From Escherichia coli (lineage in GTDB: Bacteria > Pseudomonadota > Gammaproteobacteria > Enterobacterales > Enterobacteriaceae): a DNA stretch of 64,000 bases. The position numbers were made by a program, and so were the translations under genes. The notes under the pieces are model-generated. The model worked only from the letters and a program-made list of their open reading frames with translations. It ran no database searches and was not told the DNA's origin. The number at the start of each line of letters is the position of its first letter. Position 1 is the first letter of the stretch. The stretch lies in the NCBI RefSeq assembly GCF_045037415.1, contig NZ_CP173438.1; one strand, written 5' to 3'. Below are positions 1-64,000 of this stretch, piece after piece.

Positions 1-17
1 ACCAATGGCTGCGTCAT
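1..17 (-). CDS. rssB: RssB response regulator/RpoS adaptor, 5' end only (gene runs off the window)
   Basis: Reverse strand from 17 reads ATG ACG CAG CCA TTG GT = MTQPLV, the RssB N-terminus as I recall it. It lies directly downstream of rssA as in K-12. Confidence 0.6.
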
Positions 18-108
18 GTTCTCTCCCCTGACTGGCTTTACTCAATAGTGGCATGCTATTGCCACCTACGCCTGTCAGAATTAACTTAAGTGTAGATAAA
101 AATTCTGG

Positions 109-1014
109 TCAAATGTTGGTGCGTACCAACGGCAAAAGTTCGTCCATTTTCTTTTCCACTGCCAGCTGTCCGGCCGCAATGGCAGCGTGCGCGCGATGGA
201 AATCAAGCGTAGATATTTGCGGGCAAACAGGTTGAATCAGAATATCGGGCGGATCACCTGCCATGCGGTTCCTTTTAAGGCGGTTCTCCAGCACCTGGAT
301 AGAAGTGGTCATAATCTCTGTTGCCGTTGGCGCTGTCACCGCCCGACGTGTCGTTATGCTGCCTAACCTTTCTTTCAGACGCGCATGCCACGGCAGAGAA
401 TCACCATTCTCGCTATTTTCTTCACTGACATTAAAGGAGAGCAAATCTTGTTGCATCAAATGAGCATCGTGCTGCAGGTCGACCGCTATCACAATATCAG
501 CCCCCAATGCACGCGTGAGGGAAATAGGAATTGGGTTAACTACAGCGCCATCAACCAGCCAGTAGCCGTTATGCGCAACGGGTGCCATTAGTCCTGGAAT
601 ACTGCATGATGCACGAATAGCAAGATGGAGATCGCCTTCAGTAAACCATAATTCACGCCCAGTACTTAAATTGGTGGCAACAGCCGCGAAGCGACGGGAA
701 CAATTTTCGATCTCTGTTTCCGGCATTATTTCGCGATATTGATTGAAGACACGCTCGCCGCGCAGTAACCCACCGCGCTGCCAGGAGAGATCCATCAGGC
801 GTAAAACATCCCAATAACTGAAAGAGGTCACCCAATCTTCCAGCGCAGATAATCGATCGCATGCATAGGCAGCGCCCACCAGCGAACCAATTGAACATCC
901 TGCAACGATATCAATTTCAATACCCACTTTTTTTAGCGCATTAATTACGCCAATATGCGACCAACCTCTTGCCGCGCCAGATCCCAGCGCCAGCCCTATT
1001 TTTATCTTTCTCAT
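109..1014 (-). CDS. rssA: Patatin-like phospholipase RssA
   Basis: ORF 109..1053. The internal start MRKIKIGLALGSGAARGW gives 301 aa. GSGAARG and GCSIGS patatin motifs are present. Recognised as E. coli RssA. Confidence 0.93.
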   Translation of the reverse strand: MRKIKIGLALGSGAARGWSHIGVINALKKVGIEIDIVAGCSIGSLVGAAYACDRLSALEDWVTSFSYWDVLRLMDLSWQRGGLLRGERVFNQYREIMPETEIENCSRRFAAVATNLSTGRELWFTEGDLHLAIRASCSIPGLMAPVAHNGYWLVDGAVVNPIPISLTRALGADIVIAVDLQHDAHLMQQDLLSFNVSEENSENGDSLPWHARLKERLGSITTRRAVTAPTATEIMTTSIQVLENRLKRNRMAGDPPDILIQPVCPQISTLDFHRAHAAIAAGQLAVEKKMDELLPLVRTNI

Positions 1015-1126
1015 TATTCCCGCAAGATTCCCCTGGAATGCAATCGTAGCCACATCGCTACTGCTCGGTTAACATAGTGCTACTCAGGCGGTTAATACGC
1101 CGTTATTGTTTCCAGGGAGATTATTT

Positions 1127-1585
1127 GTGTCTCAGCTTTGTCCCTGTGGTAGTGCTGTCGAGTATAGCCTATGTTGCCACCCTTATGTGTCTGGTGAAAA
1201 GGTTGCACCTGATCCAGAACATCTCATGCGTTCGCGTTACTGCGCTTTTGTGATGCAAGACGCAGATTATTTAATAAAGACCTGGCATCCATCTTGTGGA
1301 GCAGCGGCGTTACGTGCCGAATTGATTGCCGGATTTGCGCATACTGAATGGTTGGGATTGACCGTATTTGAACATTGCTGGCAGGACGGCGGCGATATCG
1401 GATTTGTCAGTTTTGTTGCTCGATTTACCGAGGGTGGCAAAACAGGTGCAATAATTGAACGTTCGCGATTTTTGAAAGAAAACGGTCAATGGTACTATAT
1501 TGACGGTACACGTCCGCAGTTTGGCCGCAACGATCCCTGCCCTTGTGGTTCAGGTAAAAAATTTAAAAAGTGCTGCGGCCAATAA
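1127..1585 (+). CDS. ychJ: SEC-C motif protein YchJ
   Basis: ORF 1106..1585. In-frame GTG at 1127 gives (M)SQLCPCGS...; the C-terminal [18 protein letters not shown] motif is present. Matches K-12 YchJ from memory. Confidence 0.9.
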
Positions 1586-1634
1586 TGGTTGACGGTACGG
1601 TTTAGCAAACACTCTCAACAAGGTTTTTCCAGCA

Positions 1635-2477
1635 ATGCATTCACTCCAACGTAAAGTTCTGCGTACTATTTGTCCGGACCAAAAAGGTCTGATCGCACGT
1701 ATTACCAATATTTGCTACAAGCACGAGTTAAATATCGTGCAGAACAATGAATTTGTAGATCATCGTACCGGGCGCTTTTTTATGCGCACGGAACTGGAAG
1801 GGATTTTTAATGATTCCACCCTGCTGGCAGATCTCGATAGCGCATTGCCAGAAGGCTCCGTGCGTGAGCTGAATCCTGCCGGTCGTCGCCGGATAGTGAT
1901 TCTGGTCACTAAAGAAGCACATTGCCTTGGCGATTTGCTGATGAAAGCCAATTACGGCGGCCTGGATGTCGAAATCGCGGCAGTTATTGGTAACCACGAT
2001 AATTTACGTTCTCTGGTTGAGCGTTTTGATATTCCGTTTGAGCTGGTAAGCCATGAAGGGTTAAGCCGCAACGAGCACGATCAAAAGATGGCGGATGCCA
2101 TTGATGCTTATCAACCTGACTATGTGGTGCTGGCGAAGTATATGCGGGTATTAACGCCGGAATTTGTGGCTCGCTTCCCGAATAAGATCATCAATATTCA
2201 CCATTCCTTCCTGCCAGCGTTTATCGGCGCACGTCCTTATCACCAGGCCTATGAGCGTGGCGTGAAGATTATTGGCGCAACCGCTCACTATGTGAATGAC
2301 AATCTGGACGAAGGTCCAATCATCATGCAGGACGTTATTCATGTCGATCATACCTACACAGCTGAAGATATGATGCGCGCAGGTCGTGACGTCGAGAAAA
2401 ACGTCTTAAGTCGTGCGCTATACAAAGTACTGGCGCAGCGCGTCTTTGTTTACGGTAATCGGACGATTATTCTTTAA
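1635..2477 (+). CDS. purU: Formyltetrahydrofolate deformylase
   Basis: 280-aa ORF MHSLQRKVLRTICPDQKGLIARITNICY..., an ACT domain followed by a formyltransferase domain. Synteny with tyrT. Confidence 0.96.
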   Translation: MHSLQRKVLRTICPDQKGLIARITNICYKHELNIVQNNEFVDHRTGRFFMRTELEGIFNDSTLLADLDSALPEGSVRELNPAGRRRIVILVTKEAHCLGDLLMKANYGGLDVEIAAVIGNHDNLRSLVERFDIPFELVSHEGLSRNEHDQKMADAIDAYQPDYVVLAKYMRVLTPEFVARFPNKIINIHHSFLPAFIGARPYHQAYERGVKIIGATAHYVNDNLDEGPIIMQDVIHVDHTYTAEDMMRAGRDVEKNVLSRALYKVLAQRVFVYGNRTIIL

Positions 2478-2558
2478 TCGTCAGCCAAAATAACTGGTTA
2501 GCTTTAATCCGTTACGGATGAAAATCACGCAACCAGTTCATTTTTCTCAACGTAACAC

Positions 2559-2586
2559 TTTACAGCGGCGCGTCATTTGATATGAT
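2559..2586 (+). promoter_or_regulatory. tyrT-type sigma70 promoter (-35 TTTACA, -10 TATGAT, GC-rich discriminator)
   Basis: TTTACA at 2559-2564 and TATGAT at 2581-2586 with a 16-bp spacer, followed by GCGCCCCGC. Matches the classical stringently controlled tyrT promoter as I remember it. Confidence 0.8.
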
Positions 2587-2636
2587 GCGCCCCGCTTCCC
2601 GATAAGGGAGCAGGCCAGTAAAAAGCATTACCCCGT

Positions 2637-2721
<85 letters not shown>

Positions 2722-2737
2722 TCACTCGATTCCATTA

Positions 2738-3829
2738 TCAAACCTTCGGCTTCTCCCCCATTCGCCGTAAAAACTGCTGCTGTAGCCTCAACAAATCCGC
2801 TAACGTCAACAACTGATAATCCAGACCTTGCTGGCTGGCAATTTGCGCAATAATGCGGCTTAGCGCCGAATAATGGCGATGATGCCAGTGAGGAAACAGA
2901 TGATGGGTAAGGTGCAGATTAATCCCACCCAGCCAGTAGCCAAGCCATGCAGGTTGCGGCGTCCAATCAAAGGTGGTAGCAAAGGTATGCGCCAGTCTGC
3001 CCACGGGCATTTTGCCCTCTTCTGGTGGTAACTGCGTATGTCCCTTCGCCCAGTGCGTTCCAATAATCAACGTCACAAAAATCAATGACGCCAGCAGCTG
3101 GCTGAGCAGATAAGTCAGCAGGATGGTCATAAAACTAAAATCAGACAAAAGCCAGGGAATTATCAGACACAGCGCACAATGCGCCAGTTTCCCGGCTAAG
3201 AAATATCCCCAGCCAGCAAAGCCTCGCAGGGCCAGATGTCGCGTGACCGGCGTAAACCCTGCGCGATCGAGCCAGTCCACTACCCAGATATACCAGGGAA
3301 AGGTGAGCGCGGCGACCAGTGGCCAATAGCGATGTTGCTGGCGCATAAAAGGTCGCCACCGTTGCCACGGCGTCTGGCGAAGAATGCCATTTTCTGCTGT
3401 ATCTGGATCGTAAAATTCAATATTGGTAAAACCGTGATGAAAGCGAACGTGGCGCACCCGCCAGCAGTCCGGATCTAGCCCCATAGGAAAAGCAACCCAC
3501 CGGTTAAGCCGGGCATTGGTCTTTTTACCACGCAAAAACGCATCATGCGAAGCGTCATGCACCACATTGACCGCTAACAACATGGCGCAAAACATCATCG
3601 CGAGATACCACAACAGATACAGTCCCCATTGACGTTGAAATAACGCCAGTAAGTAACAGGAGAAACAAGCAATAATCAACACCGCCATTTTGACGAATGC
3701 CCATCCGTCGGCATACCGATGATCGCCTGATTTCGCCAGATAAACTTTCGTACCGCTTTGCAGTTGTTTCACCAGTTGTGGATCATCGGCAGGAAAAGTG
3801 ATTAACCTGTCGGGATTAAACAGGTTCAT
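2738..3829 (-). CDS. Membrane fatty-acid desaturase family protein
   Basis: 363 aa and polytopic. Three histidine boxes are visible: HDASHD, HVRFHH, HLTHHLFPHWHH. The ATG at 3829 overlaps the upstream gene by 14 nt. Confidence 0.8.
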   Translation of the reverse strand: MNLFNPDRLITFPADDPQLVKQLQSGTKVYLAKSGDHRYADGWAFVKMAVLIIACFSCYLLALFQRQWGLYLLWYLAMMFCAMLLAVNVVHDASHDAFLRGKKTNARLNRWVAFPMGLDPDCWRVRHVRFHHGFTNIEFYDPDTAENGILRQTPWQRWRPFMRQQHRYWPLVAALTFPWYIWVVDWLDRAGFTPVTRHLALRGFAGWGYFLAGKLAHCALCLIIPWLLSDFSFMTILLTYLLSQLLASLIFVTLIIGTHWAKGHTQLPPEEGKMPVGRLAHTFATTFDWTPQPAWLGYWLGGINLHLTHHLFPHWHHRHYSALSRIIAQIASQQGLDYQLLTLADLLRLQQQFLRRMGEKPKV

Positions 3830-4940
3830 ACTGTTTCCTTAGCGATTTACGTCCTACGCCGATTACAAATAACAGGCAATGGGCCAGCAGAATACCCACT
3901 AATCCCTTCCAGAGCAGAGTACTCCATGAACACATATAGACAATAAAATAGAGCAGTGACAACGTCACAGAGCACCACAAAATCATACCCCAATGCTGCC
4001 CGTCGCTCATGCCCCCCAGCGCAACGGAGCCTGCCGCCAGCAGAACAAATAATACGGCTTGCTCGCTGGTAATAAACTCAATGCCATAGCCATATTGTTG
4101 AATGTAGCCAAGCACCAGCATAAACAGCAGGATCACCCCTGCCCCTACCGCCCATGGAGAACTCTGGTAGCGACCTTCAATCGCTTTGCCAAATGAGCAA
4201 AAGCCCATTAAGCGTAAAAATGGCAGATTACTCTCGCGCATCGGGTTACAGGACAAGCGACTATTTTTTACGCCGTAGCCTACGTCGTATTCCGGCCCGG
4301 CACTATACGAACCGAAAAGTTTATCCCACAACAAAAAGGTGCCACCGTAATTGGTATCGGCATATTGCTTTTGATTCAGATGATGGACGCGATGATGCGA
4401 AGGCGTGATCAGCACTTTTTCCAGCCAGCCCAGTTTCGGCGTTAGTGCGTTATGGTTAAAAAATTGCCAACTATAGTGAATAATAGAAACCGCCAAAAAG
4501 ACCTGTAACGGCACACCAAGCATCGCCAGCAGCATAAAAAACGGGATTGAGGTTAACGAGGAGTACCACGAGTTCCGCACGCCTAATGACAGGTTGTAGT
4601 GTTCCCCCTGATGATGCACCACATGTACCGCCCACAGCGGGCGCATTTCGTGATGCCAGCGATGTAGCCAGTAAAAGCCGAAATCCCACGCCAGGATAGT
4701 AAACAACCACAGCAGGATCACCGGCACATTATCAAACAGTCCAAGGCTGAAGTGATTGACCACCAGGCCATAGCAGAGCACTTCCAGGCAGCGAAATAAC
4801 CACAGCATCATATGACCGGAGTTGATATTAAAAATAACGTCCAGCCAGTCCACTTTTTGCCGCCCGGTGAATTGCAACACGCCCGCTTCGGCTAACACCA
4901 ACAGCACCATCGATATGATGGGGAATAATAAATCACTCAT
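3816..4940 (-). CDS. Fatty-acid hydroxylase / sterol desaturase family protein with extra C-terminal TM region
   Basis: 374 aa. His boxes HRWHHE, HVVHHQGEH and HHRVHH are present. The start overlaps the upstream PAP2 gene by 8 nt. Confidence 0.8.
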   Translation of the reverse strand: MSDLLFPIISMVLLVLAEAGVLQFTGRQKVDWLDVIFNINSGHMMLWLFRCLEVLCYGLVVNHFSLGLFDNVPVILLWLFTILAWDFGFYWLHRWHHEMRPLWAVHVVHHQGEHYNLSLGVRNSWYSSLTSIPFFMLLAMLGVPLQVFLAVSIIHYSWQFFNHNALTPKLGWLEKVLITPSHHRVHHLNQKQYADTNYGGTFLLWDKLFGSYSAGPEYDVGYGVKNSRLSCNPMRESNLPFLRLMGFCSFGKAIEGRYQSSPWAVGAGVILLFMLVLGYIQQYGYGIEFITSEQAVLFVLLAAGSVALGGMSDGQHWGMILWCSVTLSLLYFIVYMCSWSTLLWKGLVGILLAHCLLFVIGVGRKSLRKQYEPV

Positions 4941-5535
4941 ATTGTGTCTTCCTTTTCTCGCATGTTGCGCATATCCAACCGCAAATCGACGCCAGCAACG
5001 CGCCGCCTACTAAATCGATAAATAAATGTCTGCGTAATTGCAGAATCGAAAAGGCGATTGCTATCGCCCAGACCACGCTCATTAGCGTCAGCCAACGGTT
5101 CCCCTTTTTAGCAATCGCCCATACCGCCAACAGCGTTAGCGCGGCGTGTAAGGAGGGAAAACAGTTCTGGCTTGAGTCAATGGCGATCAGCCTGTTGAGT
5201 GCGCCCGCGGATATCCCCATCTGATCAAACGAGGGATAATGCATGGTTGTGGGCCAGAGAAGATAAAATACGCCAGCCACCAGTGCGGAAATTTGCATTG
5301 AACGGGCCAGCCAGCGCAGGTGGCAAAGTGGCGTGGATAAATAACCTAACGGCACAATGAAAAAAAACGAGAGATACAGCCACACAGCGGAGGGGGAAAA
5401 CGCAATCAAATTATCAATTATTGACGGTGTTAATTGATATCCCTCACCTTGCAGGTAGTCGCTAAAGTTGTAGATAACCCCAACAGTTCCCCAGCCCAGC
5501 AGCATCTGTTTCAGGCGTAGCAGTGAATTGCTCAT
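4933..5535 (-). CDS. PAP2-superfamily membrane phosphotransferase/phosphatase (PAP2_C-like)
   Basis: The ORF track extends to 5697, but the ATG at 5535 forms an ATGA overlap with the upstream stop, giving 200 aa (MSNSLLRL...). Motifs FPSLHAA and RRHLFID resemble PAP2 C2/C3. Confidence 0.7.
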   Translation of the reverse strand: MSNSLLRLKQMLLGWGTVGVIYNFSDYLQGEGYQLTPSIIDNLIAFSPSAVWLYLSFFFIVPLGYLSTPLCHLRWLARSMQISALVAGVFYLLWPTTMHYPSFDQMGISAGALNRLIAIDSSQNCFPSLHAALTLLAVWAIAKKGNRWLTLMSVVWAIAIAFSILQLRRHLFIDLVGGALLASICGWICATCEKRKTQYE

Positions 5536-6818
5536 TCCCGCCCCCACTGACGCACAATGCGCCGCCGCTTGGCTGTAAAAGAGACTGGCACAGTTTGCAG
5601 TTCCAGCGACCAAATTAATTGCCCGACAGCGATATCCTGGCGTATAAACAAGGCATTCAACGCCTCCCGGCAATGCTCCAGCATCCACAGCTCGCAATCG
5701 GCGATTAACGTCAATTGTGCTGACCCGGTTTGTAGCAGGCGATAATCGACTGTTAGCGGCAGTGTCATTGCCAGCACACGACTACAGGCATCGGCAAAAA
5801 CGGTCTGAATATCGCCGGATCTTGTTGGTAGTTGCAGTTGGTCATCCTGCCGCCCTTCGATACGCGCAATCGCCATTGTTGCACTGCCACAGGGGCATGG
5901 CTGTTCGCTTGCCACCAGCACATCATCCAGTCGATAACGCACTATCGGCTGTGTGGTGCGGGTAAAGTCTGTGACGATCGGCACGAAACGGTGCTCATCC
6001 AGCCATTGCGGTTCAATGTGAACAAACTCTTCGTTGAGATGTAACGTTCCACACCGGCAGGTGGAAGCGAGAAAGCCTTCTGTCGCCTGATAAATTTCCC
6101 CCACATTGTGGAACACGTTGCGCAGTAATTCCCGATCCTGCGGCTCCAGAACTTCCGCCACCGAAATCACTTTTTTGACCTTTAGCGTCAATTCGCCGGC
6201 CATCACCTCCAGCGCCAGTGCGCGTAATACCTGAGCTGGCGCGACAATAATCGTGGGCGCTCGCTGTTGGAGAAGTTTGAGTTGCGCCTGAAATGGCGCT
6301 AGCAGATCGTAAAAATCGAGACTTAACCAGCGATTATTCACGCTTTGATACAGGTTGTTGTCCGCGCGCAGAAACAGCGCCACCCGCTCTTTGGCAAATA
6401 AATCATCGGGCAACACTTTTGCCAGCACACCGGCGGCCCACATCTGTTGCTCGTGCGGGCTAACAACAAAAAGTCCACGACGCCCGGATGTACCTGATGA
6501 AAGCCCAACGCTGAACTTACCAACGCAGGGTTTGAAATCACGACTCTGCTCACTGCGCATTGCACAATCGAGAAGTTCGTCGCGCTTTAAACCTGCGGTA
6601 TTCATCTCATCGAAGTGCGTCATCATTAACGCTTTATCCATCATTGGCCACTGATTAAAGGGCAACGTCAGATAACGCTGAAACCACGGGCTATGAGATA
6701 AGACATTTTGCCGGAACTGATGCAGCCTTTTTGCCTGCCAGTTTTCCAGTGCCTCGCGATCGGTGAAATGCAGCCTGCGGGTACGGAAGTAGCGCCAGAT
6801 CAACATCAACGGGATCAT
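5532..6818 (-). CDS. F390-synthetase-related / PaaK-like adenylate-forming enzyme
   Basis: 428 aa. Carries the SSGTSGRRG adenylation P-loop-like motif. The length and layout are typical of coenzyme F390 synthetase-related proteins. ATGA overlap with the MBL gene. Confidence 0.7.
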   Translation of the reverse strand: MIPLMLIWRYFRTRRLHFTDREALENWQAKRLHQFRQNVLSHSPWFQRYLTLPFNQWPMMDKALMMTHFDEMNTAGLKRDELLDCAMRSEQSRDFKPCVGKFSVGLSSGTSGRRGLFVVSPHEQQMWAAGVLAKVLPDDLFAKERVALFLRADNNLYQSVNNRWLSLDFYDLLAPFQAQLKLLQQRAPTIIVAPAQVLRALALEVMAGELTLKVKKVISVAEVLEPQDRELLRNVFHNVGEIYQATEGFLASTCRCGTLHLNEEFVHIEPQWLDEHRFVPIVTDFTRTTQPIVRYRLDDVLVASEQPCPCGSATMAIARIEGRQDDQLQLPTRSGDIQTVFADACSRVLAMTLPLTVDYRLLQTGSAQLTLIADCELWMLEHCREALNALFIRQDIAVGQLIWSLELQTVPVSFTAKRRRIVRQWGRE

Positions 6819-7621
6819 AAATCCCCCTCATGGCACAAACGAATCTCCACCACACCGTTTTGCCAAAGCTGATGGAGTTGCCCAAGCGTGTGGTAGTAGG
6901 CGTGGCTGTCGGACATAACCAGATGCGCCAGTGGTGAAGGCCCTCGCAGCTCCCGGTAGTTAGCTGGCGCCCATGCCGCATCGCCAGCCAGTAAAGTCCA
7001 GCCGTTGTCGGTTAACACAAACGCGCCAATATGTCCGGCAGCATGTCCTGGAAGCGGCACGAGAATAATTTCGCCATTGCTTTCTGGCAGCAAATAGCCG
7101 CACTCAAACGGTGCCAGTTGCGCGGGCAAATTCACCGATGCGAAACTTTCAATAAAGCGCAGTGAGGAGTCAAAATTCTCCGGGATTAGCCCTGGCACAA
7201 AGGCCTGGCGCAGCGCAGTGACACCACGCAGAGTTCTTACTTGCCGCCAGCCTTCACCAGAACAGATGCAGGAAACATCAGGGAAATCACGCAGGCCAGC
7301 AATATGATCAGCGTGAAAATGCGACAGAATAATCGCATCAACATCTTTCGCTGCGAGGCCGGTGGCAGAAAGTTGTCGCACCAGCGCCTGTTGCGGATCG
7401 AAATAAACCGGCGTGACCTGGCGATAAAGACGAAACACACCAGATTGCGTGTAGTGTTCGAACCACGATGAATAGCCTGTGTCCCACAGCCACCGTTTGT
7501 CGCCCACCTCCAGCAGCCAGGCGCGGGCGGGGAATTTGCACACTTTCAGCCCTGCCCCTTTCAGCGCAATACAGCTAATATGGGTACACCAGCCCGTTTC
7601 AAATGCGGTTATTTTTGCCAT
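6815..7621 (-). CDS. MBL-fold metallo-hydrolase
   Basis: 268 aa with the HFHADHIAG (HxHxDH) zinc motif and a later PGHAAGH. Confidence 0.8.
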   Translation of the reverse strand: MAKITAFETGWCTHISCIALKGAGLKVCKFPARAWLLEVGDKRWLWDTGYSSWFEHYTQSGVFRLYRQVTPVYFDPQQALVRQLSATGLAAKDVDAIILSHFHADHIAGLRDFPDVSCICSGEGWRQVRTLRGVTALRQAFVPGLIPENFDSSLRFIESFASVNLPAQLAPFECGYLLPESNGEIILVPLPGHAAGHIGAFVLTDNGWTLLAGDAAWAPANYRELRGPSPLAHLVMSDSHAYYHTLGQLHQLWQNGVVEIRLCHEGDL

Positions 7622-8615
7622 GTTCCCTCAGCCATTGTCCCGTGATTGCAATACCTTGTTCCATCGAAAAGCGTGGGCGATATCCCAGCTCTGTAATGGC
7701 CTTTTGCGCACTCAGCGTCATATCGAAACAGAGTGTTCCGGCGCTGTATCGTGTGATAACAGGTTCCTGATTAACGCACTTCCCATACAGTTCCAGGCCA
7801 CGCGCGATCAGAGAAAGCAGCGACCAGGGAACAGCAGCAATGCGGTAACTCAAGCCCAGTTGCTGGTGCAGCAAGGCGTCAAGCATCACCGATAGCTGCT
7901 GCGGCTGGTGATTGCTGATGTTGTAAATACTGCCCGAGCGTAAGCCTTCAACGTTCGTTGCCAGCCGCATGGCATACACCACGTTTTGCACGAACGTGAG
8001 ATCCAATAACGCGTCGCCCCCGCGCGGCAAACGTAAGCAACCGCCGCCCTGTTGCAATTGCTGCATCAGACGAGGAACAATTACCTGGTCATGGGGGCCA
8101 AACAAACCACGGGGACGCAAAAGAATAAATCTCGTGGCAGAATATCGAGAAACAGCGCCAGCAATAACCTGCTCAGCGGCATATTTACTGCTGGCATAAT
8201 GGCTGGAGAATGCTCGCGCAAGATAAGTTTCTGGCAGGTCATAGTGATGTTGAAAATCAAAGTAAACCGCAGGCGTGGAGATATGGATAAACCGGGGAAT
8301 ATTCAGCCTGCCTGCCGCCTGTGCCAGAGTGTGGGTCACTTTGACATTGGCAAGCCAGAACGCCGTTTTGTCGCCCCAGGGCGAGGACTTTGCCGCACAG
8401 TGCCAGACGGCATCGCAGCCGTCCATCAGGCGGGCGCAGTCATCCTCGGTTGCCTCGGTTAAATCGAGAGCCACAAACTGTGCGCCTGCGTTTGTCAGGC
8501 TTCTGCCAACCTCACAATTTCGCCCTGTTGCCACAACCGACTCACCCGATTGCAACAAATATTGCACGGCATTTCGCCCAAGGCCGCTGGTCGCCCCTGT
8601 TACGAGGATCTTCAC
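7599..8615 (-). CDS. NAD(P)-dependent epimerase/dehydratase (extended SDR) family protein
   Basis: 338 aa. Has the N-terminal Rossmann motif VTGATSGLG and the catalytic motif YASSKYAAE (YxxxK). The GTG start forms a GTGA overlap with the KAS III stop. Confidence 0.8.
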   Translation of the reverse strand: MKILVTGATSGLGRNAVQYLLQSGESVVATGRNCEVGRSLTNAGAQFVALDLTEATEDDCARLMDGCDAVWHCAAKSSPWGDKTAFWLANVKVTHTLAQAAGRLNIPRFIHISTPAVYFDFQHHYDLPETYLARAFSSHYASSKYAAEQVIAGAVSRYSATRFILLRPRGLFGPHDQVIVPRLMQQLQQGGGCLRLPRGGDALLDLTFVQNVVYAMRLATNVEGLRSGSIYNISNHQPQQLSVMLDALLHQQLGLSYRIAAVPWSLLSLIARGLELYGKCVNQEPVITRYSAGTLCFDMTLSAQKAITELGYRPRFSMEQGIAITGQWLREHGKNNRI

Positions 8616-9619
8616 GGTAAAAGCACCATGCCAGCCAGCGTTAGTCCCGCTGCCGTGCCAATCAACATTACAGGTTTATCCGCTGTGAAACGACCGCTAA
8701 TCACTGCTTCATGCAGCGCCGTGGGGATAGAGGCCGCGACCTGATTGCCGTAAAAACGATACACATCGATGAGCGCAGATTCCGGCACTCGCAGCCGTTT
8801 ACGCATATGTTCAAGGGAAAGATGACTGGCCTGATGCGGAACGACCGTGCCGATATCAGACAGTTGCAGGCTGCTTTTTTGCAGCAACCGAGAAAAATAA
8901 TCTTCAATAAGCGAAGAAGCAAAACGAAACAGCGGTTTCCCCTGCATATGAAAAAGAAAGTCGCTATCACTCACACCAGAGCGAGGATTACGCCGCGTAC
9001 CGCCAGCACGAATTTCACACAGTTCGCTGCCTTCGGGATACATTTCGATCAGGCTAGCGATAATCCCGCTGCGCCCATCGCCCCGCTCAACAATCGCGCA
9101 CGCCGCGCCATCACCAAAAATTAATGAAGACTCTTCATGATCCCAGTCGATACCGCGTGAAGCAATATCTGCCGAAACGATGGCAATGCGTCGATATGCT
9201 CCACAGTTTAATAATCCGGCAGCGACTTCAAGAGCGGAAATAAAGCTCACACAGCTACTGTTGATATCAAACCCGGCAACGCCTACGGGCATGGCTGCGG
9301 CTTTAAGAATATGAATTGCGCTACAGGGTAATGCCTGTACGGCAATGGCCGATGCACAAATTAGCAGATCAATATCAGAAGGATTTAAGGCTGCCGCTAC
9401 TAACGCATTATGTAAAGCCTCTGCCGCCAGTTCGGCCTGGCTGGCGTCGTTGCGGGCAAAATAGCGCCAGCAAATACCGGAACGTCGCTCAACATAGCCA
9501 ACTGGCTTATTTAACTGAACATCCAGTTGTTTAGAAGTGATTTGATCAGGGGGTAAGGCGATCCCCGTGGCGATTATTTTTAACGCCGCGGAGATCGTCG
9601 GTTGATTAGGTCGAGCCAC
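8612..9619 (-). CDS. FabH-like 3-oxoacyl-ACP synthase III (KAS III) family protein
   Basis: Cys-His-Asn triad contexts are DINSSCVSF, VPHQASH and YGNQVAASIP. The ORF track starts at TTG 9655. I prefer GTG 9619, which is preceded by AAGGAG. Confidence 0.75.
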   Translation of the reverse strand: MARPNQPTISAALKIIATGIALPPDQITSKQLDVQLNKPVGYVERRSGICWRYFARNDASQAELAAEALHNALVAAALNPSDIDLLICASAIAVQALPCSAIHILKAAAMPVGVAGFDINSSCVSFISALEVAAGLLNCGAYRRIAIVSADIASRGIDWDHEESSLIFGDGAACAIVERGDGRSGIIASLIEMYPEGSELCEIRAGGTRRNPRSGVSDSDFLFHMQGKPLFRFASSLIEDYFSRLLQKSSLQLSDIGTVVPHQASHLSLEHMRKRLRVPESALIDVYRFYGNQVAASIPTALHEAVISGRFTADKPVMLIGTAAGLTLAGMVLLP

Positions 9620-9714
9620 GGTCAGTGCTCCTTCACTGCTCCATAGGTGGACCAATCATATAGATGAAGTACGTTTCCCTACAATCCGAAAAATCGGCAG
9701 TGTGTAACCGCCGA

Positions 9715-9746
9715 TGTTTGGTTTAGATAATGTTTGGTTTAGATAA
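9715..9746. repeat. Perfect 16-bp tandem duplication TGTTTGGTTTAGATAA x2 abutting the narI stop codon
   Basis: 9715-9730 and 9731-9746 are identical when read directly. It lies in the short spacer between narI and the KAS III gene. Confidence 0.95.
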
Positions 9747-10424
9747 TTAGTGACGAGCGCGCACCAGCTGATACTTACGCGTCAGATACTCCACCGGGAC
9801 ACTCCAGATGTGTACCAGACGCGAGAACGGGAACAGCAGGAATAACGTCATCCCCAACACCAGGTGCAGACGGAAGATAAACGCCACGCCATCAAGATGT
9901 TGAGAAGCGCCACCGTGGAAGGTCACTACCGACTGCGCCCAGCCAACCAGTTTCATCATCTCGCTACCGTCCATATGCTGAGCAGAGAACGGAATGGTCA
10001 GCAGGCCCAGCGCGCACTGGATAACGAGCAGCGACAGGATCAGGATATCCGCTCCGGTAGTCGTTGCACGCACGCGTGGGCTGAACAGACGGCGTTTCAA
10101 CAACAGCACGCCGCCAATCAGACACAGTACGCCGCTGGCACCACCAGCAAACATCGCCATTTTCTGCTTCACTTCAATCGGCAGCCAGGCTTCATACATC
10201 CAGTGCGGCGTCAGCATACCGAAGAAGTGACCGACAAAAATCCCCAGAATACCGATATGGAACAGGTTCGACGCCAGATTCATCCCTTTGCGATCCAGCA
10301 TCTGGCTGGACGCCGCGCGCCAGGTATACTGCCCGTAGTCATAACGCAGCCAGCTACCAATCAGGAAGACCGCCCCGGCTATGTACGGGTAGATATCAAA
10401 GAAGAACATATTCAGGAATTGCAT
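9747..10424 (-). CDS. narI: Respiratory nitrate reductase 1 gamma subunit
   Basis: 225-aa polytopic [23 protein letters not shown]... at the end of the narGHJI operon. Confidence 0.97.
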
Positions 10425-11134
10425 TAGTGCTGTCCTCCGGTGGTGATATTCAGATATTGCGGCGCGACGGCACCGGCAAAGCGACGCTGATGAGCAGTGA
10501 TTGCTGAATCACCGCAGCCTTTGTCAGCAAAGAATTTAACCTGCTCTTCTTCCCAGACTGCATCCAGCGCCTGCGGCGTATCGTCGCGCGCTTCGTCGGC
10601 AATTTTTTCCGCCACTTTGTCGCTGTCGATTGCGGTATTCGCCAGTTTCAGCAGCAGATCAAACAGCACGGCATAACGGCTTTCACGCTGTTGCAGACGC
10701 GCACTCAGCAATGCCAGAATCGGCGCAATATCTTTCAAACCCTCCACGGCTTCGCTTTGCGGCAGCTGCGCCAGGTACTCCAGATACAGCGGCAGATGGT
10801 CGGGCAATTCGCGGCTGTTTAACTGCAAGCCGTGCTGCTCGTACTGCGCCAGCAGATCCACCATCGCCTGGCCGCGGTCACGGGATTCACCGTGAACATG
10901 TTCAAATAGCAACAGTGACGTGGCGCGGCCACGGTCGAACAGTTCGCTGTACTGCGCCTGGGCATCGAGCGGATCCATCGTCGTTAAATCGCGCAGGAAA
11001 ATGCCCAGCGCATGGGCATCCTCTTTTGGCAGATTTTTCGACGCGGCAATCGCCTCAAACATCTCTTGTTGATGCTGCCATAAGGCAGCATCCGGATATT
11101 CAAGGAGACGCGATACAATCACGAGTTCGATCAT
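10424..11134 (-). CDS. narJ: Nitrate reductase 1 assembly chaperone
   Basis: 236-aa [22 protein letters not shown]... with start/stop overlaps to narH and narI. Confidence 0.97.
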
Positions 11135-12669
11135 GGGTGCGGCTCCGTTTTGCTGGTTACGTCGATGGCATCGATACGGCGGCTGTTGAACAGATTGAAT
11201 TTGGTATCTGAACCGTGGCAGCCATCACCAAAGGTAAAGCCGCAGCCATTTTTCTCCGGGAAGGCTTCCCGCGCCAGTTCACGATGACTGCTCGGCACCA
11301 CAAAGCGATCTTCGTAGTTGGCAATAGCCAGATAACGATACATCTCCTGTGCCTGGGCTTCGGTCAGACCGACCTCTTCCAGCGCACGGGTATCGACTTT
11401 ACCGTCAACGGTTTCAGCACGTTTGTAATGACGCATCGCCAGCATACGTTTCAGCGCGCGCAGTACCGGTTTGGTATCACCGGCGGTCAGCAGATTCGCC
11501 AGATACTGTACCGGAATACGCAGGCTTTCGACGTCTGGCAGAATGCCGTTGCTGCCCAGTTCACCCGCGTCTGCCGCAGACTGAATCGGCGACAGAGGCG
11601 GCACGTACCAGACCATCGGCAATGTGCGATATTCCGGATGCAGCGGCAGCGCCAGTTTCCATTCCATCGCCATTTTATAAACTGGCGACTGCTGCGCAGC
11701 CTCAATAACGCTCAGCGGAATACCGTCTTTAATCGCCTGCTCGATGACTTTCGGATCGTTCGGATCGAGGAACACATCCAGCTGACGCTGGTAGAGATCT
11801 TTCTCGTTCTCGGTACTTGCCGCACGTTCAATCGCGTCGGCATCGTACAGCAGCACGCCAAGATAACGGATACGACCGACACAGGTTTCTGAACATATTG
11901 TCGGCTGGCCGGCTTCAATACGCGGATAGCAGAAGATGCACTTCTCAGACTTACCGCTCTTCCAGTTGAAGTAGATTTTTTTGTACGGGCATCCGGTGAT
12001 GCACATACGCCAGCCACGGCATTTATCCTGGTCGATCAGGACGATGCCGTCTTCTTCACGCTTGTAAATCGCACCGCTCGGGCAGGTCGCCACACATGCC
12101 GGGTTCAGACAGTGTTCGCACAGGCGCGGCAAATACATCATGAAGGTGTTTTCGAACTGGCTATACATCGCCTTCTGGATGTTGTCGAAGTTCTTGTCTT
12201 TCGCCAGCTTGTCAAACTCACCGCCCAGGTCATCTTCCCAGTTCGGCCCTTTTTCGATTTTCGCCATCCGTTCGCCGGTAATCAGCGAACGCGGACGGGC
12301 AATCGGCTGTGATTTGCTGCCTTCCGGCGCGGTATGCAGGTTCTGATAATCAAAATCAAACGGCTCGTAATAATCGTCGATCCCCGGCAGATGCGGGTTA
12401 GCGAAGATTTTACCCAGCAGCATGGCACGGTTACCCATGCGCGGCTGCAGTTTGCCGTTGATTTTACGGATCCAGCCGCCTTTGTATTTTTCCTGGTTTT
12501 CCCAGTCAGTCGGGAAGCCCTGGCCCGGCTTGGTTTCCACGTTGTTGAACCACGCGTATTCCACGCCTTCACGGCTGGTCCAGACGTTTTTACAGGTCAC
12601 TGAACAGGTGTGGCAGCCGATGCACTTATCGAGATTCAGCACCATGCCGACTTGTGAACGAATTTTCAT
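11131..12669 (-). CDS. narH: Respiratory nitrate reductase 1 beta (Fe-S) subunit
   Basis: 512 aa with multiple CxxCxxCxxxC ferredoxin clusters (CIGCHTCSVTC, CEHCLNPACVATC). Confidence 0.97.
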   Translation of the reverse strand: MKIRSQVGMVLNLDKCIGCHTCSVTCKNVWTSREGVEYAWFNNVETKPGQGFPTDWENQEKYKGGWIRKINGKLQPRMGNRAMLLGKIFANPHLPGIDDYYEPFDFDYQNLHTAPEGSKSQPIARPRSLITGERMAKIEKGPNWEDDLGGEFDKLAKDKNFDNIQKAMYSQFENTFMMYLPRLCEHCLNPACVATCPSGAIYKREEDGIVLIDQDKCRGWRMCITGCPYKKIYFNWKSGKSEKCIFCYPRIEAGQPTICSETCVGRIRYLGVLLYDADAIERAASTENEKDLYQRQLDVFLDPNDPKVIEQAIKDGIPLSVIEAAQQSPVYKMAMEWKLALPLHPEYRTLPMVWYVPPLSPIQSAADAGELGSNGILPDVESLRIPVQYLANLLTAGDTKPVLRALKRMLAMRHYKRAETVDGKVDTRALEEVGLTEAQAQEMYRYLAIANYEDRFVVPSSHRELAREAFPEKNGCGFTFGDGCHGSDTKFNLFNSRRIDAIDVTSKTEPHP

Positions 12670-15600
12670 TTTACGCTCTCCTGTACCTGGTCATTGCCTT
12701 CGCCATCTAACCAGTCAATGTTCTTCATCTTACGCACTACAACAAACTCATCGCGGTTAGAACCTACGGTGCCGTAGTAGTTAAAGCCATATGCCAGATG
12801 GGCATAGCCGCCGATCATATGCGTCGGTTTCGGCGTGATACGGGTGACCGAGTTATGGATACCACCACGCTGTTGGGTAATTTCCGAACCAGGCAGGTTA
12901 ACGATACGTTCCTGCGCGTGGTACATCATGGTCATCCCTGCCGGAACACGCTGGCTGACAACCGCACGGGCAGTCAGTGCACCGTTGCTGTTGAAGACTT
13001 CAATCCAGTCGTTATCGGCGATACCCAGCTCTTTGGCATCGGCTTCACTCAGCCAGACCACCGGACCACCGCGACCTAAAGTCAGCATCAACAGGTTGTC
13101 GCTGTAGGTGGAGTGGATACCCCACTTCTGGTGTGGCGTCAGGAAGTTGAGCGCTTTTTCCGGGTTGCCATTGGATTTCTGGCCCATCACTTCTTTCACC
13201 GAACGGGTGTCGATCGGCGGACGATAAACCAGCAGGCTTTCACCGAAATCACGCATCCATTGGTGATCCTGATACAGCTGCTGACGGCCAGAGAGCGTAC
13301 GCCACGGGATCAGCTCGTGAACGTTGGTGTAACCGGCGTTGTAAGAAACGTGTTCATCTTCAAGGCCAGACCATGTCGGGCTGGAGATGATTTTGCGCGG
13401 CTGTGCCTGAATATCGCGGAAGCGAATCTTCTCGTCTTCTTTATTCAGCGCCAGATGCGTATGGTCACGGCCGGTAAACTCGCTCAGGGCAGCCCAGGCT
13501 TTTACAGCTACCTGACCGTTGGTTTCCGGTGCCAGCGTCAGGATCATCTCTGCCGCATCAATTGCGGTATTGAGCATCGGCTGACCTTTTGCCGGACCTT
13601 CCGCTTTTGTGTAGTTGAGCTTACGCAGCAGATCCATCTCGCTCTGGGTGTTCCAGGCAATCCCTTTACCGCCGTTACCGATTTTCTCCATCAGCGGGCC
13701 GATAGAGGTAAAGCGTTCGTAAGTTGCCGGATAATCGCGCTCTACGACCATAATGTGCGGTGCGGTTTTACCTGGGATCAGGTCGCATTCGCCTTTTTTC
13801 CAGTCTTTCACATCCAGCGGTTGCGCCAGTTCAGCGGCAGAGTCGTGCTGGATAGGCAGCGTGACGATGTCAGTTTCTTTACCCAGATGACCAACGCACA
13901 CTTCGGAGAATTTCTTCGCGATGGCTTTGTAGATTTCCCAGTCGCTTTTCGCTTCCCAGGCCGGATCGACCGCCGCAGACAGCGGGTGAATAAACGGATG
14001 CATATCCGAAGTATTCATGTCGTCTTTTTCGTACCAGGTCGCCGTCGGCAAAATGATGTCGGAATAGAGACAGGTGCTCGACAGACGGAAGTCCAGCGTC
14101 ACCACCAGATCCAGCTTGCCTTCCAGACCGTTGTCCTGCCAGTCCACTTCTTCCGGCTTCACGCCGCCCTGCTGCCCCAGGTCTTTGCCCTGGATACCGT
14201 GCTCCGTCCCCAGCAGGTACTTGAGCATAAACTCATGACCTTTACCGGAAGAACCGAGCAGGTTAGAACGCCAGATGAACAGGTTACGCGGGTGGTTTTT
14301 ACCGTTTTCCGGCTGTTCCGCAGCGAAACGGATAGAACCCTCTTTCAGGGATTTCACCGTATAGTCCACCGGATTCATCCCGGCTTTTTCTGCTTCGCGA
14401 GCGATAGTCAGCGGGTTAGTGCCTAACTGCGGCGCAGACGGCAGCCAGCCCATGCGTTCTGCACGGACGTTAAAGTCGATCAAGTGTCCGGTATAGCGAG
14501 ATTTATCCGCCATCGGCGACAGCAGTTCTTCCGCAGTCACGGTTTCATAACGCCACTGGCTGGAGTGGTTATAGAAATAAGAGGTACTGTTCATGTGACG
14601 CGCCGGACGCTGCCAGTCGAGGGCAAACGCCAGCGGCTGCCAGCCGGTTTGCGGACGCAGTTTTTCCTGACCTACATAGTGCGCCCAGCCGCCCCCGCTC
14701 TGACCGACACAACCGCAGAAAATCAGCATGTTGATCAGACCACGATAGTTCATGTCCAGGTGATACCAGTGGTTCAGCCCTGCGCCGACGATAATCATCG
14801 AACGACCGTGCGTTTTATCAGCGTTATCGGCAAATTCACGGGCGATGCGAATAATCTGGCTGCGAGAAACGCCGGTAATCTGCTCTGCCCAGGCAGGGGT
14901 GTAAGCTTTCACATCGTCATAGCTGGTTGCACAGTTAACGTCGTTCAGGCCACGTTCCAGACCGTAGTTTGCCAGCGTCAGATCATAAACGGTGGTCACC
15001 AGGGCGGTGCTGCCATCAGCCAGTTGCAGGCGTTTCACCGGCAGCTTATGCAGCAGCACGTTTTCCAGTTCCACTTTGTTGAAGTGTTCCGTGCCATCGC
15101 CACCAAAGTACGGGAAGCCCACCTCAGCGATCTCATCCTGGCTACCCAGCAGGCTCAGTTGCAGCTCGGTTTCTTCGCCAGTTTTGCCGTCGCGCTGCTC
15201 AAGATTCCATTTGCCCTTCTCGCCCCAGCGGAAGCCAATAGAACCGTTCGGCGCAACCATTTCACCATTGGTATTAAAGGCGACAGTTTTCCATTCCGGA
15301 TTGTTTTCCTGGCCCAGTGCATCCACCAGATCAGCAGCGCGCAGCATACGACCCGCAGCGTAGTAACCGTCGCGCTCTTCCAGCATCACCAGCATCGGCA
15401 TGTCGGTGTAGCGGCGCACATAGTCGGTGAAATACTGGCTTGGGTTGTCGAGGTGGAATTCACGCAGCATTACGTGACCCATTGCCAGCGCCATTGCCGC
15501 ATCGGTGCCCTGTTTCGGTGCCAGCCACAGATCGCACAGTTTGGCGATTTCAGCGTAGTCTGGTGTGACGGCAACAGTTTTGGTCCCTTTGTAACGCACT

Positions 15601-16409
15601 TCAGTAAAGAAGTGAGCATCCGGGGTACGCGTCTGCGGCACGTTTGAACCCCAGGCGATGATGTAGCTGGAGTTGTACCAGTCAGCAGATTCCGGTACGT
15701 CAGTTTGCTCACCCCAGGTTTGCGGAGACGCAGGAGGCAGGTCGCAGTACCAGTCGTAGAAGCTTAAGCAAGTACCGCCAATCAGCGAGAGATAGCGCGC
15801 ACCCGATGCGTAAGAAACCATCGACATTGCCGGAATTGGCGAGAAGCCAGCGACACGGTCCGGGCCGTAATTTTTGATGGTGTAAACGTTAGATGCGGCG
15901 ATCAGTTCGTTCACTTCCTGCCAGGAAGAACGAACAAAACCACCGCGTCCACGCGCCTGCTTAAAGCTTTTCGCTTTATCGGCGTCTTCAATGATAGAAG
16001 CCCATGCCTCAACCGGATCGCTATGCAGCGCCTTCGCTTCACGCCACATTTTCATCAGGCGTTTGCGCATCATCGGGTATTTCAGGCGGTTAGCGCTGTA
16101 AAGATACCAGGAGTAGCTGGCACCGCGCGGGCAGCCGCGAGGTTCATGGTTTGGCAGGTCCGGGCGAGTACGCGGATAGTCAGTCTGCTGGGTTTCCCAG
16201 GTGACCAGACCGTTTTTGACGTAGATTTTCCAGCTGCAGGAGCCGGTGCAGTTTACCCCGTGGGTAGAGCGGACGATTTTGTCATGCTGCCAACGCTGGC
16301 GATATCCATCCTCCCAGTCACGGTTGGTATTGAGAAGCTGGCCATGCCCATCGGCAAAGGTTTCACCCTTCTGTTTGAAGTAGCGAAACCGGTCCAGGAA
16401 TTTACTCAT
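12666..16409 (-). CDS. narG: Respiratory nitrate reductase 1 alpha (molybdopterin) subunit
   Basis: 1247-aa ORF MSKFLDRFRYFKQKGETFADGHGQ... recognised as NarG. Confidence 0.98.
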   Translation of the reverse strand: MSKFLDRFRYFKQKGETFADGHGQLLNTNRDWEDGYRQRWQHDKIVRSTHGVNCTGSCSWKIYVKNGLVTWETQQTDYPRTRPDLPNHEPRGCPRGASYSWYLYSANRLKYPMMRKRLMKMWREAKALHSDPVEAWASIIEDADKAKSFKQARGRGGFVRSSWQEVNELIAASNVYTIKNYGPDRVAGFSPIPAMSMVSYASGARYLSLIGGTCLSFYDWYCDLPPASPQTWGEQTDVPESADWYNSSYIIAWGSNVPQTRTPDAHFFTEVRYKGTKTVAVTPDYAEIAKLCDLWLAPKQGTDAAMALAMGHVMLREFHLDNPSQYFTDYVRRYTDMPMLVMLEERDGYYAAGRMLRAADLVDALGQENNPEWKTVAFNTNGEMVAPNGSIGFRWGEKGKWNLEQRDGKTGEETELQLSLLGSQDEIAEVGFPYFGGDGTEHFNKVELENVLLHKLPVKRLQLADGSTALVTTVYDLTLANYGLERGLNDVNCATSYDDVKAYTPAWAEQITGVSRSQIIRIAREFADNADKTHGRSMIIVGAGLNHWYHLDMNYRGLINMLIFCGCVGQSGGGWAHYVGQEKLRPQTGWQPLAFALDWQRPARHMNSTSYFYNHSSQWRYETVTAEELLSPMADKSRYTGHLIDFNVRAERMGWLPSAPQLGTNPLTIAREAEKAGMNPVDYTVKSLKEGSIRFAAEQPENGKNHPRNLFIWRSNLLGSSGKGHEFMLKYLLGTEHGIQGKDLGQQGGVKPEEVDWQDNGLEGKLDLVVTLDFRLSSTCLYSDIILPTATWYEKDDMNTSDMHPFIHPLSAAVDPAWEAKSDWEIYKAIAKKFSEVCVGHLGKETDIVTLPIQHDSAAELAQPLDVKDWKKGECDLIPGKTAPHIMVVERDYPATYERFTSIGPLMEKIGNGGKGIAWNTQSEMDLLRKLNYTKAEGPAKGQPMLNTAIDAAEMILTLAPETNGQVAVKAWAALSEFTGRDHTHLALNKEDEKIRFRDIQAQPRKIISSPTWSGLEDEHVSYNAGYTNVHELIPWRTLSGRQQLYQDHQWMRDFGESLLVYRPPIDTRSVKEVMGQKSNGNPEKALNFLTPHQKWGIHSTYSDNLLMLTLGRGGPVVWLSEADAKELGIADNDWIEVFNSNGALTARAVVSQRVPAGMTMMYHAQERIVNLPGSEITQQRGGIHNSVTRITPKPTHMIGGYAHLAYGFNYYGTVGSNRDEFVVVRKMKNIDWLDGEGNDQVQESVK

Positions 16410-16500
16410 CGGTTTTCTCCTGTGGGAGCCTGTCGGCCCTCTGATAAATCGACATTGCTAATGTTTAAGGGCAAGGTAACGCTCTGAAACAGCGTGGGAA

Positions 16501-16514
16501 TTGATAACGATCAA
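16501..16514 (-). promoter_or_regulatory. FNR box of the narG promoter
   Basis: TTGATAACGATCAA is a perfect TTGAT-N4-ATCAA palindrome about 90 bp upstream of the narG ATG. Confidence 0.8.
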
Positions 16515-16647
16515 GAGTGATGGGGATGAAAAATAAAGTAAATTCCTGGAATACCCCTTTAGGATAATTAACATTTATAGCATAACAGACTGTAAATTAA
16601 GACGTTTTACACCTGTGGTTATTTAAACCATTAAGATTTTTATGCAG

Positions 16648-16677
16648 ATGGGTATTAAGGAGTATTCCCCATGGGTA
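16648..16677 (-). promoter_or_regulatory. Cluster of NarL heptamers (TACYYMT) in the narG upstream region
   Basis: The reverse strand reads TACCCAT (16671-16677), TACTCCT (16658-16664) and TACCCAT (16648-16654). Their position fits the distal NarL site region of narG. Confidence 0.6.
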
Positions 16678-16801
16678 ACATATTAATGACTCTTAATGAA
16701 ATCCAGCGAAATAAGCCATACAACATTAGTATGTTGTAACTAAATGACGCATAAAAAAAGCGCGACATCATGCCGCGCAAAGGATAATCAAATATTACGA
16801 T

Positions 16802-18193
16802 TTATTTTTTAGAATGCCGACCATATACCGCCCAGGTAATCACCACGCAGGCGATATAGAAAATCAAAAATACTTTCATTGCGCCGACTGGCGAACCCGT
16901 TAATGCCAGCGAGCTACCAAACGCTTTCGGGATAAAGAAGCCACCAATCGCGCCAATCGCAGAGATGAAACCCAGCGCCGCCGCCGTGTCGGTTGCCGCT
17001 TCACGCATCGCACGTTCGTCAGAACCCCCTTCTGCTTTCACGCGATCCATTGTCAGTTTACGGAAGATCACGGAAATCATCTGGAAAGTGGAACCACTAC
17101 CCAGCCCAGCGGTCAGGAACAGCGCAAGGAAGACTGCGAAGAACGCCATGAAGCTTCCGCCCTGTCCGTCAGTCGGTAAGGTCAGGAACAGCAGGCCGCT
17201 GAAAATCGCCATCAGGATAAAGTTCACCAGCGTGACACGAGTTCCGCCCAGACGGTCAGATAATGCACCACCTGCAGAACGCGCCAGCGCACCAATAAAC
17301 GGCCCGAAGAAAGCGTATTGCAGAATCTGAACATCCGGGAACTGCGTTTTTGACAGCATCGCAAAGCCCGCGGAGAAGCCGATGAAGGAGCCGAAGGTTG
17401 CCAGATACAGAAGGCTCATAATCCACAGATGACCCCGTTTGAGTACCGGCAACTGCTCCTTGATGGAGGCTTTCGAGGTAGCAAGATCGTTCATGCCAAA
17501 CCACGCCGCAATGGTGAAGATGGCAAGGAACGGCACCCATATCCAGGACGCATTCGCCAGATACAGCTCAGTCCCATCCGGCTGTTTGACGCCCTGGCTA
17601 CCAAATACTGCGAAAATCGACAGTGATACCACCAGCGGAGCAACCAACTGCATGACGCTGACGCCCATGTTGCCCAGACCACCATTCAGACCCAGCGCGC
17701 CACCCTGCTTCTGTTTCGGAAAGAAGAAGCTGATGTTTGCCATACTGGATGCGAAGTTCGCGCCAGCAAAGCCGCACAGCAGAGAAATGATGATGAAGAC
17801 GCTATAAGGCGTGGAGGTATCCTGCACGGCAAAACCCAGCCAGACGCAAGGAATAATCAGAATACCGGTGCTGAACGCCGTCCAGCGACGACCACCAAAG
17901 ATAGGAACCATAAAGGAGTATGGAACACGTAATAACGCGCCAGAAACCGAAGGCAGCGCAGTCAACATAAATAGCTGATCGGTCGTAAAATTAAAACCGA
18001 CTTTCGGTAAGTTCACCGCAACAGCGCTGAACAACATCCATACGCAAAACGCCAGCAACAGACAGGGAACGGAAATCCACAGGTTGCGGCTGGCAATACG
18101 TTGACCGCGTTGTTGCCAGAACGCAGGATCTTCCGGTCGCCAATCTGTAATGACAGCTCCAGTAGCCCTTTCGGGGGCGGATGAGTGACTCAT
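16802..18193 (-). CDS. narK: Nitrate/nitrite antiporter (MFS)
   Basis: The ORF track gives 465 aa. The second Met (MSHSSAPERATG...) gives the 463-aa K-12 form. Confidence 0.96.
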   Translation of the reverse strand: MSHSSAPERATGAVITDWRPEDPAFWQQRGQRIASRNLWISVPCLLLAFCVWMLFSAVAVNLPKVGFNFTTDQLFMLTALPSVSGALLRVPYSFMVPIFGGRRWTAFSTGILIIPCVWLGFAVQDTSTPYSVFIIISLLCGFAGANFASSMANISFFFPKQKQGGALGLNGGLGNMGVSVMQLVAPLVVSLSIFAVFGSQGVKQPDGTELYLANASWIWVPFLAIFTIAAWFGMNDLATSKASIKEQLPVLKRGHLWIMSLLYLATFGSFIGFSAGFAMLSKTQFPDVQILQYAFFGPFIGALARSAGGALSDRLGGTRVTLVNFILMAIFSGLLFLTLPTDGQGGSFMAFFAVFLALFLTAGLGSGSTFQMISVIFRKLTMDRVKAEGGSDERAMREAATDTAAALGFISAIGAIGGFFIPKAFGSSLALTGSPVGAMKVFLIFYIACVVITWAVYGRHSKK

Positions 18194-18252
18194 AGACACC
18201 TCTGATACTCGTTTCGATGTCTGCCACCTTAGTGTCTGTAGCTAAAGGCAAT

Positions 18253-18266
18253 TTGATGTAAATCAA
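18253..18266 (-). promoter_or_regulatory. FNR box 1 of the narK promoter
   Basis: TTGATGTAAATCAA is a perfect FNR consensus. Confidence 0.75.
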
Positions 18267-18290
18267 ACGATAAGATAACTTTATCTATCA

Positions 18291-18304
18291 TTGATATTTA
18301 TCAT
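18291..18304 (-). promoter_or_regulatory. FNR box 2 of the narK promoter
   Basis: TTGATATTTATCAT matches 9 of 10 consensus positions. Its centre is 38 bp from box 1, as expected for -41.5/-79.5 sites. Confidence 0.6.
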
Positions 18305-18531
18305 TATCCATAGTGAGTACAGTGATTTCATAAAAATTATGAGATTTTTCACGGTACTGTAAAATCCCTACCCTTACCGATGTAAAGCGACTAACCACAC
18401 GGCAAATAAGGAGTAACTCTTTCCGGGTATGGGTATACTTCAGCCAATAGCCGAGAATACTGCCATTCCAGAATGTATCGTCACATTCATTAAGGTTATT
18501 GCTCATTTAAAGCCTGAAGGAAGAGGTTTAC

Positions 18532-20328
18532 ATGCTTAAACGTTGTCTCTCTCCGCTCACCCTGGTTAATCAGGTTGCGCTTATTGTGTTGCTTTCTACT
18601 GCTATTGGACTGGCAGGGATGGCGGTTTCTGGCTGGCTGGTGCAAGGCGTTCAGGGCAGCGCCCATGCGATCAACAAAGCGGGATCGCTGCGCATGCAAA
18701 GTTACCGTCTGTTGGCAGCAGTGCCATTAAGCGAGAAAGACAAGCCCTTAATTAAAGAGATGGAACAAACAGCATTTAGCGCCGAGTTGACTCGAGCAGC
18801 AGAACGAGACGGGCAACTGGCGCAATTACAGGGTTTACAAGATTACTGGCGTAATGAACTGATCCCTGCACTGATACGTGCACAAAACCGCGAAACGGTG
18901 TCAGCGGATGTCAGCCAGTTTGTTGCCGGGCTTGATCAGCTGGTATCTGGTTTTGATCGCACCACGGAAATGCGCATTGAGACAGTGGTGCTGGTCCATC
19001 GGGTAATGGCGGTATTTATGGCACTTTTACTGGTATTCACTATTATCTGGTTGCGGGCGAGATTGCTACAACCGTGGCGGCAACTGCTGGCAATGGCGAG
19101 TGCCGTCAGCCATCGCGATTTTACCCAACGCGCAAACATCAGCGGGCGCAACGAAATGGCGATGCTTGGAACTGCGTTGAACAATATGTCTGCAGAACTG
19201 GCGGAAAGTTATGCCGTACTTGAGCAGCGGGTTCAGGAGAAAACCGCTGGGCTGGAGCATAAAAATCAGATCCTCTCTTTTTTATGGCAGGCTAACCGCC
19301 GTTTGCATTCCCGCGCCCCGCTGTGTGAACGCCTGTCACCTGTACTCAACGGCTTACAGAATTTAACCCTGCTACGTGATATCGAACTGCGGGTGTATGA
19401 CACTGATGATGAAGAGAATCATCAGGAGTTTACCTGCCAGTCAGATATGACTTGTGATGATAAAGGCTGCCAGCTCTGCCCGCGCGGCGTATTACCCGTT
19501 GGCGATCGCGGCACAACCCTGAAGTGGCGGCTGGCTGACACTCATACGCAGTACGGTATTTTGCTGGCGACCCTGCCGCAGGGGCGTCATCTTAGCCATG
19601 ATCAACAACAACTGGTGGATACCCTGGTTGAACAACTCACCGCCACGCTGGCGCTGGATCGCCATCAGGAACGTCAGCAACAGTTGATCGTGATGGAAGA
19701 GCGTGCCACCATTGCGCGCGAACTGCATGATTCTATTGCCCAATCTCTCTCTTGCATGAAGATGCAGGTGAGTTGCTTACAGATGCAGGGCGATGCGCTG
19801 CCAGAAAGCAGCCGCGAACTGTTAAGTCAGATCCGTAACGAACTGAATGCATCCTGGGTGCAGTTGCGTGAATTGCTCACCACATTCCGTTTGCAGCTCA
19901 CCGAGCCTGGATTACGTCCGGCGCTGGAGGCGAGTTGCGAAGAGTACAGCGCCAAATTTGGCTTCCCGGTGAAGCTGGATTATCAATTGCCGCCTCGTCT
20001 GGTGCCTTCGCATCAGGCAATCCACTTGTTGCAAATTGCCCGTGAGGCATTAAGTAACGCCCTCAAACATTCGCAAGCGAGTGAGGTCGTGGTGACGGTG
20101 GCGCAAAACGATAATCAGGTCAAACTGACCGTCCAGGATAACGGCTGCGGCGTGCCTGAAAATGCCATCCGCAGCAATCACTACGGCATGATAATAATGC
20201 GCGACCGTGCGCAAAGTTTACGAGGCGATTGCCGCGTCCGCCGTCGTGAATCAGGTGGCACCGAAGTGGTGGTCACCTTTATTCCCGAAAAAACTTTCAC
20301 AGACGTCCAAGGAGATACCCATGAGTAA
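18532..20328 (+). CDS. narX: Nitrate/nitrite sensor histidine kinase
   Basis: 598 aa. The H-box is [15 protein letters not shown]. Two N-terminal TM segments are present. The gene overlaps the narL start. Confidence 0.97.
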
Positions 20329-20970
20329 TCAGGAACCGGCTACTATCCTGCTGATCGACGATCACCCGATGTTGCGAACTGGCGTAAAACAGCTTATCAG
20401 TATGGCACCAGATATCACTGTGGTTGGCGAAGCGAGTAATGGCGAACAGGGTATTGAACTGGCGGAGTTCTTGATCCCGATCTGATCCTGTTAGATCTCA
20501 ATATGCCCGGCATGAACGGTCTGGAAACGCTGGATAAACTGCGCGAAAAGTCCCTCTCCGGGCGCATTGTGGTATTCAGCGTCTCTAACCATGAAGAAGA
20601 TGTGGTCACCGCACTGAAACGCGGCGCGGATGGCTATCTGTTAAAAGATATGGAACCGGAAGATCTGCTGAAAGCGTTACATCAGGCAGCTGCTGGCGAA
20701 ATGGTATTAAGCGAAGCATTAACGCCTGTTCTGGCCGCCAGCTTGCGCGCTAACCGTGCCACTACTGAGCGCGATGTTAACCAGTTAACCCCACGCGAGC
20801 GCGATATTCTCAAGCTGATTGCCCAGGGTTTGCCGAACAAGATGATTGCCCGCCGCCTGGACATCACCGAAAGCACAGTAAAAGTTCACGTCAAGCACAT
20901 GCTGAAGAAAATGAAGCTAAAGTCTCGCGTGGAAGCTGCGGTATGGGTGCATCAGGAGCGCATTTTCTGA
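20321..20970 (+). pseudogene. narL: Nitrate/nitrite response regulator NarL, disrupted by a 1-nt deletion (or a sequence error)
   Basis: From ATG 20321 the frame reads ...[11 protein letters not shown]. The next frame continues [21 protein letters not shown]... to the normal C-terminus. The Ser codon of ELAESLDPD is reduced to TT at 20468-20469, and a premature TGA falls at 20483-20485. Confidence 0.85.
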
Positions 20971-22365
20971 TTACGGTTCCCAGCGCAGTTCGTCGTTTGA
21001 CAATGCGTCGAACGGTTCGACAAGCGTTAGCGTGATCTCATTGGAGGAGACACGCTGCCCCTGGTTATCTTCCACCACTACAGACAATCGCCAGTGATTG
21101 CTCGCCCCTTCCCCGTTCTGCCAGTCAGGCATGATCAGCGTCCAGCCCTCCTCACTGTTGGCTTGTGCGCCCGGCGTCAAACTTAATATCTGCGTATCGC
21201 CCTGCCAAATCAGTTGCCGAATACCGTAACGACTGCGGATTTGTAATTTCAGCGGCACTGTTTCGCCAGGTTTTAGATCCCACGGCGGTGTCGCCAGAAA
21301 CACCGTTAACGTTTTTCGCTGTCGGTACTCAAGAGTCGGAAGATTATTTCGCTGCGGATTGTCATAGCGACTACCACGTAACGACTGACTTTCGACAACC
21401 TCGCCCGCAGAAAGTTGTTTTTTGAGCGGTACACCAAAGCGGTAGTTAAGATTCAGCCCGAGGTTATTTTGATTCTCGCCACTTTCACCCTGTTTATGCT
21501 GGGCCGTCACAGTGACTAAGGGCACAGGGGTGTAATTTAATCCCAGACTCAACGCGACGGGATTGTGATAACCCGTACCAGAGTTAAACAAATCGACACG
21601 ATCACCAAAATACTGTTCTACGCTGACACTGGTATTGAGGTGTTGATAGAACGGCATGCGCATCCGGGCTGTCAGGTCGTACCCGCGCGCCATCCGTTGT
21701 TCCTGCGTGGCAGTCTGTTCATGCCATGCAGCAAACGGCTGATAAAAGTTTGCCGATAGTCGCAAATATTCGCCCCACGCTTCAGCGCCAAAGCCCGCTC
21801 GCTGAAGATTTTCGTCCAGCAAGTTGTCATAAAAAGTGTTATAACCCACCAGCCAGCTGCCGCGCGCCCAGCGTTGCCCAACGCCCACATTGCTCACCAG
21901 CCCATCATCCTGCTGAGTAAGACCAAGCTGGCTCCAGGTGAGATAACGATCATTATCTTGTAACGGCACAAACCAGCTTCCACGACTGCCGGTGAAATGT
22001 CCTTCGTTATCCACTTTGACGTCAACACTGGCATTTCCCCACGGTGATAGCCAGGACTCTACGTGCTGATTAACCTGTTGACTAAGCGCATCGCGGACTT
22101 TTCCCAATGCGAAAGCTTTTGCCTGCTCGCCAGTATCCAGCCCGTTATCATTCATACTGGTTTCGCCGAAATCTTTCACAATTTCAGCAAAGTGTTTTTC
22201 CCCATCATGATGTTCAGGTGCCATGCCTAAATCCGGCAGACCATCATTGCTATTCTCAAAGTGATTTGCCGCTTTTTGCTCGAAGGTAGATTGTGCGTTA
22301 GCTGTACCGCCTGCCGCCAGCAAGAGTAAATAAAACGGAATAATGCGAGGAACGAAACGGCTCAA
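20971..22365 (-). CDS. ychO: Inverse-autotransporter (invasin/intimin-like) outer-membrane protein YchO
   Basis: 464 aa. Has a signal peptide with ...GGTANAQ and a beta-barrel-like alternating sequence. K-12 synteny between narL and ychN. Confidence 0.88.
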   Translation of the reverse strand: MSRFVPRIIPFYLLLLAAGGTANAQSTFEQKAANHFENSNDGLPDLGMAPEHHDGEKHFAEIVKDFGETSMNDNGLDTGEQAKAFALGKVRDALSQQVNQHVESWLSPWGNASVDVKVDNEGHFTGSRGSWFVPLQDNDRYLTWSQLGLTQQDDGLVSNVGVGQRWARGSWLVGYNTFYDNLLDENLQRAGFGAEAWGEYLRLSANFYQPFAAWHEQTATQEQRMARGYDLTARMRMPFYQHLNTSVSVEQYFGDRVDLFNSGTGYHNPVALSLGLNYTPVPLVTVTAQHKQGESGENQNNLGLNLNYRFGVPLKKQLSAGEVVESQSLRGSRYDNPQRNNLPTLEYRQRKTLTVFLATPPWDLKPGETVPLKLQIRSRYGIRQLIWQGDTQILSLTPGAQANSEEGWTLIMPDWQNGEGASNHWRLSVVVEDNQGQRVSSNEITLTLVEPFDALSNDELRWEP

Positions 22366-22374
22366 AACGTCGGT

Positions 22375-22532
<158 letters not shown>

Positions 22533-22549
22533 GAATACAGGAGTAAATA

Positions 22550-22903
22550 ATGCAAAAAATCGTGATCGTTGCCAATGGCGCACCTTACGGGAGCGAATCC
22601 TTGTTTAACAGCTTGCGGCTGGCCATTGCGTTACGAGAGCAGGAGAACAATCTGGATCTGCGTCTGTTCCTGATGTCTGATGCGGTCACAGCCGGGTTGC
22701 GCGGGCAAAAACCAGGGGAAGGCTACAACATTCAGCAAATGCTGGAGATCCTTACCGCTCAGAATGTACCGGTGAAATTGTGCAAAACCTGTACCGACGG
22801 GCGCGGGATTAGTACACTTCCTCTGATTGATGGGGTGGAAATCGGTACTCTTGTTGAACTGGCGCAATGGACGCTGTCAGCCGATAAAGTGCTCACATTT
22901 TAA
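22550..22903 (+). CDS. ychN: DsrE/YchN family protein
   Basis: 117-aa ORF MQKIVIVANGAPYGSESLFNSLRLAIAL... Confidence 0.93.
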   Translation: MQKIVIVANGAPYGSESLFNSLRLAIALREQENNLDLRLFLMSDAVTAGLRGQKPGEGYNIQQMLEILTAQNVPVKLCKTCTDGRGISTLPLIDGVEIGTLVELAQWTLSADKVLTF

Positions 22904-22946
22904 TGTTTGAGGGGGCGTCGGACGCCCCACTATGAGGGAAGTTTAC

Positions 22947-23642
22947 TCAGGCGAATCCCGGCCGTAACACACCATCCGGATAATTCTCCGCCAGCAGTTT
23001 TTTTACCGATACCAGCAAATCATTCAGCCCATCGTCCTGCATTCCCAGTTTGATAAGCTCCTGTTCCAGTGAAAACAGGTATTGTGCATTGGTTCCCAGC
23101 GGACCGCTCGCCGCGGCAATCAACGGCGCTATGACCTGAGCGCGAGTGTCAGATTCATATTCTGGATGTCGCGGGTCCATAATAAACACAATGGCGTTTA
23201 CTGTGCGTCCATCATCAAGATCAAGCTGACACCAGGTTGGCAGATAACAGCCGGTAATCATCTCACGCTTCCACAGCAGGGTTAGTTCCTGCTCCAGCGT
23301 CTCTTCTGGCAGTCGATAGGCGACGCCTGTGGTGCGTCCGCCCTCTTTCAGTGCAAGCATTCGTCCCGGCTGGTGCGCAGTCCCGCGCCCGGCGGTCAGA
23401 CGCAGGCAAAACGCGCGATGCCATCCAACCAGTGTACCGGTGCACGACTCGGTAAACTCCAGTGCCGGATTCCACATCAACGATCCATAACCGAAGATCC
23501 ACACCGGTCCCTCATCAGGTCGACAAGCCAGCGTCGCCGCCAGCGAAGCCGCCCGTTGTTCTGCTGACCATAAGAGTGATTCTTCAATGGCACCAAATGC
23601 CGTTTTACAATCGGCATTCATCAAGAAATCACGCGTTATCAC
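22947..23642 (-). CDS. chaC: Glutathione-specific gamma-glutamylcyclotransferase ChaC
   Basis: The in-frame GTG at 23642 gives the 231-aa (M)ITRDFLMNADCKTAFG... form. Contains the YGSLMWNP motif. Confidence 0.92.
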   Translation of the reverse strand: MITRDFLMNADCKTAFGAIEESLLWSAEQRAASLAATLACRPDEGPVWIFGYGSLMWNPALEFTESCTGTLVGWHRAFCLRLTAGRGTAHQPGRMLALKEGGRTTGVAYRLPEETLEQELTLLWKREMITGCYLPTWCQLDLDDGRTVNAIVFIMDPRHPEYESDTRAQVIAPLIAAASGPLGTNAQYLFSLEQELIKLGMQDDGLNDLLVSVKKLLAENYPDGVLRPGFA

Positions 23643-23790
23643 CTTACACCTCCGCCACTGCATACTTCCCTGCGACAACTTTTTGGTGTCTTCCGGACAT
23701 TTTTACTGCTCATTTTGAAACCACTAACGGGACAATATGCAATCCACGGACCACTTGCAAGGCAACACCGCACGAATAGCTTTAACTAAG

Positions 23791-24030
23791 CTACCGGTTT
23801 GACGATTTTTTATGCCATTTATCATCATCCCCTTTGGCATATTCATGCTTCACAGCAGCCCAGGCCACTTTATGCGCTGTTTCTTCGCGACTGGCGTCAT
23901 CACGCCGATCTTCTTTATCTTTATATTGATCCCATGCGCTGTTGAACGCTTCTTTATAGATATCCTGGGCATGAGACGGAAGCACGTGCTTTACGCTTTC
24001 CGGCAGATCGCTTTTCGTTTTATACGACAT
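23791..24030 (-). CDS. chaB: Cation transport regulator ChaB
   Basis: 79-aa ORF MSYKTKSDLPESVKHVLPSHAQDIYKEAFNSAW... Confidence 0.93.
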   Translation of the reverse strand: MSYKTKSDLPESVKHVLPSHAQDIYKEAFNSAWDQYKDKEDRRDDASREETAHKVAWAAVKHEYAKGDDDKWHKKSSNR

Positions 24031-24299
24031 CGTTGACTCCTTTTACAAAGTTGAACATTAAGTGTGGTCAACAATATCTACTCTTGCCAAAACATAAGAA
24101 TTTTCATGTCAGACTCTTCTTAAGAAGTGCTAAAACAAACATTGTCTAAACGTATTACTAATTTTTATGCCCAAATGAGTAAAAAACCGACAGCGGGGTA
24201 AAAATTCGTAAAATGTTACCGATATCCAGACAATTTCTGTTATTTTTCCTACCTATTTTTTACATTTTCGATAAATTCATCTGCAAAGGGATAACCATA

Positions 24300-25400
24300 A
24301 TGTCAAATGCTCAAGAGGCGGTAAAAACCCGCCACAAGGAGACTTCGCTTATTTTCCCGGTTCTGGCGCTGGTAGTGCTGTTCCTGTGGGGAAGCAGCCA
24401 GACACTACCAGTGGTCATTGCCATCAATCTTCTTGCGCTTATTGGTATTTTAAGTAGCGCCTTTAGTGTTGTCCGTCATGCGGACGTATTAGCCCATCGC
24501 CTGGGAGAACCTTACGGTTCGCTTATTCTTAGCCTTTCAGTGGTTATTCTTGAAGTCAGTTTGATTTCAGCTTTAATGGCAACCGGCGATGCCGCGCCAA
24601 CGCTAATGCGTGATACGCTCTATTCAATCATTATGATTGTTACAGGTGGGCTGGTTGGCTTTTCATTATTGTTGGGCGGACGTAAGTTTGCCACCCAATA
24701 TATGAATCTGTTTGGTATCAAGCAGTATTTAATTGCGCTGTTCCCCCTGGCGATAATCGTACTGGTATTTCCAATGGCTCTGCCTGCGGCGAATTTTTCA
24801 ACAGGTCAGGCGTTACTGGTAGCATTAATTTCTGCGGCAATGTATGGCGTATTTTTGCTGATCCAGACCAAAACGCATCAAAGTTTGTTTGTCTACGAGC
24901 ACGAAGATGACAGTGATGATGACGACCCGCACCACGGTAAACCGTCTGCCCATAGCAGCCTGTGGCATGCCATCTGGTTGATTGTCCATCTGATTGCCGT
25001 TATTGCAGTCACCAAAATGAACGCCAGCCCGCTGGAGACATTGCTCGACAGCATGAATGCGCCTGTCGCCTTTACTGGCTTCCTGGTGGCTCTGTTGATT
25101 CTGTCGCCGGAAGGTTTAGGTGCGTTAAAAGCAGTGTTGAATAACCAGGTCCAGCGCGCGATGAATCTGTTCTTTGGTTCAGTGTTGGCAACCATTTCGC
25201 TTACCGTACCTGTCGTCACGCTAATTGCCTTTATGACGGGTAACGAATTGCAGTTTGCACTTGGTGCGCCAGAAATGGTGGTGATGGTGGCCTCTTTAGT
25301 ACTGTGCCATATCTCCTTCTCCACCGGACGAACTAACGTGCTCAATGGCGCAGCGCATCTGGCACTGTTTGCCGCCTATTTGATGACGATATTTGCCTGA
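24300..25400 (+). CDS. chaA: Na+/K+(Ca2+):H+ antiporter ChaA
   Basis: The internal ATG at 24300 (MSNAQEAVKTRHKETS...) gives the 366-aa K-12 length. The upstream extension in the ORF track is AT-rich leader. Confidence 0.93.
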   Translation: MSNAQEAVKTRHKETSLIFPVLALVVLFLWGSSQTLPVVIAINLLALIGILSSAFSVVRHADVLAHRLGEPYGSLILSLSVVILEVSLISALMATGDAAPTLMRDTLYSIIMIVTGGLVGFSLLLGGRKFATQYMNLFGIKQYLIALFPLAIIVLVFPMALPAANFSTGQALLVALISAAMYGVFLLIQTKTHQSLFVYEHEDDSDDDDPHHGKPSAHSSLWHAIWLIVHLIAVIAVTKMNASPLETLLDSMNAPVAFTGFLVALLILSPEGLGALKAVLNNQVQRAMNLFFGSVLATISLTVPVVTLIAFMTGNELQFALGAPEMVVMVASLVLCHISFSTGRTNVLNGAAHLALFAAYLMTIFA

Positions 25401-25406
25401 CAGTTA

Positions 25407-25439
25407 TATCTCCTCCGATGACGGAAATCGGGGGAGATA
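25407..25439 (+). terminator. Hairpin immediately 3' of chaA
   Basis: TATCTCCTCCGAT-N7-ATCGGGGGAGATA forms a 13-bp stem with one G-U pair. There is no clear U-tract, so the assignment as a terminator is tentative. Confidence 0.4.
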
Positions 25440-25690
25440 ATATAAATTCCTGCTTATTATATTTCTTCATACTAGCTGGACAGGTTGTTAATCAGAATTG
25501 CAAGCCTGTACCACAACCTGCACGAAATGACTGCAACAGCTGTTGAAAAACCGGAATGTACTCTTTATTGCAAACATTTCAGGGATGAAGTGAAGATGAA
25601 TTGCGACGTAGTATCCACACCAAGCCGGCGTTATCCGGTGAGGCGCAATGTTGCGGGGGCTTTATCCCTGGTGGCATTGGTTGCTGGAAA

Positions 25691-25757
25691 GAGAAAACCC
25701 CCGCACGTTGAGAGGTACAACCTGACAACAGAACGGGGGCTAATCTTGAACCAGAAC
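25691..25757 (-). ncRNA. rdl: Rdl antisense RNA of the Ldr/Rdl type I toxin-antitoxin locus (ends approximate)
   Basis: The reverse strand reads ...GGTTCAAGATTAGCCCCCGTTCTGTTGTCAGGTTGTACCTCTCAACGTGCGGGGGTTTTCTC. This is a GCCCCCG/CGGGGGT stem plus a U-tract. It matches my recollection of K-12 rdl and lies in the ldr leader. Confidence 0.6.
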
Positions 25758-25804
25758 AATTCAAGAATAGCCGCAAAATGTTGTCATTACAACAAGGCGG
25801 CTAT

Positions 25805-25912
25805 ATGACGCTCGCGCAGTTTGCCATGATTTTCTGGCACAACCTGGCGGCACCGATCCTGGCGGGGATTATTACCGCAGTGATTGTCAGCTGGTGGCGT
25901 AACCGGAAGTAA
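25805..25912 (+). CDS. ldr: Ldr type I toxin peptide (35 aa)
   Basis: ATG at 25805 gives MTLAQFAMIFWHNLAAPILAGIITAVIVSWWRNRK*. It is below the ORF-track cut-off. Near-identical to K-12 LdrA-D from memory. Confidence 0.85.
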   Translation: MTLAQFAMIFWHNLAAPILAGIITAVIVSWWRNRK

Positions 25913-25961
25913 GGTGAAAACGGGCGTCAGGCTGCCGTGATGGCAATATGCGCCCGAAACC

Positions 25962-25993
25962 GGCCGCAGGGGTAACAGCCTGCGGCCTTTTTT
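25962..25993 (+). terminator. Rho-independent terminator after ldr
   Basis: GGCCGCAGG-N8-CCTGCGGCC followed by TTTTTT. Confidence 0.8.
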
Positions 25994-26060
25994 GTATCCG
26001 GCACCCATGAAAAAAGTCTTAACGCAGAACGCTAAGACTTTATTTTTCAGGCAAAAAAGA

Positions 26061-26924
<864 letters not shown>

Positions 26925-26950
26925 TTAATCTTGAGTAAAATGTCGATTAA

Positions 26951-27760
26951 TTAATGCAGCACAATATGTTTATGCGCGATGTTATTTATTTGCGCACGGA
27001 TCATTTCGCTGATCGGGTCTTCCGGACACTGTTCAACGAAATAACTTAAATCGTTCAACGCAACGTGTTCGCAATCCAGTTGCGCATAAATCAACCCGCG
27101 ATCGCGAATTTCATAGGGATCTTCCGGGTTGAATTGTAATAAAGCTTCGCTGGTGCGTAACGCCAGCTCCATCTGATTTTCTTCCATCAACGAAGCTTTG
27201 AGTGTATCCAGCAATTTGCGGATTACCTCAATGTTATCAGCTTCATCAAGGTCTTCATAAAACAGTTCCGCCGACGGGCTGATATTTCCCTTTAACCACA
27301 CATCCAGCATATGTTCGCTTAACGATTCACCGTTAAAAGGATTAATCAGCCAAATTTCGCCATCCGGACATTCAATGCGCAATATCAGCTGCGTAGGGAA
27401 AATCACCGGCAGCAGCGGCAAATCGAGACGATTCGCGACCCATAATAAAACCGCACCTAATGATACCGCACTGCCCTGTCGATTCTTTAACACCTGGTCC
27501 AGCCATAATGCATCGGAAAGACGATAAACGCCGCGTGAGGCTTTAAATCCCCAGTCGCCGTAAAACAGCGCGATCAGTTTTTCCAACTGCTCTTCTAAAG
27601 GCAGAAGCTGGCTAATTTCTTCCTTCGCCAGACTAACGAGACGCTCCAGTTCGTCGTAAACATCTTGCGAGGGAAAATCGCGGCGGATTGCTTCGCAAGC
27701 CAGGATCATGCCTTCGCACAATGGCGCTTTATTAAATTCGAAATCAGCTAACGATCTCAT
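26951..27760 (-). CDS. sirB1: SirB1 (YchA) transglutaminase-like/TPR protein
   Basis: 269 aa. K-12 synteny between kdsA and sirB2. Confidence 0.9.
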   Translation of the reverse strand: MRSLADFEFNKAPLCEGMILACEAIRRDFPSQDVYDELERLVSLAKEEISQLLPLEEQLEKLIALFYGDWGFKASRGVYRLSDALWLDQVLKNRQGSAVSLGAVLLWVANRLDLPLLPVIFPTQLILRIECPDGEIWLINPFNGESLSEHMLDVWLKGNISPSAELFYEDLDEADNIEVIRKLLDTLKASLMEENQMELALRTSEALLQFNPEDPYEIRDRGLIYAQLDCEHVALNDLSYFVEQCPEDPISEMIRAQINNIAHKHIVLH

Positions 27761-27763
27761 GAC

Positions 27764-28156
27764 TTACCCCAGTAACGGTACTTTTGTGGTGGCGAGTTTA
27801 ATGATGATGTACAGCACCACCAACGCCAGCGGGAAGGCAATAATGCGCGCCTGCTGACTGTGCATCCGACGATAATCGAGTGCAATAAAACCCAAAACGA
27901 TATAAATGATAACTCCAAACAGCTTTTCAGTCAGCCACTGTGCCTGCCCGGAAAATGGCTGGATGTGCGCTTTAGCCATCAACGCAATGCCGCTTAACAA
28001 TAACAGCGTATCGACAACCGGCGGCACAATGCGCGTCCAGCGAGCAAATGCCTGTGGATGCTTCTGATAACGTAGCCAGAAACGTAAGGTCAATAGCCCA
28101 ACAGAAAGCGCGATACTAATGAGATGAACGCTAAGCAACGTAGAAAAACTTGTCAT
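27764..28156 (-). CDS. sirB2: SirB2 (YchQ) inner-membrane protein
   Basis: 130-aa hydrophobic ORF with synteny. Confidence 0.9.
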   Translation of the reverse strand: MTSFSTLLSVHLISIALSVGLLTLRFWLRYQKHPQAFARWTRIVPPVVDTLLLLSGIALMAKAHIQPFSGQAQWLTEKLFGVIIYIVLGFIALDYRRMHSQQARIIAFPLALVVLYIIIKLATTKVPLLG

Positions 28157-28986
28157 TGATAATAGCGGCCGAGCGTTACGCGCTCGTTATCCCCATAGTC
28201 ACGGCAGGTTTCGACGTCATGATACCCCGCGAGGATAAATGCCTGTCGCACCGCTTCACCCTGCTGCCAGCCATGCTCCAGAAGCAGAAAGCCGCCGGAT
28301 ACCAGCGCGTTACGCGACTGTTCGATGATATGCACGATGTCTGCCATTCCACTGTCTGCCGCAACCAGCGCAGTGAGCGGCTCAAAGCGGACATCGCCTT
28401 GTTGAAGATGTGGGTCCTGCTCGTCAATATACGGCGGATTGCTGACAATCATCGCAAACTGCTGCCCGGCTAGCGCGCTAAACCAGTCGCTTTGCAGAAT
28501 GTGGATATTTTTGATAGCCAGATGCTGGGCATTACGTTGTGCCAGGGCGACAGCATCGGGCATACGATCTACAGCGATAATTTCGCAGTCCGGGCGCTCG
28601 CTGGCAAGCGCAAGCGCAATCGCCCCGGTACCCGTTCCGAGATCGAGAATACGGCAAGGTTGTTCAGGCAACCGCGCCAGTGCCTGCTCCACCAGACACT
28701 CCGTATCCGGGCGCGGAATTAAGGTCGCTGGCGAAACAAATAACGGCAACGACCAGAATTCTCGCACCCCGGTTAAATGAGCAATGGGTTCACCATCGCG
28801 ACGACGCGTCAGTAGCGCATCAAGTTGCTGACATTGTTCGTCAGTCAGCTGCGTTTCACCAAAGGCGAGAATAAAAGTACGCCCTTTGCCGGTAACATGC
28901 TCCAGCAGGATTTCAGCATCACGCCGCGGGCTTTCGCTCGCCTGAAGTTGGCTTATTGCTTCACGTAACCAGTGTTGATATTCCAT
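28153..28986 (-). CDS. prmC: Release-factor glutamine N5-methyltransferase
   Basis: 277 aa. Contains the NPPY motif (IVSNPPYI) and the SAM motif LDLGTGTG. Overlaps the prfA stop. Confidence 0.96.
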   Translation of the reverse strand: MEYQHWLREAISQLQASESPRRDAEILLEHVTGKGRTFILAFGETQLTDEQCQQLDALLTRRRDGEPIAHLTGVREFWSLPLFVSPATLIPRPDTECLVEQALARLPEQPCRILDLGTGTGAIALALASERPDCEIIAVDRMPDAVALAQRNAQHLAIKNIHILQSDWFSALAGQQFAMIVSNPPYIDEQDPHLQQGDVRFEPLTALVAADSGMADIVHIIEQSRNALVSGGFLLLEHGWQQGEAVRQAFILAGYHDVETCRDYGDNERVTLGRYYQ

Positions 28987-30068
28987 TATTCCTGCTCGGA
29001 CAACGCCGCCAGTTGGTCGGCCTGATGTTCCTGGATAATCGGTTCAATCAGCATATCCAGCTTACCTTCCATCACTTCATCCAGGCGGTAGAGCGTCAGG
29101 TTGATGCGGTGATCGGTAACGCGCCCCTGCGGGAAGTTGTAAGTACGGTTACGGTCGCTGCGATCGCCACTCCCCAGCAGGTTACGACGGGTAGACGCTT
29201 CGGCCTGTTGCCGTTTTGCCATTTCAGCAGCGTGGATGCGAGCACCGAGTACAGAAAGTGCTTTAGCTTTGTTTTTATGTTGTGAACGTTCGTCCTGACA
29301 TTCAACAACAATCCCGGTCGGCAAGTGAGTAATACGAATTGCCGAATCGGTGGTGTTAACGTGCTGACCACCCGCCCCTGACGAGCGGAAAGTATCTATG
29401 CGCAAATCTGCTGGGTTGATGTCCGGCAGTTCTGCATCAGGCAGTTCTGGCATTACCGCAACGGTACAAGCAGAAGTATGAATACGACCCTGCGATTCCG
29501 TAGCAGGAACACGCTGCACGCGATGACCGCCAGATTCGAATTTCAAACGACCATATACACCATCACCGCTAATTTTGGCGATGATCTCTTTATAACCACC
29601 ATGTTCACCCTCGCTGGCGCTCATGATTTCTACACGCCAGCGGCGGGCTTCGGCGTAACGGCTGTACATACGGAACAGATCGCCAGCGAACAGCGCCGCT
29701 TCGTCGCCGCCGGTTCCGGCACGGACTTCGAGGAAGGCGTTACGTTCGTCATCAGGATCTTTTGGTAGTAACAGAACCTGTAATTGCTGTTCCAGTTGCT
29801 CGCTTTTTTCTTTAGCTTCGCGCAGTTCATCCTGCGCCATCTCACGCATTTCAGGATCGTCAAGCATCATCTGTGCGGTTTCGATATCTTCCTGAACCTG
29901 TTGCCAGTCGGTAAAACAGCGCGAAACATCACTTAACTGCGCATATTCGCGTGATAATGCGCGAAAACGTTCCTGGTCGGCGATAGTTTGCGCGTCACCC
30001 AGCAACGCCTGAACTTCTTCATGGCGTTCATGCAGGGCTTCCAGTTTGGCAACGATAGAAGGCTTCAT
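28986..30068 (-). CDS. prfA: Peptide chain release factor 1
   Basis: 360 aa. Contains the GGQ motif (SGAGGQHVN) and the PAT-type tripeptide context (RVPATES). Confidence 0.97.
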
Positions 30069-30109
30069 AGGCGTAAATGCACCCTGTAAAAAAAGAAAAT
30101 GATGTACTG

Positions 30110-31366
30110 CTACTCCAGCCCGAGGCTGTCGCGCAGAATATTCAGGCGTTCGTTATCCCCGTCACGGGCGGCCTGTTGAAGTGATTTTGTTGGCGCATGG
30201 ATCAAGCGGTTAGTCAGTTTCCATGCCAGATCCTGCATAATGGCTTGTGCGTCGCCGCCCTGCTCAAGGGCCGCTAACGCTTTGGCGGTTAACTCATCGC
30301 GAACGTGCTCTGCCTGGCTGCGATACTCGCGAATAGTTTCGCTGGCGCTTTGTGCACGCAGCCACGCCATAAATTCGCTGGTTTCCTGAGCGACAATAGT
30401 TTCCGCCTCAACCGCTGCGGCTTTACGCTGCGCCAGGTTGTGCGAAATGATGCTTTGCAGATCGTCCACGCTATAAAGATAAGCATTCGCCAGTTTGCCA
30501 ACTTCCGGCTCAACATCGCGCGGAACAGCAATATCCACCAACAGCATTGGTTGGTTGCGACGGCTTTTTAATGCGCGCTCCACCATGCCTTTCCCGATAA
30601 TCGGTAACGGGCTGGCGGTGGAACTGATGATGATATCGGCTTCGCGCAGACGTTCGTCGATATCACTCAGGGCAATAATTTCCGCGCCGACTTCATCTGC
30701 CAGAATTTGGGCACGTTCGCGAGTGCGGTTGGCGATAATCATCTTCTGTACTTTGTGTTCGCGCAGATGACGCGCCACCAGCTCGATGGTTTCGCCCGCA
30801 CCCACCAGCAGTACTGTCACCGTAGAGAGCGATTCAAAGATCTGCCGCGCCAGCGTACAAGCCGCAAAAGCGACAGACACAGCACTGGCACCGATATCTG
30901 TTTCAGTGCGAACGCGTTTCGCCACAGAGAAAGATTTCTGAAACATGCGTTCTAGTTCGCTGGCCTTCATATGACCTTTTTGCGAATCGGCAAACGCTTT
31001 TTTAACCTGACCGAGGATCTGCGGCTCGCCAAGGACGAGAGAATCAAGCCCACTGGCAACGCGCATTAAATGACTGACCGCATCGTTATCCTGATGCCAG
31101 TAGAGGCTATTACGCAGATCGTCTTCGTTGAGATTATGGTAATCACACAACCAGCGAATGAGCGCCTCTTGCAGGTCATCCCGTTCTTCAACGCTGAGAT
31201 AAAGTTCTGTGCGGTTACACGTCGACAGCACCACGCCGCCCTGCACCATCGGCTGCGCGAGCAGACTGTCAAGCGCCTGATCGAGCTTATCCGGCGAAAA
31301 CGATACACGTTCTCGCAGCGATACAGGTGCCGTTTTATGGTTGATACCGAGTGCTAAAAGGGTCAT
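30110..31366 (-). CDS. hemA: Glutamyl-tRNA reductase
   Basis: The internal ATG at 31366 ([19 protein letters not shown]...) gives the 418-aa K-12 length. The longer track ORF is an upstream read-through. Confidence 0.95.
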
Positions 31367-31510
31367 GTCTGCGGGAAATAATACCAACGTTGATAGGGTT
31401 AGTCTGCTTGCATCATACAGGATGCGTAAGATCAATAAAAGAGAGCGCCCCCTTTTGGAGTAATTGCCGAAAGCCGTTAGATTCTGGCAATTAAGACAAC
31501 GTGAACATAG

Positions 31511-32202
<692 letters not shown>

Positions 32203-32203
<1 letters not shown>

Positions 32204-33054
32204 TGCGGACACAGTGGCCCTCTCCGGCAAAACTTAATCTGTTTTTATACATTACCGGTCAGCGTGCGGATGGTTACCACACGCTGCAAACGCTGTTTCA
32301 GTTTCTTGATTACGGCGACATCATCAGCATTGAGCTTCGTGACGATGGGGATATTCGTCTGTTAACGCCCGTTGAAGGCGTGGAACATGAAGATAACCTG
32401 ATCGTTCGCGCAGCGCGGTTGTTGATGAAAACTGCGGCAGACAGCGGGCGTCTTTCGACGGGAAGCGGTGCGAATATCAGCATTGACAAGCGTTTGCCGA
32501 TGGGCGGCGGTCTCGGCGGTGGTTCATCCAATGCCGCGACGGTTCTGGTGGCGTTAAATCATCTCTGGCAATGCGGACTAAGCATGGATGAGCTGGCGGA
32601 AATGGGGCTGACGCTGGGCGCAGATGTTCCTGTCTTTGTTCGTGGTCATGCCGCGTTTGCCGAAGGCGTTGGTGAAATACTAACGCCGGTGGATCCGCCA
32701 GAGAAGTGGTATCTGGTGGCGCACCCTGGTGTAAGTATTCCGACACCGGTGATTTTTAAAGATCCTGAACTCCCGCGCAATACGCCAAAAAGGTCAATAG
32801 AAACGTTGCTAAAATGTGAATTCAGCAATGATTGCGAGGTTATCGCAAGAAAACGTTTTCGCGAGGTTGATGCGGTGCTTTCCTGGCTGTTAGAATACGC
32901 CCCGTCGCGCCTGACTGGGACAGGGGCCTGTGTCTTTGCTGAATTTGATACAGAGTCTGAAGCCCGCCAGGTGCTAGAGCAAGCCCCGGAATGGCTCAAT
33001 GGCTTTGTGGCGAAAGGCGTTAATCTTTCCCCATTGCACAGAGCCATGCTTTAA
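32203..33054 (+). CDS. ispE: 4-diphosphocytidyl-2-C-methyl-D-erythritol kinase
   Basis: 283 aa with the GHMP kinase motif [14 protein letters not shown]. Confidence 0.97.
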
Positions 33055-33078
33055 GCCGGGCAAGCTGAGTTTCGGTGA

Positions 33079-34152
<1,074 letters not shown>

Positions 34153-34169
34153 TCGAACCCGGCTCAAAG

Positions 34170-34191
34170 ACCCGCTGCGGCGGGTTTTTTT
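34170..34191 (+). terminator. Rho-independent terminator after prs
   Basis: ACCCGC-TGCG-GCGGGT followed by TTTTTTT. Confidence 0.85.
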
Positions 34192-34276
34192 GTCTGTAAT
34201 ATCCATTTGTATGACCTATGCCTCCTTCACCTGCCATTTAGTTGACAGATGATGCGCTCACGGATGAAACATTATT

Positions 34277-35956
34277 GTGAACAAAATATTTTCCTCACAT
34301 GTGATGCCTTTCCGCGCTCTGATCGACGCTTGCTGGAAAGAAAAATATACTGCCGCACGGTTTACCCGTGACCTGATTGCCGGGATAACCGTCGGGATTA
34401 TTGCTATCCCGCTGGCGATGGCGTTGGCTATTGGTAGTGGTGTGGCACCCCAGTACGGTTTATATACCGCAGCTGTTGCGGGGATTGTCATTGCTCTGAC
34501 GGGAGGGTCACGCTTTAGCGTTTCCGGTCCGACTGCGGCATTTGTGGTAATTCTCTATCCCGTTTCGCAACAGTTTGGACTGGCAGGACTGCTGGTTGCG
34601 ACCTTGCTGTCGGGGATCTTTTTGATTCTGATGGGGCTGGCACGCTTTGGTCGCCTGATTGAGTATATTCCGGTTTCCGTCACCTTAGGTTTCACCTCGG
34701 GTATCGGGATCACCATCGGTACCATGCAGATTAAAGATTTTCTCGGTCTGCAAATGGCCCATGTCCCGGAACATTATCTACAAAAAGTCGGCGCATTATT
34801 TATGGCGCTGCCGACCATTAATGTGGGTGATGCAGCCATTGGCATTGTGACGCTTGGCATTCTGGTTTTCTGGCCGCGTCTGGGCATACGTTTACCCGGC
34901 CACCTTCCGGCCTTGCTGGCTGGTTGCGCGGTGATGGGGATTGTTAACCTGCTCGGCGGACATGTTGCTACCATCGGTTCGCAATTCCACTACGTCCTGG
35001 CCGATGGTTCTCAGGGTAACGGTATTCCGCAACTGCTGCCGCAACTGGTGCTGCCGTGGGATCTGCCTAATTCAGAATTCACGCTAACCTGGGATTCTAT
35101 TCGCACACTGCTGCCTGCGGCATTCTCAATGGCAATGCTCGGCGCAATCGAATCTCTGCTCTGCGCCGTGGTGCTGGATGGTATGACCGGGACGAAACAC
35201 AAGGCGAACAGCGAACTGGTTGGACAGGGACTGGGGAATATTATCGCTCCGTTCTTTGGTGGCATTACCGCTACAGCTGCCATCGCGCGTTCTGCCGCTA
35301 ACGTCCGTGCCGGGGCAACTTCCCCTATCTCGGCGGTGATCCACTCTATTCTGGTTATTCTTGCCCTGCTGGTACTGGCACCGCTGCTCTCCTGGCTGCC
35401 ACTTTCCGCCATGGCAGCCCTGCTGTTGATGGTGGCGTGGAACATGAGTGAAGCGCACAAAGTGGTCGACTTGCTGCGTCATGCACCGAAAGATGACATC
35501 ATCGTCATGCTGCTGTGCATGTCGCTGACCGTGCTGTTCGATATGGTTATTGCCATCAGCGTGGGGATCGTGCTGGCATCGCTGCTGTTTATGCGTCGTA
35601 TCGCACGTATGACTCGCCTGGCACCGGTAGTCGTAGACGTTCCAGACGATGTCCTGGTTCTGCGCGTTATTGGCCCGCTGTTTTTTGCTGCCGCTGAAGG
35701 CTTATTCACGGACCTGGAGTCACGTCTTGAAGGCAAACGGATTGTGATTCTGAAGTGGGATGCCGTTCCGGTACTTGATGCTGGTGGTCTTGATGCGTTC
35801 CAGCGTTTTGTGAAGCGTCTGCCCGAAGGATGTGAACTGCGCGTGTGCAACCTGGAATTCCAGCCACTGCGCACTATGGCTCGCGCAGGCATTCAACCGA
35901 TCCCGGGACGCCTCGCATTCTTCCCGAATCGTCGCGCGGCGATGGCGGATTTATAA
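34277..35956 (+). CDS. dauA: C4-dicarboxylic acid transporter DauA (SulP family, STAS domain)
   Basis: 559-aa [32 protein letters not shown]... Confidence 0.96.
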
Positions 35957-35966
35957 GTACGAGATT

Positions 35967-35992
35967 GACCAGTCAGCGCAAACTGACTGGTC
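35967..35992. terminator. Hairpin between convergent dauA and ychH
   Basis: GACCAGTCAG-CGCAAA-CTGACTGGTC forms a 10-bp perfect stem with weak U-tracts. Confidence 0.5.
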
Positions 35993-36010
35993 AGCAAACT
36001 GCATTATTTG

Positions 36011-36289
36011 TTAGCTATGACGGCGATTATCGCTACGGCGGCAACGTTTGTCATAGTGGCGAACCCACCAGTAACGGTCGCACACCTGTTCATGCCCGCC
36101 AACACGGGCACCCGCCAGCCAGAGAATCGCACCGACGAAAATACTTAGCACAGCACCATGTGCGAAATACTGGGGCATATTAAACTGTGGTAACTGGTTG
36201 AGGATTGAATACCCCACGCCGACCACCATTACCACCAGACCCAACCCCATGAGCACGTTACCGAGTAACGAAGCGTTTTTGCGTTTCAT
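36011..36289 (-). CDS. ychH: Stress-induced small membrane protein YchH
   Basis: 92-aa ORF MKRKNASLLGNVLMGLGLVVMVVGVGYS... Confidence 0.92.
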   Translation of the reverse strand: MKRKNASLLGNVLMGLGLVVMVVGVGYSILNQLPQFNMPQYFAHGAVLSIFVGAILWLAGARVGGHEQVCDRYWWVRHYDKRCRRSDNRRHS

Positions 36290-36566
36290 ATGTCACCTCC
36301 GGAACTTTCTGGGTTGTAACAGGGAATACCCCTCTTCCTTATGTGTAAAGTATAGACAACACCCTGTGGGTTATGTGCGGGTGTGATCACAATTACAACC
36401 CTTATTTCAACAAAACTTTACAAATAAACGCCTGAACACCTTGACTTTCTAATAGTCCACTTAGGCAATAATTGCATTATCTGCATTTGATACGCAGTTT
36501 TTTGTCAAGCGGGGCCGCAACCAGTAAACTACGCGCCAGTTATGTACACACTCAGGACAAAAAAAC

Positions 36567-37151
36567 GTGACGATTAAATTGATTGTCGGCCTGGCGAACC
36601 CCGGTGCTGAATACGCCGCAACGCGACATAATGCTGGTGCCTGGTTCGTTGACTTACTGGCAGAGCGATTGCGCGCTCCGCTGCGCGAAGAGGCTAAATT
36701 CTTTGGTTATACTTCGCGAGTCACCCTTGGAGGCGAAGATGTCCGCCTGTTAGTCCCGACTACATTTATGAATCTCAGCGGCAAAGCCGTTGCGGCGATG
36801 GCCAGTTTTTTCCGCATTAATCCGGACGAAATTCTGGTGGCCCACGACGAACTGGATCTGCCTCCTGGCGTCGCCAAATTTAAGTTGGGTAGCGGTCATG
36901 GTGGTCACAATGGACTGAAAGACATCATCAGTAAATTGGGTAATAACCCTAACTTTCACCGTTTACGCATCGGAATCGGTCATCCGGGCGATAAAAATAA
37001 AGTTGTCGGTTTTGTGTTAGGCAAACCGCCTGTTAGTGAACAGAAGTTAATTGATGAAGCCATCGACGAAGCGGCGCGTTGTACTGAAATGTGGTTTACA
37101 GATGGCTTGACCAAAGCAACGAACCGATTGCACGCCTTTAAAGCGCAATAA
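36567..37151 (+). CDS. pth: Peptidyl-tRNA hydrolase
   Basis: 194 aa with a GTG start, (M)[25 protein letters not shown]... Confidence 0.96.
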
Positions 37152-37267
37152 GTCGTTGTCTGCGGCATTTTTGCCGAGTGCCGTGTATAATAGGCAAAGT
37201 TATTTCCATTTCTGCAATCTGTTAGCAATAACAGGTTGATTATTAAGATATTAAGGTGATTTAAATC

Positions 37268-38359
37268 ATGGGATTCAAATGCGGTATCGTCGGTTTGCCC
37301 AACGTCGGGAAATCTACCCTGTTCAACGCGCTGACCAAAGCCGGTATTGAAGCGGCCAACTTTCCATTCTGCACCATTGAGCCGAACACTGGCGTCGTAC
37401 CAATGCCTGACCCTCGCCTGGATCAACTGGCTGAAATCGTAAAACCGCAGCGTACACTTCCCACGACCATGGAATTTGTCGATATCGCCGGTCTGGTAAA
37501 AGGCGCATCGAAAGGCGAAGGTCTGGGTAACCAGTTCCTGACCAACATCCGTGAAACCGAAGCGATCGGTCACGTTGTTCGCTGCTTTGAAAATGACAAC
37601 ATCATTCACGTTTCCGGCAAAGTTAACCCGGCGGATGATATTGAAGTTATCAACACCGAACTGGCGCTGGCGGATCTCGACACCTGTGAACGTGCGATTC
37701 ATCGCGTACAGAAGAAAGCCAAAGGTGGCGATAAAGACGCGAAAGCCGAGCTGGCGGTACTGGAAAAATGCCTGCCCCAGCTGGAAAACGCAGGTATGCT
37801 GCGCGCGCTGGATTTAAGCGCTGAAGAGAAAGCGGCTGTTCGTTACCTGAGCTTCCTGACGCTAAAACCAACAATGTACATCGCCAACGTCAACGAAGAC
37901 GGTTTTGAAAACAACCCGTATCTTGACCAGGTGCGTGAAATCGCAGCGAAAGAAGGTTCTGTTGTAGTTCCGGTTTGTGCTGCTGTTGAAGCAGACATTG
38001 CCGAACTGGACGACGAAGAGCGTGACGAGTTTATGCAGGAGCTTGGGCTGGAAGAGCCGGGCCTGAACCGTGTGATCCGTGCCGGTTATAAGCTGCTGAA
38101 CCTGCAAACTTACTTCACCGCTGGGGTGAAAGAAGTGCGTGCATGGACCATTCCGGTTGGTGCAACCGCGCCGCAGGCAGCGGGCAAAATCCATACTGAT
38201 TTTGAAAAAGGCTTTATCCGTGCACAAACCATCTCGTTTGAAGATTTCATCACTTACAAAGGTGAACAAGGCGCGAAAGAAGCAGGCAAAATGCGTGCAG
38301 AAGGCAAAGATTACATCGTTAAAGATGGCGATGTGATGAACTTCCTGTTCAACGTCTAA
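37268..38359 (+). CDS. ychF: Ribosome-binding ATPase YchF (Obg family)
   Basis: 363 aa with the P-loop GLPNVGKST. Confidence 0.97.
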
Positions 38360-38417
38360 ATTAAATCTGCTGTCTCATGAGGTTTCACTGAATCTCATAA
38401 GAACCGTAAAACTCTAT

Positions 38418-38445
38418 AAAATCCACGCAATTGCGTGGATTTTTC
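38418..38445 (+). terminator. Rho-independent terminator after ychF
   Basis: ATCCACGCAA/TTGCGTGGAT is a perfect 10-bp palindrome followed by TTTT. Confidence 0.85.
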
Positions 38446-38488
38446 ATTTCGCAATGTCTCAATTCATCTCATAACAACGCTGTCAAAA

Positions 38489-38541
38489 ATGAGTACATGG
38501 ATGAGTACAACATTCTTCCATCTTCATTTTAAGTGAGTACA
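38489..38541 (+). repeat. Three direct copies of TGAGTACA upstream of the island integrase (candidate arm-type/att sites)
   Basis: ATGAGTACA at 38489-38497 and at 38501-38509, and GTGAGTACA at 38533-38541, all between the ychF terminator and the integrase ATG. Confidence 0.7.
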
Positions 38542-38573
38542 ATAACGGTATAATAAATAAACAAGGCCCCGTT

Positions 38574-39749
38574 ATGCTCACTGATACGCAATGCCGCACT
38601 GCTAAGCCGAAAGAAAAACTCTATCGACTTAATGATTTCAATGGTCTCTACCTCGAAGTGAAACCCAATGGTAAAAAGGCATGGCGCTATCGGTTTAAAC
38701 TCAACGGTAAATCCAGCATGTTTGCGCTGGGTGAGTACCCGACGGTAAAACTTGCCGAAGCTCGCGAGAAATGCGAGCAAGCGCGTAAGCAAGTCGCAGA
38801 TGGAGTTAGCCCAACACAGGCTCGTCAGTTAGATAAGATCCGCAAGGTCAACGACGCATCCAACACCTTTGAGCTAATCGCTAAAGAATGGTTGCAGATG
38901 AAAGACTGGGCCGGAATTACCAAAACGCGGCGACTGGATATGCTTGAACGTGTGGTTTTTCCCGCCATCGGTAAGCTCCCTGTCAGAGAGATCACTCCAC
39001 ACCATATACTTAAAATTCTTCAGGAAACCGCTAAACGAGGAGCACCAACAGTTGCCGCTGAAGCCCGTCGCACCATTTCATCAGTTTTTGAGTTGGCAGT
39101 CGCGACGCTTAGAGCTGATAGCGATCCCGTATGGCCTGTGCGCAAGGCCCTTCCGGCTAATAAGACACAGCACAAACAGGCACTAAATCCCCAACAAATC
39201 GGAAAGTTACTAAGCTGTTTTGACAATAGTCGTGGCTCGTATCAGGTTAACTATTGCATGTGGCTTATGTGGTGGACATTGGCGCGTCCTGCAGAAGCCA
39301 CCGAAGCAGAATGGACAGAATTCAATCTTGATAACGCCCTATGGACTATTCCGGCAGCGCGAATGAAAGCCCGCAGAGAACACGTTATTCCCCTACCCTT
39401 CCAAGCTGTCAAAATGCTCAGAACACTACAGGGATTAACCGGGCATCGGCAGCACCTTTTCCCGGGCAGAGACAATCCGCTAGGTCCAATGACATCGCAC
39501 TCACTGCGCCAGCTACTTAAAAGCCTCGGCTGGAGTGGTACATATAGCCCACATGCAACCCGGACCACAGGAAGTACCCGTTTAAACGAGTTGGGCTATC
39601 GACCTGATGCTATTGAGGCCCAACTTGCGCACGCTGATACCAACAATGTTCGTCGCACATACAACCATGCAACTTATCTTGATGAGCGTAAAGTGATGAT
39701 GCAGGAATGGGCTGATATGTTGGACAAATGGGTAGCAGGATTCAAGTAG
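38574..39749 (+). CDS. int: P4/CP4-57-type tyrosine integrase
   Basis: 391 aa. The N-terminus MLTDTQCRTAKPKEKLYRLNDFNGLYLEVKPNGKKAWRYRF is a DUF4102-type arm-binding domain. C-terminal catalytic contexts are ARPAE, HSLRQ, HATRTTGST, LAHAD and RTYNH. Confidence 0.9.
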   Translation: MLTDTQCRTAKPKEKLYRLNDFNGLYLEVKPNGKKAWRYRFKLNGKSSMFALGEYPTVKLAEAREKCEQARKQVADGVSPTQARQLDKIRKVNDASNTFELIAKEWLQMKDWAGITKTRRLDMLERVVFPAIGKLPVREITPHHILKILQETAKRGAPTVAAEARRTISSVFELAVATLRADSDPVWPVRKALPANKTQHKQALNPQQIGKLLSCFDNSRGSYQVNYCMWLMWWTLARPAEATEAEWTEFNLDNALWTIPAARMKARREHVIPLPFQAVKMLRTLQGLTGHRQHLFPGRDNPLGPMTSHSLRQLLKSLGWSGTYSPHATRTTGSTRLNELGYRPDAIEAQLAHADTNNVRRTYNHATYLDERKVMMQEWADMLDKWVAGFK

Positions 39750-39859
39750 AACTTGCTGCACAAAGTGAACCACGAGGATAGAACTTATTCCTCAAGGTTC
39801 TGGAGTGCCCCCAAGCCCGTAGACAAATCTGCCCTATAGTTTGAGCATAGGAGGAGTCT

Positions 39860-40144
39860 ATGGGCACACCACGATTTACCCCAGAGTTTAAGGAAGAAGC
39901 TGTCCGTCAGGTCACTGAACGGGGCTATTCCGTTGCCGATGTTTCTGAACGCCTCGGCGTATCGGCTCACAGCCTTTATAAGTGGGTCCGGTCAGTCAGA
40001 CCGGATAACAGCGGGCATCAGGCGCAGGATTTACTGGATGCGCGGACGGAGATTCTCAGGCTTAAAGCGCAGCTTAAACGTACTGAGGAAGAACGGGATA
40101 TTCTGAAAAAGGCAGCGCGGTACTTTGCAAGGGAGCCCGACTGA
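39860..40144 (+). CDS. IS3-family transposase OrfA (HTH)
   Basis: 94-aa ORF MGTPRFTPEFKEEAVRQVTERGYSVADVSERLGVSAHSLYKWV... followed by a leucine-zipper-like tail. Confidence 0.85.
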   Translation: MGTPRFTPEFKEEAVRQVTERGYSVADVSERLGVSAHSLYKWVRSVRPDNSGHQAQDLLDARTEILRLKAQLKRTEEERDILKKAARYFAREPD

Positions 40145-40546
40145 AGTACCGCTTCATCAACGATCACCGTGAAATCTGGTCGATCGTAACAATGTGTCGG
40201 GTTCTGAAGGTCGCCCGTGCGGGATTTTACGTCTGGCTTCATCGCCCTGTTTCTGCCGGAGAAAAGGATAATCAGCGGTTGCTGGAGCTCATCCGCGATG
40301 CTTATGCACTGAGCGGCGGAGTCTACGGTTATCGCAGGGTTCACGGCGATCTTCGTGAAATCGGTGAAGTATGCAGCAGAAACCGTGTTGCCAGAATCAT
40401 GAAGCGGAACAGGATACAGGCCGTACATGGCTATAAGGTCCCGCGTGGCGTCAGGGGAAGGCCGTCACTGATAGCTCCTAATCGCGTACAGAGGGAATTT
40501 ACGATGGTAAAACCCAACCAGGTGTGGGTGACTGATATTACCTACA
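40105..40546 (+). CDS. IS3-family transposase OrfB, 5' exon (entered by -1 frameshift near CTGAAAAAGG)
   Basis: The -1 frame is open from 40087 and reads ...LKYRFINDHREIWSIVTMCRVLKVARAGFY...QVWVTDITY. It is then cut by the intron after 40546. Confidence 0.75.
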
Positions 40547-42815
40547 GTGTGCCCGGAGTTCAGGGCGGGCATGGATGCTTAAATGAACCGCGAGTCTGTC
40601 TGGAATATTGAGCCGGTAACTCACGATGAGAAACCCAACAATCCCACCGGGTGTGACGGTGGAGAACCTGAGCGGCAGTGACCTGCGGCATGCCCGCAGG
40701 GTGATGTAACCCGCTGACAACGGGGATTGAGGCGAGATCACTAAGCCGAGATGATCCTCAAGGTTAAGTACTGAAAGGCTGAAGAACATGAACCCGTTAA
40801 TCCGCCTCTGTGGGTTGAAAACGTCACCACGGCCTACGTGATCTGACAGGCCGTGCAGGAGGAACTGGCAGTGATACGTAAGCACTGCCGGTCGAAGGTG
40901 TTTTGACATGTATGCGAAACACCGGGGCAGCAGCGTCTATCACGCTTGCGTTGCTGACTTCTGCCAACTTGCGGCAAGCAAGGATAAAGAGTGCGACGGG
41001 CAGCCTCCTCAGTATGCCTGAGTCCAGGCAGGTAAACCGGGGAAGGTCAGCGACGGATGTTAAGGGGGCATGGCTCCGATGACGCGCTGGCTGGCGGAGC
41101 TTCCGTAGTAGTCCGCGATGGGGAAAGCCCATTACATGGCGAAGGGAAGCAGTTTGAATGTGTTTGCGACGTGAATTAACTGACCTAACGAGGTGAAGAC
41201 CTTTGATAATCAGCGAAATGCAACGCAAGCTTGCCACATGGGCAGTCACCGATCCGTCCCTACGGATTCAACGGCTGCTGCGTCTGATAACACAACCAGA
41301 ATGGCTGGCTGAAGCGGCGCGGATCACGCTTTCATCAAAGGGGGCCCATACCCCCGGCGTTGATGGCGTGAACAAAACAATGCTACAGGCCAGACTGGCT
41401 GTTGAGCTGCAAATCCTCAGGGATGAATTACTCTCAGGCCACTACCAGCCCTTGCCCGCCAGACGGGTTTACATCCCTAAAAGCAACGGCAAACTGCGAC
41501 CACTGGGTATCCCCGCGTTGCGGGATCGTATTGTTCAGCGGGCCATGCTGATGGCGATGGAGCCGATATGGGAGAGTGATTTTCATACGCTCTCATATGG
41601 CTTCCGGCCTGAGCGCAGTGTCCACCACGCGATCCGCACGGTGAAATTACAGCTCACAGACTGTGGTGAAACCCGGGGACGCTGGGTGATTGAAGGCGAC
41701 CTGTCCAGTTACTTCGACACCGTACATCATCGACTGCTGATGAAGGCTGTACGCCGCAGGATCAGTGACGCACGTTTCATGACTCTGCTGTGGAAAACCA
41801 TCAAGGCGGGACATATCGATGTCGGTCTCTTTCGGGCGGCCAGTGAAGGTGTGCCACAGGGCGGTGTTATATCGCCGCTATTATCGAACATCATGCTGAA
41901 TGAGTTCGATCAATACCTGCATGAGCGCTACCTGAGCGGGAAAGCCAGAAAAGATCGGTGGTACTGGAATAACAGTATCCAACGGGGCCGAAGTACGGCG
42001 GTCAGAGAAAACTGGCAGTGGAAACCCGCGGTGGCGTACTGCCGCTATGCCGATGATTTTGTCCTCATCGTCAAAGGCACCAAAGCACAGGCGGAAGCCA
42101 TCAGGGAGGAGTGTCGGGGTGTGCTCGAAGGCAGTCTGAAACTCAGGCTGAACATGGATAAGACTAAAATCACCCATGTTAATGACGGCTTTATCTTTCT
42201 GGGGCACAGGATCATTCGCAAACGCAGTCGTTATGGCGAGATGCGAGTGGTTCAACGATCCCGCAGGAGAAAGCCAGAAACTTCGCCGCATCGCTGACAG
42301 CACTGTTATCAGGCAACTACAGTGAAAGCAAAGTCGATATGGCTGAACAACTCAACCGAAAACTGAAAGGCTGGGCCATGTTCTATCAGTTCGTTGATTT
42401 TAAGGCCAAAGTCTTCAGTTATATCGACCGTGTCGTGTTCTGGAAGCTGGCTCACTGGCTGGCCCGCAAATACCGTACAGGTATCGCTTCCCTGATGAGG
42501 TGGTGGTGTAAATCACCGAAACCGGGTCAGAGCAAAACGTGGGTTTTATTTGGTAAAACCAATCACGGCAAGCTCAGCGGCGAAATACTGTACCGGTTGG
42601 TGGGGCAAGGCAAGAAGCTGTTCCGCTGGCGGCTACCCGAAGGTAATCCCTATCTGAGGACGGAGACCAGAAACACGTATACATCGCGCTTTACAGAAGT
42701 GGCAATGGCGTTCGCCAGCATTTAAATGGAGAGCCGGATGCGCTGAAAGGTGCACGTCCGGTTCGGGGAGGAGAGGCAGGGAAATAGTCCGACTACGCCC
42801 TGCCTCTTACTCTAC
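40547..42815 (+). mobile_element. Bacterial group II intron (ribozyme plus RT/maturase ORF)
   Basis: The 5' end is GTGTG (GUGYG) and the 3' end is ...CTAC (AY). Joining 40546 to 42816 restores DITY|IRTWQGWLYLAVVIDLF of orfB. Domain V is GAGCCGGATGCGCTGAAAGGTGCACGTCCGGTTC at 42731-42764, followed by a domain VI hairpin. Confidence 0.9.
41203..42725 (+). pseudogene. Group II intron-encoded reverse transcriptase/maturase, frameshifted
   Basis: ORF 41203..42297 carries the RT motifs (LGIPALRDRIVQ, YADDFVLIV). ORF 42339..42725 carries the maturase X domain (KLKGWAMFYQF...). The shifted frame TIPQEKARNFAASLTALLSG bridges the two ORFs. A T appears to be missing at GGTT|CAACG, about 42249-42253. Confidence 0.8.
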
Positions 42816-43264
42816 TCCGCACCTGGCAGGGTTGGCTGTATCTGGCGGTGGTTATCGATCTTTTTGCCCGTAATGTGGTGGGCTGGTCGATGAAACCAAC
42901 GCTGTCGCGCGAGCTGGCACTGGATGCGCTGCTGATGGCAGTCTGGCGGCGTAAGCCTGCAGAAAACGTCATAGTGCACAGCGATCAGGGCAGTCAGTAT
43001 GGCAGTGATGACTGGCAGCGGTTCTGCAGGGCCAACAATCTGGCGCCGAGTATGAGCCGTCGTGGCAACTGCTGGGATAATGCGGTGGCAGAATCGTTCT
43101 TCAGTTCACTGAAAAAAGAGCGCATCAGAAAGCGGATATATAAAACCCGGGACATGGCCCGGGCGGATATCTTCGATTACATTGAAGTGTTCTACAACCG
43201 GACCCGGCGCCACAGTCATCTGGGTGGCGTCAGCCCGGAGGCCTTCGAAAAGGCCTCACCGTGA
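42816..43264 (+). CDS. IS3-family transposase OrfB, 3' exon (DDE/rve domain)
   Basis: Reads IRTWQGWLYLAVVIDLFARNVVGWSM...HSDQGSQY...CWDNAVAESFF...YNRTRRHSHLGG, a typical rve integrase core. Confidence 0.85.
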
Positions 43265-43581
43265 GGACAGAAACTGTCTACCGGAATGTGGTCACTCCAC
43301 TTGAGTCGTCTTGCTGTACTCCTTTGGCCAATCCATTTAGCTCTCCAACGTGATGTTTTCAACGGTAACAAAAGTAACAATATAACATGCAGTCATTTCA
43401 ACGATCTCAGTGTTACCACCCATTTTGAGCAATCATATCAAAGTAACAAAAGGGGAATATTGTGTGGTTCATCGCTGAAAGCAGGCTAAGATCACCTGCC
43501 GGCTATGCATATCATGAAAGTGCTAAATGTCCCGTCTTGTTTATCAACCGAGATAAGCTGTAATTGACTGAGTGGCTCCCC

Positions 43582-43752
43582 TTAATGCTTTTTCTCAATC
43601 AACAGATATGGATGGGACCAGTCAGTGACCTCTTTATATGAAAAAAACCCATCGTGCTCCAGTGCGCAAACGCCCTTATGACTGGCAACGTAATCGTAAA
43701 CAGCCCGGCTTTCCAGTCCCTGTAACATGTGCGAAAGCAGCTTTCGGCGCAT
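43582..43752 (-). CDS. Hypothetical 56-aa protein (below ORF-track cut-off)
   Basis: ATG at 43752 gives MRRKLLSHMLQGLESRAVYDYVASHKGVCALEHDGFFSYKEVTDWSHPYLLIEKKH*. I found no recognisable motif, and coding status is uncertain. Confidence 0.25.
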   Translation of the reverse strand: MRRKLLSHMLQGLESRAVYDYVASHKGVCALEHDGFFSYKEVTDWSHPYLLIEKKH

Positions 43753-43870
43753 CACATCTGACTTCCTGCGTTTACTGTCAACAACGGGTAATAAAGTGAT
43801 CCACTAACCGTCACCACCAACGGTTTAATATTGATCCACCTTGTTTACTCAGGATTAGCTTCAGGTATAA

Positions 43871-44177
<307 letters not shown>

Positions 44178-44339
44178 CTATGAAGTGGATAGCTGTAGCA
44201 GCAGGTCCGCTGTTGTGAAGCGAACCTTGATGCCTGCCCGTAGCGGCGGACGCCCATGGCACAGGTGCCGCAGGCGAGCATGCGTTCAACGGAGAGTCGG
44301 GTCCATTAGCTGATGCTGTCAGCGTATTTTTCGAGGAAT

Positions 44340-44543
44340 TTATGTAAGAAGCGTCAAAATGAAAGCGCCAACTAATAATGACAGAATTAATAAAATACCA
44401 GTAAGCGCGTATGCTATACCTTTTCCAATCTCGTTTTTTATGGTACGTCCAATTGAATAAAGGATTAAAGATACCGATAGCAAAACTATCAAAATAAAAC
44501 CATACACTAACGCTGCAAGTGGGCCTGGGTTACTCATAATCAT
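44340..44543 (-). CDS. Hypothetical small membrane protein (two TM helices)
   Basis: 67 aa, with an AAAGG Shine-Dalgarno before the ATG. It has two long hydrophobic segments and lies in an AT-rich context. Confidence 0.45.
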   Translation of the reverse strand: MIMSNPGPLAALVYGFILIVLLSVSLILYSIGRTIKNEIGKGIAYALTGILLILSLLVGAFILTLLT

Positions 44544-45019
44544 CCTTTATGTTTGAAAATATTCTTATTAATACTATGCTGCTTCCTGTCTGATTCTTTT
44601 GGTAGTAATGCTGATGGGAATTTGCAATCACATCTCTCCATGTGTACATATCAGTAGAGAAAATACCTGAAAGTGGTCTCCAGAGGGGCCGCATAATGGG
44701 TCAACATGGTAAATCTTTACCAAGTTTTGATGCTCCGGAAACGCTTAAGGGCCGTAAAATAGAATGGGAATACGAAAATCTCACCCACGGCAACAAGGCA
44801 TACAACGGATACGTGACGGCCATTCTTAACTGAAATGAAGATAGCGATAATCAGGATGGCTAAAATAAAAAACGCAGGTATCAAAATCATTCCCATGACT
44901 CACGCCCCAGTGAAGTAACATATTATTCACAAATAGATTATTTCCCCGCCTCAGCTTAAACGCCTCTGTTGTAACAGTTTATCAACACCGTGAACTATGC
45001 AACTGTGCTTTTTTATGGC

Positions 45020-46415
45020 TTACGCCGCACCGTCCTTTTTAACTTCTCGCCAGATTCGCCATGCCATAAACGCCAGAACGGCAACGCCAAGTATTAACGC
45101 CCCCCACACCAGCAGCGTTTTCCACTGACTTTGTTGTTCGGCTGCCGACGTCGCCGTTAGTCGCAATTCACCGCCGAGAGTTACGCTCTCCTGCGGTATA
45201 GCCCACGGCAGATTATCTATCTCCTGCGTTTTACGCAGCGACGCAGGGATCAACATATCGAGTCCAACATCGGCCTTTTTCGCCGCCCGGTTTCCCCACG
45301 CCAGCATGTAAGGACCTTTGCCTTGCGTGTTAAAAACCAGTTGATAACTGTCGCGCGCACCGCTCAATGCTGGCAATGCCTCCGGCAATCGCGCATTAAT
45401 TGTACGTATTCGAACAGCCTCAACTAACTGGCCAGGAAGACGAATATCTTCTGAACGCTTCCCGTCCAGGCGATACAACACCGTTTTTGTCAGTGACTGC
45501 CAGGGTTCTTTTTCGCCGCTGCGCCAGACCAGTTCCACCGGTAAAACGCCTTCATTTTCCAGATCGATCCGCAACGATGTCAGGGGCTGCGGCTGTGTCC
45601 ATCGCCAGACGGCTTCATCATCCGACACCTTATCCGCCCGAGCGCCAATCACAATACGTTCGGACTCCGGCTCATTACTGTCAGCAATAGCGCTCACGCT
45701 GTTTAACGTCAGTGCCGGGCTTTGCGAGTTGAGGATCACCAGCAGGTAGCGATTTCCTTCAAGTGACAATGTCAGGTTGGTGCTGATGGCGTCCATTTTC
45801 AGACGATCGCTATCCCGCGTCAGATCCATTAACGGCGCATCTTCCTGCACGGGTCGCCAGTAGCGTAAATCACGGCTGACATAAACCGAGGCTTTCCCCT
45901 GCCAGTTGCCCGTCGGCGTCCCCCAGTTCAGACGCAATTGCGTCAGTGAAAGAGAGTCTTTCCTCTCTTCCGGCAACGTCAGTAAATAGCTCTGCCCGAG
46001 CGCAGTGACATCATCGCTTTGCAAATGAATTTCAATACCGTTTTTTGAACGTAAAACAACAGCATCCCCACTACGTTGACCCTCATCACGCGGCGGAACC
46101 GGCGACATATCAAGCGGGAAAAGACGCAGAGCCACTGTCTCTGGCGTAACGGTCTGGGTTTTCTGCGCCACCAGCGCAAACGGCACCATATCCCCCAGAT
46201 GGTTAAAAACCCGCACATCGCGCAAATCCGGCCATGCAGTGCTCTGATACACCACCTGCGGCAGCGAAATGCGATACCAGGGCGAATGCCCCCGTGGTTT
46301 CCAGCGCGACGCCTGTTGCGTAGTCCGTTGGCGCTTCCTTCACTTCATCGCTGCTGACCGCCGCGCCCGCAGTACTCAGTAGCACGCTGCATAACACCGC
46401 TTTCATCCATTTCAT
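45020..46415 (-). pseudogene. Exported protein with C-terminal TM anchor (DUF3999-like from memory), frameshifted in a G5/C5 run
   Basis: ATG at 46415 gives the signal peptide MKWMKAVLCSVLLSTAGAAVSS...VALETTG. The frame then changes at CCCCC 46289-46293 to HSPWYRISLPQVVYQSTAWPD... (ORF 45020..46255). Removing one base restores a single ORF of about 464 aa. Confidence 0.7.
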
Positions 46416-49069
46416 TTTTCTTCTCCCGCTTTGGGCGGTAACGGTGAAAAATACCCGACGATTAGCACCAGAATTGCCACGCCGATAAACGTGACCGCGC
46501 GTGCCAGGCCGCCGCCACGCGCACTGTCTACCAACATCAGTTTCACAATAACAATCCCTAACAATACGGATCCACAAAGCCATTCGCGACGTGAGCAACG
46601 CCGGGTCGCACGTAGCATCACCACTAATGCCGCCAGCATCCAGAACAGGGCAAAACAGGTCTGAATCAGCCGCGAATGCCACAGTGTTTCCGCGCTCCAG
46701 GGCACTTCGCCGTACCAGGCCAATGCGCGCAGCAGGATGCCATTCAGCCACCAGAAGCTAAGCGCCAGCAGTGCAATGAGCGGCCAGGGACGGCATACCG
46801 AAATCTGCACCGGGAAAAAGCGCTGCGAAACGCGATAAAATACAATGAGTCCCAGTAGCGCAAAAGCGGCCCCCTCCTCCAGTGGATTCACCAGCGGCAG
46901 CCAGGTCTGGCGATAAACTACGCCATCCTGCAAATTCGTCAGTACTAGCAGAACAACCAATACCGCAGCTACCGGTATCATCGCCTGAGAAGCGTAGAGT
47001 GCGGGCCAGCTTCGGAATGGCCATAGCTGACGATGAACCGCCTCATGAACGAGAAAGATGAGCAGGCCCCCCGCGGCCATCATCAGGCCGGAGCCCCACG
47101 CCGCCATGCCCCATGGCAGATCTTGCGCAAACCAGAATAGCTCCGCCGCCAGCGCGAGCAGAATCATCCAGAAGAGTGAAAGGTGCGCCAGTCTGGAGAG
47201 GCGCGGCGGCAACGTCTCAGCATCACGCCAGAGCAATGCCCCCGCAGCGGGTAACGCCAGACACCAGGCCAGATTCTGCCAGCCCGCAGCAAAAATCTCA
47301 TGTTGTGAAATTTGAGACAGCAGCATCACCAGCATCGTCGGCCACAGCAACCATTTGCTGACATCCAGCTCCCACCAGGCCAGACGACCAGAGACAATCC
47401 GCCAGCCCCAGACCGATATCGCCATTAACGCCAGCACGCCAGACAGCACCAGCGAGTCCTTTTTCAGCACCAGTTGCGATGCCCCAATGAGCGCGATTAT
47501 CCAGAAGATCAAACCGCCAGCCAACAGAACCCAACTACCCTGCAACTGAATATTGCGCCACAGCCAGGCGGCAGCCAGCCAGCTGAGGCTGAGTACGGCA
47601 AAGATTAGCACCAGAGAAAGCGCGCTCATCCCGTTCATCTGCGCCCACAGCGCGCTGCACACTGCCAGCACCAGCAGCGCAGTGCCGCTATAGCTCATAC
47701 GCCGCTGCTGCTGTTGCACGCCCAGCCAGAGGATGCCGAGACCTTCCAGCGCCCAGGCCATCGCCGTCCAGCGGGCCGAAAGCGCCAGTGGGATAGCGAG
47801 CGTGGTAAATGCCCCACCCAGCGCCAGCGCCGCCAGCACCAGCGGCCTCCCCAAAGAGGGATAGCGACGCAATGCAAGCCATGCTAACGCCAGATAGAAA
47901 CCGCCGTAACCCAGCGCGCTAAGCGCCGGACCATATTCCATATGCCGGGTTATGGCGTACTGCATGCCAAAACCGACCAGCGGCGATGCAAACAACAGCA
48001 CGCCATCAATAATCTGCTTACCTTTCTCCTGTGCTCGTAGCGATAGCGCCACGCTCAGCACACCAAAAATGATCGTATTGGCTATCAGGAAAAGCTGACT
48101 GCTCAGGTAATACTCTGATCGATAGCCGTCGAGTCCCCAAAGACCGCCGATACCAAAGGTAAATAACAGGCCAAGCAGATTAAGCTCGCGCCAGTGTTGC
48201 CAGATGCTGATGGCGAGAATACCGACGGAAAGCAGAAGGTAGAAAGAGAAGAGCGCCACATGACTACCGCCGCCGGTGGAAAGCAACAGCGGTGCCAGAT
48301 AGCCACCGATACTTGCCAGCATCGCGAGGCTGAGCGCTTTTTGCATAATCGCCAGTCCCACGCTCGCCGCGCAAATCGCCACCAGTAATGCAAACGCCAG
48401 CGTCATCGGCAGCATCTGCCAGAGCCAGAATGCGCCAAAAACGGTGAGATAGAGCGTCCCCGTAGCTCCACCCTGTATGATCAGCGCATAAACCAGCTGT
48501 TTATGCCGCAATCGCCAGCCCACTACCAGCAGGGCAATCGCAAACAGCGAAGTCGCCACCAGACGTAGCTCAAGCGGGAACAGGGAGTGTTCAACCGTAT
48601 AACGCAGCAGGAAGGAGAAGCCAAGGAAGAGAAGCAGAATACCCAGCTTTGCCAGCGGGTTGCCCTGCATAAACCAGCGCACCAGGGACGACATCACCCC
48701 ACCAAAAGCGGAAGATTGTTCGACCGCTGGTGTGGGTAGCGCCTCGTTTTGCGGCTTCGGTTGTGGACGCCAGGGGTCAACGGACTCAGGCGTGACATCA
48801 GCCACAGGCTCCGACAGCACGATGTTAACCGCAGGCGAAGACGTTTCAACAGGCACAACCATCTGCGAAACACTCTGCGGCACAGTTGTTACCACTGTGG
48901 CGGGTGCTTCAGTCACACCGCGCTGCTCAAGCACCTCCACCCGGCGACGCAGGGTCGCCAGCTCAGAACGAACAGCCGTGCTGCGGCTGAGCGCGATAAT
49001 CGCGAGGATGGGAACCACCACCAGTGCGAAGAATAAAGCAATGCAGCCAAGGGTTAGCAGCTCATCCAT
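46412..49069 (-). CDS. Large polytopic membrane protein (DUF2339-like from memory)
   Basis: I prefer ATG 49069 (MDELLTLGCIALFF...) over the TTG at 49111. The protein has an N-terminal TM, the coiled segment LATLRRRVEVLEQR and a Pro/Val-rich linker. More than 20 hydrophobic helices follow. The stop abuts the downstream start. Confidence 0.7.
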   Translation of the reverse strand: MDELLTLGCIALFFALVVVPILAIIALSRSTAVRSELATLRRRVEVLEQRGVTEAPATVVTTVPQSVSQMVVPVETSSPAVNIVLSEPVADVTPESVDPWRPQPKPQNEALPTPAVEQSSAFGGVMSSLVRWFMQGNPLAKLGILLLFLGFSFLLRYTVEHSLFPLELRLVATSLFAIALLVVGWRLRHKQLVYALIIQGGATGTLYLTVFGAFWLWQMLPMTLAFALLVAICAASVGLAIMQKALSLAMLASIGGYLAPLLLSTGGGSHVALFSFYLLLSVGILAISIWQHWRELNLLGLLFTFGIGGLWGLDGYRSEYYLSSQLFLIANTIIFGVLSVALSLRAQEKGKQIIDGVLLFASPLVGFGMQYAITRHMEYGPALSALGYGGFYLALAWLALRRYPSLGRPLVLAALALGGAFTTLAIPLALSARWTAMAWALEGLGILWLGVQQQQRRMSYSGTALLVLAVCSALWAQMNGMSALSLVLIFAVLSLSWLAAAWLWRNIQLQGSWVLLAGGLIFWIIALIGASQLVLKKDSLVLSGVLALMAISVWGWRIVSGRLAWWELDVSKWLLWPTMLVMLLSQISQHEIFAAGWQNLAWCLALPAAGALLWRDAETLPPRLSRLAHLSLFWMILLALAAELFWFAQDLPWGMAAWGSGLMMAAGGLLIFLVHEAVHRQLWPFRSWPALYASQAMIPVAAVLVVLLVLTNLQDGVVYRQTWLPLVNPLEEGAAFALLGLIVFYRVSQRFFPVQISVCRPWPLIALLALSFWWLNGILLRALAWYGEVPWSAETLWHSRLIQTCFALFWMLAALVVMLRATRRCSRREWLCGSVLLGIVIVKLMLVDSARGGGLARAVTFIGVAILVLIVGYFSPLPPKAGEEK

Positions 49070-49206
49070 GTTTCCACCGTCGCGGTATAAAGATGGGTCA
49101 GAATGACACAAACTGTTGTATTTGTGCCATATGCATTAGCAAAGCGAGCCGCTTTTTCAGAAAATACCATCAACCTCTGCACGCAGGCAGAAACTGTAAA
49201 ATGCGA

Positions 49207-49888
49207 TTAAAACGCAAAGCACGAACAACCGGGCATTCGTGACCAGAATGTATCTCTGTTTACTTTAAGTGATGAGGTTTTGGATCTACGCACTACTCTT
49301 CCGCTTCTGAGGCATTGCTGCAGCTCTTTTTTTAAAGCTCCCCGGGTTGGTATAAAAAGCGTTTTATAAATCATTTCATGTGACACATGCATTTCCTGAT
49401 TATCGGGATAACAGCGTTTTAGCCAACCGCCAATTTGTTCCGGCGACCAGTCCTGATGCATCTTCTCTGCAATGATTTTACACAATGTGGGGCTTTCAAT
49501 TAGCTTGCAAGGTTTTGGTCTCAGAGCATTTTCCCACGCAGCAGGATCGGCTTTTGCTGCACGGTATTGTTTTGCACCGCCGTGCCTCCTGATCTCGCGG
49601 CTAATCGTTGAGGGAGCTATTGATAATTTAGCAGCGATGTCCCTGATGATGCGTTTTGCTACCAGTCCTCTGGATATCTCCTCTTTTTCATCAAGCGAAA
49701 ACGCTAACCGGTGCCGCTTTCGCACGGGAGGACGGTAGCCACCGGCCTGGTGGATTGTAGGCATGATAGTAGAGTGAAATCTGTCGAACATTCTGGGGGA
49801 TATCATGCAGGGAATCACCTTGCTTATATCTGTCCCAAATAATCACCTTTTGCTCTGGCGTGTAGTTAATACGAGTTCTTCGTTTCAT
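49207..49888 (-). pseudogene. IS30-family transposase, N-terminal HTH portion only, frameshifted and truncated
   Basis: Two overlapping frames. MKRRTRINYTPEQKVIIWDRYKQGDSLHDI is in one frame. ...LSIAPSTISREIRRHGG...WSPEQIGGWLKR...VSHEMIYKTLF is in the other. These resemble the IS30 Tnp N-terminal half, and no DDE domain follows. Confidence 0.75.
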
Positions 49889-50065
49889 GGCAACGTCCCC
49901 CTTGATTAGGGACAGCGTTGCATCGACCCGTTGAACTCACAGCTCAAAGCGGACATGGATCACTTACTGGATATGCACATCGTTCCAATGCGCATATCCC
50001 ATTATGATTGACAACGTAATACGCCCTTATCAGAGATCGCAGATAGTTAAATTCAAGAAAGTAAG

Positions 50066-51463
50066 CTAGTCCTTCACTTTCATCGTGAAACCACGCCAGT
50101 CCGGTAGTGAAAGCGCGCCCGTTGCCACTACCCCATCATGATCCAGCATGCAGACACGACCAGGGTTCATACTGACAACCTCACGGATATACGCCTGCTC
50201 CACACCACAGATCATAAACGCCAACAGTGCCTTATTCCGCGCATATTGATGATGGTGAGTCTTTTCACGCTGATACACCTCACTATTAAGATCCAGTATT
50301 AATCCGACTTCATTAGCGTACCTGTGATAGTTACGCGGTGATGAACAACTCTTGCGGTGTGCGCCATGCACACGTTCCAGCAATGACTCAAGCGCAGATT
50401 TCAATGGACTGATATAACGGTTCCACCAACGCAAAATCTTTAGCGCCTTTTTTTTGCTGTTACCGCACCATCCATACACTTTTGCCCCAAGGCCATCATT
50501 AACACCAATAGTCACACGCCCAATTCTGTAGGTGGTGGTATGGACCATCTGTTTGCACTGTTTACGGGTCAGCCCGGTATGTTCCATCATGGTTTTATAT
50601 ATCGATGACTTCACACGATAATCGACGTCATACTGTCTGAACAGATGGTTCAGACAGGCCAGATTGCACGCTTCGATGTCATAGTTGAGTAACCCGGTCC
50701 GAAATTTAGCTTTGAACTCATTGGGCAGATTCTGGAAAGCTTGATCATAATACCGCCCTCCAAACGTCAGACGATAATGATGGTCGTAAGTGACATATTG
50801 TCCCTCAATCCTGCCATTGTAGAGATGGTTAAGGCTGCGTATTCCTGCGCGGTAATAGTGATCCGGCTCACGGCTACGCAATTCCTTCACAAACTGTATA
50901 CTCATGCGCCCCCGCCCAACTTTGGCCAAGAAGTCCTTTTCCGTTTGTTTTAGGGCCGTCTGGCGTTTCTCTACATCTATCGCATGCCCAGGAGCTTTCC
51001 CGTTCCCCTGAAGCAGAGCTCTAAAACTAACAGACTCACCAGTATCCAAGTCAACCAGATTTAACTTACCCCTGGCAGACTCATCACACACAGGCAGCAG
51101 GGGGTTGAACCGCCATGCACTGGCTCTACGCTTTTCCGGGTCTTTGCTCGCTTTTCCTGCACGAAATTCAATATCCGAAAGTGTCGGCAGGAAATCAGTT
51201 AGCGTGGACATAAAGCACTCCCCCTGGTAACTAATTTCACACTGTCCCAGGAGACTGGCATAGCTGCTACGGATATCCCGGACAGTGCATATAGTCCAGC
51301 CATCATCGTCTGTTTCCAGCCATATGTGAGCCAGGAACCACCGTACTGTCTGCCGCCGGGTAACAGCCCATTGCGTATCCCCCACGACATAATCCGTTAT
51401 TTCAGTAATACGGTCATAAACCCACTTAGGGATCTTCACTGGATAATCCTTTTCAGTACTCAC
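50066..51463 (-). CDS. Stand-alone family-A (Pol I-like) polymerase-domain protein with a novel N-terminal region
   Basis: 465 aa with a GTG start after GAGGGGA. Motifs read directly are NGRIEGQY...FGGRYYDQAFQNLP (cf. TGRxHTSY...TGRLSSxxPNLQNIP) and NYDIEACNL (motif A, DYSQIELR). Also present are RKQCKQMVHTTTYRIG (motif B, R-x3-K-x7-Y-x2-G) and MLDHDGVV (motif C, HDE). Confidence 0.65.
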   Translation of the reverse strand: MSTEKDYPVKIPKWVYDRITEITDYVVGDTQWAVTRRQTVRWFLAHIWLETDDDGWTICTVRDIRSSYASLLGQCEISYQGECFMSTLTDFLPTLSDIEFRAGKASKDPEKRRASAWRFNPLLPVCDESARGKLNLVDLDTGESVSFRALLQGNGKAPGHAIDVEKRQTALKQTEKDFLAKVGRGRMSIQFVKELRSREPDHYYRAGIRSLNHLYNGRIEGQYVTYDHHYRLTFGGRYYDQAFQNLPNEFKAKFRTGLLNYDIEACNLACLNHLFRQYDVDYRVKSSIYKTMMEHTGLTRKQCKQMVHTTTYRIGRVTIGVNDGLGAKVYGWCGNSKKKALKILRWWNRYISPLKSALESLLERVHGAHRKSCSSPRNYHRYANEVGLILDLNSEVYQREKTHHHQYARNKALLAFMICGVEQAYIREVVSMNPGRVCMLDHDGVVATGALSLPDWRGFTMKVKD

Positions 51464-51950
51464 GGTCCCCTCTCAGCATCCTCGTCTCACTACATTAACC
51501 AAACTCAACGCTGGGCAATTCGAAAGTCAAAACCCCAGTCGCGAGGATGGGCTCCGCCCATGATTTGCTCCACTCCGGTCGCAAATCTTTCCCCCTGTTC
51601 AGGCTGACGCCTTCCCTCACTCGCTGCGCTCGTTCGCCGTATCGTTTAATGACATGAGAAGGAGATGAAGCCTCCGTAGTGCTGCATGTCCCCAAGCTCT
51701 CCGTTGCGCTCAATGGCAATGGTGCTCGCTGACCGCTCCCCCCATTGTGTGTAGAATATTCACTGACAGAAACACAGAAAGCCCTCACAGATGCGCTAAC
51801 TCGTCAGTTGATGGTAAGGATCGGGTGTGCAGAGGCATCCGTGAGCCCCTGCAGAAAACAGACGGTTGCGTTAAAATCGAGACAGTTGGAATGTTAAAGT
51901 GCATCAGCGCCATCAAAATCACTGGCAAGCTTTGCAGTTTTACAACAACG

Positions 51951-51995
51951 AAAATGCAGTGGTTGCCGCTGTTATTCGTCGTTCCACTGCAATTT
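51951..51995. repeat. Inverted repeat AAAATGCAGTGG-N21-CCACTGCAATTT in the gap upstream of the polymerase gene
   Basis: 12-bp arms with one mismatch. The same 12-mer AAAATGCAGTGG recurs at 52930-52941. Confidence 0.8.
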
Positions 51996-52039
51996 AATCA
52001 ACAGCAAAAGTGCATTGCAGTTGCTGCATTACCGGTAAA

Positions 52040-52894
52040 TCAGTGCACTTTCCCTGGGGGTTGCCCAAACGAAAAAGAAACGACACCTGTTCCGAGTGAG
52101 TCCAGGGTAAGCAGACTTTTTAACAGTGTCCGGCCTTTCAGTAGCTCCATTCTTGACTTAACAAGAGCGTCTTTATCAGTCAGTGTGTAATCTGCTGTGT
52201 GCCAGACTGGATTCAGGGCGCATGAAATCAGTCTCGCGGGATCTTTATACCTGAGCACGATCACTGGTGTGTTAAGCGTCGATGCATCAATGAATGCCCC
52301 ACCACTTCGCGACATATGCGCTTTTAGCCCCTTAATCAACGTACTGTCATTGGGCAGGAACAAACACAACTGTGGAACCCAGAAAATACGCTCTTCTGGG
52401 CCATCAGGCATATGTCGCATCATACTGAAGGTGCCTGTGGCCGGACCGGCGTACCCCAGGCGGTTAAGTACCCGGCTTATCCTCTGCTTATAACGACCGA
52501 TTTGCGCCCTGAGCGCCCCAATGTTCTTCCATGGCGGCGGAGTTTGCGTATCCTTGTTGAAAAACAGGACCACTCCCACGTATTCTGCTGAATTCCCCGG
52601 CAAGACATGCAACATAGCCAGTTGCGCCAGAATGCGTTCCCGCTGGCAATGCGGGCATATAAGACTGTTGCATGGAGATCCGTTTCTGCACTGCCTTAGT
52701 TTTTGAGCAATGATGTTGTAGCAGCGATTGCTGCCTTTCAGTTTATTTAGTAAATGGTTAAGACGCTGCAGTTCATACTCACTTTCCTGCTGGGTAATAA
52801 TAGTGGGGAATGCTTTACTTAAAATCTCAAGCATTGACGGTGCGTGACGAATGTAATCCGGGTCAGATGTTCTGAAGTAATAAGAATCGTTCAT
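52040..52894 (-). CDS. Hypothetical protein with a CxxxxCPxC zinc-ribbon-like motif (possible replication initiator)
   Basis: 284 aa with AGGAA before the ATG. CNSLICPHCQRERILAQL resembles the Cys motif of some plasmid/phage Rep proteins, but I see no HUH motif. Confidence 0.55.
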   Translation of the reverse strand: MNDSYYFRTSDPDYIRHAPSMLEILSKAFPTIITQQESEYELQRLNHLLNKLKGSNRCYNIIAQKLRQCRNGSPCNSLICPHCQRERILAQLAMLHVLPGNSAEYVGVVLFFNKDTQTPPPWKNIGALRAQIGRYKQRISRVLNRLGYAGPATGTFSMMRHMPDGPEERIFWVPQLCLFLPNDSTLIKGLKAHMSRSGGAFIDASTLNTPVIVLRYKDPARLISCALNPVWHTADYTLTDKDALVKSRMELLKGRTLLKSLLTLDSLGTGVVSFSFGQPPGKVH

Positions 52895-52915
52895 TTAATA
52901 TTCCTAGCTGTATTG

Positions 52916-52950
52916 ATTACCCTGCCACCAAAATGCAGTGGCAGGGTAAT
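52916..52950. repeat. Perfect 13-bp stem hairpin ATTACCCTGCCAC-CAAAATGCA-GTGGCAGGGTAAT
   Basis: Read directly. It lies in the 87-bp spacer between the 155-aa and 284-aa genes, and its loop and right arm contain AAAATGCAGTGG. Confidence 0.9.
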
Positions 52951-52981
52951 ATGTCAGTTTTTCACCATACAGAAATGGCTA

Positions 52982-53449
52982 TTACCCGAATGACCTCGCC
53001 TGAGCATCTTCATGCCGCTCAACTAACTTATTGTAATCCCAATGATAAGAGGAATTTTTGTCGTTTGTTTCTAAAAAATCTAAAAATAACTCAGGCAACT
53101 GATATAAAGCGTATTCCCCGGTTACATCCACCCCCTGATAATGTAATTGCTGAGCGGTAGAACAATATGCACAGGCCCTGCTCCCGCAGGGAATGTATTT
53201 ACAACGCTCAAGGATAAGCGCCAGTTTAGCGTAGTTGCTCCACATGTCATCGGCCCCGCCGCAATCCTGTATGAGAATATTGGACACTGTATATGCAGAT
53301 GCGTAGTTAAGCTTACGTATCCGTAAACGCTGCTCCTTTAACACTGCTGATATCGTTTCTTGTGATAAACCAACCTGTTTCCCCATAGTTTCGAACCAAG
53401 GAACCAGCGTTTTTTTCGCAGAACTGGTTTTCGATTTTATCTCTTTCAT
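52982..53449 (-). CDS. Hypothetical Cys-rich protein
   Basis: ATG at 53449 (MKEIKSKTSSAKK...) lies 1 nt after the alpA stop and is preceded by GGAGA, giving 155 aa. Contains CKYIPCGSRACAYC. Confidence 0.55.
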   Translation of the reverse strand: MKEIKSKTSSAKKTLVPWFETMGKQVGLSQETISAVLKEQRLRIRKLNYASAYTVSNILIQDCGGADDMWSNYAKLALILERCKYIPCGSRACAYCSTAQQLHYQGVDVTGEYALYQLPELFLDFLETNDKNSSYHWDYNKLVERHEDAQARSFG

Positions 53450-53450
53450 T

Positions 53451-53648
53451 TCATTCTCCCGCCTGCATACGGCTGTTAACCCAGTTATTGATATCACTCT
53501 CCAGCCAGCCTACCGCCCGGCCATTGTCGCCCGTTAGCCTCTTTGACAAAGGAAAGAATCCTTTCGAGATGAGTCGGTACAACGTCGCTGACGAGTTCCC
53601 CGTCAGATGAAGTACCTCTTTTTTACGCAAAATACGGTTGGTGTTCAT
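53451..53648 (-). CDS. alpA: AlpA-family phage/island transcriptional regulator (excisionase-like HTH)
   Basis: 65-aa ORF MNTNRILRKKEVLHLTGNSSATLYRLISKGFFPLSKRLTGDNGRAVGWLESDINNWV, a typical AlpA signature. Confidence 0.85.
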   Translation of the reverse strand: MNTNRILRKKEVLHLTGNSSATLYRLISKGFFPLSKRLTGDNGRAVGWLESDINNWVNSRMQAGE

Positions 53649-53714
53649 GCTTGTGCTCCTTTGAGCTGTTTCAGGAGCGGGTTATTTACAACCACCAAAA
53701 AACGCAAGGATTCA

Positions 53715-53735
53715 CTCAACGATGCCTTCGTTGAG
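53715..53735. promoter_or_regulatory. Palindrome CTCAACGA-TGCC-(T)TCGTTGAG in the divergent promoter region
   Basis: An 8-bp inverted repeat between alpA (-) and the 204-aa gene (+). It is a candidate operator. Confidence 0.4.
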
Positions 53736-53870
53736 CACGTTAAGGGCATCTTTAATGTGGATGTCATTCGAGATCATCTATTTCTGTCTCCAGAACGGTC
53801 ATATAAAGAAGCAATTTTCACTGAGGCTCAATGGTGATATTTTGTACAAAACACTGTCATGGAGGTGACT

Positions 53871-54485
53871 ATGATTGGTAACCAAAGCAACAAGGCTGAC
53901 GCCAGATGCCACCGGGAACGGAAAAGCAGTAACGAGGTCTTTGAATTTCTGGAGAAGAAGCTTTATCTGGGACGGGATACCCGGCAAAAACTGGCACTGA
54001 TTGCCCGGAAACTGACGGGAGCGGGTTTTAGCCCGGATAAATTCGCTGCGGAGAAAGCGGCAGATGTGCTGAGTGCCTGCGTGAACCACATGTTTAATGA
54101 CCTGCTCAATGAGGGAGAGCCAAACGGGATTTATAGGCCGGAGGAACACCCCATGATAGTCCCGGCCAGGTCCCCTAAGGCACTGGAAATCTATACTGTT
54201 TACCAGCTTGTAAAAGGTCGTTTTGACAAGCTTCATACGGGGGAGTCAGATCGTGAGAAATATGCTTCGGTAGCAGAAAAACTTAATGAGTATGGAATAT
54301 GGAAACCCCGGTTAAAACGACTCTCTGACGGTAAAGAATGGGCGCGTGAGGATGTTGCGTGGATGCTTCAGCCTGAAAATATCAATGCACAAATTAACAT
54401 CCAGAATCAAAAGTACGCGCGGTTGAGTGCTGAAGATGAAACTGAAACCGAGTCTGGCAACGCCTCAACTGCTAAAAACATCTGA
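53871..54485 (+). CDS. Hypothetical protein
   Basis: The ORF track starts at 53859. ATG 53871 is preceded by GGAGG, giving 204 aa. I recognise no motif. The 3' end overlaps the convergent recombinase gene by 14 nt. Confidence 0.55.
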   Translation: MIGNQSNKADARCHRERKSSNEVFEFLEKKLYLGRDTRQKLALIARKLTGAGFSPDKFAAEKAADVLSACVNHMFNDLLNEGEPNGIYRPEEHPMIVPARSPKALEIYTVYQLVKGRFDKLHTGESDREKYASVAEKLNEYGIWKPRLKRLSDGKEWAREDVAWMLQPENINAQINIQNQKYARLSAEDETETESGNASTAKNI

Positions 54486-55401
54486 TGCGCTTGCTGGCAC
54501 TGATCTTCATAGTATCACCACGACAGTCATAGCGCGTCGTCGTGGATATGTCGCTGTGGCCTGCCAACTGGCGGACGGTATTGATATCCACGCCCTGCTC
54601 CAGCAAACGGGTGATGAAGGTGCGCCGCATATCATGCGGGGTAAAACGTGCTATACCTGCCGTTTGCTGTAACTCAGCCAGGATACCCGTTAACCCGGTC
54701 GTAGTCAGCGGTTGGCTTGCGACCTTACCACTGCGCTGAATTCGCCTAAACAACGCACTGTCAGCCTCGTCTGCGCCAACTTTCAGCCACGCACGAATAG
54801 CCTTGTCCACCGCATCCGCCACGTGAATTTCACGGTATTTACGCCCCTTCCCTTGCCTCACCGTCAGGATGCCGTTGTCATAGTCCCGGCGCTCAAGTTT
54901 AACCAGTTCCCCGGCCCGCAGGCCCGTTCCGCAAAGCATCAGCACAATGGCGACATCGCGACAGCGCCGTACAGATTGCGGATGCTGTTTTGCAGCCTGA
55001 ATCAGTACCCGGATTTCCTGCCTGCCCAGCGCCCTTCCCTTGCGCTGGACATCGCCGCTCACGCGCTTAACTGACCGGATACGTGCCAGCGTTTCGGCAT
55101 CCATGTAATTGAGGTTAAAGGCCGTCTGCGCTACGCCCCGGAGTGCTGACAGCGCCATGTTGACCGATGACACGGCGTAACCGTCATCCAGCAGTGCCGC
55201 GCGCACTTTGGCAACGGCGGCGTAGTTAAGTTGTTCCCACGGATAGTCTGCTGCATCCGCACCGTGTTTAAGTATGCTGGCGCTGCGGTTTAACAGGCTG
55301 GTGATACCTCGCCGTCCCGAGGGGGCCAGACCGACAATATACGCATCGAACACGGTGGTTTGCACCACCGGCACGACCTGACGCAACGCTGTCCTGCTCA
55401 T
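54472..55401 (-). CDS. Tyrosine recombinase (XerC/D-like phage integrase family)
   Basis: Catalytic contexts are TGLRAGE (R), GKGRKYR (K), HDMRRTF (HxxR), GHSDISTT (H) and TRYD (Y). I prefer ATG 55401 to the TTG at 55416. Confidence 0.85.
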   Translation of the reverse strand: MSRTALRQVVPVVQTTVFDAYIVGLAPSGRRGITSLLNRSASILKHGADAADYPWEQLNYAAVAKVRAALLDDGYAVSSVNMALSALRGVAQTAFNLNYMDAETLARIRSVKRVSGDVQRKGRALGRQEIRVLIQAAKQHPQSVRRCRDVAIVLMLCGTGLRAGELVKLERRDYDNGILTVRQGKGRKYREIHVADAVDKAIRAWLKVGADEADSALFRRIQRSGKVASQPLTTTGLTGILAELQQTAGIARFTPHDMRRTFITRLLEQGVDINTVRQLAGHSDISTTTRYDCRGDTMKISASKRIRCF

Positions 55402-55447
55402 GCGCGTAACCCGCAATAACGTACATTAAACCAAGTAACTTTCAGCA

Positions 55448-55900
55448 TCACACCAGTCCTCGCTCAGCCATCGACACCGTTTCAGTTCCTGCCACGATAA
55501 AGTGATCAAGTAACCGCACATCCAGTATTTCCAGCAGCTCCTGAAGCTTTTTGGTCAACTGGATGTCACACCGGCTGGGTTCAGGCTCGCCGCTGGGGTG
55601 ATTATGGACAAGGATGACGGCGGCGGCGTTATGTTTCAGCACACGCTTAATAACTTCACGGGGGTGAACGCTGACCGAGTTTAGCGTACCCCTGAACAGG
55701 ATTTCGCGGTGCAGCAGCTGATTATGATTATCGAGTAGGATGATGCCAAACTCTTCATGTTCAAGCGGTGCCAGCTCAACCATCACGCACCGTCGAACAT
55801 CATCAGGGGAACAGAGTTGAACCCCACGCTGGTAGTACCGGCTAATAATGTCACGCGCCTGGTCAAGGATACGGGTTTCACGCTGGGTAAACATGGTCAT
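55448..55900 (-). CDS. RadC-like JAB/JAMM domain protein (YeeS/YfjY/YkfG family)
   Basis: ATG 55900 lies 1 nt after the upstream stop. The JAMM motif is LVHNHPSGEPEPSRCD. Confidence 0.85.
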   Translation of the reverse strand: MTMFTQRETRILDQARDIISRYYQRGVQLCSPDDVRRCVMVELAPLEHEEFGIILLDNHNQLLHREILFRGTLNSVSVHPREVIKRVLKHNAAAVILVHNHPSGEPEPSRCDIQLTKKLQELLEILDVRLLDHFIVAGTETVSMAERGLV

Positions 55901-55901
55901 G

Positions 55902-56441
55902 TCAGAACTCCCGTTCAATGAAGTAAATGGCGTCTGGAAACAGCTGGCGGCGGGTTACGCCAGTACGCAGGGAGAAAGCTTTACGGGGCATGGTGGTTCG
56001 CCCGTTGCTGTCGAAGAAGCAGAGCATTTCTTCGTCCATTTTGACCAGAAGGGACCAGTGAAACTGGTCGCTGAGCATAATCAGGCGAGAGTGGTCAGTG
56101 ACGTCAAGAAACCGCTGCATTTCCCTGAACAGCCGCCCGTCTGTTAACCCCCGCTTCCCTGCAAAGGGTCTGGTGATTTCAACCGGGAACTGGCGGCGGT
56201 AATGCCCTTTCTGCAACACCTGAGCTATTAACCAGTCTAAGCGGTCTTCTTCAATTCCTTCAGTCAGCCATTCATGCAAAGGCCAGCGCTGCTGATAAGT
56301 CTGAATAAGCCAGTTCATTAACGGGCGTCGTTTCACCCTGCCGTCATACAGCCAGCTCAGCATGTTAACCACGCAATAAGCACCGCAAAGACAGTCCAGT
56401 TCGCCCTGTTGAGACGCACGTATCCCTCTGTCAGTCGTCAC
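55902..56441 (-). CDS. Predicted papain-fold cysteine peptidase-like protein
   Basis: 179 aa with a GTG start after GGGGA. QQGELDCLCGAYC has the Gln-x5-Cys spacing typical of papain-like oxyanion/nucleophile pairs. DQFHWSLLV...FFDSNG supplies candidate His and Asp/Asn residues. Confidence 0.5.
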   Translation of the reverse strand: MTTDRGIRASQQGELDCLCGAYCVVNMLSWLYDGRVKRRPLMNWLIQTYQQRWPLHEWLTEGIEEDRLDWLIAQVLQKGHYRRQFPVEITRPFAGKRGLTDGRLFREMQRFLDVTDHSRLIMLSDQFHWSLLVKMDEEMLCFFDSNGRTTMPRKAFSLRTGVTRRQLFPDAIYFIEREF

Positions 56442-56482
56442 AGATAATTCCCCATAAATTAGTGATGGTTAGTACAGGGGGA

Positions 56483-56905
56483 TTAGCTTTCCCAGAGAAC
56501 GGTAATGGTGTAGATGTTCATGCCGTGATACTGAATAAAGTTGGATTGCCAGAGTTCAAACAGCTCCCTTCCGGCGTTAACAGGCAGGTCACCAACATAA
56601 GCAAGAAAGACATATTGCTGACTCCAGCTGATATCAATTTCCTTTTCAAGTTCGGGGTATACCGTCCCCATATAACTGAAGTCGGTAATGTAATCAAAAT
56701 ACCATTCATCATTGCGTGAAATAATCCGTATTTCGACAGGATGGTAACCACCCTTTTCAGCGCTGTAACTCAGGTCTTTAAATAACAGACTGACGGCTGT
56801 AATTTTGGCTTTATGCGGCGGTGGATTTCCCGCTTCATTTAATATGATATTTATTAATTCCTGATCGACGGGCATAGCTAGCCCTTCCTGATGGACAATA
56901 TTCAT
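56483..56905 (-). CDS. Hypothetical 140-aa protein (possibly DUF2787-like; family recalled with low certainty)
   Basis: AGGAAA precedes the ATG. It is the first gene of the minus-strand operon 56905->54472. Confidence 0.5.
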   Translation of the reverse strand: MNIVHQEGLAMPVDQELINIILNEAGNPPPHKAKITAVSLLFKDLSYSAEKGGYHPVEIRIISRNDEWYFDYITDFSYMGTVYPELEKEIDISWSQQYVFLAYVGDLPVNAGRELFELWQSNFIQYHGMNIYTITVLWES

Positions 56906-57162
56906 CAGTGATTTTCCTGTTCAATATATTCTGATAAGACGTTATGTCTGCACCAGCACAGGTGGGGTTTAATCACCTAATAAATGGTAAGTGCATGACA
57001 ACGTACTGACTGGGTAAAATATAGTTCACCAGCAATATTATTATATCAAAAATATACTTTTTATGCAAATAGTAACAAAGAGAAACTAATATGTGGTTCA
57101 GCAATGAAATAACTGGCAATAGGTTTTTATTCATTATTAAGTGATGGCATACTTTCCATTCT

Positions 57163-57214
57163 GCCATGTCAGACAGGTCAGGATTCCGGGGTGGTTCCTT
57201 CTGTCTGGCATGGC
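57163..57214. repeat. 14-bp-stem inverted repeat just 3' of the c-like repressor gene
   Basis: GCCATGTCAGACAG-N24-CTGTCTGGCATGGC pairs with one G-U. No U-tract occurs on either strand. Confidence 0.7.
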
Positions 57215-57229
57215 GGAAAACTGACGCTA

Positions 57230-57718
57230 TCACACCTTCCCGTTCAGCTTTTCAAAGAGGCGCTTACGCTCATCTTCGGGCAGCTTCATGATTTGTACCG
57301 CCAGTTCAGAAACATTGGGCACCTGAGACATCAGATCGTCCTTTACCAGCCTGAGGGCCTGCTCCATCAGTTGCGCCCGCGAAGCTGGCGACATATTGCG
57401 ATACAGCTGCACCCAGAGGCTTAGCTGGCGATCACTGTCGTTGAGAGTAAACGCTTCGCCCTTAGCCCTGTTTCTCTCATCATCAAGCGACATTGTGGCT
57501 GCGCTAATATGGTAAACCACACCTTTCCCGGCAGTCCTTTTACGACGTATTTCCGGGTGCAGGGATGCCAGCTTTTCCAAGCGCATCCTGGCGCCACGCG
57601 CAGTGCCCGGCATCCCCTCAATATGAGTGAATTCCTCTGCTGTCAGCCAGTCTTTAGCCTCTTCAACAGAAGCTTCAGGATGAGTAGGTATAGCCGAAAC
57701 TGTTCTCTTACTGCTCAT
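57230..57718 (-). CDS. Mu Repc(c)-like DNA-binding repressor
   Basis: ATG 57718 gives 162 aa. EEFTHIEGMPGTARGARMRLEKL...RKRTAGKGVVYH parallels the Mu c repressor N-terminal winged-helix region (...MPGSVAGVHYRA...RKKEGVKGGKAVEY) as I recall it. Confidence 0.6.
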   Translation of the reverse strand: MSSKRTVSAIPTHPEASVEEAKDWLTAEEFTHIEGMPGTARGARMRLEKLASLHPEIRRKRTAGKGVVYHISAATMSLDDERNRAKGEAFTLNDSDRQLSLWVQLYRNMSPASRAQLMEQALRLVKDDLMSQVPNVSELAVQIMKLPEDERKRLFEKLNGKV

Positions 57719-57764
57719 ATAAATTTCACCAGATATCAATGCGTTAATATGAAAACCAATAAAT

Positions 57765-57792
57765 AGATACCAAAAGAACTTGAAAGGTATCT
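57765..57792. promoter_or_regulatory. Inverted repeat AGATACC-N14-GGTATCT in the c/ner divergent intergenic region
   Basis: Read directly. The region also contains three TTAATA(T/C) copies. It is a candidate operator. Confidence 0.4.
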
Positions 57793-57839
57793 TTTATTCG
57801 CATTTAATATCCATGTACTGATTCCATGGAGTTAATACT

Positions 57840-58109
57840 GTGCGTAACTCAACAGCATCGCAGAAAAAGCAAATCAAAGGAAGTTCAGGGAACTGGCATC
57901 GTGCCGATATTGTGGCAGCACTTCACAAGCGAGGGTTAACGCTGGCGTTACTGTCACGCAGTCACGGCCTTGCGCCACGGACATTAAATAACGCCTTAGA
58001 GCGTCATTATCCCAGAGCTGAGCGCATTATTGCCGGGGCTCTGGATACGACACCGGAAACATTATGGCCGGAAAGGTATGCCCTTAAAAATGGACCTAAT
58101 AGCAGGTAA
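57840..58109 (+). CDS. Ner/Nlp(SfsB)-family DNA-binding protein
   Basis: 89 aa. WHRADIVAALHKRGLTLALLSRSHGLAPRTLNNALERHYPRAERIIAGALDTTPETLWPERY is the Ner-like HTH signature. Confidence 0.85.
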   Translation: MRNSTASQKKQIKGSSGNWHRADIVAALHKRGLTLALLSRSHGLAPRTLNNALERHYPRAERIIAGALDTTPETLWPERYALKNGPNSR

Positions 58110-58120
58110 AGGATGCAACC

Positions 58121-58648
58121 ATGGCAACCACCATCACTGAAATAACGGAATGCTTTGAGTATTTTTTCAGTTCTCTTTATCGCAGGGAGTTCGTCAAAAC
58201 CCTGCGTCTGAACGAATGTAGCGAGCGGGAATTACTGCCTCTGGTACGTTGCTATTTGCTGGGTTGGTTTGCAGATAACGTCTCACCGGAAGTAAAAAGC
58301 AAACTGCCAGGAACTGTATCCGGGCACGGTTACATTGATTTTGTCATTGACGATGTGGCCGTTGAGTTTGCAGTACGTAAACCAACTGCGGCACGTTCCA
58401 ATGTCTCTGCGACCGTCAACAGTACAGAAGTAAAGAAATTGATGAAACATGACGGCAAAGCCTTGCTTGTGCTGTTTGATTTCTCTGACACACCCTATTC
58501 AGAAGAACAGATTGAATCCTTCCGCAACTGGCCCTCTCTTGGTCGAGGGAATCATCGCAAGTCTGCATTCAACGTCGTTTATTTCTTTGTGGAAAAACGC
58601 AGACCGCTGGCACTGGGGAAAATCACCAAAAACATCCGTATCACTTAA
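58121..58648 (+). CDS. Hypothetical cytoplasmic protein, possible PD-(D/E)xK-like fold
   Basis: 175 aa with AAGGA before the ATG. GYIDFVIDDVAVEFAVRK...STEVKK could supply D...E.K, but the spacing is atypical. Confidence 0.5.
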   Translation: MATTITEITECFEYFFSSLYRREFVKTLRLNECSERELLPLVRCYLLGWFADNVSPEVKSKLPGTVSGHGYIDFVIDDVAVEFAVRKPTAARSNVSATVNSTEVKKLMKHDGKALLVLFDFSDTPYSEEQIESFRNWPSLGRGNHRKSAFNVVYFFVEKRRPLALGKITKNIRIT

Positions 58649-58662
58649 CAGGGAATTAATTA

Positions 58663-59022
58663 ATGAACAGAAAACTGTTGGCCTTATTCATGGCAGCCAT
58701 AACGCTACCAGTCGCAGCAGCGCAGTACGTAAAACCCGGAGCGGTTCTAACCCTGCATCCGGGACAGAATAACGCTGAATTCAACATTAATGCCTCAACG
58801 GGGGATGGTTCGGGCGTATGCAATATGGAGGGGACAGCACAGCAAATAGCTGCCGGAGAAAGTCAGAAGCGTCGCTGGGTCTGGAATGACAATGCCAGCG
58901 AGTGTGTTGCAGTAATTAGTGAACTGACAAACGGTAAGGCCAGCATTATGACACGTGGTTGCGAGGGATACTGCGGGGCTTCTGCGGCAGGCGCAATGGA
59001 TGGTCTATTTAATAAGAAATAA
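58663..59022 (+). CDS. Hypothetical secreted protein (signal peptide, four Cys)
   Basis: 119 aa. MNRKLLALFMAAITLPVAAAQ is a signal peptide ending in an AxA-like cleavage site. Confidence 0.55.
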   Translation: MNRKLLALFMAAITLPVAAAQYVKPGAVLTLHPGQNNAEFNINASTGDGSGVCNMEGTAQQIAAGESQKRRWVWNDNASECVAVISELTNGKASIMTRGCEGYCGASAAGAMDGLFNKK

Positions 59023-59052
59023 AAGTATCATTAATTTACGAAGGAACTACAG

Positions 59053-59388
59053 ATGAAAAGAGCAATACTTCTGGTATTAATTGCTGCTGGTTTGCTGGCT
59101 GGCTGCGGCGAGAAAACGCCAAAATGTAGTAGTGATGATGCAAAAAATCTGGTCGGGGATATTGCAAGAAAGACAATCGAGAAAGGGATGAAACTGGATA
59201 AGGATGTGCGTATTTCTGTAGAAAATGTCAGAACAATTAGCCATGAATCAGATCTGGATGTTTATCAGTGCGCTGCTGATTTAACGTTTACAAAACCAGA
59301 TTTGCAAAATTCTCTACCAATCACCTACCGGATTCAGAAAACTGATGAGGGTAAAGGTCCGTTTTATATAAACGTAACAGGTTTATAA
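59053..59388 (+). CDS. Hypothetical lipoprotein
   Basis: 111 aa with the lipobox LLAGC after a hydrophobic leader, and AAGGA before the ATG. Confidence 0.6.
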   Translation: MKRAILLVLIAAGLLAGCGEKTPKCSSDDAKNLVGDIARKTIEKGMKLDKDVRISVENVRTISHESDLDVYQCAADLTFTKPDLQNSLPITYRIQKTDEGKGPFYINVTGL

Positions 59389-59454
59389 TCACTGAATAAC
59401 ATCCGGGTTCCTTTTGGGTGAAATAATTCATGTTTTATTCCAAAAGGAAACCCT

Positions 59455-59700
59455 ATGAAAAAGATCATCATATTTACCATTATAGCTATTATCACATTTA
59501 GTTGGCTCGTTACACACAATACAACTGAGTCCGAAAAAATCCCTCCTGCTAATACTCCCTTTATTATTAAGTCTAACGTACCTGGCATGTGCAAGGTCAG
59601 CGCCATCACAACCTCTACAGATACCAAACAGAATATACCTGTCGTAGCGTGCAAAATCAGCATTACGACCGCAATCACTTCCAGTACTACCAGTTACTGA
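59455..59700 (+). CDS. Hypothetical small signal-anchored protein (Thr/Ser-rich)
   Basis: 81 aa. MKKIIIFTIIAIITFSWLV is an N-terminal TM segment. AAAGGAAA precedes the ATG. Confidence 0.5.
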   Translation: MKKIIIFTIIAIITFSWLVTHNTTESEKIPPANTPFIIKSNVPGMCKVSAITTSTDTKQNIPVVACKISITTAITSSTTSY

Positions 59701-60267
59701 TCACTGTGTTTACTTTACCGACAGACTGGGATACAAAAACGTCAAACACCTTCTCAATCAGTCTTATACCGTAAGCAATGCCGGGTGTGTCGGGCTCTGA
59801 GGGTTGATTAATTCCACAGGCATATGAAGACTAAATCCTACCATCCCCATACCTGCTGAGCCGCTCCGTTGAACATCTTTATCGCCTTGCTGTGGGTGCC
59901 AATCACGGCTATCCCCGCCCGTCTTGTAGGTTGGGGCTCACCAAATACGATGCCACTGGGAAGCTCTTTCAGTGTCACGTAATGCCATTTATAGCCCAGA
60001 TATGACCTGCTACTGAGCTAACTACATTGATTTGCCTAAATCCTGGGGCCTCTAAAGCGTCAGCGCCGCGCAGCAGTATAGGCAAGCCACTTTTAACGGG
60101 TTTTATCCGGCTCCCTGAGGCTGCTTTCAGAAAAGGCGTGTAATCGGATAACTACAGCAACCTAGGGAAGTATGTGCTTGTAGAATGAATGCAGTGGTAA
60201 TCAAGACTACCGCTTTTACAAACCCCACCAATCGTATAACTGCGATTTGATGGCTACCCATCCTAAG

Positions 60268-62154
60268 TTACTTCATTAAAATAGCACTATTTTTTGAGGG
60301 CAGCGGGATAAGGGCTCTGCGCTCTCCATCCATTGCATGTTCACCCGCAAACCATTCGTAATGAACTTTATTCATGATTGATACCGGCGGTTCTTTATTC
60401 TCTATAACTATGATTTGTAAGGTATCAGGCAATTGGGTCAGTGAATGCCAGAAGCCTTCCTCAATACCAGCCGATATGGGTTCATCGAAGCCCGATACCG
60501 TAGCAGCGGCTTTCTTCTTATAACTTGTCAGCGGTGAATCAATCACGACTAGCCCAGGATGCGGGTATCCTTTTTTAATACAATATTTTAGTAATCCAAT
60601 GATGAAAGCTGAATAAAGAATGGCACGAACACCTTTACCGTGAGACTGCCGAGGTTGTCCATCAACAATGATGTCATACTCTTTTTCATTAAATGAAACG
60701 TCAGGCTCGGCACCCCATTTCCAGTCTTTTAAAACAGTTTCAATTTCTCTACAAAGTTCGGCCAGCGTACGGGTAGATAATCCCTCCCATTCGAGCCGTG
60801 GTTGACTGCTCTTTTCCAGCAGTATTTCTATATCCTTTTGATGTTTTAGTAACTCAAACCATCTCTGTCGATCATTCAACTCAGAGTCTCTTTCAGCTCG
60901 CTGCTCAATAGCTAAATCTAGGCTTTCTTTGGAAAGTGTAAGAAGAGGCTCAAAAGTATATTTGATCTGGTTCTTCATTCCATCCAAGCTTTCTTTTGAC
61001 TTATATCTGTCTATATTCAGAGCTTCTTTTCTTCGGTCAAGATCACTCATCGCTTTTTGCAGGCCTGCAAGGTATCCATGAATTTTTGCAGCTTCAGCTA
61101 AAGAAGAACGTCGGACTTCATTACTGTTCATTAATTTTTTAGCGTTCTCACTGTGTGGATGTAGTAAATTTTGTCCACAAAGGGAACAAGGAACTTCCTG
61201 AAGTGAAGTGAAATAGTGAGAACCTTCGGAAATAAAATCCAACCGCTTCAGGTCGGAATGGTAACGTTCTTCTAATAGGCTATATCTCGATTGAATTTCA
61301 GATACTCCCATTAACTGAGATTCTATTTTTAACGTTAACGCTGTCTCCATTTTTATTCCCTCGAGCAAGTCAGAAATAGCGGCTGCAGCCCTCTCAACTT
61401 CATCAATTGCTTGTGCAATCAATTGATCTGATAAATCATCTGCTGAGCTCGTTAATGGAAACTTGGGCGAACAAATTGAGAAACGTTCATCAAGTGGTCG
61501 AATCAAATCCTGGATGAATTCAAGCTTCGCCATCAACCTCGCTTTTACAATTTCAGGCTTTTCCTCTACGGTAACACCACCATCATCGTGCCCGGTAAGG
61601 ATGTATGAAAACATGCGTTTTCGAGCAGTGTCGTCATAACCGGAACGTCCCGTTACTGGCGAGTATTCGTCGATAATGGATACTTCATCTACCAAAAATA
61701 TAGGAGCGAGCGTTCGAATCGAGAAACGTTGCGTTTCGCCACGAGCATTCTTGCGAAGCTTCGCCTCTTTGATCCCCGCAAAAGGGAAAAGTATGGACGT
61801 CACATCTGGCCCCTTACTCGTTCCTTTACGCACAGGAGCAATTATTTTACCTTCTCCATGGATGTCTTGAATAGCGACATCATGTGCCTCTAATTTCCCC
61901 CCCTCAAGACCGCGCTTGAGCGTTAACACCCCCCCTTCATCATTTTCGAATTCAACATAAAGATGGGTGTAATCGGTGGCCTCTTTAAGCTTTTTTTTGA
62001 GTTTTTCGGCACCAAGAATGTAGTCAAGACAACTCACAAGGTAACTTTTCCCAGTATCAGATTCCCCTGCTAGAATATTCGCACCCTTATAGAAATCAAC
62101 ATAAGCGTCTTGAACGCTGTTTCCGCGCAATAGTATTTTTCTTATACGAAGCAT
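60268..62154 (-). CDS. Rad50/SMC-like ABC ATPase (LmuB / ABC-3C ATPase, DUF3732-like)
   Basis: ATG 62154 lies 1 nt after the upstream stop (MLRIRKILLRGN...). It has Walker A GESDTGKSY and a long central helical region with CSLCGQ (CxxC, zinc-hook-like). The C-terminal motif is GLVVIDSPLTSY (Walker B/D-loop). Confidence 0.75.
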   Translation of the reverse strand: MLRIRKILLRGNSVQDAYVDFYKGANILAGESDTGKSYLVSCLDYILGAEKLKKKLKEATDYTHLYVEFENDEGGVLTLKRGLEGGKLEAHDVAIQDIHGEGKIIAPVRKGTSKGPDVTSILFPFAGIKEAKLRKNARGETQRFSIRTLAPIFLVDEVSIIDEYSPVTGRSGYDDTARKRMFSYILTGHDDGGVTVEEKPEIVKARLMAKLEFIQDLIRPLDERFSICSPKFPLTSSADDLSDQLIAQAIDEVERAAAAISDLLEGIKMETALTLKIESQLMGVSEIQSRYSLLEERYHSDLKRLDFISEGSHYFTSLQEVPCSLCGQNLLHPHSENAKKLMNSNEVRRSSLAEAAKIHGYLAGLQKAMSDLDRRKEALNIDRYKSKESLDGMKNQIKYTFEPLLTLSKESLDLAIEQRAERDSELNDRQRWFELLKHQKDIEILLEKSSQPRLEWEGLSTRTLAELCREIETVLKDWKWGAEPDVSFNEKEYDIIVDGQPRQSHGKGVRAILYSAFIIGLLKYCIKKGYPHPGLVVIDSPLTSYKKKAAATVSGFDEPISAGIEEGFWHSLTQLPDTLQIIVIENKEPPVSIMNKVHYEWFAGEHAMDGERRALIPLPSKNSAILMK

Positions 62155-62155
62155 G

Positions 62156-62671
62156 TTATAAATCCAGTAGATCAATTGCGGTCAATCGGTCGAATTCAGA
62201 ACCCCATTGCCCCACATTCTGAGATATATATGAAGCAAGTTCTTCATCCGTATATTCATAGAATTGCTTTGTGACCCAAGAGGCACGTTCTGCGAGCTCT
62301 TTTGAATACTGTGACATCAAAAGCCGCACAAACCTTCCTGTTAAATTGGTAGCCTGATACAAAATACCTTCGGCAGCAAAGACAACCTTAATCAATTCTC
62401 TTGATAGCATTAAATGCAGCCCTGCCTGAATTGCGCTTCGCTTAACAAGAAGCTCTGCTCCCCGGTGAGGAACTGCTGGATGAAGGCTTTTAGGCCCCCT
62501 AGGTACGTCACTGGTATGCACAAGAAGATAGTCATACGAAACTATCCTTTGTAGGTCCATTGCTACATTGTCCGCTGCATCCAATATGAACAGAGCACGA
62601 AATCCATACTCCAGCGGAGTGTTAAAAGGTCTCTGCTCAAAGTTTCCTTCAAATACTTGCATTTCGCTCAT
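62156..62671 (-). CDS. Small helical middle component (LmuC / ABC-3C middle-component-like)
   Basis: ATG 62671 forms an ATGA overlap with the upstream stop, giving 171 aa with no enzymatic motif. Its position between effector and ATPase matches three-gene Lamassu. Confidence 0.6.
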   Translation of the reverse strand: MSEMQVFEGNFEQRPFNTPLEYGFRALFILDAADNVAMDLQRIVSYDYLLVHTSDVPRGPKSLHPAVPHRGAELLVKRSAIQAGLHLMLSRELIKVVFAAEGILYQATNLTGRFVRLLMSQYSKELAERASWVTKQFYEYTDEELASYISQNVGQWGSEFDRLTAIDLLDL

Positions 62672-63807
62672 GGATTGCACCAATTAATCAAGTTTGTATT
62701 GGCTAGTTGGTGGCATATACCTTCACGATCCTTATTCGTTACGTGAATGGCAAGTGGGTGCGCACCAAGTTGCAGGGTCTGAGCGGCCTTGACGGTATTT
62801 TTTAACCGAAGGAGTGGAGTCCCTGTCAGGTCAGAGGTGTAGTGATACAGACCATCATCAAACTCTACAAGTAAAGAATTAAAGAATTCTTGATTCGCCA
62901 TTTGGTCCCTAGCGAGTTCCTTTAGCCCTTCCGAGCAATAAAAAGTTATTCGGGACCGTTCAAAGAGTTTTACATGGCTGATACTTGATTGAAAATCAAC
63001 TAAATCTCGCACGTTGGTTTTGATATCAGCGCTGATAACTGAAAAGAGTTGTTCAATATATACAGTTTCAATGGGAGCCACAGATGATGGGGGCCTAGTT
63101 GGTGGATCCCGCTCAATTAATGGTGCGCCAAAGACCATAAGATGAAAAGAGGTTTTACTGTGTTCGGCAAGTATCTCAATAGGCTGTTTTGCATGAAAAA
63201 TACTAAAATCAAACTCTTTAATATATTTTTCAAGTTCAGGCGTCAGGTCAACACTATGTTTCGATGTAATTTGCTTTGAAAAAGTTGCCCACTCGGATAG
63301 CATTTTCTCTTTGAGTTTAGTTGGATCATCTAGGAGGTCTTGGAATGGCGATGTTACCCCTTTATGTGTAACAAAATGGTATTGTGTAGGTACTGTGTAG
63401 TCCTTGATGAAAGTATAATAGATAACTTTTGCAACTTCGATGCCTGCCTTAGGAAGGCCTAAATTCGCATCATAATGTTTGCATTGATATAAGTGCCATC
63501 TTCGAGGAACAGCATCAGATGGATCAAGCCATACAACAATATCTCTGCCTTTATCTCCTGCCCCGCCACGTTGTTGTACTTCGTTGACATATTGCTGACC
63601 AGCTAAGTATTCAGAGGCCCATTCGAGTGTAAACCTTTCAAATTCGGCGGCGCTAAACTGTGCCAGACGATCCAAGGGGGCTATTGGAAGCCCTACACCT
63701 AACCCAAGCAGCCGAGCGTTCGCACCCGGCCACGTTGTAGGAGCAGAAAGCGCGCCAAGCGTCGAACTTGAATTTTGTTTCATCTTCTCTACCACCACAA
63801 CCTCCAT
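62668..63807 (-). CDS. Mrr-type PD-(D/E)xK nuclease fused to a long C-terminal domain (LmuA-like effector)
   Basis: 379 aa, with an alternative ATG at 63783. FERFTLEWASEYL...GGAGDKGRDIVVW...WHLYQCKHY matches the Mrr_cat pattern (D-G-x-D ... Q-x-K). Confidence 0.7.
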   Translation of the reverse strand: MEVVVVEKMKQNSSSTLGALSAPTTWPGANARLLGLGVGLPIAPLDRLAQFSAAEFERFTLEWASEYLAGQQYVNEVQQRGGAGDKGRDIVVWLDPSDAVPRRWHLYQCKHYDANLGLPKAGIEVAKVIYYTFIKDYTVPTQYHFVTHKGVTSPFQDLLDDPTKLKEKMLSEWATFSKQITSKHSVDLTPELEKYIKEFDFSIFHAKQPIEILAEHSKTSFHLMVFGAPLIERDPPTRPPSSVAPIETVYIEQLFSVISADIKTNVRDLVDFQSSISHVKLFERSRITFYCSEGLKELARDQMANQEFFNSLLVEFDDGLYHYTSDLTGTPLLRLKNTVKAAQTLQLGAHPLAIHVTNKDREGICHQLANTNLINWCNP

Positions 63808-64000
63808 GGAGAAGTGATATTAAATCTTTAGTCTTTTAAAATTTTACAAAATCTAACACAGTGCGCCAGGAAAGTAATTGACTAAGGTTCCCCACACACA
63901 AGAGCAAATCTTAACCTTGCTACGGGACATAACTACTTCCGCCCCACCGGCTACCCAGTCATCGACAGTTTGGCAGCTCACTCCACTGTGCCGAGCATAA

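Follow-up and report, generated by a model that had tools for sequence, protein, structure and literature searches.

We describe seven genes lying between a tRNA-Tyr gene and narI on the minus strand of the 64,000-nt stretch of Escherichia coli DNA that was analysed (the window). Our leading interpretation, held with roughly even confidence, is that they form an autonomous, translationally coupled operon, ancestral in Escherichia at the narI-purU locus, that most likely builds a specialised non-glycerol membrane lipid. On the best reading this lipid would be derived from a branched hydroxy acid; we infer its chemistry, including substrates, order of steps and product, from family-level homology. 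The operon is old and well conserved, and the E. coli that carry it, about one in eight finished genomes and ST131 among them, most likely make an unusual membrane lipid.

Gene structure and the gap downstream of narI

The ORF listing of the window gave seven minus-strand ORFs at 2738-9619, and the RefSeq annotation of identical genomes contains the same seven genes. TTG starts in the ORF listing overextended two genes; we adopted the RefSeq starts, GTG at 9619 for gene 1 and ATG at 5535 for the PAP2 gene. The genes and their flanks are as follows.

9747..10424, minus strand: narI, last gene of narGHJI, a flank outside the operon; homology to K-12 stops exactly at its stop codon
8612..9619, minus strand: gene 1, KAS III-type condensing enzyme, 335 aa, intact Cys-His-Asn triad; closest solved homologues MxnB and CorB
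7599..8615, minus strand: gene 2, extended SDR, 338 aa, YASSK; best family OleD, best solved structure NSDHL
6815..7621, minus strand: gene 3, MBL-fold hydrolase, 268 aa, HFHADH; lactonase-like (4-pyridoxolactonase, AiiA/AiiB)
5532..6818, minus strand: gene 4, F390 synthetase-related adenylate-forming enzyme of PaaK type, 428 aa; TIGR02304; SSGTSG, YQATEG and GRQDD
4933..5535, minus strand: gene 5, PAP2_3-type membrane protein, 200 aa, PSLH and RRHLFID, without a KX6RP motif
3816..4940, minus strand: gene 6, di-iron membrane enzyme of the FA_hydroxylase/sterol-desaturase family, 374 aa, three His boxes
2738..3829, minus strand: gene 7, membrane FA_desaturase, 363 aa, His boxes HDASH, HVRFHH and HLTHH
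2637..2721, plus strand: tRNA-Tyr(GUA), a flank convergent with gene 7, whose stop codon is 16 nt away

The catalytic motifs are intact in all seven proteins. From gene 1 to gene 7 the junctions overlap by 4 (GTGA), 23, 4 (ATGA), 4 (ATGA), 8 and 14 nt. ORFs, RefSeq calls and overlap sizes thus confirm the seven overlapping minus-strand genes reported in the first-pass annotation, and overlaps of 4-23 nt support its proposal of a single compact operon of lipid-type enzymes. Its statement that the K-12 interval holds only tRNA and repeat elements was also correct: ychS, rttR/tpr, tyrV and tyrT lie there and nothing else. In the window, tRNA-Tyr is a single copy and no rtT repeats accompany it. 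No integrase or transposase was found inside the seven-gene block, and the cluster encodes no ACP, acyltransferase or transporter. As had been noted earlier, serine palmitoyltransferase is missing; none of the seven proteins has a Pfam domain of that kind or of an aminotransferase.

Between the narI stop codon and the start codon of gene 1 lie 127 nt, in agreement with the initial estimate of about 130 bp in the same direction. The following features were found in this gap.

9714..9745, minus strand: two perfect tandem copies of a 16-bp unit immediately past the narI stop codon, against a single copy in ATCC 25922
9689..9715, minus strand: terminator-like hairpin (stem 9715-9707 / 9701-9693, loop 9706-9702) followed by a U-run, -12.8 kcal/mol
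9655..9684, minus strand: promoter-like site TTGTAG-18 nt-TATGAT, read by eye, with 3/6 and 5/6 consensus matches
9628..9633, minus strand: Shine-Dalgarno sequence AAGGAG, 8 nt before the GTG start of gene 1

No convincing terminator had been seen here at first, a view that the hairpin and its U-run contradict: the 9-bp stem lies 31 nt past the narI stop codon, and its energy is comparable to that of K-12's own narI terminator (-14.8 kcal/mol). A consensus terminator scan did not list the hairpin (9715-9693), perhaps, we think, because extending the stem to 9 bp leaves four U in the tail. The promoter-like site, whose -35 element is weak, did not reach the threshold of the promoter scan and so was not listed; it sits in a block of about 95 nt that is almost invariant across Escherichia species. 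In related genera, textbook intrinsic terminators follow narI.

Membrane di-iron desaturases and hydroxylases require O2, and their position downstream of an anaerobically induced operon had been presented as a paradox. A rival reading is that the seven genes are a 3' extension of the narGHJI transcript, expressed anaerobically with nitrate. They share its strand across a short gap, adjacency to narI is kept in 25 of the 80 species compared, and the U-run after the hairpin is short, so that some nar read-through is possible. Such an extension is highly improbable, however, given the hairpin and U-run followed by the conserved promoter-like block and a strong Shine-Dalgarno sequence, the unmistakable terminators after narI in other genera, the location of the cluster away from nar in 55 of the 80 species, and the O2 dependence of two of its enzymes. 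Because terminator-like, promoter-like and ribosome-binding signals separate the operon from narI, the paradox largely dissolves. The operon is most likely autonomous from nar, with predicted terminator-like and promoter-like signals that would act as their sequences suggest.

Distribution and ancestry of the cluster

The cluster is carried by 673 of 5426 complete E. coli genomes, including the ST131 pandemic clone, and the K-12-type 173-bp spacer is found in 4739. The two appear to be exclusive alleles, judging from totals (their sum is 5412 of 5426) and not genome by genome. At least one genome lacks the cluster although its purU, rssA and narI proteins match those of carriers exactly; therefore, the history of the locus in E. 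coli includes recombination or repeated loss. The order narI-cluster-purU recurs in E. albertii, E. whittamii, cryptic Escherichia clades, Superficieibacter, Kosakonia and Enterobacter sp., and narI adjoins the cluster in 15 Serratia species and in 25 of 80 species loci overall. In comparisons with E. whittamii, E. albertii and a cryptic clade, dN/dS of the cluster was 0.06-0.19, showing purifying selection, and its dS of 0.21-0.55 was near that of narI (0.13-0.48). The GC content of the block matches that of its flanks. No att-like repeats were found, and the far border of the block carries no repeat of the tRNA 3' end. Compared with K-12, the break falls exactly at the narI stop codon and within the native rtT repeat, and K-12 has at this place 162 bp of unrelated DNA that includes a terminator of its own and a REP-like sequence.

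The first-pass annotation described the genes as wedged between tRNA-Tyr and narI, which would make the block a horizontally acquired island at tRNA-Tyr in phylogroup B2 whose integrase was later lost. That K-12 and 87% of complete E. coli genomes lack it fits such an origin, as do the adjoining tRNA gene, with its 3' end 16 nt away, and close homologues in the distant taxa Pseudomonas, Snodgrassella and Azonexus. The latter mean that the cluster moves between lineages over long time scales. Nevertheless, we regard such an island as highly improbable: the block has neither an integrase nor a repeat of the tRNA 3' end, its composition matches the flanks, its dS resembles that of narI, the K-12 break falls exactly at the narI stop codon and in the native rtT repeat with unrelated DNA between them in K-12, and the same gene order is found in the other Escherichia species and genera, with narI adjacent in Serratia. 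Instead of an insertion, the comparative data point to an ancestral locus lost elsewhere. Part of the best explanation is thus that the cluster was ancestral to the genus Escherichia at narI-purU and would have been lost from most E. coli lineages.

Enzyme families and the proposed pathway

Pfam and NCBIfam searches upheld six of the seven initial family calls (KAS III, SDR, MBL, F390, FA_hydroxylase and FA_desaturase). The exception was gene 5, which matched PAP2_3 (PF14378) and PAP2 (PF01569), not PAP2_C. Gene 1 matched ACP_syn_III and ACP_syn_III_C. Its best homologues with solved structures, aligned over the full length, were MxnB (2.7e-49, 36% identity) and CorB (8e-45, 33% identity). MxnB and CorB fuse two acyl chains non-decarboxylatively, and these nearest characterised homologues, together with the OleD-like SDR, fit the earlier idea of a head-to-head condensation. 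FabH enzymes match gene 1 almost as well as MxnB and CorB do (1.5e-42 vs 2.7e-49), so gene 1 may instead carry out an ordinary decarboxylative condensation with malonyl-ACP. The match to PqsD was 8.6e-22 and that to OleA no better than 5e-6. Gene 2 (Epimerase/3Beta_HSD) has OleD, a 2-alkyl-3-oxoalkanoate reductase, as its best family (1e-44), at 152 bits far under the 580-bit equivalog cutoff; NSDHL, its relative with a solved structure, catalyses an oxidative, decarboxylating reaction. Gene 3 (Lactamase_B) is related to AHL lactonases and 4-pyridoxolactonase and may act as a lactonase, as a thioesterase or in some other way. Gene 4 scored 748 bits against TIGR02304 (cutoff 252) and has PaaK-family ligases as relatives; its protein gave no AMP-binding Pfam match, and its structural model was poor (pLDDT 65.7, TM about 0.3).

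Among the membrane enzymes, gene 6 matched OlsE best and ends in an additional C-terminal block with about four hydrophobic segments. Gene 7 matched CrtR best. Serratia and Pectobacterium have two desaturases, the second of which is its orthologue; the Serratia paralogues match DesA/DesB best. The likeness to DES1, SUR2 and IPC synthase pointed out at the start holds at the superfamily level and no further, the matches being far below family cutoffs. PAP2_3, FA_hydroxylase, FA_desaturase and the GT21 of sister clusters do belong to superfamilies that decorate ceramide in eukaryotes, and gene 5 weakly matches phosphoinositol dihydroceramide synthase (5.6e-4), as would be expected of a true bacterial sphingolipid or ceramide pathway with an unrecognised substitute for serine palmitoyltransferase. 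We find such a pathway scarcely credible, because the cluster has no PLP-dependent alpha-oxoamine synthase or nitrogen-introducing enzyme, the gene 7 desaturase has no Lipid_DES domain, the GT21 protein is nearest to the hopanoid enzyme HpnI, and every match to a sphingolipid enzyme is far below its family cutoff (19 vs 480 bits for the synthase).

In the pathway that we favour, the four soluble core enzymes would act in gene order. The KAS III would carry out a Claisen condensation of two acyl thioesters, or of an acyl thioester and malonyl-ACP, to give a beta-keto, probably 2-alkyl-branched, acyl thioester. The OleD/NSDHL-like SDR would reduce the beta-keto group, the lactonase-like MBL hydrolase would release the free acid from a thioester or lactone, and the PaaK/F390-type enzyme would adenylate the carboxylate for transfer or cyclisation. 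The PAP2_3 protein, which without the hydrolase-type KX6RP motif is like AUR1-type phosphotransferases, may then place a phospho-head group onto a hydroxyl, and the di-iron hydroxylase and desaturase may modify the chains with O2. Searches of the literature retrieved no homologous cluster to which a product has been assigned.

The core KAS III-SDR-MBL-F390 keeps a fixed order in all untruncated loci among the 80 species loci. It is followed by the PAP2/FAH/DES tail in 59, by a second OleD-like SDR (3e-38 to OleD), GT21, an unknown gene and GT1 in 14, and by both in 4. Distant versions have a DAG-glycosyltransferase-like GT4, a Rieske oxygenase with DUF3419, or an OlsF-like acyltransferase. Sister lineages with glycosyltransferases in place of the tail would make glycolipid versions. 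Nine contigs carry an MBL-F390 fusion, and one metagenomic contig a PAP2_3-F390 fusion whose PAP2 part is 44% identical to the gene 5 protein.

These data bear on three other views of the chemistry. The core could be a functional analogue of the OleABCD or lipstatin-type pathway, making a long-chain olefin or beta-lactone lipid by head-to-head condensation, keto-reduction, adenylation-driven beta-lactone formation and opening or decarboxylation by the MBL enzyme, before oxidation and decoration by the membrane enzymes. Counterparts of all four Ole functions are present (a thiolase-fold enzyme, the OleD-family SDR, an ANL-superfamily adenylating enzyme and a lactonase-type hydrolase), and the MBL-F390 fusion fits consecutive steps. 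Yet the KAS III is far closer to FabH and MxnB (1e-42 to 1e-49) than to OleA, the PaaK/F390-type enzyme with no AMP-binding match is not OleC-like, the alpha/beta-hydrolase OleB is absent, and the SDR is far under the OleD cutoff. Moreover, a hydrocarbon would offer no obvious acceptor to PAP2 or glycosyltransferase tails unless first hydroxylated. We consider this route unlikely.

A small diffusible molecule (a dialkyl alpha-pyrone, a lactone or a 3-hydroxy-acid signal), with the membrane enzymes serving tailoring or resistance, would suit the pyrone-forming MxnB and CorB as closest solved homologues, the similarity of the MBL to quorum-quenching lactonases, and the cores with little or no tail in Snodgrassella and Xenorhabdus. 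It is slightly less probable still, since 77 of the 80 species loci join the core to integral-membrane lipid enzymes or lipid-type glycosyltransferases, the PAP2_3-F390 fusion places the adenylating enzyme at the membrane in one version, and the Enterobacterales clusters have no linked receptor, regulator or exporter. Finally, an MBL lactonase, a CoA-ligase-like enzyme, a dehydrogenase and a thiolase-fold enzyme could in principle form a catabolic, beta-oxidation-like route in which a lactone is opened, the hydroxy acid activated, oxidised by the SDR and cleaved, and the SDR relatives NSDHL and SdmB are oxidative. We give this almost no weight. Degradative thiolases have a Cys-His-Cys triad, whereas gene 1 has the Cys-His-Asn found in KAS III and polyketide-type synthases; the constant association with head-group transferases, desaturases and glycosyltransferases has a biosynthetic character; and no uptake system is linked.

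Comparison with known systems

Like the OleABCD, lipstatin and nocardiolactone pathways, the cluster unites in one operon a thiolase-fold enzyme, an extended SDR for beta-keto/beta-hydroxy acids, an adenylate-forming enzyme and a hydrolase, and OleD is the best-scoring characterised family for its SDR. It differs in having a condensing enzyme of FabH/MxnB and not OleA type, a PaaK/F390-type enzyme in place of OleC and an MBL-fold in place of an alpha/beta-fold hydrolase, and in the three membrane enzymes or glycosyltransferases that follow the core. Gene 1 has the same Cys-His-Asn triad as the MxnB/CorB (and PpyS-type) alpha-pyrone-forming ketosynthases; however, MxnB and CorB act within large PKS/NRPS assembly lines on carrier-bound chains, and the cluster has no PKS and no ACP. 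In alkylquinolone synthesis, PqsA-PqsD-PqsE combine a ligase that activates an acid, a condensing enzyme of KAS III type and a hydrolase of the MBL fold, which frees the beta-keto acid. The same combination is present here, but without anthranilate chemistry and with an SDR and membrane enzymes; the gene 3 MBL groups with lactonases, and PqsE is not among its sequence matches.

The fold and catalytic triad of gene 1 are also those of FabH, the housekeeping KAS III of type II fatty acid synthesis. Gene 1 is, however, only 28% identical to E. coli FabH, has Leu where FabH has the chain-length-limiting Phe87, carries a 5-residue insertion also found in MxnB, and belongs to a dedicated operon away from the fab cluster. 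The tails belong to the same superfamilies as enzymes that decorate ceramide or DAG (AUR1-type IPC synthase, SUR2/OlsE, acyl-lipid desaturases, GT21/HpnI and DAG glycosyltransferases), all of which modify a two-tailed membrane lipid at its hydroxyl or in its chains; the likeness is at superfamily level only, and no tail protein reaches an equivalog cutoff. Since the cluster encodes no enzyme that forms a sphingoid base or DAG, the tails must act on some other acceptor lipid, one supplied by the four-gene core.

Layout and expression of the operon

Seven ORFs fill the minus strand of the window from 2738 to 9619, and the same seven genes are annotated by RefSeq in genomes that are 100% identical over this interval. 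They are listed in gene order, between two signals in the gap after narI and the neighboring tRNA gene.

Features of the operon and its borders
9715-9707 / 9701-9693, minus strand: terminator-like hairpin (the two stem arms, with a 5-nt loop and then a U-run), found by folding
9684-9655, minus strand: promoter-like site TTGTAG-18 nt-TATGAT, downstream of the hairpin, read from the sequence
8612-9619, minus strand: KAS III, 335 aa, GTG start
7599-8615, minus strand: SDR, 338 aa
6815-7621, minus strand: MBL hydrolase, 268 aa
5532-6818, minus strand: F390-related enzyme, 428 aa
4933-5535, minus strand: PAP2 protein, 200 aa
3816-4940, minus strand: fatty acid (FA) hydroxylase, 374 aa
2738-3829, minus strand: FA desaturase, 363 aa
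2637-2721, plus strand: tRNA-Tyr, convergent on the desaturase gene with 16 nt between

The first-pass annotation held that every gene junction overlaps, and the measured overlaps (4, 23, 4, 4, 8 and 14 nt in gene order) bear this out. Its family assignments were confirmed by Pfam and NCBIfam, apart from the PAP2_C label, in place of which PAP2_3 and PAP2 were matched. An Rfam search returned the tRNA as its sole match.

narI ends at 9747, and the first start codon of the operon lies 127 nt downstream. This gap had been described as lacking a convincing terminator; on the contrary, it folds into a 9-bp hairpin with a U-run after it. The energy is -12.8 kcal/mol, as against -14.8 kcal/mol for the K-12 narI terminator. 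The hairpin and the promoter-like site were identified by reading and folding the sequence, and a consensus scan of the gap listed neither. AAGGAG stands 8 nt ahead of the GTG start of the KAS III gene. The non-coding block of ~95 nt at 9619-9715, which holds the hairpin, the promoter-like site, the leader and the Shine-Dalgarno sequence, is almost invariant among E. coli, E. albertii, E. whittamii and two cryptic clades, whereas the flanking genes in the same comparisons show a dS of 0.2-0.55. The block is thus under constraint and may have a regulatory role that goes further than that of a plain promoter; a match to it was not found in Rfam.

In Superficieibacter, Kosakonia and an Enterobacter sp., textbook intrinsic terminators follow narI and a short spacer then leads to the KAS III gene. 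Together with the signals in the gap of the window, these terminators make the operon look like a transcription unit of its own, as we predict. With so short a U-run, a degree of read-through from nar is possible. Co-transcription with nar as the main mode of expression was rejected on the strength of the hairpin, the promoter-like block and the terminators in the other genera, and we consider it highly improbable.

Directly after the narI stop lies a perfect 16-bp tandem duplication (9714-9745; ATGTTTGGTTTAGATA twice, plus strand). ATCC 25922 carries a single copy of the unit after the narI stop, and other Escherichia species have REP-like elements in place of the duplication.

History and distribution of the locus

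In an alignment with K-12, homology is lost right at the narI stop codon and within the rtT repeats; K-12 has an unrelated 162 bp at the same position, which includes a terminator of its own as well as a REP-like sequence. Such a break beside a tRNA gene could be read as a tRNA-integrated island. However, no integrase or recombinase was found next to the tRNA, the coding capacity of 2738-9619 being fully taken by the seven enzymes; no direct repeat of the tRNA 3' end was found at the distal border, the 16-bp tandem duplication being the sole notable repeat; and the GC content of the block, 0.46-0.55, is the same as that of the flanks. Between Escherichia species, dN/dS for the cluster is 0.06-0.19 and dS is similar to that of narI. 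Four other Escherichia lineages share the order narI-cluster-purU, as do Superficieibacter, Kosakonia and an Enterobacter, and narI lies directly upstream of the cluster in 15 Serratia species. Among the 80 loci obtained from a scan of one genome per species, 25 have narI adjacent. The lack of an integrase and of att-like repeats, the flank-like GC content, the narI-like dS and the cross-genus synteny led us to reject the island, which is very unlikely; the sequences are most simply explained by an ancestral locus, probably lost or replaced in most E. coli.

The cluster is present in 673 of 5426 complete E. coli genomes (~12%) and the K-12-type spacer in 4739 of 5426, the two alleles together covering almost all of these genomes. 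ST131-type strains carry the cluster, as do ATCC 25922, clone D i2 and an O127:H6 strain, all of which we take to be phylogroup B2; E2348/69 is likewise named as a carrier. At least one genome lacks the cluster though it encodes the very same purU, rssA and narI proteins as carriers do (the RefSeq accessions are the same as in ATCC 25922), indicating that the polymorphism does not follow a simple clade boundary. The two alleles appear mutually exclusive, and the function should therefore be readily testable by knock-in and knock-out.

Several further observations concern the borders and the surroundings. The region 2478-2760 of the window holds one tRNA-Tyr, the rtT repeats and tyrV being absent between purU and the desaturase gene, and 491 complete E. 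coli genomes share this single-tRNA-Tyr junction; two tRNA-Tyr genes are present in K-12, AZ159 and ATCC 25922, together with rtT in the case of K-12 and ATCC 25922. Read-through from tyrT would enter the desaturase gene antisense. In E. coli FXCREC145 (NZ_CM135823.1), an IS30-like ISApl1 transposase lies inside the cluster, which is matched in two pieces over ~8.1 kb. Elsewhere in the window, a 391-aa ORF directly after ychF matches a gene of strain AZ159 annotated as a tyrosine recombinase/integrase and is followed by IS fragments and hypothetical genes; this stretch (~38574-64000) is a true integrase-bearing island, unrelated to the lipid operon.

Enzyme families, fixed core and variable tails

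Catalytic motifs are intact in all seven proteins. The KAS III protein matched ACP_syn_III and ACP_syn_III_C, both above the Pfam cutoffs, and its Cys-His-Asn triad (C123, H262 and N292) is invariant in an alignment with FabH. Its identity is 36% to MxnB, 33% to CorB and 28% to E. coli FabH. Against solved structures, FabH, MxnB and CorB gave 1e-42 to 1e-49 and OleA of Xanthomonas ~5e-6; FabH proteins of other bacteria scored only slightly under MxnB and CorB. The FabH models were matched below their cutoffs, PRK07204 (the best) at 331.7 against 402 and TIGR00747 fabH at 192.9 against 292. MxnB and CorB are said to perform the head-to-head fusion of two acyl chains. The SDR carries a YASSK motif, and its best NCBIfam family is OleD (2-alkyl-3-oxoalkanoate reductase), matched over the full length (2.5e-44 and 1.4e-42), yet at 152 bits, far under the cutoff of 580. 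Among solved structures, its best match is NSDHL, which is a beta-hydroxy-acid dehydrogenase/decarboxylase. Two independent nearest neighbors, those of the KAS III and of the SDR, thus suggest a beta-keto acid, which may be 2-alkyl-branched, as the putative central intermediate.

The MBL protein has the motif HFHADH and groups with 4-pyridoxolactonase and AHL lactonases, not with PqsE. Such neighbors bring to mind a diffusible pyrone or lactone signal as the product, an alternative that we think quite unlikely; the operon also holds a PAP2 protein and two membrane-type FA enzymes. The F390-related enzyme matched TIGR02304 at 748.5 bits (curated cutoff 251.9), contains the ANL motifs SSGTSG, YQATEG and GRQDD, and falls in the PaaK family on both sequence and fold, the fold being taken from a weak structural model. 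That AlphaFold model, built on a 13-sequence alignment, was poor (pLDDT 65.7), and Foldseek, at low TM-scores, confirmed PaaK-family membership only and gave no hint of the substrate. The genes are already annotated and none is exotic; the operon is of a lipid or natural-product biosynthetic kind, and a catabolic route is extremely unlikely.

The best Pfam family of the PAP2 protein is PAP2_3. PSLH and RRHLFID are present and KX6RP is absent, leaving the three-motif PAP2 phosphatase set (KX6RP, PSGH, SRX5HX3D) incomplete. Phosphotransferases, among them AUR1 and SMS, typically show this pattern. A lipid A or undecaprenyl phosphatase (PgpB, LpxE or UppP type) was rejected because this motif is missing. 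The desaturase (HDASH, HVRFHH and HLTHH) and the hydroxylase (HRWHH, HVVHH and HHRVHH) each have three His boxes, several hydrophobic segments and a Pfam match above the cutoff; searches of solved structures with these two and the PAP2 protein returned zero matches. Despite weak matches to HpnA, HpnI, SdmB and NSDHL, hopanoid or sterol metabolism was also rejected, as we know of no squalene pathway in E. coli.

In the one-genome-per-species scan, the order KAS III-SDR-MBL-F390 (the core) was fixed in every non-truncated locus, and the genes downstream (the tail) varied.

Tails downstream of the core
59 species loci: PAP2-hydroxylase-desaturase, often with a second desaturase
14 species loci: a second OleD-like SDR, a GT21 (HpnI being its closest match), a 194-aa unknown protein and a GT1
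4 species loci: both tails
3 species loci: none, or lost at a contig edge

The SDR/GT21/GT1 tail is that of Citrobacter, of Kosakonia and of the representative of Yersinia pestis. When 1.84 billion representative proteins were searched with a profile, 576 F390-related clusters (50% identity) were obtained at E <= 1e-30, two of which are fusion proteins. An MBL-F390 fusion (705 aa; locus L087, 8001-10118) was found on nine contigs, in a TetR-KAS III-SDR-fusion-GT4 operon whose GT4 resembles diacylglycerol glycosyltransferases. A PAP2_3-F390 fusion (642 aa; locus L090, 8001-9929) was found on one contig, its PAP2 part being 44% identical to the protein of the window. These fusions physically tie the functions of the cluster together. 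Distant versions of the core are accompanied by a Rieske oxygenase and a DUF3419 protein (presumably of the BtaA family), by an OlsF-like ornithine-lipid synthase or by an ATP-grasp protein. In Pectobacterium and Pseudomonas the flanking genes are mutually unrelated, supporting the cluster boundaries used here, and no conserved regulator, transporter or ACP was found in these flanks.

Two tandem desaturase paralogues are present in Serratia, Pectobacterium, Erwinia and Rahnella loci (L019, L028 and others; ~12024-14188). The E. coli desaturase is orthologous to the second, with which it shares 55-59% identity in Serratia as compared with 46-49% for the first, indicating that the Escherichia lineage lacks the first. 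In Yersinia pestis NCTC5923 (L025, 6167-7175) and Pseudomonas caricapapayae (L017, 6155-7192), a split or a stop codon apparently disrupts the KAS III gene, the other genes of the cluster being intact, and these two KAS III genes may be pseudogenes.

A possible route and its relation to known systems

What the sequences show is the gene structure, the families with their motifs, the distribution, the selection and the fusions; from these we infer the substrates, the step order and the product as follows. The soluble enzymes would act in gene order, by condensation, keto-reduction, hydrolytic release of the acid and adenylation, and the MBL-F390 fusion supports placing the last two steps in succession. 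The activated acid would then be coupled or cyclised to give a two-tailed lipid bearing a hydroxyl. The PAP2_3 enzyme, a putative phosphotransferase because it lacks KX6RP as does the AUR1 type, would add a phospho-head group drawn from a phospholipid, the di-iron hydroxylase and the desaturase would modify the chains using O2, and sister clusters would glycosylate the same anchor. Our tentative proposal, which we hold as possible rather than probable, is that the core is an undescribed and widespread route to a membrane-lipid anchor that uses neither glycerol nor serine palmitoyltransferase; its two-tailed branched hydroxy-acid or diol scaffold would mimic ceramide or DAG and be capped by phospho-, glyco- or betaine-type groups in different bacteria.

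To our knowledge, E. coli lipid metabolism is regarded as essentially complete and desaturase-free. About 12% of finished E. coli genomes nevertheless keep an intact lipid-type operon under purifying selection, with two predicted O2-dependent di-iron enzymes, and a core fixed across at least 80 species and some 576 family clusters (50% identity), with interchangeable head-group modules, is the expected look of a general lipid-anchor pathway. If the proposal is true, a new class of envelope lipid would be common to pandemic extraintestinal E. coli, Serratia, Pectobacterium, the plague bacillus lineage and P. syringae, made partly by O2-dependent enzymes not usually credited to E. coli. The identity of the product could add a lipid class to the Gram-negative envelope, one that would bear on host recognition, on membrane adaptation to oxygen and on differences among E. 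coli lineages.

A search of freely accessible full-text articles, main text only, found neither the cluster nor a characterised pathway with this combination of enzymes. OleD is the best family of the SDR (though far under its cutoff), and an Ole-like route to an olefin or beta-lactone was accordingly weighed. In contrast to OleABCD, however, the KAS III matches the OleA-type thiolase of non-decarboxylative head-to-head condensation only distantly (~5e-6); OleC (AMP-binding, class I ANL) is absent, the cluster enzyme having no AMP-binding Pfam match and belonging to TIGR02304/PaaK; and the OleB alpha/beta-hydrolase (beta-lactone decarboxylase) is absent, the sole hydrolase being of the MBL fold. 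An Ole-like route is for these reasons unlikely. Unlike sphingolipid synthesis, the cluster lacks serine palmitoyltransferase, a PLP-dependent alpha-oxoamine synthase; an aminotransferase domain was found in none of the seven proteins and was not seen in the flanks of related loci. The ceramide-specific head-group model, phosphoinositol dihydroceramide synthase, reached 19 bits against a cutoff of 480. With no serine palmitoyltransferase and this model so far under its cutoff, a true sphingolipid pathway was rejected, and we give it almost no credence. The cluster is a clear member of known systems only at the level of individual enzyme families; by analogy, its working would come closest to a mixture of the Ole, MxnB and Pqs logics that feeds ceramide- or DAG-type decorating enzymes.

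Follow-up and report, generated by a model that had tools for sequence, protein, structure and literature searches.

The loss of NarL, a response regulator of the NarL/FixJ type, from Escherichia coli K-12 ends or blunts the nitrate induction of narGHJI, narK and fdnGHI and the nitrate repression of frdABCD and dmsABC, and leaves NarX with NarP as its only partner, at nir, nrf and nap. The K-12 NarX–NarL system is also the closest described relative of the locus considered here. Once a single missing C is re-inserted, the narL gene found in the 64-kb stretch of DNA that was analysed (the window) encodes 216 residues, and this product is 100% identical to crystallised NarL (PDB 1A04/1RNL) over 215 residues; the overlap of narX with narL and the divergent narK–narGHJI layout are likewise present. 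As read, the gene differs from K-12 narL in that it is split at codon 50, into a short stub and an out-of-frame remainder.

Two further bodies of published work bear on this difference. The first concerns Eco31I (EcoMI), a type IIS restriction-modification system described in ST131, the lineage to which the window belongs; in ST131 strain EC958 the modified sites are GGT(m5C)TC / GAG(m6A)CC, and 100% of the GAGACC sites were found to be methylated (Forde et al., PMC4659465). The genes of this system lie outside the window, and its presence in the window’s strain is assumed from lineage; they were not found at the coordinates checked near the start of the current EC958 record. The second concerns nanopore-only bacterial assemblies, for which modification-induced errors are documented, mainly as C>T and G>A substitutions (PMC11610603; bioRxiv 10.1101/2024.01.12.575342). 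The changes described below resemble such errors in being confined to a motif and in recurring at the same base in independent assemblies, in one of which (98215) a C>T is found at the same base and in another of which (GCA_052953235.1) homopolymer errors occur as well. They depart from the published spectrum of substitutions in being 1-nt deletions, and in that the narL site does not hold the full Eco31I hexamer. From the evidence assembled here, the narL frameshift is most probably not a real feature of the strain but a motif-linked assembly error.

The features of the narX–narL region are the following:

18532..20328, + strand: narX, nitrate/nitrite sensor kinase, an intact open reading frame of 598 aa
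20321, + strand: ATG start of narL, overlapping the narX stop at 20328
20321..20485, + strand: 5′ fragment of narL, 49 native codons followed by the out-of-frame FLIPI and a TGA
20456..20470, + strand: GAACT-GGCGG-AGTTC, a 5-bp inverted repeat, seen by DNA folding and direct inspection
20466..20479, + strand: the error-associated context AGT[C]TC + TT + GATCCCG, from a motif scan
20468..20469, + strand: the missing C, by which the Ser50 codon TCT is reduced to T-T, from the alignment to EC958 and JJ1887
20470..20970, + strand: the uninterrupted remainder of narL in the next frame, from Leu51 to Phe216 and the stop
20503..20970, + strand: an open reading frame of 155 aa starting at Met62, called as a separate gene by gene callers

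In the alignment to the ST131 genomes EC958 and JJ1887, GGAGTCTCTTGATCC is replaced by GGAGT-TCTTGATCC at 20468/20469, i.e., one base is absent, and this is the sole placement of the gap that fits the alignment. The Ser50 codon is thereby left without its C (GAGTCTCTT becomes GAGTTCTT), and translation runs from MSNQ to GIELAE, then through FLIPI, and ends after 54 residues at the TGA at 20483-20485. A base missing from this Ser codon at TT 20468-20469, with a stop after 54 residues and a remainder that continues in the next frame to the normal C-terminus, had been reported in a preliminary description made from the sequence of the window, and the alignment bears it out. The reading frame is lost at codon 50, before the phospho-acceptor Asp59 is reached, as that description had also stated; Asp59 is not in one frame with the N-terminus and is encoded only in the next frame, together with the GerE/LuxR-type DNA-binding domain. 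Pfam comparisons gave the same division, with positions 1-39 of Response_reg in the 54-residue stub, and positions 42-110 of Response_reg followed by a complete GerE domain (PF00196, E = 1.5e-23) in the downstream frame. The loss of the C makes the 5-bp inverted repeat perfect, the wild-type C being a bulge in it; a strong quasi-palindrome at this site was considered and rejected, as the stem is of 5 bp only.

The surroundings of the deletion are those of ST131 genomes with an intact narL. The narX DNA is identical to the narX of EC958 and JJ1887 (WP_000918042.1), narK, the narK–narX intergenic region and narGHJI equal those of EC958 base for base, and the gene order at narX–narL / narK–narGHJI is that annotated in EC958 and JJ1887. 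In all, positions 1-32318 of the window show 0 mismatches and 1 gap against EC958, the gap being the narL deletion. Thus, the earlier statements that narX is intact and that the regulatory sites are preserved were both sustained, the latter relative to ST131 genomes in which narL is whole.

The window is from E. coli ST131, and the 24 kb around narL match dozens of complete ST131 genomes (EC958, JJ1886, JJ1887 and others) with 1 gap. Over 40000-64000, two differences from strain E18 were found, a missing C (42251/42252) and an SNP (57321, A in the window). This SNP had been considered as a third private, motif-adjacent change, which was withdrawn when the exact variant protein was found in 38 index blocks; CP056470.1 and the Logan assembly of SRR22822902 match the window at 100% over 54230-60718, SNP 57321 included, and the SNP, although 510 complete genomes lacked it, is a true marker of a subclade. 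A T8/T9 difference at 50456 was rejected as a homopolymer error, given that T8 is also found in E18 and 21AR0807 and that EC958 is the one that deviates; comparison with EC958 and E18 revealed no homopolymer errors in the 64-kb window. Relative to the closest complete genomes, the private changes in the 64 kb therefore number two, both single-C deletions, and there are 0 private SNPs. A private spectrum of indels alone is the opposite of what mutation usually yields.

The second of these deletions lies in a mobile element, with the following features:

40547..42815, + strand: group II intron in the ISEc24 transposase gene, with an Rfam Intron_gpII match at 42729-42815
41218-42725, + strand: ltrA, frameshifted by the deletion at 42251/42252
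42249..42263, + strand: GGT[C]TC + AAC + GATCCCG, with the gap at 42251/42252, the private 1-nt deletion in ltrA

The insertion itself (40547-42806, 2.26 kb) is the group II intron, which is common to several ST131 genomes. Both private deletions take the first C of GTCTC, 2-3 nt before GATCCCG: the narL context is GGAGT[C]TCTTGATCCCG, in which the GTCTC core is followed by a Dam GATC site, and the ltrA context is GTGGT[C]TCAACGATCCCG. When both strands of the repaired window were scanned for GTCTC-N(2,3)-GATC, exactly 2 sites were found, and these are the narL and the ltrA deletion sites. There are 47 GTCTC/GAGAC sites in the window, covering 0.37% of its bases. Given the first deletion, an independent second one would fall on the equivalent base of some GTCTC with a chance of about 7e-4, and on the only other site of the extended motif with one of about 1.6e-5, both values being indicative only, since the motif was picked after the data had been seen. 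The concentration of the two private differences at this C is nevertheless far beyond chance.

The base lost in ltrA is predicted to be the 5-methylcytosine position of an Eco31I GGTCTC site, and the same site is disturbed in other assemblies. The identical ltrA deletion was found in 7 complete-genome records, i.e., the chromosomes of E07, E08, E12 and E14 and plasmids of E07, E14 and 98215. When intron copies were aligned to an intact one, the E07 chromosome had the C deletion at 2 of its 3 intron GGTCTC sites, and the 98215 plasmid was altered at all three (a C>T, a C deletion and the complementary G deletion), with no differences in its intron beyond these sites. In GCA_052953235.1 a T is deleted from the same intron hexamer; this record has 4 shortened homopolymers in 5.6 kb when compared with E07, the mark of a long-read assembly left uncorrected. 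Thus, across E07, E08, E12, E14, 98215 and GCA_052953235.1 the outcomes at the ltrA site comprise C deletion, T deletion, C>T and G deletion. The frameshifted LtrA product was found in no Logan assembly and its 359-aa form is not on record; a 364-aa form is known only from GCA_052953235.1, where it stems from another intron copy with a different base deleted. A 128-aa C-terminal LtrA open reading frame, tried as a link between the run SRR31598863 (see below) and the intron deletion, was uninformative, as there are many truncated intron copies. We take the ltrA deletion to be a modification-induced error; the assembly from which the window comes would then still have uncorrected long-read errors.

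The preliminary description had proposed a comparison with narL in close relatives, and this was carried out with a lineage-neutral 137-nt segment around the site as well as with the full gene. Of the complete RefSeq E. coli genomes, 5,421 contain the segment, more than 500 ST131 genomes among them, and all have the C, so that the deletion was found in none (0/5,421); E07, E08, E12 and E14, which carry the ltrA deletion, have an intact narL. Of the metagenome contigs scanned, 71 had the wild-type pattern and 0 the narL deletion. Only 3 contigs, all from Logan run assemblies, are known to encode the exact 54-residue product, and a literature search for the three run accessions returned nothing. 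The contig from SRR31598863 (9,696 nt) is 100% identical to the window, narL deletion included, and the run is probably from the same isolate or a sibling; this contig ends at window position 15968, whereas other ST131 Logan contigs cross the locus (2692-25663, 22.9 kb), which hints at less clean read data. The accession of SRR31599326 is 463 numbers away, and this run is from an unrelated lineage with 98.4% identity, whose relatives are phylogroup-A-type complete genomes; in its 15.3-kb contig, the narL deletion is the sole difference from the complete genomes XH990, Santai, TUM18780 and others. A recombination tract of more than 140 bp shared with this strain is excluded by flanking lineage SNPs at 20419 and 20559. 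In the third run, SRR15989154, the narL deletion is accompanied by a T>C two positions off, and the 1.5-kb contig has lost one further base (T6 to T5 after GATCCTCTC), so that this data set is indel-noisy. The outcomes at the narL site in the three run assemblies are thus C deletion alone, or C deletion with T>C. Judged by accession numbers alone, SRR31598863 and SRR31599326 would be from one batch, and a deletion common to two unrelated runs with nearby accessions fits better with a batch or platform effect than with independent mutation. The pattern as a whole does not fit descent, the deletion being absent from the complete relatives and yet present in an unrelated lineage.

These observations are brought together if the narL frameshift is a context-specific (methylation-linked, nanopore-type) consensus error and not biology, a reading to which a probability of about 0.7 is given. 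The source assembly would have been built from modification-sensitive long reads, and the basecaller or polisher would lose the C in the GTCTC–Dam context, leaving a consensus error at the first C of GTCTC, 2-3 nt upstream of the GATCCCG Dam site; the strain itself would then probably have a normal narL and normal NarX–NarL control of narG, narK, frd and nir. An error of this kind accounts for the motif common to both deletions, for private changes that are all indels, for the methylated sister site with its errors across assemblies, for the coincidence of accessions and for the noisy third carrier. The mechanism at narL itself is less straightforward: the AGTCTC found there has the GTCTC core but is not the cognate Eco31I site GGTCTC, the adjacent Dam GATC is the only known methylation target, no known ST131 methyltransferase is tied to that C, and the mechanism there is proposed by analogy with the ltrA site. 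As an error, the narL deletion would be rare at most and of low penetrance, given its absence from the complete genomes. The preliminary description was right that the indel is outside a homopolymer, but its argument that such a position speaks somewhat against a read error is not borne out, since both private deletions fall on one motif and the sister site errs elsewhere. Its conditional statement that the strain, if the change is real, lacks NarL stands in so far as the gene as read encodes no full-length NarL; that the loss is real is what has become doubtful.

The main alternative is a real private loss of function, i.e., an ST131 isolate that has only the 54-residue NarL stub and in which NarX signals through NarP alone. 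In its favour, and against an assembly error, the Logan k-mer assembly of SRR31598863 independently reproduces the narL deletion with 100% identity over 9.7 kb; together with the lack of the frameshifted LtrA product in the Logan assemblies, this would fit accurate short reads that confirm narL, with an error left in the intron, which could survive polishing because the intron is a repeat. The narL site is, moreover, not a canonical methylation site, the deletion is in 0 of the 5,421 complete assemblies and hence not a common artefact, the 64 kb are free of homopolymer errors, genuine disruptions of the narL N-terminus recur in public assemblies, and the perfected GAACT/AGTTC repeat might be a weak quasi-palindrome hotspot for template switching. 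Against this, a real mutation needs 2 or 3 independent coincidences. Chance alone would have to place the two deletions on the equivalent C of the only two sites of the GTCTC-N2-3-GATCCCG type (~1.6e-5 to 7e-4, given the first), the identical deletion would have to arise independently in an unrelated strain of nearby accession, the third carrier comes from indel-noisy data, and 2 private indels with 0 private SNPs turn the usual mutation spectrum around. A real null allele is therefore considered unlikely, if by no means negligible. A variant of it, in which the frameshift is real but compensated, would supply either full-length NarL through a -1 slip at GAG-TTC-TTG, or, through reinitiation at Met62, a 155-residue NarL that lacks Asp59 and has a free DNA-binding domain. 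The ATG of Met62 (20503) does lie 17 nt past the TGA, and the isolated C-terminal domain of NarL binds DNA (PDB 1JE8, 1ZG1). Rescue by recoding or reinitiation is unlikely because there is neither a slippery heptamer nor a Shine-Dalgarno visible in the sequence upstream of ATG 20503; a receiver without its first three strands would probably misfold, and the normal frame in all related genomes gives no hint, by conservation, of a programmed event. Compensation is accordingly rated as barely conceivable.

Both deletions could also be real and connected by their motif, by way of a process of damage, mis-repair or selection for site loss that is targeted to Eco31I-type sites next to Dam sites. The strict association of the changes with the motif, in the window and in other genomes, would be accounted for, as would the 98215 plasmid with all three intron GGTCTC sites destroyed, and 5-methylcytosine is a known C>T hotspot. 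We know of no mechanism, however, by which just the methylated base would be removed; ordinary homopolymer errors accompany such changes in at least one assembly, the AGTCTC in narL is not an Eco31I site, and the narL change is in no complete ST131 genome although the lineage has Eco31I. Such a targeted process is extremely unlikely. That GTCTC-core sites just upstream of Dam sites are deletion hotspots in Eco31I-type strains is put as very unlikely; the route would be self-restriction, methylation-linked mis-repair, or a template switch promoted by the quasi-palindrome GAACT/AGT(C)TC. Were it true, unrelated lineages would repeatedly lose narL function at one and the same base, in addition to the natural narL-null alleles already evident.

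A real deletion would make this a pandemic ST131 isolate without its main nitrate regulator, with an anaerobic respiration hierarchy rewired via NarP alone and with a bearing on growth in the inflamed gut and in urine; it would be a strain-level phenotype in ST131 and not a new kind of system. The likelier lesson, in keeping with the preferred reading of a consensus error, is that single-base frameshifts from long reads can also be systematic where there is no homopolymer, as at methylation-type motifs, of which (G)GTCTC in ST131 is one, and that motif-linked errors of this sort can yield false pseudogenes in well-known regulators. A simple screen would be to test private indels for a common short motif before they are interpreted.

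Natural lesions of narL are known from other E. coli assemblies, and the allele in the window can be set beside them. Publications on the loss of narL in isolates of E. coli were searched for, and nothing relevant came up beyond one Klebsiella table entry. In the sequence index, the 155-aa open reading frame from Met62 is called as a gene of its own in at least 280 blocks. Among the lesions in ten inspected loci were nonsense changes at codons 37, 42, 49 and 58, deletions of 11 bp and of 80 nt (the latter recurrent), and insertions of +2 and of a Mu-like prophage. In these natural pseudogenes the receiver domain is hit upstream of Met62, as in the window, and the same 155-aa open reading frame is left; they differ from the window’s allele in their positions and types of lesion, and in having no GTCTC–GATC context.

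Disruption of the N-terminal part of narL, the nitrate-response regulator gene, is recorded well beyond the C deletion of the window, and the 155-aa ORF starting at Met62 that such disruptions leave was recorded in at least 280 index blocks. Independent N-terminal lesions were found in further public assemblies (loci L008, L009, L011-L014 and L016). Nonsense codons stand at positions 37, 42, 49 and 58, the small indels are a +2 insertion (GATATCCC) and a deletion of 11 bp, and narL is also interrupted by a Mu-like prophage with Mor and GemA genes. A frame-shifting deletion of 80 nt was present in three other assemblies (loci L007, L010 and L015), and it lies between the two copies of a short direct repeat within narL:

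20376-20384: first copy of the 9-nt direct repeat GAACTGGCG
20456-20464: second copy, at a spacing of 80 nt

Since the three assemblies belong to different lineages (identity to the window of 100%, 99.7% and 98.5%), the deletion suggests a recurrent slippage event between the repeats, one that would truly inactivate narL.

In SRR15989154, a Logan run assembly that shares the narL C deletion, narX carries a 1-nt deletion as well, which shortens T6 to T5 immediately 3′ of GATCCTCTC (locus L006, position 76); both deletions are found on one short contig. The context of the narX deletion is once more a TCTC run adjoining a GATC site.

A further frame is broken at a GGTCTC site, the sequence methylated by the Eco31I system of ST131, within a mobile element of the window:

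40547-42815: group II intron, within an ISEc24 transposase gene
41218-42725: ltrA, the reverse transcriptase/maturase gene of the intron

The ltrA lesion is a private C deletion (gap 42251/42252), and the same base is also deleted or altered in the intron copies of E07, E08, E12, E14, 98215 and GCA_052953235.1. The changes at this base, in the window and in the other copies, look like methylation-linked long-read errors.

Two sites of variation lie in the following genes:

50066-51463, minus strand: ORF with a T8 tract at 50456
57230-57718, minus strand: hypothetical gene of 162 aa

T8 at 50456 gives a single long ORF (381 aa in the annotation of E18), and the T9 of EC958, an ST131 genome, breaks the gene into two overlapping ORFs; the tract is either a variable homopolymer or the site of a change specific to EC958. 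The C>A SNP at 57321, inside the hypothetical gene, occurred in 0 of the 510 complete RefSeq genomes holding the region, and was found with 100% flanking identity in CP056470.1, in the Logan run SRR22822902 and in ~38 index blocks. The SNP is a marker of an ST131 subclade missing from the complete RefSeq set.

The window also includes an island, whose genes are named as in EC958 and E18, where DNA identical to it is annotated:

about 43000-64000: genomic island

It contains degraded IS elements, RadC, two tyrosine recombinases and a frameshifted DUF3999 gene adjoining a DUF2339 gene, together with an annotated ABC-three-component defence-type system and a reverse transcriptase/endonuclease annotated as belonging to the retron Ec67 family.

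Follow-up and report, generated by a model that had tools for sequence, protein, structure and literature searches.

The window analyzed here is a 64,000-nt stretch of Escherichia coli DNA (RefSeq assembly GCF_045037415.1, contig NZ_CP173438.1), and all coordinates refer to it. A co-directional series of genes on its minus strand is headed by alpA (53451-53648), whose 65-aa product matches the Pfam family Phage_AlpA (PF05930) with an E-value of 2.6e-12. This gene is followed by an ORF whose translation is a Cys-rich protein of 155 aa (52982-53449), by a gene for a 284-aa protein that carries a Cys4 zinc ribbon at its N terminus (52040-52894), and, after a gap of 576 bp (51464-52039), by a gene for a polymerase-like protein of 465 aa (50066-51463). 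Among members of the 284-aa family, C69, C75, and C80 are invariant and C83 is present in at least 90% of sequences. By eye, the 155-aa protein looks like a short relative of the N-terminal ribbon of this family (C-x4-C-x4-C-x2-C), and its position is occupied by a full-length paralogue of about 283-306 aa in loci L003-L006 and L044. Neither protein has a match in Pfam, NCBIfam, PADLOC, or PHROGs, and a structure model of the 284-aa protein was unusable (pLDDT 41).

The same arrangement recurs in a comparison of 25 related loci with polymerase identities of 45-100%, where the order is alpA, zero to two zinc-ribbon genes, the gap, the polymerase, and a variable defense cargo. An alpA gene lies upstream of the polymerase in most relatives for which the upstream flank was recovered (L002-L016, L040-L044), and a gap of about 350-700 bp precedes the polymerase in every locus examined. 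Representatives occur in Escherichia, Salmonella, Citrobacter, Cedecea, Yersinia, Serratia, Budvicia, Edaphovirga, and Pectobacterium. The gap and polymerase form a conserved core beside int and alpA, while the downstream cargo varies and is packed with defense systems; a minimal form comprising only alpA, gap, and polymerase is also found. Among the annotated core island genes of these loci, none for a helicase or primase was seen. In most ST131 genomes the polymerase gene is interrupted by ISEc52, and the island therefore persists there without the enzyme. This loss would fit a replication gene required for transfer alone and lends that idea no positive support.

The 465-aa protein combines a winged-helix-like N-terminal region with a minimal C-terminal palm/fingers region of family A. 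The original prediction had placed a Pol A-like gene next to the gap, and the family-A fold is indeed present, with invariant residues (NYD262I..C, R300K..K304, and LD441HDG) whose spacing is family-A-like (alignment A1). Several hallmark residues are not matched. The motif-B Tyr is not invariant and motif C reads HDG rather than HDE, as assigned by eye and not by structural superposition. Judged from motif spacing in alignment A1, again not from superposition, N, S, or C stands five residues past the motif-A Asp, where family-A DNA polymerases have the Glu steric gate. In many homologues the start lies 11 codons further on, at a GTG (51430). Because the protein has no sequence relative in Pfam, NCBIfam, PHROGs, or the PDB, its family is invisible to current annotation; PADLOC likewise returned no match. 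Homologues are encoded by jumbo phages of Erwinia, Dickeya, and Yersinia, and second polymerase paralogues flank the defense-cargo hotspot.

A conserved noncoding element upstream of the polymerase gene

The expectation that the 576-bp gap holds no convincing gene was borne out. It does contain a 97-aa ORF (51495-51788, minus strand) that is annotated as a gene in some records. The gap is nevertheless noncoding, because the stretches conserved across relatives lie in differing frames with stops, and because most indels among relatives have lengths that are not multiples of three. It is also a strongly conserved cis-acting element tied to the family-A-polymerase-like gene, with blocks that reach 90-100% identity in places where the flanking proteins share only 40-60%. 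Searches with the gap found no similarity to any plasmid or phage record, and both strands of window positions 44000-58000 gave no match to Rfam 15 at E <= 1.

Conservation is highest in a 21-mer on the minus strand, CTACACAC(A/T)ATGGGGGGAGC (51735-51754), and in the leader of about 230 nt that follows it to position 51520. The original prediction had overlooked both. The 21-mer, which we propose as a start or recognition site, is nearly invariant and occurs once in the window at up to three mismatches (none expected). It is preceded by 5-6 AT-rich nucleotides. Nearly every related locus examined carries it with at most one base change and one G more or fewer in its G-run; the exception is the 45%-identity locus L009, which has CTACTCACTATGGGGCC. 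Its variants follow the divergence of the polymerase, reading CTACTCAC in L009, CTACACAT in clade 2, and, as a related sequence, CTACACAG upstream of a polymerase paralogue of 24% identity (L006 8088). On its sense strand the leader is rich in G (plus-strand GC skew -0.12 to -0.32), with a GC fraction of 0.50-0.59, compared with a lowest 100-nt value of 0.42-0.44 in the gap. The 3' part of the gap (51464-51546, minus strand) varies widely in length and sequence among relatives; a weak terminator-like site (51546-51533) falls here, as does the ribosome-binding region of the polymerase gene.

Three small hairpins form on the minus strand of this region. Hairpin H1 (51717-51747; CAATGG/CCATTG) encloses the G-run and a conserved loop, GGGGAGCGGTCAGCGAGCA. 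Its stem covaries to CTATGG/CCATAG, AATGGG/CCCATT, and TATGGGG/CCCCATA, where the variants of clade 2 and L009 were read directly from sequence, and its pair 19:49 is AU in 13 sequences and UA in three. Hairpins H2 (51562-51587; GATTTGC-N12-GCAAATC) and H3 (51547-51561; ATGGGC-GGA-GCCCAT) lie side by side and likewise show compensatory changes in relatives: pair 189:214 in H2 is GC in 10 sequences and AU in five, and UA, GU, and UG are all seen at pair 216:233 in the H2/H3 region. Covariation across H1-H3 extends to five pairs and 15 cells, a score reached by none of 500 shuffles. Taken whole, the leader gains no folding stability over shuffled sequence (z = +0.78 for the sense and -0.01 for the antisense strand). 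The covarying hairpins are small and local, and G.U/G.T wobbles occur in them on the sense strand alone, as would suit a transcript or a displaced single strand rather than a cruciform.

Within the leader, the best-conserved part in clade 1 is block B, CGAACGAGCGCAGCGAGTGAGGGAAGGCGTCAGCC (51602-51636, minus strand). Its best pairwise blastn match is to nucleotides 1321-1350 of ColE1, in the same strand sense as RNA II. The match is short, with 20-26 of 24-29 nt identical. A leader profile finds ColE1 with nhmmer at an E-value of 0.0067, and Smith-Waterman alignment of ColE1 with the L006 sequence scores 43, compared with 19.2+-2.4 for shuffles; none of 300 shuffles reaches the score for L006 or, separately, for L003. 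Distances are also similar: the ColE1 segment lies 114-143 nt past the RNA/DNA switch, and block B begins about 108 nt after the G-run in the window and about 75 nt after it in L003. We take the ssiA/n'-pas primosome assembly site to lie at ColE1 1321-1350. Two published accounts confirm no more than that an ssi site is found a short way downstream of oriV (PMC3167613, PMC5935869). Block B is a candidate primosome-assembly or single-strand-initiation site. The similarity to ColE1 is absent from the clade without zinc-ribbon genes, the leader profile does not match the phiX174 primosome site, and blastn of the gap against ColE1-type plasmids in PLSDB revealed no similarity. No Rfam family, RNAI included, indicates RNA II or RNA I homology at E <= 1.

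The half-site array and the intergenic hairpin

The original prediction centered on a recurring 12-mer, AAAATGCAGTGG, which occurs exactly at 51951-51962 and 52930-52941 (both plus strand) and, as an inverted copy with one mismatch, at 51984-51995. The inverted pair in the gap is present as described. A scan of the whole 64 kb for further copies at up to one mismatch found none. Six shorter half-sites, AAAnTGCA/TGCAnTTT, form an array at 51896-52051. It is this half-site and not the 12-mer that is conserved, and the 12-mers of the gap are simply the two middle members of the array. On the plus strand, the half-sites read AAAGTGCA (51896-51903), TGCAGTTTT (51933-51941), AAAATGCA (51951-51958), TGCAATTT (51988-51995), AAAAGTGCA (52006-52014), and TGCACTTT (52044-52051), the last within the 3' end of the 284-aa gene. 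They alternate in orientation with start-to-start spacings of 37, 18, 37, 18, and 38 bp, which amounts to three units of about 55 bp. TGCA tetramers number eight in 51890-52055, where 0.71 are expected (Poisson 9e-7), and form the densest such cluster in the window.

In relatives, the half-sites stand at -300, -263, -244, -207, -189, and -152 relative to the 21-mer. The three core positions (-207, -189, and -152) are held within 2 nt, and at least two of them are kept in every locus down to 53% polymerase identity. The array is found only together with a 284-aa-type gene: it is present in 20 of 20 loci with the gene and in none of the five without it. The 284-aa protein is the candidate binder of the array. 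Between the 21-mer and the distal half-sites, and overlapping the first of these, lies another conserved minus-strand block (51846-51908; gene sense GCTGATGCACTTTAACATTCCAACTGTCTCGATTTTAACGCAACCGTCTG; alignment A2). It is common to all clade-1 loci, and its TTTAAAA...CTAAC is recognizable by eye in the clade without zinc-ribbon genes. Might this block be a promoter or a site for an architectural protein?

The remaining 12-mer copy lies in a hairpin between the two Cys-rich genes (52916-52950, minus strand), which had been described as having 13 perfect base pairs and does have them (arms 52916-52928 and 52938-52950). When nine relatives are compared, an outer stem of 9 bp (ATTACCCTG/CAGGGTAAT) is conserved and the inner stem is retained as G.U wobbles on the gene-sense strand. 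The loop is variable. In this window the loop holds an additional TGCATTTT half-site, the 12-mer copy, which close relatives lack.

A possible replication origin and its alternatives

Our preferred reading, which we put forward tentatively, is that the gap is a transcript-primed or polymerase-primed vegetative origin joined to a control or operator array of AlpA-regulated integrative islands. The idea of an origin-like region here was part of the original prediction. What endures of its evidence is a conserved cis-acting element with half-sites, hairpins, and co-occurrence with the 284-aa gene; the 12-mer itself does not endure. Further points in favor of an origin are the ColE1 ssiA-like block, the adjacent winged-helix polymerase, the single copy per island, and an array that is ordered, periodic, in fixed register with the 21-mer, and co-occurring with zinc-ribbon genes. 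A G-rich sense strand, as the leader has, is also a trait of R-loop-forming origins. The position is moreover the one where PIMEs and other islands that carry alpA, a rep gene, and a neighboring oriV have their replication module (10.64898/2026.01.12.698999).

From these features we infer a series of possible steps. After induction or excision, a transcript from the alpA operon, or one begun at the 21-mer, would cross the G-rich leader. The winged-helix N terminus of the 465-aa protein would dock on the 21-mer or H1, and its family-A domain would extend a primer there. That primer could be made by the enzyme itself or could be an R-loop transcript of the kind used at ColE1, phage T7, and mitochondrial origins. 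The displaced gene-sense strand could then fold into H1-H3 and expose the ssiA/n'-pas-like block B, where host PriA, DnaB, and DnaG might load for lagging-strand synthesis before Pol III takes over. The TGCA array, 150-300 bp upstream, would be bound by zinc-ribbon proteins of the 284-aa family, perhaps also by the 155-aa protein, and the bound proteins may serve as initiator or as copy-number or operator control.

The gap has no AT-rich unwinding element (lowest 100-nt GC 42-44%), and neither a consensus DnaA box nor classical direct iterons were seen on reading it. Origins of class B (ColE1-type) need neither an AT-rich unwinding element nor DnaA boxes. The array repeats are alternating inverted half-sites and not direct iterons, and the clade without zinc-ribbon genes lacks them. 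For this distal half of the gap, the "operator set" that was offered as the other obvious interpretation is still a live reading. We know of no family-A polymerase that acts as a plasmid or island initiator, and the literature that could be searched contained no report on the replication of these islands.

The main competitor, which we rate somewhat lower, is that the gap is only a promoter or operator with a 5' leader and has no replication role. The array would then be an operator or enhancer for zinc-ribbon proteins or AlpA, the 21-mer region would be the core promoter and start of the polymerase gene, and the leader would be a long 5' UTR whose hairpins affect stability, pausing, or antitermination. 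An ordered array at a fixed distance from the 21-mer does resemble the upstream regulatory sites of one promoter, and the gap lies within a co-directional gene series. An AT-rich hexamer, TATTCT in this sequence, has its end 7 nt ahead of the ATG/G-run, a geometry that would allow transcription to begin there. The adjacent H2 and H3 recall RNA elements that act on RNA polymerase, of which the paired-hairpin put element of HK022 is an example, and the lack of an unwinding element and DnaA boxes also suits this explanation. However, scanning the gene strand of the gap for a consensus turns up no promoter of the sigma-70 type, and the putative -10 varies among relatives. Moreover, the 5' end of the leader is conserved and its ribosome-binding side is variable, whereas elements for translational control show the reverse. 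Identity of 90-100% in the loops and block B across genera exceeds what a simple UTR needs, and the ssiA-like block is left without explanation.

It is improbable that the leader is a noncoding RNA partner, a template or primer, of the family-A enzyme in a defense or accessory system of the retron msr/msd or DRT2/DRT9 style. Such an RNA would be cut out or separately terminated, and a weak terminator-like site does follow H3 in the subclade of the window. A conserved noncoding element directly upstream of a polymerase gene, covarying sense-strand hairpins, and islands packed with defense systems would all be expected, and family-A polymerases are able to copy RNA. However, a retron- or DRT-like RNA is made less likely by the leader folding no better than its shuffles, in which it differs from the RNAs of retrons and DRTs, and neither Rfam (at E <= 1) nor PADLOC offers a match. 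Polymerase and leader are also a fixed core by alpA in every island rather than swappable cargo, and the jumbo-phage homologue has no such leader.

Two further proposals give the polymerase a more independent role. One, which we likewise regard as improbable, is that the 465-aa protein can initiate by itself at a specific sequence: it would bind the 21-mer, start chains de novo at the G-run, and so both prime and begin replication, or transcription, of the island from a site resembling a T7 promoter. In this view, a winged helix is joined to a minimal family-A core that has lost the sugar steric gate (HDG, no Glu). If true, this cellular or island-borne enzyme would stand midway between DNA polymerases of the Pol I type and single-subunit RNA polymerases of the T7 type, and would define a new class of replicon with a family-A polymerase as its initiator.

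The other, to which we give little credence, is that the protein is a promoter-specific RNA polymerase or primase that drives its own gene and the downstream cargo, or makes a replication primer, with the 21-mer as its promoter. The layout of an AT-rich tract, CTACACAC, (A/T)AT, and a start at the G-run resembles the T7-type CACTATA-GGGAGA, and L009 has TTTTACTACTCACTATGGGG where T7 has TAATACGACTCACTATAGGG. The same altered residues of motifs A and C can be cited for it, as can the slight shifts of the 21-mer along with polymerase divergence. Yet ungapped matches to the consensus promoters of T7, T3, SP6, and K11 reach 14-16 of 23 positions, no better than the best random positions per locus of about 12 kb. 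A protein of this size lacks room for the N-terminal domain, specificity loop, and intercalating hairpin of T7 RNA polymerase, and each island has one copy of the motif. Because H1 includes bases upstream of the G-run, those bases would lie outside an RNA begun at the first G.

It is very unlikely that the gap is an oriT nick region or a pac/cos-type site read by a helper plasmid or phage. Recognition by a helper would explain the invariance of the 21-mer across hosts, and the usual oriT layout places a hairpin beside an invariant sequence, as here. The islands look mobilizable (an integrase and alpA without transfer genes), and polymerase homologues occur in the Erwinia, Dickeya, and Yersinia jumbo phages. 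In Pseudomonas, islands bearing Alpa/RadC are transduced by a jumbo phage (PMC12595487). Against this, no gene related to relaxases or terminases was found, the gap resembles no plasmid or phage record, the element and the polymerase gene are tightly coupled even in the minimal alpA-gap-polymerase form, and a distant paralogue has its own related upstream sequence. Finally, decayed coding sequence left over from a small gene or from a polymerase once extended at its N terminus, to which the annotated 97-aa ORF, the invariant ATG within the 21-mer, and a 556-aa ORF in frame from that ATG into the polymerase in L003 and L004 might point, is extremely improbable given the shifting frames, stops, and indel lengths noted above, the unrelated peptides after MG(G), the absence of a Shine-Dalgarno sequence before the ATG, and conservation far above that of neighboring real genes, which is not expected of decay.

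Implications and likeness to known systems

Should the origin reading be correct, islands with an unrecognized replication module at their core would be present in about one in nine complete E. coli genomes. The island family includes that of pandemic ST131 and extends to Salmonella, Yersinia, Citrobacter, Serratia, and other Enterobacterales. The module would consist of a miniature DNA-polymerase-I-like enzyme with a DNA-binding domain and a dedicated, conserved origin-like region. Because changing sets of anti-phage genes lie directly downstream of the module, the induction, amplification, or movement of these islands matters for the spread of defense genes. About 600 bp and three small genes would also make a clean test bed for the targeting of a family-A polymerase to one specific start site, with relevance to ColE1-type priming and to how T7-type RNA polymerases arose.

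Retrons and the DRT2/DRT9 systems share with these islands a conserved noncoding element directly 5' of a polymerase gene on the same strand, in defense-rich surroundings. In contrast, the island enzyme belongs to family A and is not a reverse transcriptase (none is matched in Pfam or PADLOC), the module is core and not cargo, and the leader is not thermodynamically structured and has no PADLOC or Rfam match. ColE2-type origins are short, sequence-specific origins read by a plasmid-specific primase and then used by Pol I. They resemble the island in having a short, invariant, unique start beside the gene for the reader protein and in involving a family-A polymerase. ColE2 Rep does not have a family-A fold, and no sequence similarity was noticed in this comparison of layouts.

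At the T7 primary origin and the mitochondrial LSP/CSB region, a transcript from a single-subunit RNA polymerase primes a family-A DNA polymerase. The island would share with these systems a family-A enzyme that begins at a sequence-specific, promoter-like site with a G-rich tract after it, and its 21-mer has the general T7-type promoter layout. Unlike them, the island has one 465-aa protein in place of separate RNA and DNA polymerases, its promoter resemblance is not above background, and it encodes no helicase-primase. Among modules of alpA islands and their kin (PIME repA-oriV, SGI1, PICI pri-rep-ori, and P4 alpha-ori/crr), the shared features are int, alpA, a replication-type gene with adjacent noncoding repeats, and defense-filled hotspots (10.64898/2026.01.12.698999). 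Here, however, a family-A polymerase fold replaces a RepA/Rep_3 initiator or primase-helicase, alternating inverted half-sites replace direct iterons, and the conserved region lies upstream rather than downstream of the gene.

The class B theta plasmids ColE1 and pMB1, which rely on an RNA II primer, Pol I, and ssiA, are similar in needing a family-A polymerase, in a G-rich sense strand suited to R-loop-type priming, in small hairpins on the displaced strand, and in the leader block that corresponds to 1321-1350 in strand sense as well as in its approximate distance from the proposed start. The island differs in lacking RNA I/RNA II homology, Rom, and terH. It also encodes its polymerase beside the proposed origin and equips it with a DNA-binding domain, adds an upstream half-site array and zinc-ribbon proteins, and resides integrated in the chromosome.

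Gene order of the island module and its polymerase

In the minus-strand gene series, alpA (53451-53648; Pfam Phage_AlpA, E 2.6e-12) is followed by ORFs for a 155-aa Cys-rich protein (52982-53449) and a 284-aa protein with a Cys cluster (52040-52894), and a 465-aa ORF (50066-51463) starts after a gap of 576 bp (51464-52039). Comparison of 25 loci from genomes and metagenomes revealed the same order in all of them: alpA, zero to two genes for Zn-ribbon proteins of ∼285-300 aa, a gap of about 350-700 bp, the polymerase gene, and then variable cargo. Genes for a tyrosine recombinase of ∼305-314 aa, RadC, DUF2787, and HTH proteins lie upstream. We conclude that the module belongs to the island core and borders a cargo hotspot. 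The gap region is present in 584-595 of 5426 complete E. coli genomes, and about 506 of these copies are at least 99% identical.

The cargo across loci includes type I R-M, SIR2, Gabija-like OLD/UvrD, DUF4365, and methylases. In the window, an IS30-family transposase fragment (49207-49818, minus strand) and then DUF2339 and DUF3999 membrane-protein genes (46412-49111 and 45020-46255) are located downstream from the polymerase gene; the DUF3999 gene is frameshifted in ST131. A gene divergent from alpA (174-222 aa; window 53859-54485, plus strand) is conserved in nearly all islands, and has only a weak Pfam "Recombinase" match that falls below the cutoff (E 0.0056).

Searches of Pfam, NCBIfam, PADLOC, and PHROGs gave no match for the polymerase, 284-aa, 155-aa, and 208-aa proteins, and the sole matches were to alpA, the IS30 fragment, and DUF2339. 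The structure model of the 284-aa protein was unusable (pLDDT 41), and HUH or primase motifs were not found in its family when alignment A5 was inspected by eye. Read in the same manner, the 155-aa protein carries a C-x4-C-x4-C-x2-C ribbon as in the 284-aa family, and its gene fills the slot occupied in other islands by a full-length second Zn-ribbon paralogue. It therefore looks like a truncated copy of such a paralogue, as judged from sequence; tblastn with the 284-aa protein gave no match to the 155-aa ORF.

The “Pol A-like” neighbor proposed in the original prediction was confirmed as a minimal family-A catalytic core joined to a winged-helix-type N-terminus. Invariant residues occur at the spacing of motifs A, B, and C (NYD262I..C; R300K..K304; LD441HDG). 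Motif C of this family is HDG, not HDE, and in our reading of the alignment the Glu five residues past the motif-A Asp appears to be missing. Homologues form 78 clusters (45-100% identity), all named “hypothetical,” in Escherichia, Salmonella, Citrobacter, Raoultella, Yersinia, Pectobacterium, and Serratia. When 1.8 billion representatives were searched with a profile, only 71 relatives were recovered, the remote ones being ∼450-600 aa, and none of ten remote relatives scanned with Pfam has a domain. The family profile found no meaningful match among PDB sequences. In Foldseek comparisons with viral models, uncharacterized jumbo-phage proteins rank first, followed by phage family-A DNA polymerases.

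The polymerase gene is intact in the window. An ISEc52 insertion (∼1.25 kb) splits it in all 25 of the best-listed E. coli records of at least 99% identity, most of them ST131; in ST131 strain MB1341, the split gene spans 9067-11718 of locus L001, matching window 50066-51463. The very common allele P0002 (a cluster of 1010 member sequences) is 92% identical to the window protein and differs only in a stretch of ∼30 residues in the N-terminal domain (alignment columns ∼45-95), which looks like a double frameshift.

A second polymerase paralogue, 24-33% identical, is found in related islands. It lies directly after the polymerase gene in locus L006 (8215-9666), upstream of alpA in L009 (1381-2889, minus strand), the locus whose polymerase is 45% identical, and across the cargo from the polymerase gene in L044 (7279-8131), L003 (9378-9989), and the window (43585-43785, minus strand). 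What is left of it in the window is a C-terminal remnant of just 69 aa (43% identity to the L006 paralogue, E 2e-12). In islands with a downstream paralogue, the variable cargo is flanked by the two polymerase genes. The noncoding regions upstream of the paralogue in L006 (7960-8214) and L009 (2890-3650, minus strand) are long and AT-rich, with repeated TATATA/TATACA motifs and a common ATAGCTAYA. Locus L006 also has two direct repeats of ∼130 bp between polymerase and paralogue (7461-7600 and 7729-7860; cagacgccaaRaatccaaaggcagaa...ctctggtggtattggtag). The L006 paralogue matches phrog_30690, for which PHROGs gives no function. Jumbo phages of ∼250-265 kb that infect Yersinia, Dickeya, and Erwinia (OR620964.1 99598-101193, MH460460/61, MZ4437xx) encode proteins homologous to the paralogue and, less strongly, to the window protein; these are annotated as hypothetical, and their genes reside in tightly packed operons with no upstream leader.

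Architecture of the conserved gap

Segments of the gap are 90%-100% identical between loci whose polymerases are just 53%-64% identical. This conservation of primary sequence across genera suggests that the gap contacts not only island proteins but also conserved host machinery. That the gap has no convincing ORF, as originally proposed, was borne out: the frames of its conserved nucleotides differ between loci and contain stops, and the majority of indels among relatives are not multiples of three. On these grounds a 97-aa ORF (51495-51788), which some pipelines call as a gene, is not one. Short ORFs that open at an invariant ATG within the 21-mer detailed below (window 51744-51710, minus strand) were rejected as coding in the same way because their frames shift and their peptides are unrelated. 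These ORFs are very unlike in length and sequence, encoding MGGAVSEHHCH* in the window, MGGARPPPI* in the clade of loci that lack Zn-ribbon genes (clade 2), and more than 100 codons fused to the polymerase in L003 and L004. No Shine-Dalgarno sequence precedes this ATG, which may be a leaderless start.

The original prediction also drew attention to a recurring 12-mer, AAAATGCAGTGG. Its exact copies at 51951 and 52930 and an inverted copy with one mismatch at 51984 are present, and a scan of all 64 kb allowing one mismatch found none beyond these three. The conserved unit, however, proved not to be the 12-mer but a half-site, AAAnTGCA/TGCAnTTT. Six half-sites begin at plus-strand positions 51896, 51933, 51951, 51988, 52006, and 52044, in alternating orientation and with spacings of 37/18/37/18/38 bp that amount to three units of ∼55 bp. 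Eight TGCA sequences occur in 166 nt where 0.71 are expected (P 9e-7), and there is no denser cluster in the window. Relatives hold the half-sites at fixed distances from an almost invariant 21-mer (-300, -263, -244, -207, -189, and -152), with the core at -207/-189/-152 kept to within 2 nt. Every locus down to a polymerase identity of 53% retains at least two of the three core half-sites. The array accompanies the 284-aa-type gene in all 20 loci that carry this gene and is missing from the five others. As the loci belong to only two or three clades, few independent events underlie this co-occurrence.

A seventh half-site, the second exact 12-mer, sits in the loop of a hairpin at 52916-52950. 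The perfect 13-bp hairpin described there is real, and in close relatives its outer stem (ATTACCCTG/CAGGGTAAT) is kept while the loop with the 12-mer differs. Because the inner stem is held by G·U wobbles on the gene-sense strand only and the loop is variable, we infer a sense-strand, RNA-level structure in which the 12-mer is lineage specific. Where Zn-ribbon genes are missing, alpA is instead followed immediately by a perfect 24-bp AT palindrome, TTTTCCATTTTTAAAAATGGAAAA, and then by ACACTAACCCATTGAATG (L007 ∼5650-5680, L010, L013, L014, and L009), and in L009 TTTGCAGTGCCAAA-N6-TTTGGCACTGCAAA adjoins the 21-mer.

The 21-mer itself, CTACACAC(A/T)ATGGGGGGAGC, is present in single copy in the window (51754-51735, gene sense) and is nearly invariant among the related loci examined, although the number of G residues differs by one in a few. 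Its variants are CTACACAT in clade 2, CTGCACAC in L042, and CTACTCAC...GGGGCC in L009. Of 22 matches to the 21-mer pattern in metagenomes, ten were chance occurrences without the polymerase. In L006, CTACACAGCGTAATAGAGCGGGTGAGCGAG upstream of the 24%-identical paralogue is related to the 21-mer and the loop of the small hairpin H1. In H1, (C)(A/T)ATGG pairs with CCAT(T/A)(G) ∼20 nt downstream, and the arms switch together in separate lineages (CAATGG/CCATTG, CTATGG/CCATAG, AATGGG/CCCATT, and TATGGGG/CCCCATA). After a variable stretch, the leader (the part of the gap downstream from the 21-mer) contains a conserved block B, CGAACGAGCGnAGCGAGTGAG..AGGCGTnAGCC (51636-51602, gene sense), and two further hairpins with compensatory changes, H2 (51587-51562) and H3 (51561-51547). 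The final 60-170 nt ahead of the polymerase start codon vary freely.

In a 16-sequence alignment, 96% of cells in the leader hairpins pair, compared with ∼30% in slid controls. Changes on both sides were seen in five pairs (15 cells), and none of 500 shuffles reached the covariation score. A globally structured leader RNA was rejected, since the stability of the full leader did not exceed that of shuffles (z +0.78 sense, -0.01 antisense). The leader, whose sense strand is G-rich, is conserved in sequence and has a few local hairpins, but is not a compact structured RNA.

No Rfam family matched the 44-58 kb region at E≤1. Searches of plasmid and phage records with the gap (blastn) returned only island copies or 39-nt chance matches, and scans of viral contigs for the 21-mer and for the polymerase paralogue found nothing relevant. 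Matches to the gap in some E. coli genomes are interrupted at window ∼51821, between the half-site array and the 21-mer, and occupy two places in the record, which suggests an insertion inside the gap.

Candidate functions of the gap

The gap behaves as one architecture, single-copy and in the island core, that is linked to a polymerase carrying its own DNA-binding domain. The most economical reading, which we favor tentatively and at somewhat less than even confidence, is that it is a candidate island origin of the transcript- or Pol I-primed kind. The polymerase would then dock and start at the 21-mer and H1, the G-rich leader with block B, H2, and H3 could supply displaced-strand signals for loading the host primosome, and the TGCA array might be bound by the Zn-ribbon proteins as initiator or copy control. 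Against an origin, the gap has no AT-rich unwinding region, DnaA boxes, or direct iterons, and the minimal alpA-gap-polymerase clade lacks the ssiA-like block. To our knowledge, a family-A polymerase acting as an initiator is also without precedent.

The main rival, a plain promoter and operator with a leader, is possible though doubtful. It accounts for the fixed register of the array, yet leaves the absence of a recognizable promoter in the gap unexplained: a consensus scan found no sigma-70 promoter on the gene strand. A lone plus-strand sigma-70 site over the 21-mer (51729-51757) was discarded because its -35 element is not kept in relatives. An RfaH ops element and a sigma-54 promoter were absent by reading. 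Nor does a promoter and operator explain block B or a leader that is conserved at its 5′ end and variable near the RBS.

It is unlikely that the leader is the ncRNA partner of the polymerase, as in retron or DRT systems; both its lack of structure and the location of the module in the island core weaken this proposal. More speculative, and in our view quite improbable, is that a T7-like promoter is read by the 465-aa protein, acting as a promoter-specific RNA polymerase or primase. The fold family, the HDG motif, the missing steric-gate Glu, and ACTACTCACTATGGGG of L009 speak for it. However, resemblance to T7/T3/SP6/K11 promoters, best by eye in L009, did not exceed background in match count, and in structure the protein is closer to DNA polymerases. 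An oriT or pac site and a decayed coding sequence are minor alternatives.

Comparison with ColE1 and other replicons

Resemblances of H3 and its following bases to the ColE1 ori (GGGCGGAGCC) and to lambda cos were dismissed, as these bases vary among relatives. The leader profile did not match the phiX174 primosome site, with which the leader shares a 9-mer, AGCGAAGCG, seen by eye only.

ColE1 (NC_001371) was chosen as a reference for the candidate origin because block B resembles the region downstream from the ColE1/pMB1 origin. The best pairwise match of the whole gap is to ColE1 1327-1350 (20/24), and the profile of leaders from loci with the 284-aa-type gene and array (clade 1) matches at 1321-1350 (E 0.0067). 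Smith-Waterman scores of the L003 and L006 leaders exceed those of all 300 dinucleotide shuffles; L006 is identical at 26 of 29 positions, with a score of 43 versus 19.2±2.4 for shuffles. For three other clade-1 leaders, including that of the window, the score was equaled by just 2-8 of 300 shuffles, and in the same test clade-2 leaders and L009 gave no signal. This similarity is short, and we regard it as a lead with statistical support rather than proof.

The matching ColE1 segment lies 114-143 nt beyond the RNA/DNA switch on the RNA II-sense, or displaced, strand, which we take to be inside the L-strand n′-pas/ssiA. Block B in the window begins ∼108 nt past the G-run, in the same orientation as in ColE1. 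In known systems, an ssi or primosome site lies shortly downstream from oriV, and the lagging strand is primed there after extension by Pol I (PMC3167613; PMC5935869).

Among mobile islands, PIMEs are alpA/int islands with repA-oriV (10.64898/2026.01.12.698999), and Pseudomonas islands with IntY/AlpA/RadC are moved by a jumbo phage (PMC12595487). We found no family-A polymerase in the literature on alpA/int islands with replication modules and defense hotspots. Against this background, we rate the module as a putative island replication or control module whose protein and candidate origin type are unprecedented.

Follow-up and report, generated by a model that had tools for sequence, protein, structure and literature searches.

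A conserved gene pair encoding a predicted papain-fold cysteine hydrolase and a short RadC-type protein in the backbone of AlpA-type integrative genomic islands

Described systems and layout of the locus

ICEBs1 has the gene layout immR-immA-int, in which ImmA is an M78-type metallopeptidase. RadC-type genes are common on plasmids, ICEs, prophages and genomic islands; in the CP4-57 prophage of Escherichia coli K-12, the gene order is lfgA(yfjX)-lfgB(yfjY, RadC-type)-ypjJ-yfjZ-ypjF, such that the RadC gene adjoins an antirestriction gene. For LfgB, in vitro degradation of the HTH antitoxin MqsA has been reported in a study whose authors could not exclude contaminating proteases (PMC10846083). 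The function of RadC has been disputed since the publication of "RadC, a misleading name?", as cited in PMC5512222 and PMC12826799, and a different small protein, DUF3085, is the partner of RadC on broad-host-range plasmids (PMC12826799). Gammaproteobacterial pipolins are piPolB islands with a core of IntSXT, DUF2787 and WYL, in which DUF2787 adjoins a tyrosine recombinase and defense cargo is carried (PMC11551731).

The window analyzed here, a 64-kb stretch of E. coli DNA, represents a genomic island at the ychF-dhaR site that was present in 595/5426 complete E. coli genomes, with strains named ST131 among the carriers. This island carries defense cargo; CBASS cargo was observed in related islands. 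A first-pass annotation had described four tightly spaced minus-strand genes, and this arrangement, with intergenic gaps of 41, 1 and 46 nt, was reproduced by ORF calls. The 179-aa protein is termed Pep. The features of the region are as follows.

53451 to 53648, minus strand: AlpA-type HTH regulator/excisionase (PF05930; E, 2.6e-12), part of the island backbone
53859 to 54485, plus strand: conserved 208-aa protein, function not assigned; convergent with the recombinase gene, whose 3' end it overlaps by 14 nt
54472 to 55401, minus strand: XerC/D-like tyrosine recombinase gene, 309 aa from an ATG
55448 to 55900, minus strand: short RadC gene of the mobile-element (MGE) type, 150 aa from an ATG; the longest ORF starts from a TTG at 55918
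55902 to 56441, minus strand: Pep gene, 179 aa from a GTG at 56441; predicted catalytic set Q12, C19, H128 and D144
56483 to 56905, minus strand: DUF2787 gene, 140 aa (ORF 56905-56483)
57040 to 57069, minus strand: candidate promoter-like site, TTTGCA-18-TATAAT, spacer with TG (10/12 matches in a consensus scan)
57230 to 57739, minus strand: 169-aa regulator-like protein of Mu-type repressor/transposase N-terminal families, directly upstream and co-directional
57840 to 58109, plus strand: 89-aa HTH_35 (Ner/Nlp-type) protein (PF13693; E, 1.5e-26), divergent from the 169-aa regulator

Shine-Dalgarno-like sequences were present 7 nt ahead of the Pep GTG (GGGGA) and ahead of the RadC ATG (GGGAG). 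The latter codon lies 1 nt after the Pep TGA, and the Pep gene is translationally coupled to the RadC gene. No terminator-like sites were found on the minus strand inside the four-gene cluster. Promoter-like sites for the cluster, all consensus matches only, were detected solely upstream of its first gene, DUF2787, and the best of these (57069-57040) is located in a 324-nt AT-rich spacer; as the number of such sites in the region did not exceed that of shuffled sequence, this site is a candidate only.

The RadC gene resembles those for LfgB/YfjY, YeeS and YkfG of CP4-type cryptic prophages in its short architecture, intact JAMM motif and location in an integrated mobile element. The neighborhoods differ, with lfgA (antirestriction-type) upstream and ypjJ plus a toxin-antitoxin pair downstream in CP4-57, whereas here Pep is upstream and the recombinase downstream; the contrast with CP4-type neighborhoods drawn in the first-pass annotation holds in this respect. 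The likeness to ICEBs1, in which regulator, protease gene(s) and integrase are co-directional and accompanied by a divergent Cro/Ner-like gene, is one of geometry only and not of homology. Papain-fold and JAB enzymes are present here, the regulator gene and the cluster have a separate promoter-like site between them, and an ImmR/ImmA-type module was rejected on the basis that no Peptidase_M78 domain was present in the module. The island shares with pipolins its integrative nature, its defense cargo and the neighboring genes for DUF2787 and a tyrosine recombinase, but DUF2787 is the only component of the pipolin core that is shared. The 177-aa gene beside DUF2787 in one E. coli tRNA-Leu pipolin showed no relationship to Pep (hhalign probability, 0.1%), an arm-binding domain is present in the pipolin integrase, and identity to the pipolin DUF2787 gene at the DNA level is only ~74% over 144 nt. 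No PolB or WYL match was obtained among the 18 ORFs scanned (50 to 64 kb of the window), and within this scope identity as a pipolin was rejected.

The predicted hydrolase and the proteins encoded with it

The proposal that the 179-aa protein is papain-like was borne out by an AF2 model (pLDDT, 96.6; pTM, 0.92), by its structural neighbors and by conservation of the Gln, Cys, His and Asp residues. In this model, a helix is predicted to begin at residue 16, just ahead of C19, while H128 and D144 are predicted to flank strands 129-135 and 139-142. The predicted arrangement is that of clan CA, in which an N-terminal helix bearing the nucleophile packs on a beta-sheet bearing His and Asn/Asp, and the order along the chain is likewise that of the clan, with the oxyanion-hole Gln followed by Cys, then His, then Asn/Asp. 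Ten residues (Q12, G13, D16, C19, G20, Y22, H128, W129, D144 and S145) were identical in 88/88 intact loci, so that the later H-W and D-S pairs singled out previously correspond to the invariant H128-W129 and D144-S145; Q12, C19, H128 and D144 also showed little or no variation among 81 divergent family members. The string QQGELDC, which had been read as the Gln-Cys motif, is present, but its Cys17 does not fit the role of nucleophile. Residue 17 was C in 48, S in 33 and another residue in 7 of the 88 related loci whereas Q12 and C19 were invariant, indicating that the real motif is Q-G-x-L-D-x-L-C-G, with Cys19 as the predicted nucleophile. Pep is modeled as a small papain-fold (clan CA) cysteine hydrolase of predicted activity in which the Gln12/Cys19/His128/Asp144 set is intact. 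As the papain fold also fits transpeptidase, acyltransferase and amidase chemistry, peptidase is the most likely, rather than a proven, activity. The N-terminus is not signal-peptide-like, and Pep is cytoplasmic. The family comprises ~730 clusters at 50% identity, with no Pfam or NCBIfam model for it being found; the RefSeq start of family members is misplaced, resulting in loss of the catalytic Cys, an annotation error that can be fixed.

The top structural matches of Pep included Alr0975, CtaG and PeiR, and UfSP1/2, ZUFSP, ATG4A and Josephin-type and viral tegument DUBs were also among its neighbors. C39 peptidases and phytochelatin-synthase-like enzymes matched as well as Ubl proteases did, and the fold cannot, therefore, discriminate between them. 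Pep resembles C39 peptidases (ComA, PCAT1 and LahT150) in the order of Gln, Cys, His and Asp and in the aromatic residue that follows the catalytic His. Weak Pfam matches to C39 or C39-like families were obtained for 5/81 family members (best E, 0.01), and one UniRef entry is named "Peptidase C39 domain-containing," while the Pfam scan gave no PF03412 (C39) match for the Pep of the window. Pep differs from C39 in being stand-alone and having a RadC partner gene, and no ABC transporter domain or leader-peptide gene was found near it (18 ORFs scanned). Membership of C39 was rejected due to the lack of a profile match and of an association with an ABC exporter and double-glycine leader. Searches of the PDB with the family profile gave only weak matches, to SENP8 (E, 0.018) and RickCE (E, 0.66), of which even the better is not significant. 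The His-Trp, Asp-Ser and Gln...Asp-Cys-Gly...Asn motifs of SENP8 have counterparts in Pep, with D-x-L-C-G having two extra residues between Asp and Cys and hence a two-residue gap relative to the D-C-G of SENP8; D-C-G is also found in C39. However, the order in Pep is Cys, His, Asp, and the SENP8 match requires the His-Asp and Gln-Cys blocks to be swapped. As the clan CE order of His, Asp, (Gln), Cys was not observed, membership of this clan (Ulp1/SENP) was rejected; a Ubl substrate gene was not found nearby.

An invariant Trp (W129) directly follows the catalytic His128. DUB and UbL proteases are 477-fold enriched for an aromatic residue at this position, a so-called "aromatic gatekeeper" that is also characteristic of the Gly-Gly-cleaving C39 peptidases (PMC7391069). 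On the basis of the His-Trp pair, Pep would be predicted to cleave preferentially after small residues (Gly-Gly type).

The RadC protein matched PF04002 JAB (E, 6.2e-46; 155.7 bits versus a cutoff of 22.1), TIGR00608 (145.2 bits, above the cutoff of 133.85) and PDB 2qlc (E, 4.4e-21), and is 44% identical to LfgB/YfjY over 142 residues. Its JAMM motif, H-x-H-x7-S-x2-D, is intact (HNHPSGEPEPSRCD), as was this motif in 34/34 RadC genes of related loci. The score with the full-length NF000642 equivalog was 161 bits, below the cutoff of 180, with alignment only to positions 77-211 of the 212 in the model; given this score and the absence of the N-terminal HhH region, identity as the full-length chromosomal RadC/YicR was rejected. 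The 140-aa protein had been regarded as unknown but belongs to a named family with solved structures, DUF2787 (PF10980; E, 6.8e-34; 117.3 bits versus a cutoff of 27), its solved relatives being VC0508 and VC1805 (PDB 2w56, E of 1.9e-25; PDB 2v1l, E of 4.1e-23). VC1805 has a Mam33/p32-like fold (PMC2881812). The DUF2787 protein is acidic (pI, 4.54), is started by PGAP at Met11 (position 56875) and has an invariant K-G-G-Y-H-P containing the only GG in the module. The recombinase matched PF00589 Phage_integrase (E, 1.4e-31), lacks an arm-binding domain and has readable catalytic motifs (LRAGE, HDMRRTF and GHSDISTTTRY). Scores of 128 bits with TIGR02224 (XerC; cutoff, 335) and 96.9 bits with TIGR02225 (XerD; cutoff, 330) were far below the equivalog cutoffs, and identity as XerC or XerD was rejected, the protein still being a tyrosine recombinase.

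Conservation of the gene association

Linkage was counted over 31 species-representative genomes of Enterobacterales and allies; the related loci are from one element lineage and, hence, these counts do not represent independent events. RadC was directly downstream of Pep in 26/31, DUF2787 was in the cluster in 28/31, in either of two gene orders (upstream of Pep or downstream of RadC), and an orthologous recombinase (identity, 55-92%) followed the module in 20/31. The proposed inclusion of the recombinase in the same unit is consistent with its being a frequent co-directional member of the cluster. The Pep-RadC pair was kept down to 33-41% Pep identity, and metagenomic relatives (41% identity) retained the pair with a 12-nt gap but had neither DUF2787 nor the recombinase. 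A natural in-frame Pep::RadC fusion (P0126, 338 aa) was detected in two independent assemblies, in the order DUF2787-fusion-PcfJ-like-recombinase (the PcfJ-like gene being in locus L094). DUF2787 and the recombinase are, thus, frequent but dispensable members of a co-directional cluster. The first-pass annotation had made its reading depend on a papain-like fold with conserved Cys and His residues and on conservation of the gene association in other genomes, and both were found.

Relatives of Pep occurred without RadC in Pasteurellaceae islands (18 loci) and beside housekeeping-type genes in Anaerolineales and other phyla (31 loci). These relatives indicate that Pep does not need RadC and that the family also occurs outside mobile elements. 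In one case, the relative lies inside a type I restriction operon, hsdM-hsdS-Pep-hsdR, and this arrangement looks host-defensive rather than element-serving.

The block from AlpA to DUF2787 was 94% conserved in a variant island in which the cargo differed on both sides, and the module is conserved island backbone between variable cargo rather than cargo itself. AlpA was located 0.5-4.6 kb downstream of Pep in 54/89 sources, including all Pasteurellaceae loci, and was on the same strand as Pep in every such locus but one. A homologue of the 208-aa protein separated AlpA from RadC or the recombinase in 23 loci, some of which had no recombinase. The 169-aa regulator (phrog_310, E of 1e-7; phrog_7148, E of 1.1e-5) had a homologue in 23/31 related genomes and was upstream and co-directional in 20/31. 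A directly upstream, co-directional HTH regulator occurred in three architectures, the Mu c-like type in these 20/31 genomes and the XRE HTH_3 type in both the yicC-site islands and a Haemophilus locus; the cluster is usually downstream of the HTH regulator gene of the island. AlpA-type integrative genomic islands of this kind form a family in Gammaproteobacteria whose backbone includes Pep-RadC as a conserved pair.

Possible functions of the pair

Pep and RadC most likely constitute a two-hydrolase module for the establishment or control of the island itself. The whole explanation, namely, that this conserved backbone pair acts jointly for the island, is held at about even confidence. Pep and RadC would target a protein or peptide-linked substrate jointly, probably in complex with each other; upon establishment of the island or a switch in its state, a protein of the host or the element, for example a defense factor or DNA-binding regulator, may be removed or processed by them. 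DUF2787 could be an acidic decoy or adaptor, coexpression of the recombinase would cause proteolysis and recombination to coincide, and the module would not be a host-protecting ubiquitin-like system. The reported degradation of MqsA by the 44% identical LfgB provides a protease precedent for this RadC. A role of RadC on the side of the mobile element is in line with its antirestriction neighbor in CP4-57 and with its DUF3085 partner on broad-host-range plasmids. For the widespread RadC proteins, a coupled and sometimes fused Pep with a catalytic signature represents a testable partner. As the module is in the backbone of a defense-cargo island found in 595/5426 genomes, including ST131-labeled strains, a role in maintenance, mobility or counter-defense bears on a clinically important lineage.

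A considerably less probable alternative is an ImmA-like anti-repressor switch, in which Pep and/or RadC cleave the upstream HTH repressor and derepress the island, the recombinase then acting on the DNA. The co-directional HTH regulator directly upstream in three architectures, the order of repressor, protease(s) and integrase with a divergent Ner/Cro-like gene, which mirrors immR-immA-int, and the fact that the protein reportedly degraded by the RadC-type LfgB is an HTH regulator (PMC10846083) all favor such a switch. However, the upstream regulators belong to unrelated families, indicating that there is no single conserved substrate, and the cluster is set off from the regulator gene by an 18-nt hairpin as well as a separate promoter-like site. 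Among the ORFs checked, no HTH neighbor was found for the Anaerolineales homologues of Pep or for the Pep of the restriction operon; CP4-type RadC genes adjoin antirestriction and toxin-antitoxin genes, not a repressor; and DUF2787 is left unexplained by a switch of this type.

The module had also been likened to ubiquitin-like or peptide-tag processing in conflict systems, a reading that was not supported in that form. Ubl, E1 and E2 genes were absent from the 18 ORFs Pfam scanned (50066 to 63807, ~5 kb either side of the module) and from Pfam-annotated related loci, and no E1/E2-like or Ubl gene adjoined the JAB gene as in type II CBASS (Cap2/Cap3) or Bil-type systems. PADLOC gave no match for the ten ORFs scanned, which included all four module genes, and the module is backbone and not cargo. 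RadC-type JAB domains have, furthermore, been argued to be unlikely to have a groove for the ubiquitin tail (PMC5512222). The invariant Trp after the catalytic His, as in DUBs, UbL proteases and C39, keeps a weaker Ubl-type form of the idea alive. In a sharpened form, a Gly-Gly cysteine protease and a JAB isopeptidase would deconjugate a Ubl or tagged protein and would be either an independent conflict system or the island's counter to Ubl-based host immunity (type II CBASS Cap2/Cap3 or Bil-type), which we regard as improbable. There is a similarly slim prospect that Pep and RadC are island-encoded Gly-Gly deconjugases stripping host-immunity conjugates (Cap2-primed CD-NTases or Bil-type Ubl) or another GG-tagged protein, with DUF2787 as adaptor or substrate. 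The SENP8 and RickCE matches, weak and, for SENP8, with permuted blocks, point in this direction, as do the Ubl-processing enzymes among the structural neighbors, the JAB fold of Ubl isopeptidases and the CBASS cargo of related islands, but C39 and phytochelatin-synthase-like enzymes score equally high. Deconjugation, if true, would be the first biochemical role for MGE-type RadC proteins and a new anti-defense class.

A DNA-side function, with Pep as a non-proteolytic papain-fold amidase/transferase or as an enzyme removing covalent protein-DNA adducts, is slightly more doubtful again. Linkage to the recombinase, a co-directional neighbor in 20/31, would then arise because all of these proteins act on island DNA, and, from their gene context, RadC domains of mobile elements have been predicted to process nucleic acids (PMC5512222). 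The PcfJ-like gene that separates fusion and recombinase in L094 and the non-protease chemistries among the top papain-fold matches are consistent with such a role. However, profile scans gave no DNA-binding domain for Pep or the short RadC, many Pep-RadC loci are without a recombinase, and the His-Trp gatekeeper points to peptide substrates (PMC7391069). Least probable of all is the absence of any joint function, with the genes being neighbors only through shared inheritance of one island backbone, as the single element lineage and the occurrence of Pep alone in other clades would allow, since the pair has a 1-nt stop-start junction, was kept through DUF2787 reshuffling, recombinase loss and swaps of integrase type, regulator type and cargo, and is fused in frame in two assemblies.

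Organization of the gene cluster

All four minus-strand genes reported in the first-pass annotation were recovered by ORF calls, with gaps of 41, 1 and 46 nt. The cluster and its surroundings are as follows, Pep denoting the putative cysteine peptidase, whose residues are numbered from a GTG start.

Features of the cluster and adjoining island genes
50066-51463 (-), 465-aa conserved backbone protein, downstream of AlpA
52040-52894 (-), 284-aa conserved backbone protein, downstream of AlpA
52982-53497 (-), 171-aa conserved backbone protein, downstream of AlpA
53451-53648 (-), AlpA, HTH regulator/excisionase
53859-54485 (+), 208-aa conserved protein
54472-55401 (-), 309-aa tyrosine recombinase
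55448-55900 (-), 150-aa RadC-type protein
55902-56441 (-), 179-aa Pep
56483-56905 (-), 140-aa DUF2787 protein
57230-57739 (-), 169-aa regulator
57840-58109 (+), HTH_35 (Ner/Nlp-type) protein
60268-63807 (-), ABC-three-component (ABC-3C) system: a protein with CTD6 and Mrr_cat matches, the middle component MC2 and an AAA-type ATPase

A GGGGA Shine-Dalgarno-like sequence lies ahead of the Pep GTG at 56441. The RadC ATG is located one base past the upstream TGA and is preceded by GGGAG; the Pep and RadC genes are translationally coupled. Within the cluster, the minus strand had no terminator-like site. Promoter-like sites were confined to the 324-nt AT-rich spacer 5' of the first gene; they are matches to consensus that occur at no higher frequency than in shuffled DNA. 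A 12-nt inverted repeat (56972-56983 and 57134-57145, 11 of 12 positions complementary) brackets one such site in the fashion of an invertible switch. A search with the promoter region detected 595 places across 593 E. coli records; 510 genomes were collinear in one piece and in a single orientation with no inversion, and a recombinase-controlled invertible promoter was rejected.

The 169-aa protein heading the cluster matches Mu-type repressor and transposase N-terminal families, in PHROGs only. Its gene is divergent from the HTH_35 gene, and this pairing at the centre of the island resembles the immunity switch of phage Mu. Directly after the stop codon of the regulator gene, an 18-nt inverted repeat (57159-57218, minus strand; 89% complementary, 24-nt loop, no T-run) is a possible terminator or operator.

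The 140-aa protein belongs to DUF2787 (Pfam E value, 6.8e-34) and is acidic, with a pI of 4.54. Solved homologues are VC0508 (2w56) and VC1805 (2v1l) from Vibrio cholerae islands, and for the latter a Mam33/p32-like fold is described (PMC2881812). The core genes of gammaproteobacterial pipolins include DUF2787 (PMC11551731). Residues 51 to 56 (K-G-G-Y-H-P) did not vary among 33 homologues, one of them a pipolin copy. The short 150-aa protein is a JAB protein of the RadC type (Pfam E value, 6.2e-46) with an intact H-x-H-x7-S-x2-D site; lacking the N-terminal region, it does not pass the equivalog model for full-length RadC. It shares 44% identity with LfgB/YfjY from the CP4-57 prophage. In vitro degradation of casein and of MqsA, an HTH antitoxin, by LfgB/YfjY was reported by Fernandez-Garcia et al., contaminating proteases not being strictly excluded (PMC10846083). 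On broad-host-range plasmids, RadC often adjoins a small protein, DUF3085, with which a complex is predicted (PMC12826799). The 309-aa protein had been described as a XerC/D-like recombinase; it is a tyrosine recombinase (E value, 1.4e-31) lacking an arm-binding domain but scores far under the XerC and XerD cut-offs. Its gene is convergent with that of the 208-aa protein, with a 14-nt overlap.

The Pep family

Pep had no match in Pfam, NCBIfam, PHROGs or PADLOC. A profile search over 1.84 billion cluster representatives detected 730 relatives at an E value of ≤0.001 and 121 at ≤1e-10, nearly all of them stand-alone proteins of 165 to 195 aa. In an alignment of 81 members (20 to 54% identity), Q12, G13, C19, G20, N26, G62 and H128 were invariant, while L15, D16, Y22, L41, P92, W129, D144 and S145 were at least 90% conserved. 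Q12, C19, H128, W129, D144 and S145 were identical in all 88 intact loci from genomes and metagenomes. The Cys originally proposed as catalytic, at position 17 (QQGELDC), was variable in these loci (Cys in 48, Ser in 33 and another residue in 7), whereas C19 was invariant.

An AlphaFold2 model based on the 81-sequence alignment (pLDDT, 96.6; pTM, 0.92) has a helix from residue 16, just ahead of C19, and strands at 129-135 and 139-142 beside H128 and D144. It replaced a first model from 13 sequences (pLDDT, 79), which had a disordered N-terminus and weak Foldseek matches. The structural neighbours, with their scores, were the phytochelatin-synthase-like protein Alr0975 (11.6), 22oc, 'P210 CD lyase' (11.6), the C39 domains of PCAT1 (11.3), ComA (11.2) and LahT150 (11.0), Lpg2622 and the PeiR endoisopeptidase (both 11.1), UfSP1/2 (10.5 to 10.7), the ZUFSP family (10.1 to 10.5) and ATG4A (10.3). 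At the sequence level, a few members had Pfam C39, C39-like or Josephin matches amid scattered single matches to unrelated families, one UniRef name was 'Peptidase C39 domain-containing', and SENP8 matched at an E value of 0.018 with the His-Asp and Gln-Cys blocks in swapped order; those of these weak echoes that recur agree in direction. The catalytic order of Cys, His and Asp places the family in clan CA rather than clan CE. Hence, by predicted fold and by the conserved Gln, Cys, His and Asp set, these proteins are clan CA papain-fold cysteine hydrolases, in keeping with the papain-type call made initially, and the family is not a member of Pfam C39.

The RefSeq/PGAP version of Pep (WP_000954131.1) has 153 aa, starting from Met27, and has therefore lost the invariant Q12 and the catalytic C19. 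The GTG start is favoured because the N-terminus is conserved and a ribosome-binding site is present. Many database entries for the family are also of 153 aa with the same Met27-type mis-start. In the 90%-identity cluster containing the 179-aa protein, RadC proteins of 150 aa are also members, presumably a clustering artefact due to read-through or fused sequences bridging both genes.

The residue after the catalytic His was Trp in every intact locus. Hermanns et al. found an aromatic residue at this position to be 477-fold enriched in deubiquitinases and UbL proteases, where it excludes P2 side chains, and C39 is the only other protease family described as Gly-Gly cleaving with the aromatic motif (PMC7391069). 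By analogy, Pep may prefer small residues, of the Gly-Gly type, before the scissile bond. The K-G-G-Y-H-P motif of DUF2787 contains the sole Gly-Gly among all module proteins, which makes it a possible Pep site.

Gene neighbourhoods and the island

Eighty loci were obtained by a scan of species-representative genomes in which ORFs were called and searched with profiles seeded from the window proteins. The orthologous recombinases counted had 55 to 92% identity.

Partners of Pep in species-representative genomes (loci; RadC directly downstream on the same strand; DUF2787 in cluster; orthologous recombinase downstream; all four genes)
Enterobacterales, Aeromonas and Orbales: 31; 26; 28; 20; 20
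Pasteurellaceae: 18; 0; 0; 0; 0
Other phyla (mostly Anaerolineales): 31; 0; 1; 1; 0

The association is thus conserved in other genomes of the first group, the counts there not being independent because these loci descend from one element lineage, and it persists down to 33 to 41% Pep identity. DUF2787 was mostly upstream of Pep in this group and downstream of RadC in six loci. Pep diverges faster than its partners; at one related locus (L033), identities were 38% for Pep, 52% for RadC, 52% for DUF2787 and 59% for the recombinase. Metagenomic relatives with 41% identity lie in islands beside yicC whose integrase is of the P4 type and whose cargo is CBASS, Fic or M78-HTH. These islands have the order HTH_3, Pep, RadC (12-nt gap) and, further on, AlpA and a 449- to 463-aa protein, without DUF2787 or a XerC-like recombinase. 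An in-frame Pep::RadC fusion of 338 aa (P0126; RadC domain E value, 1.4e-42) was detected in two independent assemblies; in Logan contig SRR22387900 (locus L094; fusion at 2012-3028), the order is DUF2787, fusion, PcfJ-like gene, XerC-like recombinase and type I restriction cargo. An apparent hybrid of 281 aa (P0028) looks like a frameshifted assembly and was left out as evidence. The pair persists where gene order has changed, where the recombinase has been lost and where integrase, regulator and cargo have been replaced, and this retention through reshuffling, together with the natural fusion, argues for selection on the Pep-RadC pair.

In Pasteurellaceae, Pep is alone with AlpA ∼550 nt downstream, and an HTH_3 gene was directly upstream of Pep in the one locus checked (L043). 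In other phyla, lone Pep genes adjoin metallo-beta-lactamase-fold and F420H2-reductase-like genes. Further family members were located within a type I restriction-modification operon of Phaeobacter gallaeciensis CP021047 (hsdM-hsdS-Pep-hsdR; L090, 5001-5564), where Pep sits between hsdS and hsdR and stop codons overlap start codons, in an integrase/DUF3768/DUF927 element of Albimonas and beside an MNT/HepT pair.

Many complete E. coli chromosomes, including several labelled O25b:H4 or ST131, match segment 54300-57100 at 100% identity; overall, it was present in 595 of 5,426 complete E. coli genomes (506 at ≥99% identity and 89 at 90 to 95%). In strain SK1144, this segment belongs to a genomic island flanked by ychF and dhaR, with the order tyrosine integrase (beside ychF), IS elements with DUF2339/DUF3999 genes, module genes, and then the ABC-3C system, a retron Ec67-type gene and IS5. 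The retron reverse transcriptase is just past the point matching the window end. The two records are collinear except for a 2.26-kb insertion at 40547-42806, in the IS-rich part near the ychF-side integrase. At the same site, a variant island has retained int, three small genes, the 465-aa gene and the block from AlpA through the 208-aa protein, recombinase, RadC and Pep to DUF2787, the block being 94% identical and flanked on both sides by other large defence-like genes. The module is island backbone, not cargo. The 465-, 284- and 171-aa backbone proteins had no match in Pfam, NCBIfam, PHROG or PADLOC; the first may have an island replication or mobility function, as homologues follow AlpA in distant islands. 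The 208-aa protein, weakly similar below threshold to the serine-recombinase 'Recombinase' domain (E value, 0.0056), is retained in islands without the XerC-like recombinase.

Possible roles of the Pep-RadC pair

We give about an even chance to Pep and RadC forming one unit with two hydrolase activities, whose substrate is a protein or is peptide-linked. The island would gain from this activity during establishment or counter-defence or in state switching, with DUF2787 as an acidic accessory and the recombinase co-expressed. This proposal is based on the predicted papain-fold catalytic set and intact JAMM site, translational coupling, adjacency, fusion and a backbone site downstream of a regulator gene. 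The estimate covers the general statement, the mechanistic sub-forms being rated separately as rivals.

Of these, an ImmA-like anti-repressor, suggested by the constant upstream HTH gene and the LfgB precedent, is rather unlikely, as the regulator families are unrelated and contexts without an HTH gene exist. A ubiquitin-like conflict module, as first suggested, fits poorly with the lack of any Ubl, E1 or E2 gene among 18 ORFs scanned (50066-63807), and the idea survives recast as counter-defence, with the pair deconjugating Gly-Gly-linked Ubl-type conjugates; the His-Trp gatekeeper and Ubl-protease structural neighbours favour this form, the missing Ubl, E1 and E2 genes and the published view of the RadC groove oppose it, and we regard it as improbable. 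Even more doubtful is a DNA-side role with a non-proteolytic Pep, for which the gatekeeper residue and the absence of a DNA-binding domain are difficulties, despite a published RadC prediction and the recombinase linkage. Mere synteny within a single element lineage is very improbable given the coupling, reshuffling and fusion.

The fold class, RadC, DUF2787 and tyrosine recombinases are of known kinds, and nothing is overturned by these findings. Within the limits of literature and database searches, the large unannotated clan CA family, its systematic mis-annotation and its conserved, sometimes fused, pairing with RadC of the mobile-element type appear to be new. Through this pairing, the old question of mobile-element RadC function becomes directly testable.

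Other readings were rejected. None of ten ORFs matched a known defence system in PADLOC. For a phage origin, just 4 relatives were detected in 2.9 million IMG/VR contigs, Pep had no PHROG match and a BFVD structural search gave no significant match (best E value, 2.6e-3). A pipolin remnant was discounted, as one E. coli pipolin has only DUF2787 in common with the module; there, the 177-aa gene beside DUF2787 shows no relationship to Pep, and the integrase carries an arm domain. Vibrio cholerae VSP-II likewise carries DUF2787 (VC0508), together with VC0510, annotated as a DNA-repair protein and taken here as the VSP-II RadC.
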